A stretch of DNA of 64,000 bases from positions 5,642,001 to 5,706,000 of the forward strand of contig CATNEN010000039.1 in NCBI GenBank assembly GCA_950097015.1, given 5' to 3'. How positions within the stretch are numbered: the stretch's first letter is position 1; every line of letters starts with the position of its first letter. The translations under genes and the position numbers were made by a program. The DNA is from Macrostomum hystrix. Its lineage: Eukaryota; Animalia; Platyhelminthes. The notes beneath the pieces are model-generated. The model saw only the letters and a program-made list of their open reading frames with translations. It had not been told where the DNA came from and ran no database searches. Positions 1 through 64,000 of this stretch are shown here, piece by piece.

Positions 1-495
1 ATTCTCCTAACACCCGAGAGCCTCTCCTGACACCCGAGAGCCTCTCCTGACACCCGAGAGCCTCTCCTGACACCCGAGAGCCTCTCCTTACTCTCGAGAG
101 CCTCTCCTGACACCCGAGAGCATCTCCTGACACCCGAGAGCCTCTACTTACTCTCGAGAGCCTCTCCTGACACCCGAGAGCCTCTCCTTACTCTCGAGAG
201 CCTCTCCTGACACCCGAGAGCCTCTCCTTACTCTCGAGAGCCTCTCCTGACACCCGAGAGCCTCTCCTGACACCCGAGAGCCTCTGCTGACACCCGAGAG
301 CATCTCCTGACACCCGAGAGCCTCTCCTGACACCGGAGAGCATCTCCTGACACCCGAGAGCCTCTCCTGACACCCGAGAGCCTCTCCTGACACCCGAGAG
401 TCTCTCCTGACACCCGAGAGCCTCTCCTGACACCCGAGACCCTCTCCTGACACCGGAGAGCCTCTCCTGACACCCGAGAGCCTCTCCTGACACTC
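1..495. repeat. 20-bp minisatellite (CACCCGAGAGCCTCTCCTGA), about 24 copies, cut by window start
   Basis: Directly visible 20-nt periodicity with minor variants (e.g. CTTACTCTCGAG). Confidence 0.97.
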
Positions 496-1039
496 AAAAA
501 ACCTCATGACACCCAAGAGTATTTTATAGTAGCCAGTGGACTGTAATTGTAGTTTAACATTAACTGAATAGGGAGGATCGCCTGCTCGCTTGTAATGATG
601 CCCAGAGTCCCTGAATACATTGTTTTTACCATCTGGTTTTTCGCAGCATCTATTTAACTGACGCTTTATCTGTTCGTACAGGCTATTACATTAATTCTCA
701 CTGTATATTTATATAGGAGAATAATTTCTAGCATTAATGTTAAAAAGAACACATATTTCTAGTATAAATATTTCTACTTTATATTCAATACACAAAAACA
801 AAATTATTTTACAAAAAAACATTGTTTGCATCTGTTCCTTTGTGCAGCAGTTTAAAGTGCCAAGATCAAGTGCGAGAAATCGCTTTCAGCAGCAGCTCGT
901 TTCTGAAAGTATTGGTTATTAAGCTTAAAATAATATTAGCTAGGTCTATAATAATAATTGGGAATTAGGCTAGACGTTTCAGAAATTCATGGCTGTCAGA
1001 AATAAGCTGGGAAAGGCCGCAAGGTGAAATGGGTATCGG

Positions 1040-1115
1040 GTAGGGGTTTTCTTGAAACAGCGATTGTCTCTCGCAACTAAATCCCTGAGCTCGATTCCGC
1101 AGCGAGGCCACAATG
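1040..1115 (+). mobile_element. Partial SINE head, same family as 8657, 44204 and 46209
   Basis: CTCTCGCAACTAAATCCCTGAGCTCGATTCCGCAGCGAGGCCACA resembles the B-box region of the other copies. Boundaries approximate. Confidence 0.55.
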
Positions 1116-2775
1116 GCATGCATATATAAGGCTGTAGCGAGTTGAGCCACGTAAGGTTTATTTGGAAGAAGCAGGGTACGGCCCGCGAGACAAAGGTCTT
1201 AATTTGTCTTTGAAACTATCTATATAAGCTGCAATCCGACAGGTTAAAACAAAGACTGAATCTTACAAATCAGCGACCATTTTGCAGCTGCGGTCTTGTG
1301 CAACGTATAAGTCGTTTTGATCTGTCGGGGCAGTCTTGACGTAAATGCGGTAGTAGTACACAAGATCAACTTGCTCGTCCGTGCAGCCGAACAGAACCCT
1401 ATTGAGGTGGTAGACGGTTCCCGCCACGACTATCAACTCCAAGTTGAGCAGGAGGCATAGGTAGAAAAAAAGCTCGGCGTACAAAAGGAAATCATTAGGT
1501 AGAAAGTTGAGCATGTTTCGCTTCCGGTAGAAGTTCGCGCCAAGTTTGACAGCGGAGAATGTCGCAACGAGACGTGTTGATAGGCAATTTGAATAAACGA
1601 TGTGAAGTATGTCTTACTGTGGCTTTTTATAGCTAGCTTTGCTATTTTAGTTCTAGACAAGGACATAGACAGAGGAAGACGTTTTATGAACTAATTTCAG
1701 ATTTTTTTGATTTAAGGAATTTATAGATTTATCCTTCCGGGCGCGGCTGGTTGGCATAGGAACGGGTAGGGAAGCGTCCTTCGCACATGCAACTAGAAAT
1801 TGCGAGCCGGACAAAGCCGCTGCGAAAAAGTCACCTGGCAAAAGGCATCTGGCAAGTCACCTGGAAAAAGTCACCGGGCAGCGGACACTAAAGATCCTTC
1901 AATACCAACAGGTATAAACATAACGTGCATATTGTATACTTTTGTATTGGAACTGAATATGCCAATTCATCTCATTTCACTCAGTCAGTCGAAGCATCTT
2001 TTCAGTTTTTTCTCAGCCGAAGATTGTGCAACAGGTTTTTTATTTACCATTTTAAACTTAAGCTGCATTTTATCTGTACAGGGTGAGCGTCAAATTGAGA
2101 ACCTCGCTTGTCTTCAGCGACGAGTTCACTCCACGGCCTGTCGAGCCATTTTGGTGACCCATGACGCTTGCGCAAAGGTGTTTACGCAGCTCTGACACTC
2201 GTTCTGAGTCGCTCCTGTAATTTTTCGGCATTCCACCGGAACCGAAAATGTAGCTACTGGCTCTACCGAATCCTCATGGCTAACTCTTACACATAGACTA
2301 CTTAGAGTACCAAGTAGTAGTGTCAACAGTCTCTGCTCCCGGATTTTCAAAGCGCCGTCAGAACTAGCGAGAATGGCTATGCAACTAATGCAATTCTGTC
2401 CACATTAAATGCTTGATGCTTGTTCAAAATGACTGTCCTGTCGGCACTGCTTTGCTCCCATTCGCACCAGGTGCCAGGAATTTCGATTTACTCGAATCGG
2501 GACAAACCAACTAACCAACCATTCAGCACTTGTCCATTCGGTTCTCAATCGTGAAAACCTCAGACCATTCTCGTCTTATGTAGCAAACCTTGGAAACCTG
2601 GAATCATGTAACCATTTACTATGTAGATCAGAGTGTGACAAGTCGGCGGATTATCGAATATTTGCTGTACAGCCTGTCAAGTTGGAGCTTTGCCGGCATA
2701 AAGAATGTATTTATTAATGACGCAACATTTATGAGTACTAAATTATTGCACGCTAATAACGCTACTGTCGTCCAG

Positions 2776-4713
2776 CTACACATTGTTGCGTCTTGGTGAC
2801 AGCATCGGCTCGATGAGGTAGCAATCGGTGATGGTGCAGCAGCTGCAGGCCGAGTTCGGTAGCACCAGCGGGGTGCTTGACTCCCAAGTGCCGTCAGGTT
2901 TGCAGGCCTCCACTGAGCGCACTGTGGTCCGAGTCTCATCCGACCAGCCCCCGATGGCGTACAGGCTATTGTGCAGCACGGCCGAGCAGAAGTTGCTACG
3001 CTGAGTGATCATAGGGGCCACCTCCGTCCAGGTGTTTGCCTTTGGATCGTAGCGTTCGACTGAGGCCAGCCTGTGGGCACCATTGTTGCCACCCATTGCG
3101 TAGATGCACTTGTTGAACGCGCACACCTGCGTAGCAAAAACAATCGTTTGCGAGTCTATTTATGAAGTTCGTTTGTGCGCTTGCGTTTCGCACAATTCGA
3201 CGCAGTAACTCACAGAAAGTCCAGACCTTCCGGTTGACATCGGCACAAGAACAGTCCACTGATCAGTAGCTGGATTGTACTGCTCCGAGGTGGCCAGGAA
3301 TCTCGAGCCACTGAAGCCACCGCAAATGTATACGAGACCACCGAGGGAGGCTGCGCATGCGTCACTTCTAACATTGTGCATTGATGCCACAGGCTTCCAA
3401 CGATTGACCTGCGGGTCGTAGGCCTCTGCAGTAGCCAGTCGGAGCTGGCCATTGTGACCACCCATTGCGTAGAGCCGGTCCCCACAACGGCAGGCGCTGA
3501 CGAAATTGCGCTGCTCGTGCATCGCTGCGCGCTCCCGCCAGACACGCTGGCGCAACGAGAATGCGCTGACGCGCGCCGTAGGACCCTGCGACTCCCCCGA
3601 TGCGTCATCGTCTATCTTTGGTTGCACAAAGCCGCCAATGAGATACACAACATTTTCCATCTCAACGCAGGCAGAATATGCATGCCGGGTGTCCATGGAC
3701 GGCAGGTAGGTGGCGTGGCGAGTCCATGAGCAAGCTATAGGATCGAATAGTTGAACAGTGGTAGATGGTGCAATCGCGGGATCTTGCAGGCTGCCTTCCC
3801 AGCCGCCGCAAAGAAAGATGGCCTGATGCGGTAGTCGGGGCACGAGCATCTCACGAAGTATTGGCGGATCGCTGGCCTGCATAGCCAGGTAGTGCTCTCG
3901 ACTTACCGCGGCAGCGGTAGCCAAGCTCGTGATGGAGTTGGTCTCTGCGAATGTCTTGCGAGCCAGATAATGCGCGGAGATTTTGTCAACATCGGTCTGT
4001 GTTAGAAGGCCCAACCGCAGCAGTCTTAGTAGGTCCGGGAAGTGCTTCAACCGCGAGTTCTCATCCGCTTCCACCCAGTGACAAATGATATCGAACAGTT
4101 GAAACTCATTCGGCGCATTTAAATAGTCGCTCTGCAATATTTCCCGCATCTGCTGATAGCTCGCGCATCTGGTGAAGCTCGGTCGCTCGGCCGCCTGGAA
4201 GAAGTTGCACCGAGCGTACTCGAGTGCGATGAATTCCAGCAGGCTGCAGCTAGACCTCAGATCCGTCGCAACCTGCATCACCTCCCAGCAGGAGTCGGGC
4301 GTCAGGCCGCGCTTCGCGGAGCTCAAGATGGCGTCGACCAACCGCGGCACACCAAAGATCTGTGCCGCCCGCAGTCGGGACCCCAGGATGTCTGGGTTCA
4401 AGAGCTTCGTTGTCTCGGTCAACAGATCTTGTTTCCAGTTTTCTGGAGTGCTTGCAAATTTCATAATATAACCAAGAATGTCTTTCACAGCATCTTCGTC
4501 TGGATAGCTGATGTGAGTAACCCTTGATAATGAGCTGCTCCGGGCCTCCGCATGGGCCAGGTGATCTTTGAAAGCCTTGTAAAAGTAGCTGGAGTTGCTG
4601 GCCAATGCAGTGCTGTTCACCTGGAAGGCTCGTGCATTATTGACAACGATGGTCCAGTCAGCCAGATGCTCGTCCTTGGCACCCTCGAATCTTGTTGGGG
4701 AAGGAATGAGCAT
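2776..4713 (-). CDS. KLHL10: Kelch-like protein (BTB-BACK-Kelch), KLHL10-like; 2 exons 4713-3214 and 3126-2776, about 616 aa
   Basis: BTB/BACK segment (LASNSSYFYKAF; LQSDYLNAPNEFQLFDIICHWV) plus Kelch GG-Y-W repeats. PRLPHQAIFLCGGW, RSDACA..VYICGGF and RSNF resemble KLHL10. A phase-0 intron (GTGAGT...CAG, 3213-3127) joins the two ORFs. Family is secure; orthology is inferred. Confidence 0.85.
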
Positions 4714-5046
4714 AGCTTGAATTTATGTGTACATGTCTGTTCAGGAAGAAAAGCTGATATACTTTTTATAATTTCCCGTTAGATTCAAGCTAAATAAACT
4801 TTGCTTCCAAGTCAGTGCGGCATATAGTTTATGGCAAACCGTTCTTTTCGAAAAATCGAATAAAGAACGTGATTCGTGAGCGCAAACTCGTTTGTCTAAG
4901 GCTAAAAGCACTCGCGCTCTTCGCATTATCAATCCAGAATCCTTTCCAATGCACTTCGGGTTTAACAGTGGGACCACAAGGCCATTTTGCTGCCAATTTT
5001 ATACCAAGGGGGGAGAAAAACTCTTCCCTGAAATTTGTGGTCTACT

Positions 5047-5284
5047 CCCGATTCGCCGATTCCCGATTCGCCGATTCCCGATTCGCCGATTCCCGATTCG
5101 CCGATTCCCGATTCGCCGATTCCCGATTCGCCGACTCCCGATTCGCCGACTCCCGATTCGCCGATTCCCGATTCGCCGATTCCCGATTCGCCGATTCCCG
5201 ATTCGCCGATTCCCGATTCGCCGATTCCCGATTCGCCGATTCCCGATTCGCCGATTCCCGATTCGCCGATTCCCGATTCGCCGA
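5047..5284. repeat. 15-bp minisatellite (CCCGATTCGCCGATT), about 16 copies
   Basis: Visible periodicity; source of the spurious SRFAD/PDSPI ORFs. Confidence 0.97.
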
Positions 5285-5297
5285 AGTCCGGACTCGA

Positions 5298-6334
5298 CGA
5301 ATTCCTTATTCGCTTGATTCTTAAGTACATTGAATCCATGATAAAGCGCACTCTCGTTTAAAAATATCGATGCAAATTAATTTAGCACGCAGACGCCAGG
5401 CGTGTTGCCGATAGGGGCCTTTTATCAAAACCGTTATAATTGAAAGAGTAGTGCATGGCAACCAAAATTATTAGCAGAACTAGAATAACACAAGTTTCGA
5501 AACAGCTCACCAGTCGACCCGGACGATCAGCGCACGCAAGACAGGTGCTGCACGTGGGCACTGTTACCGCCCCGGCACTTGCCCTGCCCAACGGAGATGA
5601 CATCGCTGTGTACGAGGACTTCCGCTACCTCGGGTCGCTGTCAATGAGCCCGGACACCATCGTCTCCGACAGGAGGAATCAGGCCTGGCACGCGGCGCAC
5701 CTACTCAAGAACGTCTTCAATTCTGCTGCGAGGGACGTCCTGAAGGTGCGCCTCTTCAGCGCGACCGTGGAACCTATCCTCCTGTACAGCTTGGAAGCGG
5801 TGCCAATGACCGACACGCGAGAGCGGGCCCTGGATGAGCTGAACAGGTCCCTGCTGCGCTACGCCCTGGGCGTGCACTACCCGGAGAGGCTGCTGTCCAG
5901 AGACCTGATGGCCCGCGCTGGCGTTCCGGACCTGAGCGTCACCCTGCGCCGGAGCCGCCAGATGCTGCTGGGCCACTGCCTGCGGATTTGCCTGCCGAGT
6001 CACGGCTGCGGTGCCCAAATCCCGGTTGCGCTGACCGTCCTGCACCAGCCGACCGAGCGAAAGCGCCGTGGTCAAGGGTGTACTGTTACCCTGACTGACT
6101 GTTTCGTGGCTGACCTGCAGGCGCTGGGACTCAGCCCCCCAGTCCACAGCTGCCTGCTACTCCCGTCTTTTCCGCGAGCGCGCGTACGCAAGGGCTCCTT
6201 AGCCTTCTGTGTCCCTCTATCTATCTAATGTATAACGTATAAGGTTGGCCTACATAGAGAGTATATTTGTGAGATGTCTTGGAAAACGTCCATTGGCTTT
6301 CAATTAGCTCAGAATCAAGCGAATAAGGAATTCG
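5298..6334. mobile_element. Putative non-autonomous inverted-repeat (MITE-like) element
   Basis: Perfect 24-bp inverted repeat: CGAATTCCTTATTCGCTTGATTCT (5298-5321) and AGAATCAAGCGAATAAGGAATTCG (6311-6334). True termini and TSD not identified. Confidence 0.55.
5455..6228 (+). mobile_element. 5'-truncated non-LTR retrotransposon (RTE-like) ORF2 C-terminal fragment
   Basis: FRYLGS thumb motif, KVRLFSATVEPILLYSLEA, LRRSRQMLLGH; short (CTAT)n tail. No YADD motif present. Confidence 0.8.
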
Positions 6335-7431
6335 GCGAATTCGTTGGGTGGTGACTGATTGGTTGACAGACTAGGCGATGGTGTCCTAATACTTCTATTT
6401 AGGCTTGATCAGTGAAATCGGAGAAATTTAAGTCAGGGTGTCCATAGTGGCCGAGTTCCACCTGTTGTAGCCCTTGAAGGTCTAGCAGTCCGTCTAGATA
6501 AAGGCAGGTGACCAACGAAGTCGGAAATGTTGCATGCACATTCGGATGGCATGCAGATAAATTTTGAAGGCTAATTTGTGTATAGCGGTGTATATAGCGT
6601 AGAAGATGCGCAACAAAAATTTGGACCGTGTTCTTGAGTTTCGTGTGCTTGTGTTCCTTAGCTCGTAAGCTCGTAATGAATCTTAGCTCGTAATATATAG
6701 TTCTACTGCTAATTTTATTCTTATTATACGAAAATTACGAGTAAAAGTTCTTCCCTGATCTGTGTCAGCTTGAAAGCGTCAATTGAAAGGTCTCATTCTT
6801 TGAATGAGACAAAAATCGTGACACAGTTTTTAAACTATTTGAATAATTCATTACATCATGATTTGATGGACTTGAGGCTCTTTCAATTATATTTTATTTA
6901 AAGTTTGCTAATTGAAGATTGCTAGGGGCATTGGACCGCTGTTGCCAGTGCAGAGAAGATGCAGACAAGTCGCCAAGATCGCCAACTGAATCTGTTCCGG
7001 TAGCCACTACGCATTGGACCTGGCCAGACAAAGTGTAAATCGTGGGAAAGTAAATGAGTCATCGCCGCGTCTTTGCCATGTGAGCATATGCTCTAAAAGG
7101 TATTTCACCTTGCTAGGCCTCCTAAAACTCACTATTGCGAGGCTGTGTCGTTGGCAAGAAATTTCCGCGGCCGGCTCACTTGGGACCGGAGACCACGGGA
7201 TCGGCTAAATAATTAAGTAGCCACCAATCCCATCATAGAAGAATCTTAAGTTCCCGGACAGAGGATTCCAAATTAATAAATAATTTATTAACCTGCCCTC
7301 CGGTCCCCAAACTAAAATAGGGACAAGGCTTCCATAAAGTGGCTCACGGTGGTATGAGACGAGGAGCAGCAGTAGAGAGCGACATCCAGAAGAATCCCAG
7401 AAGTTACAGCACGTACTAGAGCTAACGAAGC

Positions 7432-10400
7432 ATGCAGCGTCACCTGCTGCACCTGCTGGCAGTTCTGATGCTGTCGCCAGTCATCGGCGTCACTGCGCTG
7501 GTGCCACCGAACTTTGATCCGCTGGAGAGAAAACCTATTACGACGAGTCCAGAGGCCGCAACATGTGGCTCGCCAACAGTCACGCCCTGGTGCATGACGC
7601 CCAACAGAGAGTTTATGAATTGCATGCTGGTTAGTGACCGCGTCGTGCGCAGAAATTCTTTTCCTTTATAAACTTAAACTTGAAGTGTACTTTCTTTCAA
7701 CAACAAAAGCCTGAGCAGACCCTGCAAGGTGAGCAGCAGGACGTCCTGAACAGGCTCTGGACAGTAGCTCTCGGCGAGGATCACGTAGCCGAGATCCAGT
7801 TAAAGCCAGTTGTCAGTTGAAGCCGCCGCAGGCGCAGAACGGGCGTTGCAGCTGGGCACTCTCGTTCAGGGCTTCGTTGGCAAAGTGAACTATTCAGAAC
7901 AGGACATTTGGGAAAATGCTTTTGAAAATTAAAGTTCAGGAAAGTGAAAATTTCCGAAAGACACGTTCACGCTGCCCTCATATGGCTCGTTTTTGTGTAC
8001 AGAATTTGTATGATTTTCCAATACGAGGTCAACTGACATACAAAAGAATGTACAATCAAATTTTTGGCCTCACTTGATGGCAGCACCCTAACACGCACTG
8101 GTTCTTGTTAGGGTGTTCTGAATGCGTTAGCGCGAATGAGGAAAATTTGATTGTATATTTCGATACTTTGGAGAGGCCTCAGAATGATTTTTGTTTCAAA
8201 AAGTGCGTGGCTAAAAATTAGTTGTGCCCGCGTTGGTCCGTTCTTGCGAGGGAAAATATTGTCACGGTAGGGGAAATCCCCTCCGCTGTCAACTCATTTC
8301 CATCCCTGTACATCCGCCATCCACCGGCAGGTGCTCTACTGCAATGCTACCTGCCCTAACGGAGACAAACCGCCAACACCGGTGCCGCTGCTGGAAGGCA
8401 GAGCCAGCGCCACCTGCGTGTATGATGACAGCATCAATATTGCGCCCACCGGCCAGTCTGCCTGGAGCAAGAACTTTGCCAGTACGCCTTGCTTCATCAC
8501 CAACTCAGACAAGCGCATTGTGCCAAACAACGCCCAGTTCACCATCATGTTTTGGTTTCGGCTTAACACTGGATTTCAGAATGGGTTGGTATCCGTGTTT
8601 TTAAACAATGTACAATCATAAAATTCAAAAGAGTCAACGCTGTAAGCTTCTGATCAGGGGGTGAGTGGCAGAGCGGTCTAACGTATTTGCCTCTCGCGCT
8701 AATGTCCCTGAGCTTGATTCATGCGGCGAGGCCACATTCATTCGGGGCGCAGCCGCGGAGAGACCAAGGCACAGTGAAAGTGTACACTGCCTGATATAGA
8801 GAAAGTCGGGGCTGATTTACACACCTGTGTGAGCGTATGCCTGCGTACGGTATCCGTGTGCGAGTGTGCTCAGGAGTAAGCGAAATGGGGAAGTGAGCGA
8901 AGTGTCACCATATGATGTGCCATTACATGGTAGCAGCCCTCCTGCAATTATTATTTTTATTAAGCTAATCAGCTAAAAACCTCTGTGCTTAGGCAGCAAT
9001 CCAAATCTCTGTATTCTATTCCCTGGAAGCTGTGTCATAAATGATGTTGATATCGAAATTAAGGACACTCGATAGTGCTCTAGCTTCTGGTGCTTAGTCT
9101 ACTAAAAAATACTAATGTACGCTCGTAAAACGTTCGTTTATCGAAAGTCGCTTTATGTAAGCTCAGCGATGTTTCTAAAGCATCTCATAAGCACCGCTTA
9201 ACAATATCCGCCTTAAACTCAGAACGATTCTGCACAAGAAGGCCCCCGATGGCAGCGTGGAGTTTGCTCTAGGCCTCTCTATCTCCGGCCTGGAAATCAA
9301 GTACCGGTCAAGTTCACGGCTTGAATCACTGTCCCACAGCGATAGTTACGCCTACAACCGCTGGTACCACGTGGCCATACAGGTCTACCGAACAGACTGG
9401 AGTATATTTCTCAATGGACTCGGCCCACAGATGGGCGCACTCACGAGCTACCGGCGGGCAGCTGCCGCGCCAACACTTGCTGGCGATTTGTTTGTTGGCC
9501 AGGAGTGTTGTGGTAAGCTGAGGGGCACATTGGGAAGCGGAGCCTCTAGCCAGTCGTTTAGCTGGTAATTTTCTTGCTAAATATTCGAATGGTTTATAAA
9601 TTTGCGCCTCTGTATGTTTTAGGCTACTCGAACTTCATCGGTCGGTTGCAGGATCTGTACATCTTTCCCAGGGTTGTTGTGAACCGGGACATACAATGGT
9701 TCTACAATCGCTCATTTCCTTACATTCACGTCCAGTCGGAGTGTCGCTGTCCGGAGGAGATGCCGATGCCTGTGCTAACTACTCAGGCGCAGACAAGCTG
9801 CAAGAGCAACATCGACTTGGACAGTACAAGTGAGCATAGTTCTGTTACTTGGTTGAGGGCCGGATTTGAGCTGCATCAGTTTCAGTGGAAAAGGCTTTCG
9901 GGCCTGCAAATGTGTGATACTCTTGTATATGTTGCGGGGATGCAATAGGCCTGACAGATGGGCTTCCTGCTCGCTGTGAGTAGGGAGTAGGCCGGTGACG
10001 TTGCATCAGTGTGCTCAGCTTCTTCAAAATGCACTTACAATAAAGAATGGTCAACATTTTATGTGTTTCAGGTACAAGACGAATCAACAGTGACAGCCAT
10101 CCACTACAGTTTGTGAACGACAAAGACGCGACCACTTTCTGGGTGTCGCAGATGATGGATTCAGTGAAGGTGGACATCGACCTTGGCGATACCTACGCTT
10201 TTCGGTTTCTGAAAATCAATTACTACGGCCTGCTACCCAGGCGTACCTGGATCATGCGCAGCTTGGACGCCACTGGGGATCGATGGGATCAGTGGCAGCG
10301 ATACGCCAACGACTGCGTCATCGACTTTGGCGAACCAAATAACGCTCCTTTATTGTCATTTAACGATACCAACTGTCAAAAGTACTCCGAGGAAGAGCAG

Positions 10401-13400
10401 ATTGGGCAGTACGTCAAGTCTTTCACCTTACTATCCAACGGCCAGAACGCCAGGCCAGGAGTTGACGATCCGTTCAGCTCGGCGACTCTGTCCTTCATTT
10501 CGGCCCGACGGATTCGGATTGAGTTGCAGGGGCATCTGCTGGCCGTTCATGCTATGCAGCAGTATTTTGGAATCTTTCAGTTAAGCGGAGACGCGAGCTG
10601 CAACTGCTACGGCCATGCTTCCACTTGTAATGTATCCGAGAGTGGTCAGTACGTTTGCAACTGTGCACCAGAGCGGTTCACAATGGGCCGGTTGGTAAGT
10701 GTGCACAATTTAAAATTACAAGCGTGCGCGAGTTGTCTCTGAGAAAAGAAATTTTAGTGGATCACTTTCGTTGTTGAATATTTCCTTTACGATTATTGAG
10801 CGCATTTATAAATAAGTATAATTAACTCGTAGGTGTAAAACATTTCTATACTTGCAGTGCAGCAGCTGTCAACCTCTGTACAACGACAAGCCCTTCAGAG
10901 CTGGTGATATTCCTTGTGTAAAGTGCAACTGCAACAATCACGCCGACTCATGCTACTACGACGCCAGACTCGATATGAACCCGAACAATCGCAGTGCACC
11001 TGGCGGCGGAGTCTGCGTTAATTGCACAGACTTGACCACTGGCGTAGCCTGCGACCAGTGCGTGACTGGCCACTACATCCTGCCCGGCAAGAACATTAGC
11101 GACCCCCTGCCGTGCGCTCCCTGCAACTGCAACCCCACGGGTACAGTGAACGCCAGCCAGAACTGCAGCATGTATGGCGGCCAGTGTCCATGCAAAGAGT
11201 TTGTAACTGGGCGTCGGTGCGATCAGTGCATCGCAGGGTTCTACAACCTGAGCGCTGAAAATCCAAGTGGCTGCACAAACTGCAGCTGTGACACTCGAGG
11301 CTCATTGTCGATTCAATGTGGCCAAGTCACAGGGCAGTGTCCGTGCAAGCGTTCAGTTACGGGCATGAGGTGCGGCAGCTGCATCAAAGGTAATTTCGGC
11401 CTAAACGCCTCGAACCCGGATGGATGTGCACCCTGCAACTGCAATCCGGACGGAGCGCTGAGCTCCGAATGCAATCCGTCATCGGGCAGCTGCGAGTGCC
11501 GTGACAACATCGAAGGCAGACAATGCGACCGATGCGTTGCAATGTTTTATAGCTTTGTCGATAGATGCAAACCCTGTCTGTGCCTCATGGATACCAGCAC
11601 GAGTCCCAACTGCAATGCAACCACTGGCCAATGCCCCTGCAAATCGGCAGTTACTGGCCGCGTGTGTGAGACATGCAAGTCTGGCTTCTACGGTCGGGGA
11701 CTGGACCCTGTCGCTGGCTGCCGGCCCTGCATTTGCAATCCGGCGGGCACTGTTAATAACACGGTGTGCAATGCGCTGACTGGCGAGTGCTCCTGCAAGA
11801 CAGGCACCTTTGGCATGGATTGCGGCAAGTGCCACGGAGACATGTGGAACATCAGCATTAGCAATCCTGACGGTTGTCAGCCCTGCAATTGTGATCCAAC
11901 GGGCACAGTATTCACTACAAGTGATCCTAATGAGAAGCTCACCTGCGATCAGAACATTGGCACTTGCAATTGTCTACCGAATCGCATTGGTAGAATGTGT
12001 GACGACTGCAAGCCACAGTACTACAAAAGCACCGCACGCTCTGGTGGCTGCTTGGCCTGCCAGTGCCATCCAACTGGCAGCGTCCCAGGAACCACGTGTG
12101 ACACCACCACTGCCAAGTGTCAGTGCAGAACCGATGTCGGAGTGACAGGTGATCTCTGCACGTCCTGCTTGCCAGGCTTTTTCAACTTCGACACAGTCAA
12201 TGGAAGGTGTACGCCATGCAACTGCAATCAAGCCGGTAGCAGAGGCACAAACTGTTTAAGCACTGGCCAGTGTACTTGCAAAGCCAATGTCCAGGGTGTC
12301 AAGTGCGACCAATGCAAACCTGGCACCAGTGACTTGAACATTGACAACAGTTTCGGATGCAGTTCGGCACCATCGCAACAGAAGCCTCCGTATCTATTGA
12401 ATCTGGGAACAAGCTTCCTGAAGTTTGCCTGGGACCCACCCGAACAGCCTAACGGAGACCTCTTGGGCTATGAAGTCTATAGAAACGAGACTGCATTGAT
12501 AGCGACTCTCAATGCTACAGGTAATTATTAGTCCGTTGATTCAAGTGGAATGATTAAGTAAGTAAAATAGCTACCTAAAAGCAACAGAATACAAAAATTA
12601 CCTATAAACATTAAGCTCTCGTTAATCTCACTGCTAGAGAGTGAACGTACCCGCCCGAATTCTCCTGATTTAGAGCGTGTCGCAGAAGACACTGGACTGG
12701 AGCCCTTCACCGATTACACCTACACTATCGTTGTTTTCAATGCCATGGGTAACTCTTCCAGCCGTCCGACTACTTTTCGCACTCTACAAAAGAAGCCAGA
12801 AGGCGCGATAACCTTCAATGCTACGGCTGTTACTGCCAGAAGCATGTTGATTTCCTGGATGGGCCCGACACAAGCGAATGGGCCTATTAACAACTATTCC
12901 GTGTTCTCGCTAAATAATGCCGATATGATCAACCCCTTCCTGCACTACACCGGCCCGGGAACTGTTCAATCGCAGAGGCTTGTCAATGTGCTCCCATTCA
13001 CCAACTACACATTTTATATAACAGCCTGCAATAACGGCGGCTGCGTCAATAGTCAGGGCAAGGTGGTCCACACGGCGGCTGCGGCCGCGGAAGGCGTCTC
13101 ACCGCCCAATGTAGTCAACGTTTACAAGACTAGCCTGAACCTGACCTGGACGTTTCCAACGCGGCCAAATGGAATAATCAGCTACTGCGAAATCTGGATG
13201 AAGTCAGAAGCTCTTGGAGTGCCCGAACAAATGGTGTATTCCACAAGTGGCTATTATGACCCGCGACCAACGCTGCGACCCCTGGTGCAATACAGTTCAC
13301 CGCCGCAAACGCAAGCTGTGATCTCTGGCTTGCAGCCATTCCAGCGGTATGCTTTCCAGTTGGTGGTCGAAAACAGCTTCGGGAGAGTCGGCAGCGCATG

Positions 13401-16400
13401 GGTGTACTTTACTACAGCTGAGACAGACCCCGTGTGCGTCGGTGCGCCAGAGCTGACAGTTCTCAACTCAACCGCGATTCTCATCGCTTGGACTATCCCC
13501 AACGCTACCTGCCTAATGGGCAGATTTCAGCGCGTCATTGTCAAGGAGCGAAAGAAACCTGTAATCGCTACGGAACTGCCTTACATCGATGTTGTAAGTC
13601 TATAGGTTTTCACTGGCGAACCTACACGTAGCAATATGAACCTGAACCTTCTGTGTGAAATTAAGTAAAATAATGCCATCAGCATCGTCTATCACTAAGC
13701 ACTTTTTGTATACTTTACCAACACTTTCAGACGCTGTACACAGAGCTAAATCCAAACGTGACGAGCTTCATTGCCAACATCTATCTGCCGTACACACAGG
13801 CAGTGTTGTTTATAACTGCCTGCAACTCTGCAAGCTGCAGAGACAGTGCGAACAGAACAGCGACAACCAGCATAGCTCCGCCTGAGAATCAGGAGCCACC
13901 CATCATTCTCGGTCTGAACTCTACTGTCATGGATCTCGCCTGGAGGCCTCCACTGGTCCTAAATGGACCGAATCCGCACTACATTCTAGAACGGGATCAT
14001 GCTAGCCTAAACTATTTGCCACCAGATGTCATGTCTGGAGTTCGATTTCCGGGATCCGGCTTCTACAAATTTCCTCCAAACACTGTACCACAGGACGCAG
14101 ACTTCTTTGGCATGGAGTTCTCCTTTAGGACTTCTCAGCAATCCGGTCTCGTACTCTGGGCTGGTTCTGCAGACCAAACTGACTTCGTTGCCATCTATTT
14201 TGTGTATGCCCGTCCTGTATTTGCCTTTTCCACTGGCCATACTGGCGGGGCTTGCGCGGTGGTTAAAATTTCCCCCGTGGACGACGAGGGCTTGCCGTAC
14301 AATGACGGACGATGGCACCAGATGCGAGTATTGCGCATGAATGGGTGGAACGCCACCCTCATGGTGACGGCTAAGGATCGGTGGATGCGCGGAAATACTG
14401 GAACTACGTGCATGGGAAACAAGGAAACGATTATTGCGCCAAATACAGGCGTCTACTTTGGCGGGCCATATGATGGATTTGTACCAGTTAGTATACTCAC
14501 AGATCCGGGTTGGTACAATACATTCACTGGCTGCATAAGGAACGTTCGCTTCTTAAACGAGATATCTCCGGAAGAAACATGGGTCGACTTGAATTGGAAC
14601 AATGTACAGTCATCGAAGTACACAATACCAGCATGGGAAGGCTGCCCAACAAACTTTGAGTCTGGAGCTCACTTTATGGGCCGCGGCTTCGCCGCAATCA
14701 AGGCTGGCACATTTCTTGGTGGCAACAATTTCAACTTTTCCTTCAATTTCAAAACTGACTCAAGATCCGGTCTTTTCCTGTTCGCACACGGAGGCAGCAA
14801 CACTCACGTGCTGGTGACTTATAATAACAACAGCATATTTTTTGAACTGATGTCGCCCGACATGAGGGCGAGTCGCCAAGTAGTACTCACATTGCCGCCG
14901 AGCAACACGAGCATCGGACTCTGTGATCAAAGCTGGAGAACACTGTTCTTCGGCAAGGCTGGTGGCCAGATTTCCATCGGCTTGCAGGACGCAGGGAGAA
15001 ACTTCACGGGAGATGCCAGCGTGGAAGTGCGGCTAATTTTGTCTTCTCCCTTGTATTTAGGAGGCCTGCCTAATTTGCCGATTGCGGCTCGACAGTACAT
15101 GAAATCTCAGGGCCTGGATGCGTACGCAGACATGTGTGAGTTCCCCTGGTTGGCCGTCAGGCTTTAGCCTTTTAAACTCTGTCATTTTTTTTTCTGTTGA
15201 TGAGCTGATTTACCGCATTTGGGTTCACAGATTTCGGTGGCTGCATAAACACCATCCGATCCACAACTTCGGGCATCCAGCAGGCAATACCGATAAGCTC
15301 AATAGAGAATTCGCTTAACGTTAACATCGACGGCTGCCCGCGCAGCGACACAACTGCTCAAAGCACTTGTGAGCACGATGACAGCGGCACCGTGTATACT
15401 GGAAACATGACCAACGCACTGGACACCGGGCTGAAGCCATTCACCCAGTACATCTACCGGGTGAAGGCAACTAATGAGAAGGGCGCCGCTGTCAGCGATT
15501 GGCAGGAAGGCAGAACTGCAGTTGGCAGTGAGTTTTTCTGAATAATGCTTGTCACTTTACACTCAATAGTTGAAGGCCACTTTCTGATACCATCCCCACA
15601 TTGTGAACCCACCTCTATAACTCTGAACTTCTATAACTCGATAATCCGCACTTAGAAGTTCATCGAAAAGAAAGTTTTCTAGCTTTTTCCTAGAAGGGCG
15701 AAAGTTACACTTAAAAAAGCAAATTTCACCTGAAATTGTAGCATAAAAGAAACTAACCAACCCGCAACGCGAACCACAATGTTTATTCAGCTCCTAGGAA
15801 TGTTCCGCCACCGTTTGATGCAAACTCCACTGGAGTTCCATTTGTCTTCCGGGCCTACTGGAACCGACCAATCAGTAGTGTTGGCCTGATCATCACCTAC
15901 TGGATAAGGGCTTACAACAAGCTGACGGGTGACTACACGGAGTCAGTGCTGACAGATTTTGACCCTGACCTGAATGCGTTCAACCTTACGGTGGGTCCGC
16001 TACGTGCTTTCTCGCAGTTCAGCATTCATCTGCTCGCCTGCACCACAGCCGGTTGCGGTGAGAGCTCTACCGGCTACAACATCTCCACTCCGTCAGACTA
16101 CCCGGCCGGTGTGCAACCGCCGAGAGCCAATATCAGCACCTACTGGATCTTTCTGACCTGGGGCTCACCTGTTCTCCCCAACGGCAACATCACTGGCTAC
16201 AAGCTGTACAGCGGTACAGGAAATCGTATGATTTACTCTGGAGGCCTAACGTACTTCAACGACTCGGGGCTGCAGTTCTTTGCCACTTATAGCTACTATC
16301 TGACCGCCTGCAATATTGTGGGCTGCAACACCAGCGATACGGTCTTCTTCCAGACAAATCAGCTGCCGCCAACCTTCATGGCCTCTCCAACAATGCTGGT

Positions 16401-19400
16401 CCTCTCCGCGTCAGCTATTCGAGTGTCCTGGATGGCACCGGATCGAATGAATGGCAATTTGCAAGGCTATTACGTTTACTCCACCAGGAATTTGTCCGAT
16501 GCAAACCCGGCGGTTGTGTTTAACAGCACCGTCAGTGGAATCGTTCTAACAACTAACGTATTGGGCCTTCTGCCAGGAACCTTGTACTTCTTTGCAGCAG
16601 AGGTTTGTGATAAGCGAAAATGTTTAACAAACCATGTCTTCTTCATACTGTAAGACTGATTCCCATTGCTTACTTTGCAACATTGAGTTTAGGCTTGTAC
16701 TGGTGGTGGATGTACCAGAAGCTTGTTCAGAAACGCTACAACAGAAGAAAGCTCTCCAGAGGATGTACCCGCGCCTGTTATTAGTCAGGTAAATGTGAGC
16801 TCGTTTCTTGTGTCCTGGAGCTTGGCTGGCAAACCAAACGGTGAGTCTGATAAATGTAGCTCGATTTGCGGTACAATTTTTTCTGGAAGTTAATGCTAAA
16901 AAAGACCTAAACGTACTCAATCGCTGTAGGTGTGATCCTGTATCACAGGGTTTTCGTCAACGGAATCAGGTACGCGAATCAGTCCGAGCGACAGTTGCTG
17001 GTCAGCGGTCTTCGGCCCTGGATGCTGTGCACAGTTTACATACAGCAGTGCACTGCCAAGGGCTGCGGTACCAGTCCAGACGTCAGCATCCGTACTCTGG
17101 AGGCCCCGCCTGTTGGCAAAGTGGTGCTGAATCAGATCATTCTGGACGCGCGCACTGTACAGATCTATTGGACGAATCCTGAGCAGCCAAACGGCTTTTT
17201 GATATTCACTACCCACTTCTATGGCCTTTACTATCGAGATCCCACTAATTGGGACTATGTCACTATGCAAGGCGATCGGGCGTTGCGCAACACCACTGAT
17301 TTCGGACTTTGGGTCACCATTTCCAACCTGGTGCCTTTCTCGGACTATTTTATTCAAGTCATTGCTGAGAACTCGGTTGGGAAAGTTTTGAGCAATGTCG
17401 TGCTTGCTAACATGCCGAAAGGAGGTAAAGTACAGCCTGACCTTTGGAATGACTTCTGAGATCCAGAAATGCTTATATTCGATATAAAAATCCTGAATCA
17501 CAGGTCCGGACGGTGTGAAATATCCAATATTGAAGGCACTAAACTCTACCGCTGTTCTGGCCAGTTGGGGATTCATCGGACGCCTGAATTCTGACGAGAA
17601 TGTTGCGTTTAAGTTACAAATGCTTACCTTGGATACGTGGGAGCCGTGAGTAATCCATGAGTGACTATAGTTATTTTATCACCTTACTGAATGCATTCGC
17701 GCTCTTGCCCCATTTCAGAGCGTTTTCAGAGCCGACTGTTGCTACCTCGTACCTGATGACTGGTCTTCAACCGTACACGAAGTATTCTTTCAGGTTGCAA
17801 GCCAGCAATTCTTATGGTGTTACATTCTCTCCCGTTTCAGAGATCTACACTATGGAGACAGGTTAGAAGTTTAAACTTTTTCACTAATTTTTTCTATATT
17901 ATCTATATAAACATTTTCTTACGCGTTCAAATGGCAGTTCCGGGTCCGTTTGGAGCCCCAAAGGTTGTTAACGTTTCGTCAACTGCGGCAACTCTGGTTT
18001 GGAGCCCCCTTCCAAACCCAAATGGAATCATACTCTTCTACACCGTGGTTGCCAACGGATATCTACGATCTAAGGTAAGCAACAATAGCACTGTTTAATT
18101 TATAAAAATCTTTATTCCAATAATCTTTACTACTGTAAAAATCAATAGGAATGCAATGGCGTCAATTTTTAGGTCTCTAATTCATCGACAAGCTACCAGG
18201 TTTCAAACTTGACGCCATGGACTGACTACTTCTTTTATCTTGAGGCTTGCACCTCTGTTGGATGTACGAGCGGCGCTGTCTCGAAGACAATAAAAACAAC
18301 TGCAGCCCCCAGTGAAGGCGTTCAACCTCCAGTCCTCGTGGCTTTGTCTCCAACTACTATCTCCGTCACTCTTCTGACTCCGAGTTCACCTAACGGTGCG
18401 CTAATCGAATATCAGGTCCTGCGAACGGCTTCGGGTAGCAATGAGACAATCAGCATTCGAAATCTGAGCATGTCGGATAGTTCGAGCTTCGTTGACGTCG
18501 ACACAAGCTTGATGCCCTACACGGAGTATAGTTACCGGCTGGTGGTTCGAAACACTGCCGGCTTGTCCAATAGTCCATGGTCGTCCGTTCGAACTCTGGC
18601 GACTGTGCCTGTCGGTGTAACGCCCCCGATAGTACGCAGCATAATGTCCACCTCTGCACTGGTAACTTGGCAACCACCGGTTCGATTTAACGGCGACTTC
18701 GTGCGCTATGTAGTTCAAGTCAACGACCTGAGCTTCGAGGTTACCAATAGGACGTTCACGTCCCTGCTAGTTTCCCGTTTGTTGCCCTGGACAGAGTATC
18801 ATGCAACAGTAAAGATTTGCTCGTCTGGCGGCTGTGTGGATAGTCCGAGGACCAGCTTCAGATCATCTTACGATGTCCCACAGGGGCTAGCAAAGCCGTC
18901 GGGTCGGCCGTTGTCAACAAACTATATTTCTGTAACGTGGCAGAGACCGCTGTATCCGAATGGACCTGGACTTCGATTTGAGCTTTACCGCCGAAAGGTG
19001 CTGCAGCCTCTAATAAACTCAACCGAGGGGCTGTATAACTGGGCGAAAGTTTTCGACGGTCCAAATCTTCTCTATGACGATCGAGATATCCAGATGCTAA
19101 CAGTGTATCAATATCGACTGGTTTTCTTCAACGACTACGCCCAGTTGTCTAGCGAAGTATCAGACAATGTAACAAGCTTCGGCGGCATTCCAAAAGTGGC
19201 ACCGACAATTTTCGCATATGCGTCCACATTTCAAACAATTGTTATCAACTGGACTCTGCCGAATATCCAGGACCTGCAAGGGTACCCGGATCATTACAAC
19301 GCACTCCTAGATAGTTCAGCAGCATTTTCAAAGCGCGTGACCGCTCCTGGCAACACCACTTACATAGTCGTTTCTGATCTTGTGCCGAGTACGCTGTATA

Positions 19401-22400
19401 GTGTGGTGCTTAATGTTACAGTAAACGGTGGTGGCTCTATCAGCAGTAATGTTTTCTACGTTAAAACAAGCGATGGGGGTAAGCAGTGACTGAATTAATC
19501 TTGGAAATTCCAGTAAGGAATCTTTAGTTTCTATTTATAACTCGTGCAAGCACTCGAAATTTTGCCGCAATAATCTCTAATAGCTAACTAGTATGGATCC
19601 TTGGGTCAATTTTTCAGCTACAACTACACTCACATTTACTGAATTTTTGTTACAAGCGTGTCGATTCATCGTTTCAGTTCCGATTGGCCTGCCACCGCCA
19701 AGACTCCAAACGGTCAGCATTGATGCAATCCGAGTGTACTTTTCAGCTCCGATAGTAACCAATGGACAGATCATTCGCTATTACATTTACGTCAACGACA
19801 GGCAAATCGACACTGGCATGTCAACTGAGGGATCGTATCTGCTCACGGATCTAAAGCCGTTCACACTTTACTATGTCTCGGTGAGCTCAAAACGAAATCA
19901 TGGACTCGTAAATCCGTGTTTTATTAGATATGACTTTATCCCGGATAGTATTTTCGGATAGAATCGAAAACTTAATTTCGATACTGAAACACGATGCTAA
20001 ATTAATTCGGAACGCTTTTATGAATCCATTAGATTAGATCTTCAAGTTTTATAAAACAGTTCCCGTTTCTATAAAAGAATTCAGTGGCAATGATACCCTA
20101 ACTTCTACTCTGCAGGTGGAGGCGTGTACTATATTTGCGTGCCTGAGGAGCAACAGTACCGAAGCATCGACTAAGGAGCTTCCCCCTCTTGGCATGTCTC
20201 CACCGACAATCTTGCCCGCTAGTAGCAGCAGCATAAAAGTTGTTTGGTCGTTGCCCTCGTCACCGAATGGCGTGATCAGGAACTACCAGCTGTTCCGTAG
20301 CGTCCACCAGGACTGCTACCTGAACAGTGAGTCTAATTGCCGGTACATTGTTTGCCCAATCGGCTGGTCTCTATGCGGTCAAGTCTGCTACAATGAAACG
20401 ACAGAAATCTGCTGCTCAGGCAGTCTCTACGCGAGAGATCCGTACATGGAGTGCTGCAATTCCAACTATGTGACCAGAAGGAATTTCCCGACCGATGTGT
20501 GCTGTGGTGACAAATTCCACACCTACAAAGCTAACTATGTCTGTTGCAATGATAAATACCTGGAAGTGAGCAACGGAAGCATTTGCTGCCCTGACAATAC
20601 CGAGAATCGCGAAAATATTGGCTTTGGAGATGTCTGTTGCAGCGCGATGCCGTTCTCCAGAAATAGCAGTGACCAAATTTGCTGCAACAGTAAACTTCAC
20701 TTCCTTAAAAATTTCTTTTATGAATGCTTTTTTATTAGAATCAAACAGTATAATTGTTTTACACTTACTAACTTTTTAGATAAACTGTATAGCAAAAACG
20801 GACAACAGTGCTGTGGCAACCAGGTGATGCCCAGCACAATGCAGTGCTGCGGTACGGCCACCTCTGGTATAGCGTTCTATCCAGAGGCCGGTAAAGACTG
20901 TTGCGGCATGCAGTACCTCGAGAGAAACACCAGCGAGTGCTGCAGGGACGACTCTAGAGGCGACGTAATGGCCTACTTCTATGCCACAGAGCAGGAGAAG
21001 CGGTCCTCAGGCAGGATCTGCTGTGGAGCAGCGTTGATCGACTCCACCCAGGCCTGCTGCAACGGCCTTGGCTATGACGCAAACACGCGGGTTTGCGCTG
21101 ACAGAAACCAGCAGTTTGTGGAGCTGGGCTGCGGCAAGGGCATCGTCTGTCCCAGGTCTTTCAATGAAAGCTCCATGTGTGACACGTGCTTGTTCCCCAC
21201 GCACACTTCCCAGTGTCTGACGTTTGTTAAGGTGGACAGGGAAGCGGCTTTGAATAGCGAAGGCAGAAGTCTTTGTTGGGCAGACTTTGCTATTGTTTTC
21301 TCAGGACCCAGTCTGGAGTTTCTTGGTAAGTTTTTGGCTCCTATATTATTGGGGAAGAAAATACAAAACTGTTAACAGTCTAGAATATGAGCTAGTTGTA
21401 AAATACTTTTTCCTATTTAAACTTTCACAGACACAGGACTCAAAGCCTACACGAACTACTCATACTATGTGGTTGCAACGAACACGGCTGGCTCAGTAAC
21501 TAGTGCCAACCGGACTGCTAGCACCTTGCCGGCACCACCTGAACAGGTGACTCCGCCTACTGTTCAACCGAGCAGGCTTGACGCCATCTACATTCAGTGG
21601 AGCGAGCCTGGCAAGACCAATGGTCCTATTACGATTTTTACTATTAAACGGCAAGATGAAAAGTCCTCAATATGGCTGGAGGTGTACAACGGACTTGATA
21701 AATCGTTCACAGACACAGTGACGATACAGCCTTACAAAGTCTACACGTACCGACTGGAAGCCTGCACACTGGGTGGCTGCTCAGTTTCGGGGCCAGTAAG
21801 TGGTAATCATTGTGGTTGTAGCCTTGTGGTTAGAGCGTCGGGGTCGCGGGTTTGATTCCTGACTCCAATTTGTGTCCTTTAGAAAGACACTTAACTCTGC
21901 ACTGCTTCTGTTCACCAAGTTGTTACATGGGTACCAGAATTATAACTTGGGTAATTGAGGGTGGGTGTCGACTGAACAGCCGAATGCAGCCTTCAGATGC
22001 GCCGCGCAATAGCTGCAGCTGTGCTGTCGGTTGGACATCTGTCCCAATTGGGGCAGGTGTAATCAATTTTTATTATGGAAATTCTCGTTCGGCAATAAAC
22101 GCCCCAGCACTATCCATAGTACCCTGGGAGGATAAATGGGAGAAAATGGGGACTTCGTGACAACAAGGCTCCATAATCCTCGAACCGAACCGACTGAAAC
22201 CAGCAGCTTGTCACATGTATCCCCAGGGCTCTATGACAAGGACTGGGGTGAGATGTCTTGGCATTTCTGGTCGACAGGATCCATTCCAGCGCCTATAGTT
22301 GACATCCCCTTTGTTTCGTTAATCTCAAATACTTTTTATGTCTTGCTGTCGAATTTGAATTTCCAGGTCAAGGTGGCCACCGCACAAGCGATCCCATTCG

Positions 22401-25400
22401 GACTGAGTCCTCCGAAGATTTCAACAATATCCGACTCGAAGCTGAGATTATCTTGGTCGCCTCCAACCTCGCCAAACGGCATCATCAGCCGGTATGACCT
22501 GTACGACTTGCGAAATCAGAAAATAATTTACAGTGGATTTGCTACAGAGTTCACTTATTCGGATCTGAGTGCGGCCACAAAGTACTCCATTGTGTTGGGC
22601 TGCTGTACGGTACAGGGCTGTCTGAATAGTACATACGTAGAGGAGAGCACAGAGGACGGAATTCCAGCCGGTGTAGCTCAGCCAAGCATCATAATAACTT
22701 CGTCAACATCGGTGCTGCTTGTATGGCAAGTGCCGTCAAACCCAAGGGGCTCGATTTTGCAGTACAAGGTCTATCAAGTGCGCACGACCGGGCCCAGCAT
22801 TGCCTTCGTCATAGCAGTTACAGACGGAAGCAGACAAAATGTCAGTATCACGGGTCTCATCGACCGCGAGACATACGAATTCCTTATAGAGGCTTACACA
22901 TCGGCTGGTGCCAGCAACAGCTCTTGGAGCTCTGTCATTTTACCGTCTTCGATTCCCCAAAATTACAGTGTAATTACAAGCATTACTGCCGTATCATCGA
23001 CCCAAATCGACTTGTCATGGACCAAAGTATCAGACGCAATTGTCATAGACAACTATAAAGTACTCGTCATCAGCGAAGACGGTGTTGTCTTTGAAATCGG
23101 ATACTCAGTACGGTTTTCGGCATCCATCGATAAACTTCAGCCATATAAAGTATACCATCTGGTCATTCAGGCATGCACAAGGTCTTCAACTTTCAGTTGC
23201 AGTCTTGGTCCGATGCGGAGTGTTCAAACTCTTGAGGGGGTGCCAGAAAAAATGGAGGCTCCATTCGTAATGGCCGTGGATCAGAACACGGTAAAAGCGA
23301 TTTGGAAACCGCCTCAACGGCCCAATGGCGTCATAACTAGCTATCGAATTACAAGACGCCTAACTGGTAGCACAGTGATTCAAACGGCAGCAATAATAAG
23401 TCCATCGACTTTTGAATATCAGGATTACAGTCCCGACCTAACACCTTACACTTCCTTTGACTATCAGGTGATTGCCATGAACAAAATCGGCATGACTGGA
23501 AGCAACTGGTCAACCGTTCTCACTCTAGAGGATCTGCCGCAGAGACTTATCCGACCAGATGTCAACGTGCTGGGGCCGTTCTCATTGAGAATTACCTGGG
23601 TACCGCCAACTGTTCCCAATGGCTATATTTTTCAATACCGTCTAGACTTTCAACGAATGTCCCTTGATCCAACAATAAGCTATGCAATCGACAATGTCTA
23701 TATCAGCGGCAGCAAGCGATCCAGCGTGATTGGCGGTCTGCTGCCCTACACTCCATATCAGGTTCGAGTGACAGCTATTAATAATAAAGGCGCGGGTTCT
23801 AGCTCCTGGTTTCAGATTCAGACACTGCAAAGCTCACCCGCCGGCCTGTCAAACTTCTCGGTTTATCGGTACAGCGACGGGCGCGGGCTGCAGCTCGAGT
23901 GGGCGACTCCAAGCAGGCCGAACGGCGTTATCACTAGGTACACAATCTATCAGGTGGGCTCGTCTAACAACAAAATTTATGAGGGTCTTACACAGGGCTT
24001 TCAATGGCGGCCTTTGACGCCGTACACATTTTACAATGTGTGCCTTGAGGCCTGCACAATAGCCGGCTGTGTAAAGTCTCCTATTCAAACTGTCAACACA
24101 GCGGAAGTTCAACCGATAGGCCAGGCGAGTCCGGATTTTAATAAAACCGATGCGAATTTTGTCGTGCTCAGCTGGTCGCCCCCAGTTCAGCCAAACGGAA
24201 ATATAATCAGGTACAATATCTACCGCCAGGTTGAGGTTTCTCGAGCCGCACGCAGAAAACGATCAGCCGCGGACAGAGTGCTAGTGGGTGTTGCCAACGT
24301 TACAGGTGACAAGGTCACGAGATTCACATTCACGGACACAACAGTCGAGCCCTCAAAGACTTATCTTTACTCGGTGGAGGCCTGCAACAGTGCCAGCTGC
24401 ACTTTAAGCACAACGGCCAGAGTTATGACACCGGAGGCGACACCCGGGCAGTTGCGACCGCCCGCAATCAGTACCATTGCCGCAGACTACAGCTTGCTGA
24501 ATGTTTCATGGCAGGCTCCAGGGCTGCCGAACGGAAACATCACACGCTACATGATTTACCGCAACGATACGTTATTGGCAGCTGTTAACGATCTCAATAC
24601 GTGGTACTACATCGACCGAAACTTGTTGCCTTATACAATTTATGCTTATAGCATCGGTGTCTGCAACCAGGCCAAGATCAGTCCCTGCGCGATAAGCAAT
24701 TACACGTTTGTGCTCAGTCTGGAAGCGCCACCTGCTTCAGTTGACCCGCCGAAATTGAAAAGCGCGTCAGCCACGGTGCTATCTGTTCAGTGGTCTGCGC
24801 CAGCCATGCCTAACGGAAGAATTGTGCAGTACTCGCTGCAGCTCAACACTGTGCCTGCGTACACTGGGTTAAACCTGACCACAACGCTAACTGGACTGTT
24901 GCCGTATACACTGTATCAGGTACGCTTATTCGCCTGCTCTAAAGGCGGCTGCTCCGCTAGTGAGGATGTGAACATGCGCACTGACGAATCCGTGCCTATG
25001 GATATGCGCTCTCCGGGTCTCGTGGTACTGGACTCAAACCGGATTGAGGTCAGTTGGACTCAGCCAGACAAGCCCAACGGCCTCATCATATCCTACACGC
25101 TAACTAGAAACGGTGCCACCGTGCAGACGCTACCATCAAGCACTAGAAACTACATTGATAGGGCCCTTGAACCCGGTACTGAGTACACCTATGTTGTGGC
25201 CGCCAGCAACAGCAAGGGTACAGTCTTCAGCGCCAGCGTGACAGCCAGCACACAGGCCAGCGCACCCGCGGAGCTGGCGCGACCAGCGCTGCTTTTGGCG
25301 ACAGCGACGGAGATTCGTGTTTCCTGGAAACCCCCGGCGCAACCGAACGGGCAATTGTTGAACTACACCTTGCTGTTGAATGGAACAGCGTTGTTCCCAT

Positions 25401-28400
25401 CGTATTCCAGCTCCACGCTGCAGGCAACCTTGTCTGGCCTCACGCCTTACACTTTCTACGGAATAAGACTAAGAGCTTGCACAGCAGGTGGCTGCAGCAT
25501 CTCTGAGCCTCTGATTGTCACAACAGGCGAAGCTCCGCCGCAGAACCAGCTGGCTCCAACAGTGATAGCCCTTGGCGATTCCAGCAATGCTCATGCCGGT
25601 GTATCGATTACCTGGTCACCGCCGGCGTACCCGTTTGGCATAATTCAGCGCTACGAACTGCAACGGCGTCAGGAAGTTACTGACTCGACTGGGAGTGACA
25701 ACTTTGGGAGCGCAATCATCGTCTATGTAGGACCAGAGCTGCAGTACCGCGAGAACGCTAGCAGCTTACAGCCGTATACGTACTATCAGTACCGTGTGAC
25801 CAGCTACAACAGTTTGTCAGTTGGCGCAGCCAGCACGTGGACTCTGGTCCGAACGAAAGAGGCTCTTCCTGAGGGCGTCTTCCCGCCCCTTATTCTGGTG
25901 AGCTACATGTGTGCGTGTTCTTCGTGTTTTAACTACGAGCTATCAGAGTAGCGCTTACGAGTTACGAGCTATCAGAGTAGCGCTCGTACCTTTAAATTTT
26001 CAGACATCACTTTTGTGAACAATTAGAGGCTTATCGAATTTTTTCAATAAATTTTTAGGGAACAACTAATACGACAATTTTAACGCAAATACAACAACCA
26101 GAAGCTAAAACTCTCAATGGCTTTGTAAACGCGATTAAGATCTACCTAAATGGCTCTGAAGTAGTGGCTGGTAAGATTCTCGTCAACACACTCAGTGGCT
26201 TGACACCATACACTCAGTACAGCGTTGTGGCCGCTATTTGCACTTCTCCGGGCTGCCAGAAAAGCCCAGGCGTTGCCGTGCGCACCACTGTGGGTGTGCC
26301 TCAGGGACTCCGGCCTCTTCTAGCTGTCAACGTGACGACTGACTCGATTTGGCTGGCGACACAGGAGCCTCAGGCACCAAATGGACCGATTCTACGGTTG
26401 GTTTCTTTTTTATTGTAAATGATATTAGCAAACAAGCAAGATGATTAAAATTTAAATTTTAGCCGACAAGTCGTGATGGGCATGCCATGCGCAGCATCTG
26501 GGCTCTGCGACCAAGGCAGCCGGTTCGACAATGGGGTGCTCAAATTCACGGGACTGTCGCCCTACACGCAGTACTATTTCCGCGAGGTTATCACCAACGA
26601 GCGGTTTGAAAGCACGGAACGATTGTGGACAAATGTTACGACAATGTCGTCCGGTGAGTTCGCATTTGGGTCGCGGTGGGTCCATCTCTCGAGTTTGTTG
26701 GCCTATGAAGATGCTCGTGTGTAGATCGTTTCAGCTTACCTCAAAGTAGTGCTTAACCGTATTTCACAGGGCCTGTCTATCTAAACCTACCGACTGCCAC
26801 CTTCAGTGGTGTTCGTATCACAATCGACTGGACCAATAGCTTCGCAGCTAACGGAAAAGTTCTCAGCTACACTTTGCTGCTTGACTCCGTCCAGGCCACT
26901 GTTACAAAAGCCACTGAGTACGCTTTTAATCAGGTGAGCCAGCAGCGCGAGTACTACTCAGTCGAGTTACGACTGTCGACCGAGGTTGGCACCGTAGCCA
27001 GCCCGCCACTGTATCTCAGTGTGACGGCCAAGCAGTTCGTTGCCGCGCCACCCGCAACCACACCGTCAACCGGAGACTCATCAGGGATGACATCGACGCC
27101 GTTGACTCAGCAGGCCTGGTTCATCGCTGCAGTTTCAGCCGGCTCGGTACTATTAGCACTAGCTTTGGGCGCAACGGCGGCCCGCTGTATCCAGGCGGCT
27201 CGACGGCCGTTCGTGCGGGAGCGCCAACCGTTGGCGCCATCGTTGGGTTCGTCAATGTCGAATCTGGGAGGCGCGGCAGCATTTTCCGATGGGTAAAATA
27301 TGGGATTTCTTAATTAGCACCTCTAAAAAGAAAGCCCATCCACCACAAATGCACCTGATGGGTAGAAATTTTTACTGTATATGATTCAGAAATGTTACAT
27401 TCTCGTTAGGTAAAACTTGCTCGTCAAGAAGTCGAAGAGGAACCGATTGCAGATCCATCCATCGAGCGCAGATACCAAATGTGAATGAGTTCCTGACCGC
27501 CGGACTGGTACCTTAATCAAGTGTCAAGGAAGATCAAGGAAAAGGGGATGTATTGGCGTGGCACTAAAAAACATCGGGCGTACGACATTGGGTTTTAATT
27601 TTTATATTGAGTATTGTTTTGTCTAGGGCTAAAACCAAGTACTCGTACAGCATTTATTTACTTGCGATAAATCGCGACGCACGACGGTCCCGACTCACGA
27701 GAAAATGCAGCAGCGGATAGAAAACAGAAAATCGTAATGTAGTCTGGCTTGTTGGTGCGCGTGCACTTAGATGTGCACGCGCGGCTTGTTTGGGGTGGGG
27801 GGTTTAGCGCTGCAGCGTGCGTTCGCTTAGGGTGGTTGCACCCACCCCAACTTTGCCGTTAAATATATTTGCGTGAGCCAGTGAGGGCTCCTGGCGTGAT
27901 TGTTATGTTCTACAACTTAACCCACGGTCTTACACTGGTGGCAGCGGTCTCACTATGGCCAAATCAGAGCAAGCCAGTCTATTGCCTTCAAAGTTTAGCG
28001 GCGACTCCAACGTGAGAACGTGGCTCAGCACGTTTGAGGACTTCGCCGACGACTGCGAATGGGACGACAAGAAGAAGGCAAAGAAGCTGAGACTGCTGGT
28101 GACAGGAGAAGCACAAATCTTCGTCTGGGAGCAGCCAGAAGACGTGTCAGCCAGCTATGAAAAGCTGAAGGAGAAGCTGATCGAGTGCTTTGGCAACAGT
28201 CTAAGCTGCTACAGAGCAATGGAGGACTTTGAAGAGCGTAAGCGACAGCCTAACGAGTCGCTGAGGGAGCTGGCCTACAGCCTGAAGCTTCTCCACCTTC
28301 GGGCCCGCCCGGACGACTCCGTGGCGGCTCGGGAAAAGGACGTGAAGTTTCGCCTGATGCGCCTCCTGCCATCTGCCGTGCGAGATGCGCTGTTGAAGGA

Positions 28401-31400
28401 CCAGGACGTGGACTCGTGTTCGCTGGCCGCCATCGTCGACAGAGCTGCGCGGCTTGAGCTGGTGAGCCACGCGACTACAGCCTCATCAGCTGCGGTGTCA
28501 GTGGAAGACAGACGGCTGAGCCAGCTGGAGCAGCAGATGCAGCAGCTGACAGCCAGCGTGCGAGCGGGACCACCCGGAAGAGACAGGCGTCAGAAGGGAC
28601 CCATTAAGTGCTTCAGCTGCGGCGAGCTGGGTCACATCGCTAGGCGGTGCCCAAAGGCGACCGGCATCCGCTGCAGCCGGTGCTCAGGCAAAGGTCACTC
28701 CGCCGCGGTGTGCCCGACACCAACTGGACAGCCGCAGGGAAACTTCTGAGGGTCGGCAGCCTGGGGCCAGCACCGACCCGCTCAAAAGGGGCCCTTAGAT
28801 CAGCGCCTTCAGTCTTCGTGAAGGTGCACTTTGGCAGCGTGTCAGCGCCCGCTCTGCTCGACACCGGCGCGCAAGTTTCGTTGATGGATAAGTCACTGTT
28901 CGACAGATTGCCGTGCAAGATCGACTGCACCGACATCGGTGCGCTGCCGACTGCTGTCGACGGATCCCGGCTGCGCTGCCTAGGCCTGTCAGCAGCGGAT
29001 GTTTCTATCGGCAAGACCATCCGCGTGCGCCATCGCTTCACAGTCGTGGACGGCATCCAGCCCAGCCTGATCATCGGCATGGACTTCATCGGCGAGGTGT
29101 CGCAGGCGATGACCATCGACATTAAAGAAGGCGTCGTTAAGTTTGATAGTACAACTGTGCCTTTCAGCAGCGAGCCGGCTCGAGCAGACTGTCGCCTGGT
29201 ACCGAGTGTCCTGGTGGCGCGTGTGGCGGCAACTACGGAGCTGCCCGCCCGCAGCGAGAAGCTGGTGTGGCTCAAGGTGGATTCCAGCGGCGAGCAGGGA
29301 GTCTTTGAGCCGGCTGAGGACTTCGTGAAGTCCACCGCCATCCTGCCGGCCCGCGTGCTGGCGGTCTCAGATGGCTGCCGCATCCCGGTGAAAATGTGCA
29401 ACCTGGCAGAGGAGCCCGTGCTGCTGTACGCCAACAAGGCGGTCGGCACGTTCGAAGGCGCGATGACAGACGAGGACGGTCGCCAGGAGGCGGCCCATGA
29501 GACCCCCGTCGGTTGGAACATCAACGCGGAGCTGCCCGAACGGGATGCTGCGAGGCTGCGACAGCTGCTGGAGCGCAACGAGGACCTGTTCGCAAGGCAC
29601 GAGTACGACCTGGGCACGACGGCGTTGCTGCAACACCAGATCGAGCTGGTGCCCGGAGCGCGGCCACACCGGCAGGTCCAGCGCAGGCTGCCACTGTCTG
29701 TGCGAGGCCAGGTGGACAAAAAGATCGGCCAGATGCTGGACAGCGGCATCATCGAGCCGTCGACATCGCCATGGGCCAGCAACCTGCTGGTAGTCCGCAA
29801 GAAAGACGGCGACATCAGACTGTGCACGGACTGGCGGCAGATCAACGCCTGCACCGTCAGGGACGCGTACCCGCTACCGCACCTGCAGCAGGCCATGGAT
29901 GCGCTTGTCGGATGCTCCTGGTTCTCCACCATCGACTGCCGGCAGGGCTACCACCAGGTGGAGGTGGCGGAGGAGGACCGGCACAAGACGGCCTTCTATT
30001 CGACGCGCGGCCTGATGCAATTCTGCAAGATGGGCTTCGGTATGTGCAACGCCCCGGCGACGTTCCAGCGGCTCATGGAGCTTGTGATGTCTGGCCTGTC
30101 TTGGGAGTCCGTGCTGACTTACATCGACGACATCATTGTCTTCAGCAGGACGTTCGACGACCACTTAGAGAGGCTGGCGGAAGTTTTCAAGCGGTTGCGA
30201 GACGCGGGACTCAAGCTGCACAAGGCCAAGAGCGCGTTCGGTCATCGCCGGGTGCTGTACCTGGGACACCTGATCAGCGAGCAGGGCATCGCACCGGATC
30301 CCGGCAAGGTCGAGGCCATTCGCAGCATGCCCAGCCCAACAACGACCGAGGAGGTGAAGCGGTTCCTCGGAATGTTGGGGTTCTACCGCCGGTTCATCCC
30401 AGGCTTCAGCCAGACGGCGAGGGTCCTGCATGACGTCAGCGTGAAATCGAGGGACTTTGAGTGGAGCAGCGACTGCGAGCGAGCGTTCCACGAGTTGAAA
30501 GATCAGCTGACGACGGCTCCGGTGCTGAGGCTGCCGGATTTCACCAAGCAGTTCGTGCTCAGCTGCGACAGCAGTCAGTTCGCCGTCGGGGCGGTGCTCA
30601 GCCAGCTGCACGGAGACGCCGAGCTGCCTGTGGCGTTCGCCTCGCGCACCCTCAACAAGGCCGAGCGCAACTACTCGGCGACCGACCGTGAGCTGCTGGC
30701 GCTGGTCTGGAGTTTGAAGCACTTCAGGACGTACCTGCTGAGTGTCCCGAACTTCAGAGTCTACTCGGATCACCGGCCACTGCAAGGTCTGCTGACAACG
30801 AAGGACCCCGAAGGTCGGCTGGCGCGATGGCTTTCGACGCTGCAGCAGTTTTCGTTCGAGCTGCTGTACCGACCTGGCAGGGACAACGTCGTGCCGGATG
30901 CGCTGAGCCGGGTGGCCGGCACGCGCCTGCAGCCTCGGTGGGACGACAGCAGCCTACACGAGGAGCAACGGCAAGACCCGCTGCTGAGCAAGGCGTTCCA
31001 GGCGCTGACCGAAGGGGTCGACAGCCTGTCCGATTCATGGGTGGCGCAGGTTCGCGAGCTGCTGGACGGGGCCTCGGTGAGCTCGGCGGGTGTCCTGCTG
31101 GTGGGTGGCCGGCCAGTCATTCCCGGTCACCTGCGGCCACATTTCCTGCAGCAGGCGCACTCGTGCGACCAGAGCGGACACCTCGGCGTCGACAGGACCG
31201 GAGCGAGGCTGTCTGAGCGCTGCTGGTGGCCTGGTCTGCGACGGGACGTCGAGAACTGGGTGGCCAGCTGCGCGGTCTGCCTGGCCAAGAAGAGTCCAAC
31301 CAAGCCGCAGAAAGCGCCGCTGCAGTCGACGTGCCAGCCGACGGCTCCGTGGCAGCTGGTGCAGATCGACATCAAAGGGCCGCTTCCGCGTACGACCGAT

Positions 31401-33244
31401 GGCAAGGCGTACATCCTGAGCATGTGCGACGCCTTCTCCAAGTGGATGGAGACGGCAGCCCTGGCGGGGATCGACGCGGTGACGGTGGCAGATGCACTGC
31501 TCAAGTCGGTAGTTCTGCGTCACGGCGCTCCTCAGGTGCTGCACAGTGACCAGGGGCGTCAATTCGAGAGCGAGGTGTTCGGCCGGCTCTGCGAGCAGCT
31601 GGGCGTCGAGAAGACGCGCACGTCGCCGTTTCATCCGAGCGGAAACGGAATCGTCGAGCGAGGCAACCGGACGCTCGGTGACATGCTGGCGACGACGGTG
31701 GCCGAGAACCAGCAGGACTGGGACAGCAAGCTGCCGTATGTGACCTGGGCCTACAATACCTCCGTGCACAGGACGACCGGCCTCAGCCCATACCAGGTCC
31801 TCCACGGCTGGCCACGGAGGCTGGCTCTCGACAGTTGGCTGATAAGCGGCGACCGGCCGGCAGCCGACGGTGAACATCACGGCTTCTTGCGGCGGACTCA
31901 GGAGAACCTGCAGAGCGCCTTCGACACGGTGCACAGCCGACTGCGAAGCGCCCAGGTCGAGCGCAACCGGCTGGCCAACCGGGACTCTCGGTTCGTGCCG
32001 TTCGAAGAGGGCCAGCTAGTGATGCTGCGCAACTCTGTCATCAAGCGCGGCCAGACACGGTGCCTCAGCGCCAAGTGGAAGGGGCCGTACCGAGTCCTGA
32101 GGCGTCTGGGTGAGGTCAATTACCGCATCCAGGACGAGGCTGGCCGCAGGCGCCGGCTGGTGGTGCACCACGACCGCCTCAAGCGCTTCGTGCAGCGGCG
32201 GGCGTCACTGGAGCTTCCAGCCGCTGCAGACCGTCGACCGCCGGCCGCCGACGCCGACAACGACGGCACCGCCGCAGAGCCGCCCGGGCAAGCGGCCGAT
32301 CCTGGCGGCGATGCAGTGGCCTTCTGGCCCGAGCTGCAGGCAGACGAGGTACACGAGGAGCCGCCGGCGGCACCGGCCGAGCCGGTCATTGTTCCGCGGC
32401 GATCGGCTAGAGAGCGGCGGCCACCGGATTTGTACATGGCGGGCTTTGCTTGACTTGGGACTGTCTTTTGCTTCTAGGGGGAAAGTAGTGTAGTCTGGCT
32501 TGTTGGTGCGCGTGCACTTAGATGTGCACGCGCGGCTTGTTTGGGGTGGGGGGTTTAGCGCTGCAGCGTGCGTTCGCTTAGGGTGGTTGCACCCGACCCA
32601 ACTTTGCCGTTAAATATATTTGCGTGAGCCAGTGAGGGCTCCTGGCGTGATTGTTATGTTCTACAACTTAACCCACGGTCTTACAGTAAGCTGAACTGGG
32701 CATACGCGCATCTGCTGAGCTTACGGTCGCTAAGACTGACATTGTCGCATTCCTTAGGTTTGAGCAAGAATATAACAGTGGAAGCCTTGTTCATTCCAGA
32801 TACGCCACAAGCAACAAGACGGTGCTCACCCACAAGCTCGGCTTTAGATGCCTTCCACCAACGCCTCCAGCCTACGCCTTTGGCGGTGCCAATCCGGCCT
32901 TCGATCCGGCTGCCTTCGAGACCAACGACGACGACGAGTTTCTGCCTGCCAGCATGGCAGCTTACAAAGCGGCTGCTTCATCGGGGGTCGCCAGGCACCG
33001 GCCAGTGGCACCGTGGGATGGCAACATCCGGTTCGAAGCTTCTCGGCCGTATCACAACGCATCGTCTTCAAGCAGTGCAGTCGCCAGCGCCGCCGCCGCT
33101 GCAGCTTCCAATGGTCGTCGAGTTGTCGTCGGTCTTGATAACGATGCGGATTTCGGCAGCACTGACGTCGATGAAGGCCGCACAGAGTCTTCACCGCCGC
33201 CTCTCTACAGCTCAATCTACCTGCTGAGCGACACCAAGATCTGA
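7432..33244 (+). CDS. USH2A: Usherin (long transmembrane form), about 27 exons: signal peptide, LamG-like, laminin N-terminal, laminin-EGF repeats, FN3 arrays, 2 LamG, Cys-rich region, TM, cytoplasmic tail
   Basis: Domain order matches usherin. Signal peptide at 7432; LN about 9620-10690; LE repeats 10858-12360; LamG pair about 14030-15340; Cys-rich CC repeats about 20310-21280; FN3 repeats with ACTxxGC and PPxxPNG motifs to about 26990; [21 protein letters not shown] followed by the usherin-type PFVRERQPL; C-terminus DTKI. Last exons 26770-27292, 27390-27507, 27651-27733 and 32800-33244 are phase-compatible. Confidence 0.93.
7715..7880 (-). mobile_element. Short decayed RTE-like LINE 3' fragment in usherin intron 1
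   Basis: Minus strand reads [32 protein letters not shown] across a frameshift, resembling the RRRL.LAGH C-terminal region of RTE-type ORF2. Confidence 0.5.
8657..8962 (+). mobile_element. tRNA-derived SINE, about 300 bp
   Basis: A-box-like GTGGCAGAGCGG, B-box-like CTTGATTC, body GTGTGCTCAGGAG and CCCTCCTGCA, (ATT)n tail; homologous to 44204 and 46209. Confidence 0.75.
21813..22070 (+). mobile_element. Second SINE-like element (CORE-like) in a usherin intron
   Basis: TAGCCTTGTGGTTAGAGCG A-box, GGTTTGATTCC B-box, then GTGTCCTTTAGAAAGACACTTAAC...ATGGGTACC, resembling the CORE-SINE domain. 3' end approximate. Confidence 0.55.
27738..27934 (+). repeat. 5' LTR (197 bp)
   Basis: TGTAGTCTGG...GGTCTTACA; differs from the 3' LTR at only 2 adjacent positions by eye. 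Confidence 0.96.
27936..27948 (+). promoter_or_regulatory. Primer-binding site, tRNA-Leu type
   Basis: TGGTGGCAGCGGT, 1 nt after the LTR, is complementary to the ACCGCTGCCACCA 3' end of tRNA-Leu(AAG/TAG). Confidence 0.85.
27955..28749 (+). CDS. gag: Gag (264 aa) with two CCHC zinc knuckles
   Basis: PSKFSGD..WL..FE capsid-like start; [14 protein letters not shown] and [14 protein letters not shown]. Confidence 0.93.
   Translation: MAKSEQASLLPSKFSGDSNVRTWLSTFEDFADDCEWDDKKKAKKLRLLVTGEAQIFVWEQPEDVSASYEKLKEKLIECFGNSLSCYRAMEDFEERKRQPNESLRELAYSLKLLHLRARPDDSVAAREKDVKFRLMRLLPSAVRDALLKDQDVDSCSLAAIVDRAARLELVSHATTASSAAVSVEDRRLSQLEQQMQQLTASVRAGPPGRDRRQKGPIKCFSCGELGHIARRCPKATGIRCSRCSGKGHSAAVCPTPTGQPQGNF
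28737..32453 (+). CDS. pol: Pol (protease, RT, RNase H, integrase) in the -1 frame relative to gag
   Basis: LLDTGA protease; YIDD RT; CDSS/RELLA/SDH RNase H; H-H-C-C zinc finger; D,D(35)E core (IDIKG, HSDQG, VER); KWKGPY motif. No stops. Confidence 0.95.
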   Translation, partial: GKLLRVGSLGPAPTRSKGALRSAPSVFVKVHFGSVSAPALLDTGAQVSLMDKSLFDRLPCKIDCTDIGALPTAVDGSRLRCLGLSAADVSIGKTIRVRHRFTVVDGIQPSLIIGMDFIGEVSQAMTIDIKEGVVKFDSTTVPFSSEPARADCRLVPSVLVARVAATTELPARSEKLVWLKVDSSGEQGVFEPAEDFVKSTAILPARVLAVSDGCRIPVKMCNLAEEPVLLYANKAVGTFEGAMTDEDGRQEAAHETPVGWNINAELPERDAARLRQLLERNEDLFARHEYDLGTTALLQHQIELVPGARPHRQVQRRLPLSVRGQVDKKIGQMLDSGIIEPSTSPWASNLLVVRKKDGDIRLCTDWRQINACTVRDAYPLPHLQQAMDALVGCSWFSTIDCRQGYHQVEVAEEDRHKTAFYSTRGLMQFCKMGFGMCNAPATFQRLMELVMSGLSWESVLTYIDDIIVFSRTFDDHLERLAEVFKRLRDAGLKLHKAKSAFGHRRVLYLGHLISEQGIAPDPGKVEAIRSMPSPTTTEEVKRFLGMLGFYRRFIPGFSQTARVLHDVSVKSRDFEWSSDCERAFHELKDQLTTAPVLRLPDFTKQFVLSCDSSQFAVGAVLSQLHGDAELPVAFASRTLNKAERNYSATDRELLALVWSLKHFRTYLLSVPNFRVYSDHRPLQGLLTTKDPEGRLARWLSTLQQFSFELLYRPGRDNVVPDALSRVAGTRLQPRWDDSSLHEEQRQDPLLSKAFQALTEGVDSLSDSWVAQVRELLDGASVSSAGVLLVGGRPVIPGHLRPHFLQQAHSCDQSGHLGVDRTGARLSERCWWPGLRRDVENWVASCAVCLAKKSPTKPQKAPLQSTCQPTAPWQLVQIDIKGPLPRTTDGKAYILSMCDAFSKWMETAALAGIDAVTVADALLKSVVLRHGAPQVLHSDQGRQFESEVFGRLCEQLGVEKTRTSPFHPSGNGIVERGNRTLGDMLATTVAENQQDWDSKLPYVTWAYNTSVHRTTGLSPYQVLHGWPRRLALDSWLISGDRPAADGEHHGFLRRTQENLQSAFDTVHSRLRSAQVERNRLANRDSRFVPFEEGQLVMLRNSVIKRGQTRCLSAKWKGPYRVLRRLGEVNYRIQDEAGRRRRLVVHHDRLKRFVQRRASLELPAAADRRPPAADADNDGTAAEPPGQAADPGGDAVAFWPELQADEVHEEPPAAPAEPVIVPRRSARERRPPDLYMAGFA
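32476..32488 (+). promoter_or_regulatory. Polypurine tract
   Basis: AGGGGGAAAGTAG immediately before the 3' LTR. Confidence 0.85.
32489..32685 (+). repeat. 3' LTR (197 bp)
   Basis: Copy of 27738-27934. Confidence 0.96.
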
Positions 33245-34985
33245 GTGACCCGCTTCACAGTTTCATCTCTAGTTTCGGATTATCCAGACCGTGTGACAGT
33301 AGAAATCGTGGACCAATTAGAGTGGTTTGTGACAACTGTTTACTCTGAGTATGATTGAAAATGTATTAAGCGCACCCTTTCTAGCTGTGTTAGGCGCCAT
33401 TTTGGCCATTTAATATACTCAGCAACTTTGAAAACTGGCAACTTACACCAAGACGCAACGTGCACTCCGCTTGATTAGAAAATGGGGAGTACCACAATAA
33501 CTTGATGCACATCAGTGCAACATTGCCAGTAAACGAGTAACCGGTGTTGACTCCCAAATGTTTCGCGAGCACTAGCCTCAAGATGAGCAAGGAAGCTATG
33601 AACTCAATAGCTCAACGATGAGCTATGACTCGCGGTTGCTTCATGAACTACTAGCGAGTCATGGCATTGCCTTCTATTTCTGAGACACAATTTGACTAAC
33701 ATTAACTAGCTCATAATAACGAGTCGCAAATACAATACGAGCAAATACAATGCTCGTACAACACAATAGTTGCGCGGCTTTTGCCAGATGCTCAGCAAAT
33801 AGACATCCATGTTTTCGTGATCTGATCGCGCTGCGTCATTAGCACGGTTTTCCGACAAAGCGCACAGGTTCCACAGGTGCGGTTTCCAATGTTGCTGAGT
33901 TTATATTACTCAAATTCCTAAATTCTACGTAGATCCTAACAGCTAAAATAAAGCTTAACAATAGGAAATACTATGCTTTGCTTTAACTCGTACAGAAAAG
34001 CGAAAATGTGAATCTACGAGTACGATCTCATATGAACAGTGTTGAACGACATTCGTTGTACTAATAAGCAATTCGTACGAGCTACGAATCTACTATAATC
34101 TACTTTAAAATGCTCTGTTATATGTGCCTTTTATTTTATAGTGTAGACATTTTCACTTTCGATTTTTCATTGATGCACTTGTCTGAGTTCTGTCTGTCAA
34201 TAGTCGAACTACACTATTTTACAATGCACCCGATACTAAATCAAATACAATTTATACAGCCCTCCTAGATCTGCTTCACTATTCCTATTTTACTTATAAT
34301 AATTCACAAAAGTAAGCTTGTATTGTGTTTTGTGTATTACAATATCTTTTCGGTAGCCGTTTTGAACCAAAAAATCCGAGAGTTGTTGCGGATGAAGTGG
34401 ACGAGGCCCGCCCCGAAGACAACCAGGTCGCCGACCCTACGGGCAGCTGGGAGATGAGGCAGAGGCCGGGGAGGTTCGCAGAGGTTTCTGCGGACCAGAC
34501 CGAATACGGGGCGGGATTCCCCTTGGTATAAACATGGGCGCGCAAAATGGCTTGGTAGTCCTACTGTAAATATACGAGCAATATTAAACATGGAATTCTT
34601 CCGCTCAGTTTTTCGGCCAATACTTTCCTGCCGGCGATCAAACAGCGCATTTTCCTTAGTTTGATCACTGAACTCATCGTTGCTATAAAATCTTTCACAT
34701 GACGAGTTTTAATTTAATTTTGATTTACTTTCTTGTTTAAAAAGACAATTTCTCACATAGGTGTTCGCAATGATTATTTGTTGAACTGTGCCTGGGTGCT
34801 GGGGTCTCACGTGATTATCAAGCTATGTCTGGTTGGGGTTAAAGTACACCAATCTTCAAACACATCTCTCCGGTCGCCTATTTAGCGAGTCTGAGAATCA
34901 GCAGATGATTAAAAGTTGGGTTGAATAAAAGTACAAGCTACAGAGGTCACTTGGCGAAGTTGGCAGTCACAGTTGAGTAGTTGCA

Positions 34986-37900
34986 CTAGTTCAGTTCCTT
35001 GTCCACAATGATCTCGCCGAGGCCGGTGCCAGCCCTGGAGAGGCGGGCGATCAGCTCCCTGAGGTCGCGAATGCCGTTGACCTGCTCAGCGAGGAACTCC
35101 GACTCAATGAAGTCCACGAGCTGCGGAGTGCGGTTTGAGTTGGTAAAACTGTCTGATTCTGGGATCATAGCAACGAAATTATAAATGGCGGGGATTTCTA
35201 AGCAGGTGAGATTTGGGGATTTCTCAACCAGATCAGATTGTGGGATCTGGGGATTTCTCAGCCCAGATGAGATTGTGGGATCTGGGGATTTCTCAGCCAG
35301 AAAATATTCAGGGATCTGGTGATTTCTCAACCAGATCAGATTGTGGGATCTGGGAATTTCTCAACCCAGATAAGATTATGGGATCTGGGGATTTCTCAAC
35401 CCAGATAAGATTGTGGGATCTGGGGATTTCTCAACCCAGATGAGATTGTGGGATCTGGGGATTTCTCAACCAGATCAGATTGTGGGATCTGGGGATTTCC
35501 CAACCAGATGAGATTGTGGGATCTGGGGATTTCTCAACCAGATCAGATTGTGGGATTTGGGGATTTCTCAACCCAGATGAGATTGTGGGATCTGGGGATT
35601 TCTCAACCAGATCAGATTGTGGGATCTGGGGATTTCCCAACCAGATGAGATTGTGGGATCTGGGGATTTCTCAACCAGATCAGATTGTGGGATTTGGGGA
35701 TTTCCCAACCAGATGAGATTGTGGGATCTGGGGATTTATCAGTCTGAAAATATTCTGGGATACGGGAATTATCTTGACCCCACGGTTGCGACACAACGGA
35801 ACTTGGCCTCGTCGCGGATCAGAACTGGGTGTCCATGGGATACTTCGCTACTTCGCCCCTCAACTGTTGTCTATTTGTCAGAAAGCTTCTCTGACATCTG
35901 CCCGCACCAATGGGCCACAAAGCATTCTAGAACAAGAAAGCGCCAATGCGCTGCAACTTACATGCGGATCGCTCTCCATATCGGCCCGGTCGCGCAGGCT
36001 GTACAGCTCCTGGGTGATGTTGAGCTCAGCCTCCAGGGCCATCTTGGTGGCGCCCAGGGCGGTGGACCACTCGTACTTGTGGTGCGGCTGCAATTGAATA
36101 GTCGGGAAATCGGCTTTGTTTTGGCACGCATGCAACTAGCTGGCTTAGACCTTTTGTCATGCGACTCACCGTAATGGGCTTTAGCTTGACGTGACCGCCG
36201 CGCTTGTTCAGGTAGTCGATGAGTTTGTGCGCGTGTTCGCGCTCCTCATCGGCGGCCTTCTTGAAGAGCTTCTTGAAGCCGGGCAGGCCAACGCTGGGCC
36301 GGCCGAAGTAGCTGCTCTGCAATTGGTTTCACCAGCGCCGAAGAGTTTGCGAGCATTTTTGCTGATGAGAATCGGGACTTCTCGTCAAAGAGACATACGG
36401 GATTTCAAGATGGGGATCGAGTGTTATCTGGGATTTCAAGATGGGGATCGAGTGTTATCTGGGATTTCAAGATGGGGATCGAGTGTTATCTGGGATTTCA
36501 AGATGGGGATCGGTTGTTATCTGGGATTTCAAGATGGGGATCGGTTGTTATCTGGGATTTCAAGATTGGGATCGGTTGCTATCTGGGATTTCAAGATGGG
36601 GATCGAGTGTTCTCTGGGATTTCAAGATGGGGATCGAGTGTTCTCTGGGATTTCAAGATGGGGATCGAGTGTTCTCTGGGATTTCAAGATGGGGATCGAG
36701 TGTTCTCTGGGATTTCAAGATGGGGATCGAGTGTTATCTGGGATTTCAAGATGGGGATCGAGTGTTATCTGGGATTTCAAGATGGGGATCGAGTGTTCTC
36801 TGGGATTTCAAGATGGGGATCGAGTGTTATCTGGGATTTCAAGATGGGGATCGAGTGTTATCTGGGATTTCAAGATGGGGATCGGTTGTTATCTGGGATT
36901 TCAAGATTGGGATCGGTTGCTATCTGGGATTTCAAGATGGGGATCGAGTGTTCTCTGGGATTTCAAGATGGGGATCGAGTGTTCTCTGGGATTTCAAGAT
37001 GGGGATCGAGTGTTCTCTGGGATTTCAAGATGGGGATCGAGTGTTCTCTGGGATTTCAAGATGGGGATCGAGTGTTATCTGGGATTTCAAGATGGGGATC
37101 GAGTGTTATCTGGGATTTCAAGATGGGGATCGAGTGTTCTCTGGGATTTCAAGATGGGGATCGAGTGTTATCTGGGATTTCAAGATGGGGATCGGTTGTT
37201 ATCTGGGATTTCAAGATGGGGATCGGTTGTTATCTGGGATTTCAAGATGGGGATCGGTTGCTATCTGGGATTTCAAGATGGGGGATCGAGTGTTCACTGG
37301 GATTTCAAGATGGGGATCGAGTGTTATCTGGGATTTCAAGATGGGGATCGAGTGTTATCTGGGATTTCAAGATGGGGATCGAGTGTTATCTGGGATTTCA
37401 AGATGGGGATCGGTTGTTATCTGGGATTTCAAGATGGGGATCGGTTGTTATCTGGGATTTCAAGATTGGGATCGGTTGCTATCTGGGATTTCAAGATGGG
37501 GGATCGAGTGTTCTCTGGGATTTCAAGATGGGGATCGAGTGTTCTCTGGGATTTCAAGATGGGGATCGAGTGTTCTCTGGGATTTCAAGATGGGGATCGG
37601 TTGCTATCTGGGATTTCAAGATGGGGGATCGAGTGTTCTCTGGGATTTCAAGATGGGGATCGAGTGTTATCTGGGATTTCAAGATGGGGATCGAGTGTTA
37701 TCTGGGATTTCAAGATGGGGATCGAGTGTTCTCTGGGATTTCAAGATGGGGATGGAGTGTTATCTGGGATTTCAAGATGGGGATCGAGTGTTCTCTGGGA
37801 TTTCAAGATGGGGATCGAGTGTTCTCTGGGATTTCAAGATGGGGATCGAGTGTTCTCTGGGATTTCAAGATGGGGATCGAGTGTTATCTGGGATTTCAAG

Positions 37901-40542
37901 ATGGGGATCGAGTGTTCTCTGGGATTTCAAGATGGGGATCGAGTGTTATCTGGGATTTCAAGATGGGGATCGAGTGTTCTCTGGGATTTCAAGATGGGGA
38001 TCGAGTGTTCTCTGGGATTTCAAGATGGGGATCGAGTGTTCTCTGGGATTTCAAGATGGGGATCGAGTGTTCTCTGGGATTTCAAGATGGGGATAGAGTG
38101 TTCTCTGGAATTTCAAGATGGGGATCGAGTGTTCTCTGGGATTTCAAGATGGGGATCGAGTGTTATCTGGGATTTCAAGATGGGGATCGAGTGTTCTCTG
38201 GGATTTCAAGATGGGGATCGAGTGTTCTCTGGGATTTCAAGATGGGGATCGAGTGTTTTCTGGGATTTCAAGATGGGGATCGAGTGTTCTCTGGGATTTC
38301 AAGATGGGGATCGAGTGTTCTCTGGGATTTCAAGATGGGAATCGAGTGTTATCTGGGATTTCAAGATCGGGATCGAGTGTTATCTGGGATTTCAAGATGG
38401 GGGCTGCGGCTGTGCTGTCGGCTGCACATCAAACCCAATCGGGGCAGTTTTAATCCATGATTATTTATTTCAAATTTTGATAGCCAGTTCTGGTGGGCTC
38501 AGTGTTGTTCGAGTGTGCATTTGAATATGTGGTTGAGGTATTAAAAGTACAATTGAAAACATGAATCCAACAGCTCGAGATAGACAAGTCTTACCAGGGC
38601 CTCATAGATGTACATGGCGTTGAACTCCCGATTAATCTGATCGTTGATCTTGGCCTCCGAGGTGATGCCCAAACGCATGCGGATGTCTGAGAGTTTTTGG
38701 AGGCTGAGCTAATGAGTCGTCAAATAAAAAGCAGAGGCTTAAGGCGGTGAACAAGAGTATGCTCAACCTGATAGAATCAACCTGAATAGACTCAATCTGA
38801 ATAGACTCAATCTGTATAAACTCAATCTAAATAGACTCAATCTGAATAGACTCAATCTGAATAGACTCAATCTGAATAGACTCAATCTGTATAGACTCAA
38901 TCTAAATAGACTCAATCTGAATAGACTCAATCTGAATAGACTCAATCTGAATAGACTCAATCTGAATAGACTCAATCTGAATAGACTCAATCTGAATAGA
39001 CTCAATCTGTATAGACTCAATCTAAATAGACTAAATCTGAATAGACTCAATTTGAATAGGCTCAATCTGAATAGACTCAATCTGAATTGACTCAATTTGA
39101 ATAGACTCAATTTGAATAGACTCAATTGGAATAGACTCAATCTGAATAGACTCAATCTAAATAGACTCAATCTGAATAGACTCAATCTGTATAGACTCAA
39201 TCTAAATAGACTCAATCTGAATAGACTCAATTTGAATAGGCTCAATCTGAATAGACTCAATCTGAATTGACTCAATTTGAATAGACTCAATCTGAATAGA
39301 CTCAATTTGAATAGACTCAATTTGAATAAACTCAATCTGAAGAGACTCAATTTGAATAGACTCAATCTGAATAAACTCAATCTGAATAGACTCAATCTAA
39401 ATAGACTCAATCTGAATAGACTCAATCTGTATAGACTCAATCTAAATAGACTCAATCTGAATAGACTCAATTTGAATAGGCTCAATCTGAATAGACTCAA
39501 TCTGAATTGACTCAATTTGAATAGACTCAATCTGAATAGACTCAATTTGAATAGGCTCAATCTGAATAGACTCAATCTGAATAGACTCAATTGGAATAGA
39601 CTCAATCTGAAGAGACTCAATTTGAATAGGCTCAATCTGAATAGACTCATTCTGAATAGACTCAATCTGAATAGACTCATTCTGAATAGACTCAATCTGA
39701 ATAGACTCAATTGGAATAGACTCAATCTGAAGAGACTCAATTTGAATAGGCTCAATCTGAATAGACTCATTCTGAATAGACTCATTCTGAATAGACTCAT
39801 TCTGAATAGACTCATTCTGAATAGACTCAAGCTAAATAGACTCATTCTGAATAGACTCATTCTGAATAGACTCATTCTGAATAGACTCATTCTGAATAGA
39901 CTCAAGCTAAATAGACTCATTCTGAATAGACTCAATCTGAATAGACTCAATTGGAATAGACTCAATCTGAATAGACTCAATCTGAATAGACTCAATTGGA
40001 ATAGACTCAATCTGAACAGACTCAATCTGAATAGACTCAATCTGAACAGACTCAATCTGAATAGACTCAATCTGAATAGGCTCAATCTGAATAGACTCAA
40101 TCTGAATAGACTCAATCTGAATAGACTCAATCTGAATAGACTCAATCTGAATAGACTCAATTTGAATAGGCTCAATCTGAATAGACTCAATCTGAATAGA
40201 CTCAATTGGAATAGACTCAATCTGAAGAGACTCAATTTGAATAGGCTCAATCTGAATAGACTCATTCTGAATAGACTCAAGCTAAATAGACTCATTCTGA
40301 ATAGACTCAATCTGAATAGACTCAATCTGAACAGACTCAATCTGAATAGACTCAACCTGAATAGACTCAAACTGAATTATAGACTCAATCTAAATAGACT
40401 CAATCTGAATAGACTCAATCTGAATAGACTCAATCTGAATAGACTCAATCTCTCACTCACTGAGGCCCTCATCGTCGCCCTGCTGCATGGAGATGACGAC
40501 CAGGTGCAGCAAAATGGCTGCCAGAAGCGAGAATCGAGCCAT
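34986..40542 (-). CDS. Ferritin (H-type) with N-terminal signal peptide; exons 40542-40461, 38686-38595, 36316-36170, 36087-35962, 35120-34986; about 193 aa
   Basis: Spliced product MARFSLLAAILLHLVVIS...EAKINDQINREFNAMYIY...ADEEREHAHKLIDYLNKRGG...ALEAE...DPHLVDFIESEFLAEQV...GLGEIIVDKEL. All introns are GT-AG and phase-consistent. An alternative in-frame exon 1/2 junction is also possible. Confidence 0.92.
35205..35740. repeat. 34/35-bp minisatellite (CCAGATCAGATTGTGGGATCTGGGGATTTCTCAA), alternating as a 69-bp dimer; ferritin intron 4
   Basis: Visible periodicity; ORF translations repeat every 23 aa (69 nt). Confidence 0.93.
36399..38402. repeat. 31-bp minisatellite (GGGATTTCAAGATGGGGATCGAGTGTTATCT), about 64 copies; ferritin intron 2
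   Basis: Visible periodicity. Confidence 0.97.
38764..40451. repeat. 15-bp minisatellite (CTCAATCTGAATAGA), about 112 copies; ferritin intron 1
   Basis: Visible periodicity. Confidence 0.97.
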
Positions 40543-41028
40543 GGAGTTGGCCTTGCTTTGTATTGCTTGCCGTATAGCAAAAAAGTTTAAACCAGAATTC
40601 AGAAGCGGGTCTCTCACCTGGCTGAAGAAAGGTTTCTGCGCTGACTCTTTACAGAGAGAGTTGACGCACGCGAGGTCACCAGGCCCTGACAACCACCCCA
40701 GGCCCATGAGATATCTGACCGCGACTTCTTATCTCACCTTTCAGCAAGCTTTGAAAATCAGCTGCTTGCAGCGAAGCCAGCAAAGCTAAGCGCATTCGGA
40801 GCCTAGCAGTCCGGTTATCATTCTCGAGCGAACTTTGATTTTGCTGACGACTTTCTTCTCAGAAGAAGAATTTCACAATCTTGTCTCAATCGTCACCAGC
40901 TGTGCCATGTAGAGATTGCCGCTGAGTTAACGATCTCAAGTTTTGCCGTCTAATGGAAACCTTGTTTGCCTGCATAGTAACAGGAAATTAAAGTTCCAGG
41001 TGTCACTGGGATTTGAGGGGATTTTTAA

Positions 41029-41548
41029 GCCATTGCTGACTCTGGGAATTGAGGATTCTTAAGCGATTGCTGACTCTGGGAATTGGGGATTCTTAAGCCA
41101 TTGCTGACTCTGGGAATTGGGGATTCTTTAGCCATTGCTGACTCTGGGAATTGGGGATTCTTAAGCCATTGCTGACTCTGGGAATTGGGGATTCTTAAGC
41201 CATTGCTGACTCTGGGAATTGGGGATTCTTAAGCCATTGCTGACTCTGGGATTTGGGGATTCTTATGACATTGCTGACTCTGGGAATTGGGGATTCTTAA
41301 GCGATTGCTGACTCTGGGAATTGGGGATTCTTTAGCCATTGCTGATTCTGGGAATTGGGGATTCTTTAGCCATTGCTGACTCTGGGAATTGGGGATTCTT
41401 AAGCCATTGCTGACTCTGGGAATTGGGGATTTTTATGCCGTTGCTGACTCTGGGAATTGGGGATTCTTTAGCGATTGCTGACTCTGGGCATTGGGGATTC
41501 TTTAGCCATCGCAGACACTGGGAATTGGGGATTCTTAAGCCATCGCAG
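41029..41548. repeat. 34-bp minisatellite (GCCATTGCTGACTCTGGGAATTGGGGATTCTTAA), about 15 copies
   Basis: Visible periodicity. Confidence 0.95.
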
Positions 41549-41798
41549 TCTCGGGTATTTTAGTACTTTGAACTGTAAAAACAATAGAGCGCTTTAAAAT
41601 CTAAGAATATTTCATCAGACTGTCATTAAATAACGATTGTTTTATTTATTCATTTATATTTTTTCAAGAACAGAACATCTTCGAGCAATGCTAAGTGGCG
41701 ACTGTTTCTGTCTAGTTTTGTATTTATAGCAGAGGAAAATATGATCCCAGTTCGGTAGGCAACCGTACGGAAACGACTCAAGTGCTGACTCAGACCTT

Positions 41799-42681
41799 CT
41801 AGTTCTCAGCTACCGCATACGGCAGCCTGCGGGCGTCGATGTGGCAGGCGGGCGCGGGCACATTCTCGTACGGATGCAGGCACTGTCTGATGAAGGAAAA
41901 CCGGTTGCACAGGCTGCAGCAGCATTTCAGCATCCAGCGAGACAGCGAGCTCCTGTCCGCATTGCAGTGGAGCTCGCGCAGCAGGCTCTGTCTCGAATCC
42001 CGCTTCTGTCGGAGCAGCGTCTGCCCTGACGAAGGCCGAAAAAACGGCACCGACCAGGGAGAGTCGTCCACGTCATCTAGCGACCGGTTCTGCTGCCTGC
42101 GCAGGTTTCTCTCGAGCTCTCGGTACATTCTCACTGCAGTCAGTTGCGAATGGAATGCCACCTTCAATTAGGGGCGCCACCTGGGATTTGGGGGTCCGCC
42201 ACCTTGGAATGGGGTACACGCCACCTTGGATTGGGGTACACGCCACCTTGGATTGGGGTACACGCCACCTTGGATTGGGGGGTCCACCACCTTGGATTGG
42301 GGGGTCCACCACCTTGGATTGGGGGGTCCGCCACCTTGGATTGGGGGGTCCGCAACCATGGATTGGGGGGTCCGCCACCTTGGATTGGGGGGTCCGCCAC
42401 CTTGGATTGGGGGGTCCGCCACCTTGGATTGGGGGGTCCGCCACCTTGGAATGGGGTACACGCCACCTTGGATTGGGGGGTCCGCCACCTTGGATTGGGG
42501 GGTCCGCCACCTTGGATTTAGGGGGGCACCAAGTTTCTGATTGAGGCTAACTTTGAGAGCTCTTACTTCCAATAGTATATCCGTGTCGCACAGCGGGGTG
42601 AATTCCGTTTCGATGCCTACAAAAGCTGGCTAAGTAGGTGCCGTACAGATCCTCGTTGCACACCGGACCCTCGTTGCCCAG
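41799..42681 (-). CDS. Insulin-like peptide module (B-chain exon 42681-42567; C/A-chain exon 42133-41799)
   Basis: B: VCNEDLYGTYLASFC. RQKR processing site. A: CCCSLCNRFSFIRQC, fitting CC-x3-C-x8-C. Phase-1 intron in the C-peptide, as in insulin-family genes. Confidence 0.88.
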
Positions 42682-45600
42682 CTGTAGTTTTCGCGATAAG
42701 GAGGCGTAAAATAAGCAATTAACGCTTTAATTGCTAGCCTTGCTAACGCCGGCTTAAACAAAGTTTTTATAATTAAATTTTCACTTACGAGGTATGACGG
42801 ATCCTCGACTGGAATGTTTGTGAAAAAATGTGGATGTTTACAAATGTTTTACATTTACTATTGTCAATGACTCCCTAAGATTGATAATGATACTCAAGTA
42901 TTGTTAATGACTCTCAAGTATTGTTAATGACTCTCAAGGATTGTTAATGACTCTCAAGGATTGTTAATGATTCTCAAGGATTGTTAATGAGTCTCAAGGA
43001 TTGTTAATGAGTCTCAAGGATTGTTAATGAGTCTCAAGGATTGTTAATGATTCTCAAGGATTGTTAATGAGTCTCAAGGATTGTTAATGAGTCTCAAGGA
43101 TTGTTAATGAGTCTCAAGGATTGTTAATGAGTCTCAAGGATTGTTAATGAGTCTCAAGGATTGTTAATGAGTCTCAAGGATTGTTAATGAGTCTCAAGGA
43201 TTGTTAATGATTCTCAAGGATTGTTAATGATTCTCAAAGATTGTTAATTATTCTCAAGGATTGTTAATGATTCTCAAAGATTGTTAATGATTCTCAAGGA
43301 TTGTTAATGATTCTCAAGGATTGTTAATGATTCTCAAGGATTGTTAATTATTCTCAAAGATTGTTAATTATTCTCAAAGACTGTTAATTATTCTCAAGGA
43401 TTGTTAATGATTCTCAAGGATTGTTAATGATTCTCAAGGATTGTTAATGATTCTCAAGGATTGTTAATTATTCTCAAAGATTGTTAATTATTCTCAAGGA
43501 TTGTTAATGATTCTCAAGGATTGTTAATGATTCTCAAGGATTGTTAATGACTCTCAAGGATTGTTAATGACCCCCAAGGATTGATAATGACTCCCAAGAT
43601 TGTCATATTTCTTACGCATGACAAGGTGCATCTCAGCCACGAATCCCTTGTGAGTCTGCACAGTGCGCTCCGCGCTCGAATGCCTATCGGTGACGAAGAC
43701 AATGGTGATGTGATTTGATCTGCCTTTAACGAAGTTGCTCAGACCGTTTACAGTCATCCACGGATATTTTGGCCGATTCTCGTCGCTGCCATAGAAGCGC
43801 TTCAGCAATTTTCCCGATGTGCCGTTGCCTTCGTAAACAGCCACGTAGTCTTTGTTGCTGGCCGTGCGGAACTCCGGGAACGTGAGCAGCACCGTGTGAA
43901 TGCTGGACGTGGAGATTACCCACTGGCAGCGCATGCCCATTGTGTAGGGCTCCGAGCCGTAATTCAAATGGCTGCGCAGTCGCGCGCTGCACCTGTCGCC
44001 AGGAGTCTTGGCCGTCACATCTCCGCATCCTGTGGGAAGAATTGAATCAATCTGAGTCAGGTGTATAGGTTTTCTAGGTTTTCTAGACTCGAAGTTCTGG
44101 CGAAGGTCTGGTGAGAATTTCGATGGACCAGATGATCCTTCAAAGAGTCCTTAGTAATTTTTTTGTTGCGCTTTCACTGATCGCATAGGTATAATTGTGC
44201 GCCGGGGGGGGAGTGGCAGAGCGGTTAACCTGTTCGCCATTCGCACCGAGGCCTCTGAGGTCGATTCCGCGACGAGGCCACATTAATCTGGGTCTTTTCA
44301 TGTAGTTTAAGCCCCTGAGGACCAACCTGAGATAGTACACAGTGAGAGTGTACGCAGTGTACGCAGTGAGAGTGTACATAGTGAGACGGGCAGCATCTAC
44401 ACACTGTTTTGTGTGCTCAGGAGTCAGCGGAATAGCCAGAATCGTTTCCTCGCTGGCTGCGGGTCGACTGTCATCAAATGCTGTGCCCTCCTGCAGATAT
44501 TATTATTACTATTATCGTTGTGTGGAGGATCGCTGAAATTCTCAGAGCTGCCTTCACAATGTGCATGGAGCAAATTTAGTGAAAGCGATAAGTACTTTGA
44601 GCCGTTGTGCAATGCATAATTCAAGAGACAGTTCGTTAAAAGCTTGCCCCCAGGTTTTCCGTAGGCCACCAGTTCGCACAGCGTCAGTGACACCTGGCGA
44701 GACAGTGCGGTCACGGTGATCTCAGTGCCTGGCAGGTTGCAGACAAAAGTTTTATTATCGAAGGCGGTGCCGTTCACCACGCTGACGCAGACTGTGATTT
44801 CGATGGCCAAGCTAAAGTGGCGCGTCCACTGTCGGCAGTCCCGCTTAGAGTACAAGGACACCTCCTCGAAGATGAAGGTGGACTGCACCTTGGCCTTCCA
44901 CCAGGGCCGATCGCTGACGGTCGTCTGGGCGCACCTGCCCAGCTGCTGGCTCTCGCTGTGAGCAAAGTCGAGGGCGTTCTTGCAGTAGTCCATGGGCAGC
45001 AGGCGGCTGGACTGGCTGCAGCTAATGAGGTTGACGCGCTCTGCCTCCGAGAAAGTAAGTTGATCAAGGAGTTAGTTAATTAATTCACGCATTTAGCAAA
45101 GGTAAAGTTTCATTCCAGTTTACCTTTTACATCGAACAACAGATAAATGCGGCCATGCATATGACAGGGAATGGTTCCCATTTCCAAGCGGGCCGAGCAG
45201 CGATACCCCGGTATCTCGTCGCTAGTGTAATGGTTTCTGGCCGTGGTGAACAGAACCATCCTTCGAAGGGACTGTGACATTTTCAACGGCAGTGAAAATT
45301 TATCTAAAATTAGGCGAAAATTTTCGCGCAAACTTTTAGTCTGATTTGAGAATGAGCTGTCAGCCCAAGAGCAGCTCTAGGAGCAGAATTACTGACCGGA
45401 GTGCCGGTGATGCAACACGTGAATCAGCTTGTTTTCATAGTAGATTCTCACGTACAGGTCGTCAGCCAGTTGCGTCTGTATTCGGGTCATCGTCGGCCCA
45501 TTGGGCTGATCTCTGTATTGAAAGAGTCCGCGCACCTTCAGATCCAGGATTCGGTCACCCGGTTCGAACTCGGTGCTTGGGCGCAGAGGTGCTGGCAGAG

Positions 45601-48600
45601 AAAAAAAGTTTTTATTTATCCAATGAACTGCTAATTTGATGCATACTAACACCTGAGAAAACTACTCACTACTGTCGCTAATAAATTTTCCAAACACCTG
45701 CAGGTCGCACATGTGCATGTAGGGATACTTCGAATCCGCTGCAGTCACAATCATTCCCTTCATTGCACTGTTGCACTCAAACTTCACCCAGGTCCCATCG
45801 AACGCCCCAACCCTGCTGCACGGCGTCCGGTAGTTGGACTCAACTCGCAAGCTCAAGTTCAGCGGGTTGTTCAGATGCACCTCAGTGACATAGAATGTAA
45901 CATCGCTGAGCCAGTTAGTCAGCGGCTGAAGCCAGGATCCGACGCCCCGGCTGATGTAGCTCTCAGTCGGGCAGGTGTCCTTCTGGAACAGGCGCACAGG
46001 CCGCGCGTTGCCAGGCTGGTAGCACCGGTAGTAGTAGGCGGCTGCGCCCTCCGGTTCCGGGCGACAGAGCTTCATTGGAACGCGCTCTGTGGTTAGGTTG
46101 CAATTAGCTAATTAAAACTATCTTACTAAGGATGCTATCAGACTAAAAGCTAAAACGATTGTTGATTTCAATTAGTTTTGTTGTGAACCAGTTGAAAGAA
46201 TCAGACTCAACAACAACAACAATAATAATAATAATAATAACAATAATTGATGGAGGGCTGCGGGCAATCAATTGGTGACTCAAGACCTGCAGCCAGCGAT
46301 GAGGCTATTTTGCCAATTCTGCTGACTCCTGAGCACACACGAGGTTGGCCCTTAAGGGTGGAAATGGCACCCTTAAGGCCTCGAAGCCTTCTCTCGGCGA
46401 CTGCGAGCTAAAAGAATGTGGTCTCGCCGCGGAATCGAGCTCCCTGCAATGACCTTGGTGCGAGAGGCAAACGCGTTAGACCGCTCTGCCACTCACCTCC
46501 TCTCTTGCACGAAGGTCCCTGTGTTCCTTAGTCCCTGAGACCGAATCAGCGCTGAGACCACGTTCATTTTGGGAGCAGCCATGTAGAGAATGTTAGGGAG
46601 GCTTTCGTGAAATTTTTCTATGATGGCTAGCCTCTAAGGCTAACCTCTGACATTGTACACGATCTACTGCTGCAACACCGATCGATACATGATCGATATA
46701 GAATCGAAGAAACATTTCAGTGAAGTTTTACATTTTTAGTTTTAGGAATGGGTGAGGAGACTGGAGAATCCCAGAGGGCTAAATATCGAAAGTAATCAAA
46801 CTCTTGCAACTTCTCCAAACCTGAGCAATATCAGGTCTTGCGAGCAAACATTTTGGAAGACAACAATTGTGACTCACCGATTGCGCTGTACAGGAATCTG
46901 GAGCCCGGATATGATGGAATCTGCACCGTATAGTTGCCGATCAGTACGCTCAAGTTGAACGTCATGACAGGATTGGGATCGACAGATCCACTCACGATTT
47001 GGTGGAGTGCCAGCTTCAGTCTGTGATTGGCCTTAGTAGGCTTGGGCAACTGATAATCCCAGCTAGAGTCGAGGGCTGAAACACCGATCGATAATTAATC
47101 GATATTGGATCGATTTAAACATGCAGTAAACCCTTTATAAGGAGCTTTTTTGAGCCTCACTAGCCGTCCTGTCAGTGCTCAACCTCCAATTCTGCCCGAT
47201 TGTGTACATTAATGTACATGGCCCACCCGGGCTGGGCTGCGCCTCTCCCAGTTTTCTCGACTGCCTGTCACTTCCACTGTTACGTGACTCTCTTCTCGAG
47301 AATCCCTTCTTTTCATTTGGGAGTGCAGTCAAACATTACTAGAATTGACTTTGGCAAGTCCCTGACGTCAGCTGCTATATAAGAAGTGACGTGGCCCGAT
47401 GAGCGACTGTCAGCTATAAGATAAGCATCTTTCTTTCGCTTCTACTCATCTACGAGTAGAAATTCTTCATTAGAAATTAGAGAAATTTTAGAAATTCTCC
47501 ACCACAAACTCATCGCTTTTACCTGTAAACTCCAAAACTACGAGTCACTTAATTTTTTGCACCCAGCAGGTCAACTGACAGTCTTTGACTGCGCCTAGCT
47601 CTGCACGGCGTTTTCTAGCTGCTCGAAACCCTGAAACTTCATCCCTTCACATAGACCTTTCACATCGAGACAGAAGCGAGACGTTCTTTTATTCAACTCT
47701 GAGTTTGCTGGTCTCAGCAGAATTCTCACACCCCACCGAGAAATCCAAAGGAACCCCACATACACTACCATGAAATACCAAAAAGCCTTCTCACTGAAAG
47801 CCAGTAGGTTTGTTGAGGGTGATTTTTGCGAATTCTGTCTACCCTCATTAGCGAATAAGCTTGCGAGGATCGAGGTGTGCTAATGATGTTTACCCCCATT
47901 AGCCAATGGCTTCCGGAGGTACCACCTTGAAATCCCATACAGAATGCTCAGTCGGACTCACTCGAGAACCTCTTGCAGATGTAGCCGATTCGCTGCTCGC
48001 AGCCGTAGCTGGTCCAGACCTGGTTGTCCGGCTTAAGCTGGACACAGCCCTTGTCGGCCAAATCTGGCAGCCAACGCCGCTTGCTGCCTGCTGGACCGGT
48101 GGTGTCCACCGTCCAGCTGTAGGCGCCGATGCCAGCCGTCCGGTGCATGCCAATCCAGTGCGGCGCCATGCCGATGCCCGCGGTGGACAGGAAGTTCATC
48201 TCGGACTCATCCTCCGCGTAAAATAGGTCGCTGTCCAGCCGCCAGCACTGCTGCAGGGCCTCTGTCCAATTCAGGCCTGGACGGCTGATTTGCAGGTAGC
48301 AGCGGGGGCCAGCTAAGATGCTCCGCCGCCTGCCATCGCCACCAGTTGCCGAGCTCTTCAGAGTCCAACTCAGCCAGCCATTCGGACACCCAGCTGGAGA
48401 TTGAGAACAATTTGGAAGGCTACTCAATCTGCTGAGTATTGACTGTTGCAATGAAGTATTAACTTTAACTATGATTTCATCATGTTTTATTTGTTTTATG
48501 TCTTTAGAATAAAACTTACTGGCCTCGGAACTCGGAGTGGCACCGATCAGCTCGTTGAAGTTTCCGCTACCCGGTAAGTCCTCTGAGTACACCTTGATAA

Positions 48601-51101
48601 GCAGCTTTGAGCTGGTATTAGTTGCTGCACCAATCAGCGTGATCGATTTGGCAGTGAATATAATCTGCCGATCCTCGTTTATAAAGTTGATCAACGAATT
48701 CAAAACCTTTGCCGTGCTCTCGGCTGCAGTGAGAAATGAAACTGTAAAGCTTTGTAGAGGGATCAGCGGATCAACAGAAGAAACACTACAACTATCGATC
48801 GTAAATACGATTAGTTACAATAATTCTTTTTTATTGAAAAGTAAAAATCGGAAATTATCGAAAAGTTCTGAAAAAGACTTATCAACTTTTTCTGTCCCAA
48901 TTTTAGCCAGGCTAAGTTCAGAAAACGACCTCTTTCAGAATACAGTCATACGCTCGTACAAGTTCTTGTAACAGCCACGTCACTCCCCAGCCTTCTCACT
49001 CCCCAGCCACCTCCCTACCCAGCCACCTCACTCCTCAGCCACCTCACTCCCCAGCAACCTCCCTACCCAGCCACCTCACTCCTCAGCCACCTCACTCCAC
49101 AGCAACCTCACTCCCTAGAAACCCCACGTTGCAAGCTTTCTGGTTCACATTTTTTAATTAACCAGCTCGCTACGTGCACTGCGCATTTCTGTAAACAATT
49201 TACTTCTGAGTCCAAATAACTCATGCTTTGAAGTGTAATAGACCAAATTTAATAAATAAAGTATTTTTGTAAAAATAAGAAAGTTTTCATTTGTAAAAAT
49301 ATTTCTTCTTTCTATAATAAAGCGAAAATTGATTCCGACTTATAATAAAAGTTAAATTCGCGCCGACTCTAAAGATTATTTTGTTTAAATTACCATATTT
49401 TGCACAAAATTGTAATGCACAATAGAGACAAAAAAATTAAGGGTATAAACGTCGTCGTCGTTCAATAATAAAAATGAAGTTCAGAAACGAGTTTTTTAAT
49501 TAGGAGAGAAAATATTCGTGTACCTAAAGTGTTGCAATATTTTTTATAAGAATAGAGGTTGAACATACGAAGAATATAATGAGACATCATAAAATAAAAC
49601 TGAACTAAATAAAAACAAAATAAGAAATAAGAAATAATATAAGAAATATATCTACCAAATATACACTTAGAGCTATTGTGAATAAGATATACATATATAC
49701 AACAATAAGAGATAAGAGAAACATTGTTGTCTTATATACTCAGATATTAATAAAACCAGATTCTAAAAATATATTTTATTATAAATTGTGAAATACATTT
49801 TTAAAGTGACGATAATATTAAAGCAATAAAATAAATAAAAAATAAATAAATAATAAAAACTAAAAATAATAAAAGACCCCTAACCAAAAATTTAGTGGCA
49901 TCATTAGAATAAAATATCTTTAAAGTGACAATTAAAGAGAGAAGCAAAAGGACAGAGGTTTACGCACCATAGTCGATTTTATAGACAGAGGCGAAGCTAC
50001 TATTCCCGCAGCCAGTAATGAGAGGCTCCAAGCAGGTGCCGTTGCACTCGGTGTCAGTTTTCTTTTCAAAAGCGTCCATATTGTAGATACACACGCACTC
50101 ATGCTGCCTGCGCATGCCAAAGAAAGGCGACAAAGCGTCCCTCTTGCAGGTCAGTGCGCAGGCTATTTTTGTGAAGTTCGTTCCCATCAGTTTGTAGTAG
50201 CTATCAAAGAAGTACAATTCGGCGAAGCAGCCCATCGGACTGAATTCTGAAGTTCATTATTTTAGATTTTTAGTTTATTTATAATTAATTTTCCCACTGA
50301 AAGCCAGCAGGCTTTTTACGTGTGTTTTGTGTGAAATCTGTCTAACCTCATAACCCAATAAGCTTGTGGGGCTTGAGGTGTGTGAATGATGCCTACCCTC
50401 ATTAACCAATAGGCTTGCGTAGGTTGAGGTGGGCGAATTCTGTCTACCCTCATTAGCCAATCGGCTTGCGGGCGTTTAGGTGTGTCTTAGGTGTCTTTAG
50501 GTGTGTATGATGTCCACCCCTATTGGCCAATAGCTTGCTAGGCTTGCTTGAGGTGTTAGGATTGTTTTACTTACGATAGTCAGTGTTTGTGATCGTGTCG
50601 ACAATTTATCAACTTACTCTCGATGATGACATACACAGACAAAGCTCTGCTTCCACCGCACTTCTCGCTCCGATCCAAGCTGCATGTGATGTTGCAATCG
50701 GACTCTGGCAGTGATTCCAACGCGCCGTAGGAGTTGCCGCAATGGCAGGAGTCGCCATGCATGCCGAAGAACAGGTTTCCATGATCCATGCAGTACATGT
50801 AGCACCTGGCCCTACTCATGTTGGCCCTGATTGTTAAGTTGGCCAATGCGGTGGCCATACGCTCGTAGCAACCGACATACCTGTACTCTGGTGTGTTTTT
50901 CGCGGTATCGAATGAGGAGTTTAGCGAGTGTAGATGATCAAAACACTTTCTATTGGACTTTAAGACGTCTATTCACTCACGTGCTCGCATGTCGAACTCG
51001 GTGAAATTGGTGACCAAAGGAACTGTTTGATTGTCAATCAAAACCGACAGAGCAGACACGAAAAGTCCGGCCTGAACAATGGCCAACAAAGCGAGCCGCA
51101 T
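41799..51101 (-). CDS. Predicted secreted multidomain protein: SP-WSC-WSC-linker-C-type lectin-linker-FTP-like-linker-FTP-like-CUB-insulin-like peptide, about 1206 aa, 15 exons
   Basis: Exons 51101-50981, 50887-50618, 50246-49968, 48723-48520, 48393-47962, 47413-47340, 47049-46878, 46086-45670, 45591-45397, 45303-45124, 45040-44648, 44029-43616, 42808-42789, 42681-42567, 42133-41799. Total 3621 nt in one frame, using 13 GT-AG introns and one inferred GC-AG intron. Confidence 0.7.
42175..42525. repeat. 22-bp G-rich minisatellite (CCACCTTGGATTGGGGGGTCCG) in the B/A-chain intron
   Basis: Visible periodicity. Confidence 0.93.
42860..43600. repeat. 20-bp minisatellite (TTGTTAATGATTCTCAAGGA), about 37 copies
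   Basis: Visible periodicity; fills the intron after the CUB exon. Confidence 0.96.
43616..44029 (-). CDS. CUB domain exon
   Basis: CG...LNYGSEPYTMGMRCQWVI...VLLTFPEF...DYVAVYEG...LLKRFYG...SNHITIVFVTD...KGFVA; phase 1-1. Confidence 0.9.
44204..44515 (+). mobile_element. tRNA-derived SINE
   Basis: GAGTGGCAGAGCGG A-box, GGTCGATTCC B-box, GTGTGCTCAGGAGTCAGC body, (TAT)n tail. Confidence 0.78.
44648..45040 (-). CDS. F-type lectin (fucolectin/discoidin)-like domain exon 2
   Basis: SQSS...KNALD...CAQT..SDRPWWKAKV...VSLYSKRDC...LTLCELVAYG follows the FTP pattern. Confidence 0.78.
45670..46086 (-). CDS. Divergent F-type lectin/discoidin-like domain exon 1
   Basis: C-terminal FECNSAMKGMIVTA...MHMCDLQVFG matches the FTP G.YV...L.LCEV.V.G end; begins ERV like the second copy. 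Confidence 0.6.
46209..46500 (-). mobile_element. tRNA-derived SINE (inverted relative to the 44204 copy)
   Basis: Reverse complement carries GTGAGTGGCAGAGCGGTCTAACGCG, GCTCGATTCCGCGGCGAG, GTGTGCTCAGGAGTCAGC and a (TTA/TTG)n tail. Confidence 0.78.
47962..48393 (-). CDS. C-type lectin-like domain exon
   Basis: CPNGW...RCY...NWTEALQQC...EMNFL...WIGM...YSW...GCVQL...WTSYGC...YICK. Confidence 0.9.
48985..49120. repeat. Short C-rich tandem repeat (CCCCAGCCACCTCACT-like)
   Basis: Visible repeated units. Confidence 0.8.
49968..50887 (-). CDS. Two WSC domain exons (50887-50618 and 50246-49968)
   Basis: YVGCY...MSRARCYMYC...FFGM...CHCG...CNITC...KCGG...SVY, and MGCF...CALTC...FFGM...ECVC...CNGTC...GCG...SVY. 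Confidence 0.9.
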
Positions 51102-52329
51102 TTTGCTGCCACTGACTAGCTATTTATTGCACCTGCAATCACGGAAAGTTTGCACTTTCAGATTAACACTTCTGATTAGCTCAATTAGATTGTTACAGAT
51201 AGGTTGGTAAAAAGTTATTATAATAAATTTATCTATCAATATTTATTCATTCAGTCGGGACGACCTGCTGTTTGTTGTTGCGAGCTTTCTGGCCATAGAC
51301 AGAGAAAACTTTTCTAAAAATTGGTAGCAGACTGAACTAAAGTATGTACACAGCCAAGTCGAAAATGAAGACGCGCAGCACCACCTCGACTCGTCGAAAG
51401 CTTGGTCACAAATGTCAAAATCAAGTAAGACCAACATACGCTAACCTGACTGCCAGCGGCCTCGCCGCACCTGCCAATTTGTCGCTTGGGACAAAATTTC
51501 CTTGCTTATATTTAACGCTAAGAAAGTGAAAAGCATTTGGACCGAAGAACTAGTGGGCTTAGTGCGCACTAGAAGTAACTAAAGGGGAGCTGTACCGAGC
51601 AAGGACTTAAAACATAGACAATGATTAAGTTAACAAAGGGGCGTGCAGGATGCGTAGTCTATGGGCTAAAAGGACGATAGAAGGCGAAACAATTAAAGTG
51701 CAGTGAAACGTACTGATCAACTAATCGGTGAGCAAGAAAGAAAAGAGGAGAGTCGAAGGAAACGACGAGAAGGACTTCTGGAGGGAGCATTTCCGACAAG
51801 GCACATTATATGATGTAATGGTCTCGGAATTAAAGTAGTCTGTACCACAGAATACAGATTCCTCGCTCTGAAGGCGCCCATTAAACGTCTCTAAAATAAG
51901 CAATATACTCGTATATAATACCCTCAAAAAACGTTTCTTTGGTCATGAAGTCGAGGAATCGTTTCTTGGCCGAGGCGCAGCCGACTAACTAACGGCAGCC
52001 CGCCCTCTGCTGTTGTCTATGGTCGAATTCCATAGATTTGCACAGCGGGCGGGCCGCAAAACGCGTTTCACGGCCGCGACGCGCCTCGACGTTTTACCTC
52101 GTTTCAGCCCTCTGCAGCGTATCAATATTGGTATATTCTATACTATACTCACGTACTGGGCAAACATGCAAAAAGGTGTGTACATCTGTCCTGACTTTCT
52201 CATCGTCAGACAGTTTACACTCTCACTGGGCTTTCAAAAAACCCCCCTATTTATCTTTTTCTGCATCTCCCAAAATATTCAAAATCGCCAGGAAAATTTA
52301 GGACACGAGCTAAAATTTTAGCGAACTTG

Positions 52330-54060
52330 GCCGAGTGGAGGCGGCAACGGTCATGTACGCGTAACAGTCCGGTTTCCGCGTGCAGGTCAGATTCCGAAGT
52401 GAGCCCGGTGCATTCGGTCACTGCCAGCAGCGCCTGATTTTGGATCGTCTACAATTTCTGCCAGCTTGAGTCAGAGATGATGCGGTCCCAGATAGGACGT
52501 ACTCGTATTCAAGGACGAAGCGACTAGTCATTCGGTATGTGTCACTCGTTGTCGGCTCCCCATGACGTACCGGTAAGAGCTCTCAGAACCTTGTTACGGG
52601 CTTTCGCTTTTTTAACTGCGGAATATGCTCCGAAAGGGTAAGCTTGGAGTCAAGAGTGACGCCCAGGATCTTCGGATTGGTGACGTGTGGCAGAGGCTGG
52701 CCACGGATAGAAACTCTAAGCGGTTGTCCGTATTGCCTCTGGTCCGGCAAGAACAAGGTGACCGAGCACTTGTTGTGGCAGATGATGAGCTTTCTCTGCT
52801 CCAGGTGACTGGCAAGCTCATTGCAGTAGAAGTTAGGATCATCCTCGATGTCGGCCACCGAAACCTAGGATAAGACGACCGAGAGGTCATCCGCGTAGCC
52901 CGTCAAGGACGTAGGAGGCTCGGGGACGGGATATCCTCTCAGGTAGTAGACTAAGAGGAGAGGGCTGATAGTGCTTTCCTGAGGGACGCCCATGCGTACC
53001 CGCATCCACGGAAAGTAAAAATCATGGAAGCAGGTGCGACATTGCCATCCGCAGAAGTAATTGGCAAGCCAGCAGGTGGCCCAATCTGGTAGCGGAGAGT
53101 CATGCAGGTCGTCGATGACAATCCGGTGCTCGGCGCAGTCGAAAGCCAGTTAAAGATCAATGGCAGTTAGCCCCGAAAGAACCGGTGGCTTAGGCCGACA
53201 GAAGCCATTTGCAATTTGATCGGTGATGGCTGCCAAGGCGGTGATAGTGCTGTATTGTGGCCGTAAGCCGTGCTGCCAGGCAGGAGTAGGCGCTCGATCA
53301 CTTTAGCTGCTGGTGCCAAGAACGATATGGGCCTGTAGGAAGGGGGCAGAGACCGTCTGGGCCAATGGCTTTAGACAGCTTTGGAGACCGCTTCCGTGGA
53401 GAAAGCTGGGGGCTCTGCGAAGGTTTTTCACTCTCCGCCGGGTGCGACGCATCTCCTTGTCGGAGACGTGCGGGCGCGGTCGGAGAAATTGCTTGTTTAG
53501 GCGCATAGCGGCCTCTGTCGTTTTTTTGAGGATGAGGTTGGGCTGCCCAATCGTATCGTTCAGGCGCCTGACGGTGGACCGGAGTTTTGCTGCGACCAGA
53601 GCTAGGTAGGCGAGATTGCTTATCGCATGAGATAAAGTCCAGGAAGCTGTTCGCGACTGGGTCTGCGATCAGGTCCCCCAGTTGCCTCCAAGTTCGAGTC
53701 CCAGGCAGAGTGATGCGCGTTCAAATCCCCTGTAGGCAACATTATCCTGGAGGAGATCGGTCAGGTCAAGCTGGAAGCCAGCCGGGCAGCTGCTGACAGG
53801 CGGTACGTAAATGTTGTTTACTAGCCAAGGCACGTCACAAATGAAGATTTTACAACTGATGCACTCGCGGATGTTGTCCTCGCGGCTGGCTGGCGGAGGA
53901 TGGAGTAATTGGCGATCTCTGGCAGTTCAGCACCGGGACTAAGTTTAGTTTCCTGGATTAGAACTAGATGAATTTTCTGAGATTCTAGGAACAGTTGAAG
54001 CTCCGACCACTTTTTAAGGATATCGTTTCGCGGTCCATTGGCAGATGGTGAGTTCTGGAC
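52330..54060 (-). mobile_element. Decayed LINE (APE endonuclease plus RT remnants)
   Basis: LTICQW and LVLIQETKL (APE N-terminus); YRPISFL, GLRPQYSTITAL, GVPQESTISPLL, GYADDL and KILGVTLDSKL (RT). Multiple frameshifts and stops. Confidence 0.85.
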
Positions 54061-54943
54061 ACGGGCTGAGGGGTCGATCTCGGTCGACTAGCCACTCTGT
54101 CCAGGCCCCGGGTTCTCTTCGATGTCGCCGGCCCGAATAAGAAGCTCGTGGATCAACCTGGCCGGCATTGGTTGTCCGCGTACCGAGAATGGAGGATTGA
54201 CGTTGCAATTGGCGCTGACGTTGACATTCCCATTGGTTGTCTCCATGGTATTCATAATATGGGTTCGATGCTGACTCGGACGGCTTTGAAAGTTAGTTCA
54301 CCGTACAGGGCGGAAAATATTGATTCAGATAGTGGACTTTCACGAAAATCGGTCATTCGGTTTGGGAGCAGCAGGCAGTGGGTATTTGAAATACGTGGTC
54401 TTACTGTTAACAAATTATAAGCCAGATTGGTAAAATTAAGCGAATTCACCTTTTCACTTACGAATGCTCAAGTCACAGGTGTCAGGTCCAGGAGTGAGAA
54501 TAGTTTGCATTTGACTCTTCTGTGAGCTCGGTGACTCGAATCTATTTATCTCAAAATTGAGCACCTATTTTACAATTCAGTTAGCAACTACAGAAAAGTA
54601 GCTAGCTGAATTCGATCGATAGAGAAATATTTTAAGACGATAATTAATCACATAATATAGTATCGACTGTAGCAAAGGCAAATTATAAACTTTTCAACGA
54701 AGAAAGGACGTGGGCATGAGCAGGTGTGCATAAACTTGGCTGGCTTGAGAAGCGTGTGCGAACCAGTGCTTACCAAAATTTTTGGGCGCTGGCATGCAAA
54801 TTACCAATTTTTCACCATACAAACCATAAAAAACTCCAAGAACTTTTTTTGCACTCAGCAGTAAGTAAATACGCTTACTTTCTGGAAACTAGAATGCAAA
54901 ATTGATACAGTTCTTGGGGCAAGACAATCAAACTTTCTGGCGA

Positions 54944-55986
54944 ATCGGGATCTACGATCGGGATCTACGATCGGGATCTACGATCGGGATCTACGATCGG
55001 GATCTACGATCGGGATCTACGATCGGGATCTACGATCGGGATCTACGATCGGGATCTACGATCGGGATCTACGATCGGGATCTACGATCGGGATCTACGA
55101 TCGGGATCTACGATCGGGATCTACGATCGGGATCTACGATCGGGATCTACGATCGGGATCTACGATCGGGATCTACGATCGGGATCTACGATCGGGATCT
55201 ACGATCGGGATCTACGATCGGGATCTACGATCGGGATCTACGATCGGGATCTACGATCGGGATCTACGATCGGGATCTACGATCGGGATCTACGATCGGG
55301 ATCTACGATCGGGATCTACGATCGGGATCTACGATCGGGATCTACGATCGGGATCTACGATCGGGATCTACGATCGGGATCTACGATCGGGATCTACGAT
55401 CGGGATCTACGATCGGGATCTACGATCGGGATCTACGATCGGGATCTACGATCGGGATCTACGATCGGGATCTACGATCGGGATCTACGATCGGGATCTA
55501 CGATCGGGATCTACGATCGGGATCTACGATCGGGATCTACGATCGGGATCTACGATCGGGATCTACGATCGGGATCTACGATCGGGATCTACGATCGGGA
55601 TCTACGATCGGGATCTACGATCGGGATCTACGATCGGGATCTACGATCGGGATCTACGATCGGGATCTACGATCGGGATCTACGATCGGGATCTACGATC
55701 GGGATCTACGATCGGGATCTACGATCGGGATCTACGATCGGGATCTACGATCGGGATCTACGATCGGGATCTACGATCGGGATCTACGATCGGGATCTAC
55801 GATCGGGATCTACGATCGGGATCTACGATCGGGATCTACGATCGGGATCTACGATCGGGATCTACGATCGGGATCTACGATCGGGATCTACGATCGGGAT
55901 CTACGATCGGGATCTACGATCGGGATCTACGATCGGGATCTACGATCGGGATCTACGATCGGGATCTACGATCGGGATCTACGATC
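54944..55986. repeat. 13-bp minisatellite (ATCGGGATCTACG), about 80 apparently identical copies
   Basis: Visible periodicity. Confidence 0.98.
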
Positions 55987-56385
55987 GTAGATTGTAAAGA
56001 ATTGCAAGAAAGCTATATATAAGATATTTAAAAGTTTTGAAGCACAGAAGCACTTTTCCCCGTTCCTGTACAAACACAGCTGTTTTTACCACTCTGTGAC
56101 AGCTATACAATAGTTTACCTAAATTAAGCTGAAATCACAAATAGTTTTTGATAATCTCATTGTAAATTAATCCGGAATTTCCGAATTCCGGGATAAACGA
56201 TAGTAAGAAGGTGTAACAGAAATGCGAAATCTCAGGACTCGGCTGATTGATCAGTACAGCCGATTGTATTTTGTAAAAGTGCACTGGGATTTTCAGTTAC
56301 ACTTGGCCGATGAATTTAAAGGTTCGATAGACACTGATTCGTTTAGTTCCGTTGCTCAGAAAAAAACGATAAAAATAGCTTCAGA

Positions 56386-59300
56386 ATGAAGCACTTTAAT
56401 TTTGAAAATCTCTTAATAATCTTTTTCGTCATCATAAGCGTTGTTATGGCAACAATTTCTGACGCCGTGGCGAGGCAGCGCCGAAGTCGGCTTGAGTTTA
56501 GCCTGCATGCCGTAGACTCTGCACTGGCCTTCCTGAGCCGCCACAAGAACGAAGTCAATCTCGATGGTGTTATAGGCGTGCGCATTGTGCAAGGTTTGTG
56601 CAAACAAACGAGCTGGATCTTGACCCAATCGAGCTGGATCTTGACCCAATCGAGCTGGATCTTGACCCAATCGAGCTGGATCTTGACCCAATCGAGCTGG
56701 ATCTTGACCCAATCGAGCTGGATCTTGACCCAATCGAACTAGGCCTTGACTTAAATCTAGAGAGATCCTAAAAGTTCGATTTTGATCTCCGATCCACATG
56801 AGCAGGCCAGTTCGGCTCCCTTCTGTCACCCGAAGTCGGTGGCAGCCACCTGCCGATGTGGCTGTCCGCCAGCCTGCTGGCGGCACGCGATTTCGCCGGC
56901 GCGTTAGGCGACGTCACCGAGCGGCTGGTGGAAAAAAACTCGCCGAGCTACTTTGCAGGTGAGGCAACTCAGTTGCTTTCAATCCTCGTAGCAGTTTAAG
57001 TAGCAGGTAGGCACAATTTTAGTTTTGGAGGCTGTATGTGATCCATTTGGTCGATCACTTTCGAGGCATACCGCTCTCTGATAGCTTTCAACGAAAAGAG
57101 CTCGCTTAATAAACTCAAATTCATCAGTCTACTATTTGAGCACCCCACATTTTAAGGACAATGCTTTTCTAAGTACACCGCTTACATAACACACCGTGTA
57201 ATCCTTATCCTCCGTGATCTTATCTTTTGGTCTAGCGGTATTCAGGTTAAATTCACGGATTCTTTCTATAAGGATTACTACACCTGATTCGATCTCCAAT
57301 GGCTCGCACTAATGAGAGTTCTTACGTATCTACCTAACTTTATCTATCTCTTCTACTCCGATAGCGTCGTAATCAAAGTAAATTAATATTTGAGATAACT
57401 TTTATAATTCGTTAAAACTGATGAGCTATCGTCGGGGCGGGTTGCGCTCCTGCGGCGCTCCGCGTTTCATATTTATTGATAAAATATCCCCACCTCTCAC
57501 CAGGAGGGTGGGGTGCGTAATGTTGTGGTTAGTTACAGTACACTTGCTTTGATTTGAGTTATGTTGGGTCGCAGCCCCTGAATTTGACATATTTTCTATT
57601 AATCTAGTAGGTTGCCATGCAAGACAACTCCTTTCTTAGGTATGGTCTGGTTATTACATTGGTTGCGTTAGATCGCGTTGGGATGGTGGTCTTTCTATTC
57701 ACTTTTAATATTGATTAATCTCTCCCTTCTCGTCTCTTTTCTGTCTGACCGCCACGCTCGGTTGTCATGCGCCTTCTTTGTCTTCTCCCCTCTTCTCCAG
57801 CACGTTTTCCTCTTGTACCCTCGCCCTCGGCCGCGTGCCGCTCAGACTCGTTTTGGCCGGCGCCGGTTTGACCTGTGGGTGGGTCTCCATTGTTCTTGGC
57901 TGGGGGGTTAGTTTTTTTGCGTCTCTTTTGGCATTTGATGAATTGCGGTATTTTCTACTTTCATTGTCCTTTTCTTATTCTATATCATCTGGTTTTAAAG
58001 TTCTTTAAGTCCCGATCTTCGATGTTATTTCTAACTCTTATACACCGCTCACTGAGCACACTGCTCATTGAGCACACCGCTCACTGAGCACACCGCTCAC
58101 TGAGCACACCGCTCACTGAGCACATCGCTCTATGAGCACACCGATCAGTAAGCACACCGCTCACTGAGCACACCGCTCACTGAGCACACCGCTCACTGAG
58201 CACATCGCTCTATGAGCACACCGATCAGTAAGCACACCGCTCACTGAGCACACCGCTCACTGCATGAGCACACCGCTCACTGAGCACATCGCTCTATGAG
58301 CACACCGATCAGTAAGCACACCGATCACTGAGCACACCGCTCACTGAGCACACCGCTCACTGAGCACATCGCTCTATGAGCACACCGATCAGTAAGCACA
58401 CCGATCACTGAGCACACCACTCACTGAGCACACCGCTCACTGAGCACACCGCTCACTGAGCACACCGATCACTGAGCACACCGCTCACTGAGCACACCGA
58501 TCACTGAGCACACCGCTCACTGAGCACACCGCTCACTGAGCACACCGCTCACTGAGCACACCGCTCACTGAGCACACCGCTCACTGAGCACACCGCTCAC
58601 TGAGCACACCGCTCACTGAGCACACCGATCACTGAGGACACCGATCACTGAGGACACCGCTCTAGGAGCACACTGCTCACTGAGCACACCGCTCACTGAG
58701 CACACCGCTCACTGAGCACACCGATCACTGAGGACACCGATCACTGAGGACACCGCTCACTGAGGACACCGCTCTAGGAGCACACTGCTCGCCTGACAAA
58801 TCGACACGCGATGCGCAAAGAAGCTGCCTGACTGGAACATTTATTTCTCGTTGCTTCCTCACCAAGTGGCGGGCCAGGAGATCTCTGAGCAGCACTGGGC
58901 CAAATTCTTCCCGACACGACCGCTCAGCCAAATTCCCAGGGACGCGAACTACTCCACAAGCAGCAATGGCGTGGAAGAGGCCAGTCCAAGTCGCCAGGTC
59001 AATGAGAACTTCAGCGACCAATGCATTCTGGAGTTCAAGCAGTCCAGTGGGTGAGCTTCCTCAAGGAAAATAGTACACATTAGTGAGTGTGCTCTGAAGA
59101 GTCAGCGGAATGGGCAGAATGGTAGCTGCACTGCAAAAAAAGAGATGTAAATTATTGAGCTGATTGAGTCTAGCAGTGTTTCAGGACCAACTCGCACTTT
59201 ATGAACTTTCCTAGAAAGCCTGGCTGCCAGATCTCGGACCGCTGCTGGAAATTCATGGCCGAGAAAGACGGCGCCGCTGGCTATTACCTGACCCACCAGG

Positions 59301-60021
59301 TTTTTTATCTGGTAAACGGAATGCAGGTAGCAATTTGATCTCAATTCAACTAAACTTTAAAGGCCGAAAATTCTTACCTCAAGTAATCGTCGATCCTCTC
59401 TCATTGAAGAATCTCTTGCATTGAGATCCCCTAACAATATCCCATCGACAAATCCTCCATATCGTTTCTTTTCTAATCGAAACTTCTATTCCACAGTTCA
59501 ACTGCGAGAAGAACCTGACAGACCTGGCGCAGAGAGCGCAGCCTCCATCGGATGCGGGCCACAGACAGCCCCTGATCGACCTGCTGGACAAGAAGTGTGC
59601 TCAAATCTATGGCGAAGCTCTTGGTCTCGAGAGGCAGGGCTTTCCAATACAATGGCGAGATCTCTTCATGGAGCAGAGTAAGAGTTCAAAAGGCGAACTA
59701 AAACTTTTTATAGATCGGGAACTGTCTGAGTTGTATTTTGAGACGCGTCCCGATCTTCCAGTTGCGCTCTGCGGCACCGCCGGCTACACCCGGATCGCTC
59801 AACGACGCTGGCTGTCGCGCGTTGTTGCCTGGCAACGCGCTGACAGCGGTTGCTATGGGCTATTCCCGGAGGAGCAGCCGCGGTCGCCGTGGCGACATGG
59901 CCGTCAGAAACGCGCCGAAAGGCTGATGACAAACGGCTGCTTGTCGCATCGGACCTCCGTGGCGTTGGGCGCCCTGACTGTGTTTGTTAGGCGGGACGTT
60001 GAGGACCTTCTAACGAGCTGA
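56386..60021 (+). CDS. C16orf89: UPF0764 / C16orf89-like secreted protein; exons 56386-56593, 56806-56958, 58867-59050, 59215-59326, 59497-59677, 59762-60021
   Basis: Hydrophobic N-terminus; VNLDGVIGVR, FSDQCI, CQISDRCW...GYYLTHQ, RDLFMEQIALCG, WLSRVVAWQ..SGCYG, KRAER...GCLSHRTSVALGAL match the family. Splice phases are consistent. Confidence 0.85.
56609..56740. repeat. 21-bp tandem repeat (CGAGCTGGATCTTGACCCAAT), about 6 copies
   Basis: Visible periodicity in intron 1 of the C16orf89-like gene. Confidence 0.95.
58041..58790. repeat. 16-bp minisatellite (GAGCACACCGCTCACT), about 46 copies with recurring variant blocks
   Basis: Visible periodicity. Confidence 0.95.
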
Positions 60022-60249
60022 ATGCGTTGCACGGTTCGAAAATACCTGAGCTGATGAATGGAGGTGTTGGATTTCGTAATGTTAAACCCTTATTTGTAAT
60101 CTGGGAGCTATATAATTCTTAAAACTATTGGATTTTCAATGATTGGGATCTTTAATTGTGGGGTCTCGGAACTTGGATCTTGAAGCTATGGGACATTTGA
60201 TTTGAGACATGTGATCTTAGAACTATGGGGCAATTGGAGCCATAGGACT

Positions 60250-60576
60250 TCGGAACTGTGGGATCTCGGAACTGTGGGATCTCTGAACTGTGGGATCTCT
60301 GAACTGTGTGATCTCGGAACGGTGGGATCTCTGAACTGTGGGATCTCTGAACTGTGGGATCTCTGAACTGTGGGATCTCTGAACTGTGGGATCTCTGAAC
60401 TGTGGGATCTCTGAACTGTGGGATCTCTGAACTGTGGGATCTCTGAACTGTGGGATCTCTGAACTGTGGGATCTCTGAACTGTGGGATCTCTGAACTGTG
60501 GGATCTCTGAACTGTGGGATCTCTGAACTGTGGGATCTCTGAACTGTGGGATCTCTGAACTGTGGGATCTCTGAAC
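60250..60576. repeat. 16-bp minisatellite (GAACTGTGGGATCTCT), about 20 copies
   Basis: Visible periodicity. Confidence 0.95.
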
Positions 60577-61102
60577 CAGAGTCACTTCAGATTGAATCGA
60601 TTGTTTCTACTGACATTGTCGTACATCTTTAGATGCGTTTTCTGATTCTCGAAGACGCTTGTATTTTTTATAGTGATGAGTGACCATTCAAATCAAATAT
60701 ATGAACAACATAATCTCCTTTAGGAGTGCCAAATGAGACTGTCACGAGTTTAATATATTTTATTGCTATTACCTAAACCTAATGAAGCTGTACAACGGTT
60801 TCTACGTACAGTTCGCTTTGAGTAAAGTGGTTCTGGATAATATTGTACTCGTACTGAAATATTCGCATTTTCAAACAGGTTTTTTGGTCTAAAGCTTTTG
60901 TTATGATTATTTCGGAAAATTAAAAAGAAAGAGAGTAAAAACGCCTTGAATGTGATGCAACTGAGTATGAATCTTGGAATATAAGTCGACAGATCGAATG
61001 GCCAAAGTGGCTTAGGTACCATTTGTGCATGCATTCAATTTAGTTGTTGCTGACCGCTATGAGTTAATTAGCATTAAACGGTCATCAAACAGGCAACGCC
61101 AA

Positions 61103-62131
61103 TCAGTTCAACTCAAACATCAGAATTCGATGATTTCGTCCATCGGACACGAGCAGCCGCTCCCGTGGCCCGTTCAGCAGTCGGGCCAGGCCGCACGGGC
61201 TCCACAAGCGGCCCAAGTCTTCAACGTCTGGCTCACCGCGAACCCCTGGCTCTCCCAGAGTCCACAGCAGCGAGCCGTCCGCAATGGACACCGCTCTCAC
61301 ACTGTGGCCAGCGAATTCTGTGACAAACAGGCGTCCCTGGCTGTCAACTAGGACATCATGTGGCCATTCAAAGTTTGTGAGGCCGGTACGGCGATTTGGG
61401 TGGTTGGCAACCAATTGACCAGTGATGGCGTTCACAACGAGCACGTTTCCCTGCTCTCGCTCGGCTACGAACAGGCAGCCGTCGTGGATGGCTATGCTGC
61501 CGAGATCGGCGTCAGGCACTTTTGTGAGTTCGATGACCGATTCCGACTGGTCAGCCACTTTGTTGAACACCGTAATCCTGTTGCCGCAAGTCACGTACAC
61601 GTTTTCGGCGTTGCCGCAGATTCCTTTGATGAAGCCGAAGTTTTTAGTACAGATCTGAGTTACCAACCGGCCACTCAAATCGGTCACCATCACCGCCACA
61701 GACTGGGCTATGAACAGCAGCTGCCGATCGTCGCAGTGTATACCCCAGACAGCAGAGTTCCAGTCGATGTCACAGTGGCACCGCATTCTTGTAGTAAAAT
61801 CCACTGATATCACTGTCAGGTGGTAAACCAGGTGCACCCGGGCGAATATGCAGGGCTGGGGCATGGCAACGCAGTCTGTACTTGCCGCTTCGGCGGACAC
61901 CACCTTACCTAACGTGTCTTGGAAGAATCCACTGGTATTGTGACACACGGCGATACATTCGATGACGTCATCGGCCAGCTTAACTTCACCAGTTTTAACG
62001 AAAGAAGCCATACATGTATATGTAGAAGCTTGGGTAGTTCTTTCAGATAAAAAAGACTGAAAGGAATGAAGAGCAGATCGAATGTCAAGGTGCGGTACGC
62101 TCGATTGGTAGGCTCGAATTTTACGGCTCAT
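61103..62131 (-). CDS. NHL-repeat (beta-propeller) protein, 342-aa uninterrupted ORF
   Basis: FEWPHDVLVDSQGRLFVTEFAGHSV and LWSPCGL...LLVSDGRNHRILMF NHL repeats. True start uncertain. Confidence 0.75.
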   Translation of the reverse strand: MSRKIRAYQSSVPHLDIRSALHSFQSFLSERTTQASTYTCMASFVKTGEVKLADDVIECIAVCHNTSGFFQDTLGKVVSAEAASTDCVAMPQPCIFARVHLVYHLTVISVDFTTRMRCHCDIDWNSAVWGIHCDDRQLLFIAQSVAVMVTDLSGRLVTQICTKNFGFIKGICGNAENVYVTCGNRITVFNKVADQSESVIELTKVPDADLGSIAIHDGCLFVAEREQGNVLVVNAITGQLVANHPNRRTGLTNFEWPHDVLVDSQGRLFVTEFAGHSVRAVSIADGSLLWTLGEPGVRGEPDVEDLGRLWSPCGLARLLNGPRERLLVSDGRNHRILMFELN

Positions 62132-64000
62132 ATTAGATCAATTTCCTGGATATGCTCTACTGTAAACCAAAACGCAATTCATTTCTGTAAAAAGTCTTTT
62201 TGGAAAAAACTGATTCGCCGATTTTAAAGACTGTAAATTTTAAACGAGGCACAATAATATCTTTCCAATAATATCCAGTAATATCTAAAAAATGAGTAGG
62301 AATTTGGCTATCTGATAAAAGTGAATAAAGTCAAAGTCTTACATGTCAACTATAAAAATGACAGAAACTGTGGAACAGAACGTTTTAAATCAAGAAATCC
62401 TTGGCAAATCTACTTAAAATTTGATCACAACAAGCTAACAGAATGAAAAGTTTGAAAAGTTTATCCAGCAGTGTCTTAAGAACCTCAAGTCACGTCCAAA
62501 ATAGTGAACATTTAAAATCGAGAATTTTTTATCGTCCTGTTATGTGTACAGTTATAAATAAAACATATGATAAACATTTGTTTTATAATATTTTTTGTCG
62601 AAAAGGAACACCAAAATAAAAACTAGTAAAGTCAAGCATTATCTAGAAAATACATTTTAAATTTGTTGTTTCGCTTGTTACGTAATTACTAACTAATAAT
62701 GTACTCTGAAGCCTTAGACTAAAACACAAATAAACAACTAAATTTAATTTCATCATTTGTTGTCAATTTTACATTCAGCCAAGCTAGAAAAAAAAATTGA
62801 TAAAGCTCTTTTTGTAAAAAAACTAGGCTTTTAAGCATTGACTTTTTACAATTTCGGTCTAGCTAATATCCAAAAATGTCTTCTCCATAAAAAATGCATG
62901 GCGCTCTATTTCCTAAACAAAAGTTTATAAGCAGATTGTAGCATTTAAACAACAGCGATTTAGCTTGTTTGAGATCAGACCAAAATGTTTTGTTAAAAAC
63001 AATCTTACTTCGCTTTCTGAGAAACTTTAATTTTTAGAACTTACAACTAGCACTGTATAGCTGCAGCCAGACTGCGTATGGTGCGCGCTGTCGCTAAAAA
63101 GAAACGGAATAATTCGCATTATTATTATTATTTTCTTAATTTAAATGAAACGTATGTTTTTGGTGATATATTTAGAATAGGCCTAATTTAAATAGACTCT
63201 TGTGTCCAATCACACATCCCTAGTTTCCGACTTTCAGTCGAAGGTTCTCGTTAGTTTCTGAACCTCGTTTTTTATTATACTGTGACTCCTTTTAATGCGT
63301 TTCTTTGACTGTAAATGTCAAGATGGCATGGACCAAAACAGCCACAAGGCAAATGGGTCTGACCATAATTACATAATGACCACGCACAAATAGGCCTAGT
63401 CTACAAGGCTATAGCATAGCTACTATTTTTTAGATAGAAAACTGCTCTAAGTGGTTGCTGGCGTACTTTTCTGACACTTGGCAATTTACTTGCCTAAAAT
63501 AAATTGGCTAGCTACATTACTCATTAGATGAATGATTTAAGAAATATTTTTACTAAATAAAGTACCACACAAAAGTTTATTACATATCAGTTTCATGAAG
63601 TTATCTATTTTTAGGCCATTTAGCTTTTGCAGGCTTTGCAGCTAAAAACAGTGAGTACATGTATGTCAAAGTCAAGATCATTTTGGGTGCATACCAGAAA
63701 GTAAATGGGAAAAATTGTTTTTTTCATGATTTCATGACAAGGTTCAACCATTTTTATTTGTACCCAAGTGCATGCCAATATGGCCATTAGGACATTAAGA
63801 CAAAACTTTTAATTGTAGATTGTAAAATATGTAACTTTTTTCAATTAAAAAGAACAACATTTTGTGTACTTGTATTTAACTTATACCAATCAATCACATA
63901 AGAATTCATTAATTTCATAAAATTGTTAGGCCTATCCAATATCATATATGTGCAACACCTGGCCGACCCGGCCAAACCGGCCGGGTGAAACAAGTGCCAA

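What the first reader, a model, noticed from the sequence alone, without database searches (positions are those of the whole stretch)
41799..51101. Insulin-like prohormone fused to the end of a WSC / C-type lectin / F-type lectin / CUB array
Seen: 15 minus-strand exons splice into one 3621-nt frame. It starts with a signal peptide (MRLALLAIVQAGLFVSALS), passes two WSC, one C-type lectin, two FTP-like and one CUB domain, and ends in insulin B-C-A chains. I see no ATG or signal-peptide exon between the CUB exon and the B chain; a phase-correcting micro-exon joins them instead. Established: insulin/IGF/relaxin precursors are normally small, with the signal peptide close to the B chain. Inference: a roughly 1200-aa secreted protein that ties an insulin-family ligand to glycan- or matrix-binding modules, which could localise or gate insulin signalling on mucus, matrix or microbial surfaces. 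I do not know a described protein with this architecture, but I could not search.
Basis: partly seen in the sequence, partly recalled or inferred. Interest (0 to 1): 0.93.

Follow-up and report, generated by a model that had tools for sequence, protein, structure and literature searches.

The report
Lectin-CUB protein with insulin-like tail
A flatworm (Macrostomum) gene really does splice two WSC, a C-type lectin, F-type-lectin-like and CUB modules onto a C-terminal piece that carries the cysteine framework of flatworm insulin-like peptides. That piece is too divergent to call a working insulin, so this is an unusual mosaic protein rather than a proven tethered hormone.

Summary
Spliced contigs from four runs of one study join 41666-42133 | 42567-42681 | 42789-42808 | 43616-44029 | five further exons up to 47075, all at GT-AG sites (one GC-AG), and run about 1.4 kb further 5'. 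The CUB > 20-nt micro-exon > B > A splicing is therefore real, and the frame stays open.

Pfam confirms two WSC domains, Lectin_C and CUB. One exon matches solved F-type lectins. There is no ATG between the CUB exon and the B exon, so the tail can only be made as part of the large protein.

The tail's A part has C-x13-CCC-x2-C-x8-C. This is the framework of the seven canonical insulin-like genes of this genome and of schistosome ILPs, with a phase-1 intron and a conserved RQKR site before it. Three things count against it:
- the B part has C-x12-C with no Gly;
- Pfam Insulin and PDB searches miss it, although they find the canonical genes;
- the folds were uninformative.

The only relative is a 151-aa M. 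lignano fragment that starts at the same exon boundary.

Verdict: a real mosaic gene. The tail is probably (about 0.6) derived from an insulin-like peptide, and signalling is untested. The same reader also noted this tail separately (s1-844588).

The parts
50981..51101 (-). Exon 1: ATG at 51101, hydrophobic N-terminus MRLALLAIVQAGLFVSALS (probable signal peptide), donor GTGAGT, phase 0>1
   Evidence: Read. Inferred: no signal-peptide predictor was available, and this exon was not in the laid stretch.
50618..50887 (-). Exon 2: WSC domain 1, phase 1-1
   Evidence: Pfam WSC 2.8e-13; splice sites read; frame.
49968..50246 (-). Exon 3: WSC domain 2, phase 1-1
   Evidence: Pfam WSC 4e-6, 27.4 bits against a cut-off of 27.8; splice sites read.
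48944..48991 (-).
   Evidence: It is the only 48-nt phase 1-1 AG..GT candidate. It lies in a 16/48-nt tandem repeat, has a weak acceptor and donor, and the frame is intact without it.
48520..48723 (-). Exon with no recognised domain (linker), phase 1-1
   Evidence: no Pfam match. Inferred from splice sites.
47962..48393 (-). C-type lectin exon, phase 1-1
   Evidence: Pfam Lectin_C 7.6e-10. Its 3' end at 47962 is the sequence the RNA contigs carry next to 47075.
46878..47075 (-). Exon with no recognised domain, phase 1-1, seen in RNA
   Evidence: contig pieces; no Pfam match.
45670..46086 (-). Weakly FTP-like exon (divergent), phase 1-1, seen in RNA
   Evidence: BLASTP E 0.002 to the F-type lectin exon over the C-terminal half, in register. 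No Pfam or PDB hit. The AF2 model was all-beta but pLDDT 44.
45397..45591 (-). Exon with no recognised domain, seen in RNA
45124..45303 (-). Exon with no recognised domain, seen in RNA
44648..45040 (-). F-type lectin (FTP) exon, followed by a GC-AG intron (44030-44647)
   Evidence: PDB 3cqo FBP32 3.7e-10 and 1k12 eel agglutinin 1e-3; joint; sites. At least 122 similar single-exon copies exist in the genome.
43616..44029 (-). CUB exon, three Cys (C1-C2 pair plus one odd Cys), phase 1-1
   Evidence: Pfam CUB 4.6e-11; RNA contigs; translation.
42789..42808 (-). 20-nt micro-exon (L-EDPSYL) that changes the phase from 1 to 0
   Evidence: Joints 42808>43616 and 42681>42789 appear in all four runs. 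Clean AG and GTAAGT sites.
42567..42681 (-). B-like exon: LGNEGPVCNEDLYGTYLASFCRHRNG..., Cys-x12-Cys, no ATG, phase 0>1
   Evidence: It is 50% identical to the start of the M. lignano fragment P0001.
41799..42133 (-). Last coding exon: conserved connecting segment with RR and RQKR, then C-x13-CCC-x2-C-x8-C, a 26-aa extension with one more Cys, and the stop at 41799-41801
   Evidence: Alignment to P0001 with all Cys conserved. HMM and hhalign tests.
41666..41798 (-). 3' UTR. The contigs of three runs end at 41666-41668, next to a genomic A-run.
42860..43603 (.). 20-nt minisatellite (37 copies) that fills the CUB-to-micro-exon intron and leaves no room for a signal exon
42175..42518 (.). 22-nt minisatellite (15.6 copies) in the B-A intron

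Best explanation
This is one real gene of a Macrostomum flatworm.

Shown: its mRNA joins, through phase 1-1 exons, a probable signal peptide, two WSC domains, a C-type lectin domain, an F-type lectin domain, a weaker FTP-like one and a CUB domain. A 20-nt phase-correcting micro-exon then links these to two terminal exons.

Inferred, about 0.6: those two exons descend from a flatworm eight-cysteine insulin-like peptide gene that lost its own signal exon and was captured by exon shuffling.

Inferred consequences:
- No start codon and no basic cleavage site lie between CUB and the B-like segment, so the B part stays attached to the large protein.
- The conserved RQKR (RRKR in M. lignano) in the connecting segment could let a furin-type convertase cut the chain. 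The A-like part would then be held only by disulfides, giving a tethered two-chain insulin-like knot.
- Hallmarks of receptor-active insulins are lost: C-x11-C, the Gly after the first B Cys, and the aromatic residue before the last A Cys. The connecting segment is as conserved as the 'chains'. The module has most likely been re-used as a disulfide-rich C-terminal domain, for example for folding, pairing or linking to the odd Cys of the CUB, and not as a classical hormone.
For: Splicing. Single contigs in three runs, plus a fourth with the same joints, span A, B, micro-exon, CUB and five more exons with canonical boundaries. The 20-nt micro-exon means that single 31-mers span three exons, so this is not an assembly chimera. 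The frame is open and the phases are consistent. The A exon exists only once in the 220-Mb assembly, so a retrocopy is excluded.

Domains.

No independent start. No ATG lies in 42567-43615 on the minus strand.

Tail.
- The framework C-x13-CCC-x2-C-x8-C equals that of all seven canonical ILP A exons of this genome, C-x10-12-CCC-x2-C-x8-C. It also matches the published schistosome signature CCCX(2)CX(8)C (PMC5391603).
- An HMM of the seven A chains scores the window 11.7 bits, with 16 of 5000 shuffles as good. It scores P0001 14.5 bits, with 4 of 5000 (null2 off). hhalign gives P 9e-4.
- In 2,000,000 composition-preserving shuffles of P0001 the full order (B pair, pre-A Cys, CCC..C.{8}C) never arose. 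CCC..C.{8}C alone arose 48 times.
- The intron between the B and A parts is phase 1. So are the best GTGAG donors in the C-peptide of three canonical genes.
- All nine Cys, RR and R-x-K-R are conserved in the M. lignano orthologue, which begins exactly at the B-exon boundary without a Met.
Against: - Pfam Insulin finds nothing in the exons or in the contiguous M. lignano B-C-A fragment. A genome-wide PF00049 search returns three other loci and not this one.
- Profile or phmmer searches of PDB sequences with the tail find no insulin-family chain. A three-sequence profile of canonical A exons from the same genome finds IGF-II at 9e-6, plus insulin, bombyxin and DILPs.
- The B part shows no similarity to canonical B chains. 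Its spacing is x12, and it has Asn/Ser where canonical chains have Gly.
- With HMMER's composition correction on, the A score falls to 0.2 bits.
- The spacing tolerances in the shuffle test were chosen after seeing the data.
- AF2 (pLDDT 36) and ESMFold give no confident fold.
- All RNA comes from one study whose runs are not on record as RNA.
- The fused architecture could not be checked in M. lignano.
Confidence: 0.6

Rival explanations
1. The gene and its splicing are real, but the tail is an unrelated cysteine-rich C-terminal domain. Its cysteine pattern resembles the insulin A chain by chance or by convergence.
For: No sequence method that detects the canonical ILPs of this genome detects the tail. 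There is no B-chain similarity, and the spacing is wrong. The composition-corrected HMM score is about 0. The connecting segment is as conserved as the 'chains', which is unlike a discarded C-peptide. UniProt's automatic name for the orthologue is a DBF4-type zinc finger, which shows that the Cys/His pattern also fits other motifs loosely.
Against: The ordered framework (two Cys on a predicted helix, a pre-A Cys, CCC-x2-C-x8-C) did not arise in 2,000,000 shuffles. The phase-1 intron and the conserved R-x-K-R sit where an ILP gene has them. The genome has many ILP genes and very active exon shuffling, which gives a source and a mechanism.
Confidence: 0.28
2. One reading: the tail is a working insulin-receptor ligand, and the lectin/CUB modules localise or gate it on glycans, mucus or matrix.
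For: The architecture is confirmed. The tail has an ILP-like framework and a conserved convertase site. The modules upstream are carbohydrate- or protein-binding types.
Against: Positions that, to my knowledge, matter for the insulin fold and for receptor binding are changed in both species: B spacing x12, no Gly after the first B Cys, and Gln where TyrA19 sits. The F-type lectin exon has Gln where the fucose-binding His sits (alignment). No binding or expression data exist, and the complex prediction gave no answer.
Confidence: 0.12
3. Conjoined-gene artefact: two neighbouring genes (a lectin-CUB gene and a small ILP gene) are occasionally read through and spliced together, and the normal products are separate.
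For: The CUB exon, if unspliced, would run to a stop at 43554-43556. Contigs drop rare isoforms, so alternatives cannot be excluded.
Against: No ATG and no signal exon are available for the B exon, and the B exon itself has no ATG in any frame. The intron is filled by a minisatellite. The fused form is the only form assembled in all four runs. The M. lignano model also lacks a Met at the B exon.
Confidence: 0.03

Closest known systems
Flatworm eight-cysteine insulin-like peptides: schistosome SjILP/SmILP, planarian ilp-1, and the seven canonical ILP genes found here on contigs C2, C7 and C38
   Same: The A-part framework is C...CCC-x2-C-x8-C. Two Cys sit on a predicted helix upstream. A phase-1 intron lies in the connecting segment, which also has basic sites. 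The module sits at the C-terminus of a secreted protein.
   Different: Those are small precursors of about 100-150 aa (132-137 aa in the schistosome and Fasciola papers) in which the B chain is the first module, CG-x2-L with C-x11-C, and they are recognised by Pfam Insulin. Here the module follows about 1040 aa of other domains. It has C-x12-C without Gly, one extra C-terminal Cys and a conserved connecting segment, and no profile recognises it.
Insulin-like growth factors (single-chain members with C, D and E extensions)
   Same: There is an extension after the last A-chain Cys, and the module may stay in one piece or be only partly processed. The canonical A exons of this genome align best to IGF-II.
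   Different: IGFs are still small stand-alone precursors with their own signal peptide. No lectin or CUB modules are attached.
Mosaic extracellular proteins built from phase 1-1 exons: F-type lectins such as FBP32 (3cqo), and CUB or C-type-lectin proteins
   Same: Exons 1-11 are all phase 1-1, each is roughly one module, and the FTP module is present in at least 122 exon copies in this genome.
   Different: To my knowledge, and in the literature searches run here, none of these carries an insulin-like module. The insulin fold is normally not a shuffled domain.
C-terminal cystine-knot (CTCK) domains of mucins and von Willebrand factor (a functional analogy only)
   Same: It is a small disulfide-rich module at the very C-terminus of a large secreted glycan-binding protein. 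The odd Cys count (9 in the tail, 3 in the CUB) would allow an inter-domain or inter-chain disulfide.
   Different: The cysteine pattern and presumed fold differ, and dimerisation is pure inference here.

Membership tests
Insulin/IGF/relaxin superfamily (Pfam PF00049) | A-chain signature CC-x3-C-x8-C (in flatworms CCC-x2-C-x8-C) | tested here: met
   KCCCSLCNRFSFIRQC in the window and KCCCGSCSRLFFIVQC in the M. lignano orthologue. The same framework is in seven canonical ILP exons and in schistosome ILPs (PMC5391603).
Insulin/IGF/relaxin superfamily (Pfam PF00049) | B chain with Cys-Gly and C-x11-C spacing | tested here: not met
   VCNEDLYGTYLASFC has 12 residues between the Cys, and Asn (Ser in M. 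lignano) follows the first Cys. All six canonical B exons have CG and x11.
Insulin/IGF/relaxin superfamily (Pfam PF00049) | Score above the Pfam gathering threshold | tested here: not met
   No hit for either exon or for the contiguous B-C-A fragment P0001, even at E 10. The genome-wide PF00049 search finds three other loci only. The spliced window protein itself was not searched, because the joined step was left out.
Insulin/IGF/relaxin superfamily (Pfam PF00049) | Detectable sequence similarity to solved insulin-family chains | tested here: not met
   No insulin-family chain at E up to 10. Positive control: canonical A exons hit IGF-II at 9e-6, plus insulin, bombyxin and DILP2/5.
Insulin/IGF/relaxin superfamily (Pfam PF00049) | Similarity to this genome's own ILP A chains beyond composition | tested here: inconclusive
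   HMM 11.7 bits with 16 of 5000 shuffles as good, but only with the composition correction off; 0.2 bits with it on. hhalign P 9e-4, probability 23%.
Insulin/IGF/relaxin superfamily (Pfam PF00049) | Phase-1 intron inside the connecting (C) peptide | tested here: met
   The window's B exon ends in phase 1, 18 residues after the second Cys. The best GTGAG donors of three canonical genes are phase 1, 16-32 residues after it (those donors are inferred, not RNA-verified).
Insulin/IGF/relaxin superfamily (Pfam PF00049) | Small precursor with a signal peptide directly before the B chain | tested here: not met
   About 1040 aa of other domains precede the B part, and there is no ATG between CUB and B. 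This is the unusual feature itself.
Insulin/IGF/relaxin superfamily (Pfam PF00049) | Insulin fold (three helices, three conserved disulfides) | tested here: inconclusive
   AF2 on P0001 with a three-row alignment gave pLDDT 36, with a helix predicted between the two B Cys. The ESM Atlas model has pLDDT 0.34. The two-chain complex job gave no answer.
Insulin/IGF/relaxin superfamily (Pfam PF00049) | Binds and activates an insulin-type receptor | not testable with these tools
   Needs a binding or signalling assay.
WSC domain (PF01822) | Profile match above the cut-off | tested here: met
   First copy 50.3 bits (cut-off 27.8). Second copy 27.4 bits, just under the cut-off but full length.
C-type lectin (PF00059) | Profile match above the cut-off | tested here: met
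   39.9 bits against 22.6, profile positions 3-107 of 107. Sugar-binding residues were not examined.
CUB (PF00431) | Profile match above the cut-off | tested here: met
   43.5 bits against 21.4. Only the first Cys pair is present, plus one odd Cys.
F-type lectin / FTP domain | Sequence similarity to solved F-type lectins | tested here: met
   Exon 44649-45038: 3cqo 3.7e-10 and 1k12 1e-3. Exon 45671-46084: only a pairwise E of 0.002 to the first, no PDB or Pfam hit, low-confidence all-beta model.
F-type lectin / FTP domain | Fucose-binding His / Arg / Arg triad (as I recall it from eel agglutinin) | tested here: not met
   In the alignment to 1k12, the His of GSCTHSS is Gln (GRCAQTT), and the CCGER stretch is replaced or gapped.

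The most novel reading that the evidence does not exclude
The protein is a matrix- or glycan-anchored insulin-family ligand. The lectin/WSC/CUB array fixes it to mucus, extracellular matrix or a microbial surface. Furin cutting at RQKR matures the tethered two-chain insulin-like head. That head then engages a Macrostomum insulin-type or Venus-kinase-type receptor only where the anchor binds. This would be the first insulin-fold module known to act as a domain of a mosaic protein.
Probability: 0.12. Interest if true: 0.85.

Novelty: new variant of a known kind. Interest (0 to 1): 0.6.

Why it matters
As far as I know, and as far as the paper searches here show, insulin-superfamily modules occur only as small stand-alone prohormones. 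They are not counted among the domains that exon shuffling moves around.

Here RNA shows a module with the flatworm ILP cysteine framework welded onto a lectin/CUB mosaic protein, with no way to be made on its own. If the homology holds, the insulin fold can be recruited as a domain. That would give a natural example of a covalently tethered insulin-like head, of interest both for how hormone families are born and die and for how ligands are localised.

If the homology fails, the case is a useful warning that the A-chain signature alone can arise in unrelated cysteine-rich tails.

Tried and rejected
Joined step. Exons were searched one by one by reference. The naturally contiguous M. lignano fragment P0001 served as proxy for B-C-A. 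Frame continuity was checked by phase bookkeeping. In one search a script tested candidate introns of three canonical ILP loci for an open frame across the junction; nothing joined was printed, saved or searched.

No result:
- Rfam on the window and tRNA scan.
- ESM Atlas, twice.
- AF2 of P0001 (pLDDT 36) and of exon 45671-46084 (pLDDT 44). No fold search was run on such models.
- Complex prediction of the B exon with the A part: no answer, score 0.02. This is evidence neither for nor against.
- The search for homologous proteins with P0001 found only itself; with the CUB open frame it found nothing.

Rejected or failed:
- The genome hit L002 (E 0.001) to the A exon is an out-of-frame reading of a coiled-coil (liprin-like, by eye) exon, so it is chance.
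- A DNA pattern for CCC-x2-C-x8-C in the genome was swamped by (TGC)n repeats: 14,505 matches.
- A brute-force exon enumeration timed out.
- P0002 and P0003 are repeat-rich proteins and are not relatives.

Full report
WHAT IS THERE

The window is a piece of a 220-Mb, 42-contig assembly (contig C39:5642001-5706000). The only relative of the tail in 1.8 billion representative proteins is a Macrostomum lignano entry. Earlier notes of this scan call the genome M. hystrix, and I did not verify the species.

The neighbourhood holds ordinary animal genes and repeats:
- a BTB-Kelch gene;
- exons for laminin-EGF, LamG, FN3 and galaxin-like modules;
- a Ty3/gypsy element.

THE TRANSCRIPT

Four runs of one study hold 0.24-0.37 of the sampled words of 41700-51200. 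That is about the exon share of the stretch. Their kind is not on record, but their contigs are spliced, so they are cDNA.

Laid on 41500-47450, X1, X2 and X3 each give one contig covering:
- 41666-42133
- 42567-42681
- the 20-nt piece 42789-42808
- 43616-44028
- 44647-45040
- 45124-45303
- 45397-45591
- 45670-46086
- 46878-47075

The contigs run on 5'. X4 gives the same joints at lower depth.

Every skipped stretch has GT..AG on the minus strand. The exception is 44030-44647, which is GC..AG once the 2-nt ambiguity is resolved. With a 20-nt micro-exon, single 31-mers must span three exons, so the CUB > micro-exon > B path cannot be an assembly chimera of two transcripts. The A exon occurs once in the genome, which excludes a retrocopy.

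The sequence that follows 47075 in the contigs is the end of the C-type lectin exon at 47962. X1 has 1411 nt beyond 47075. The five upstream exons that I infer from strong splice sites sum to 1306 nt, which leaves a 105-nt leader.

That extra exon (48991-48944) sits in a tandem repeat and has poor splice sites. The frame does not need it, and I regard it as doubtful.

Phase bookkeeping shows an open frame of 3573 nt (1190 aa), or 3621 nt with the extra exon. Exons 1-11 are all phase 1-1, the classic signature of shuffled extracellular modules. The micro-exon converts phase 1 to 0, the B exon goes 0>1, and the last exon starts in phase 1.

THE DOMAINS

- Pfam, exon by exon, gives WSC twice, Lectin_C and CUB.
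- Exon 44649-45038 is an F-type lectin domain (3cqo 3.7e-10, 1k12 1e-3). It has Gln in place of the sugar-binding His.
- This module has at least 122 single-exon copies in the genome.
- Exon 45671-46084 is at best a distant copy.
- Four exons of 59-67 aa have no match.
- The N-terminus looks like a signal peptide by eye. No transmembrane stretch is apparent.

THE TAIL

After the CUB exon comes L-EDPSYL from the micro-exon. The B exon follows with LGNEGPVCNEDLYGTYLASFCRHRNG...

The last exon holds a connecting segment with RR and RQKR. After it comes HC-x13-CCC-SL-C-x8-C, then a 26-aa extension with a ninth Cys.

No ATG lies anywhere on the minus strand between the CUB donor and the end of the B exon. 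A 20-nt minisatellite fills the 807-nt intron. The tail therefore cannot be translated as a separate secreted peptide.

The M. lignano fragment P0001 (151 aa, UniProt A0A1I8I027) is 50% identical. It keeps all nine Cys, RR and R-R-K-R. It starts without a Met exactly at the B-exon boundary, as expected if its gene model is cut off from upstream exons.

IS THE TAIL INSULIN-LIKE?

For:
- The genome has seven canonical ILP genes in clusters on C2 and C7 and a single gene on C38. All have B = CG-x2-L... with C-x11-C, and A = C-x10-12-CCC-x2-C-x8-C.
- Schistosome ILPs are described with CCCX(2)CX(8)C (PMC5391603).
- The window's A part has exactly this framework, including the extra upstream Cys.
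- Against an HMM of the seven A chains it scores 11.7 bits (16 of 5000 shuffles as good), and P0001 scores 14.5 bits (4 of 5000), with the composition correction off. hhalign gives P 9e-4.
- In two million shuffles of P0001, CCC..C.{8}C arose 48 times. The whole ordered framework never arose. The tolerances were set post hoc.
- The B-A intron is phase 1, as are the best donors in three canonical genes.

Against:
- The B spacing is x12, and there is no Gly after the first Cys.
- Gln sits where insulin has TyrA19.
- The B part has no similarity to canonical B chains.
- Pfam Insulin and PDB sequence searches see nothing. A tiny profile of canonical A exons finds IGF-II, insulin, bombyxin and DILPs.
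- With the composition correction on, the HMM score is 0.2 bits.

Structure prediction and the two-chain complex job were uninformative.

I put the odds that the tail descends from an ILP gene at about 0.6.

HOW IT LIKELY WORKS

The protein is secreted. No basic site separates CUB from the B part, so the B part remains part of the large chain. The conserved R-x-K-R could be cut by a furin-type convertase, and the A part would then be held only by disulfides.

The tail has nine Cys and the CUB three. One Cys in each is unpaired by the usual schemes, so a CUB-tail or inter-chain disulfide is possible. This is inference only.

The connecting segment is as conserved as the 'chains', and receptor-relevant positions are changed. 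I therefore think a structural or pairing role is more likely than classical insulin signalling, which I put at about 0.12.

COMPARISON AND NOVELTY

The closest relatives in kind are flatworm eight-cysteine ILPs and IGFs. The difference is that the module is embedded as the last domain of a mosaic lectin/CUB protein. Five literature searches gave no precedent.

I rate it a new variant of a known kind, conditional on the homology. The same reader also noted the tail separately (s1-844588).

LIMITS

- All RNA comes from one study.
- The 5' third of the model is inferred.
- The joined protein was never searched, by rule.
- The fusion could not be checked in M. lignano.

Noticed in passing
window 46276-46500 (intron of the gene); a similar stretch near 44200-44460: A tRNA-like element on the minus strand, with box A/B-like motifs by eye. 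RNA contig depth is very high (up to 286) and many loose ends sit at 46451-46502, as for a dispersed SINE present in many transcripts. ARAGORN calls no tRNA there.
   Followed up: partly
window 40000-40451, 41017-41543, 42175-42518, 42860-43603, 48972-49115, 50328-50485: Six minisatellites (periods 15, 34, 22, 20, 16/48 and 51 nt) lie in the introns of this gene and just downstream of it. Two of them fill the introns that flank the insulin-like exons.
   Followed up: partly
window 44030-44647: A GC-AG intron between the F-type lectin exon and the CUB exon, supported by contigs in four runs.
   Followed up: yes
window 28647-32450 (+): Ty3/gypsy-type retrotransposon ORF of 1268 aa (protease, RT, RNase H, integrase), in a stretch with G+C 0.63-0.65 against about 0.47 around it.
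   Followed up: partly
window 10852-25948 (+): Long open exons with laminin-EGF (9 repeats), laminin G, galaxin-like and 11 or more FN3 modules, probably one or more large matrix or adhesion genes.
   Followed up: no
window 3163-4713 (-): Intronless-looking 517-aa BTB-BACK-Kelch ORF.
   Followed up: no
window 36001-38524 (+): Strong GC skew (0.42) over overlapping long ORFs. One of them has repeated weak BRICHOS-like matches, so this is probably a repetitive coding array.
   Followed up: no
G000 C1, C2, C3, C7, C38, C39: The F-type-lectin-like module exists in at least 122 single-exon copies, many in tight tandem arrays, for example C3:4452970-4462656 and C1:6621051-6637103. This is a large lineage-specific expansion.
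   Followed up: no
L046-L052 (G000 C7:9734388-9740028, C2:6763327-6768370, C38:4888729): Seven canonical eight-cysteine ILP genes: two tandem clusters of three plus one single gene. All have CCC-x2-C-x8-C and an extra Cys 10-12 residues upstream.
   Followed up: partly
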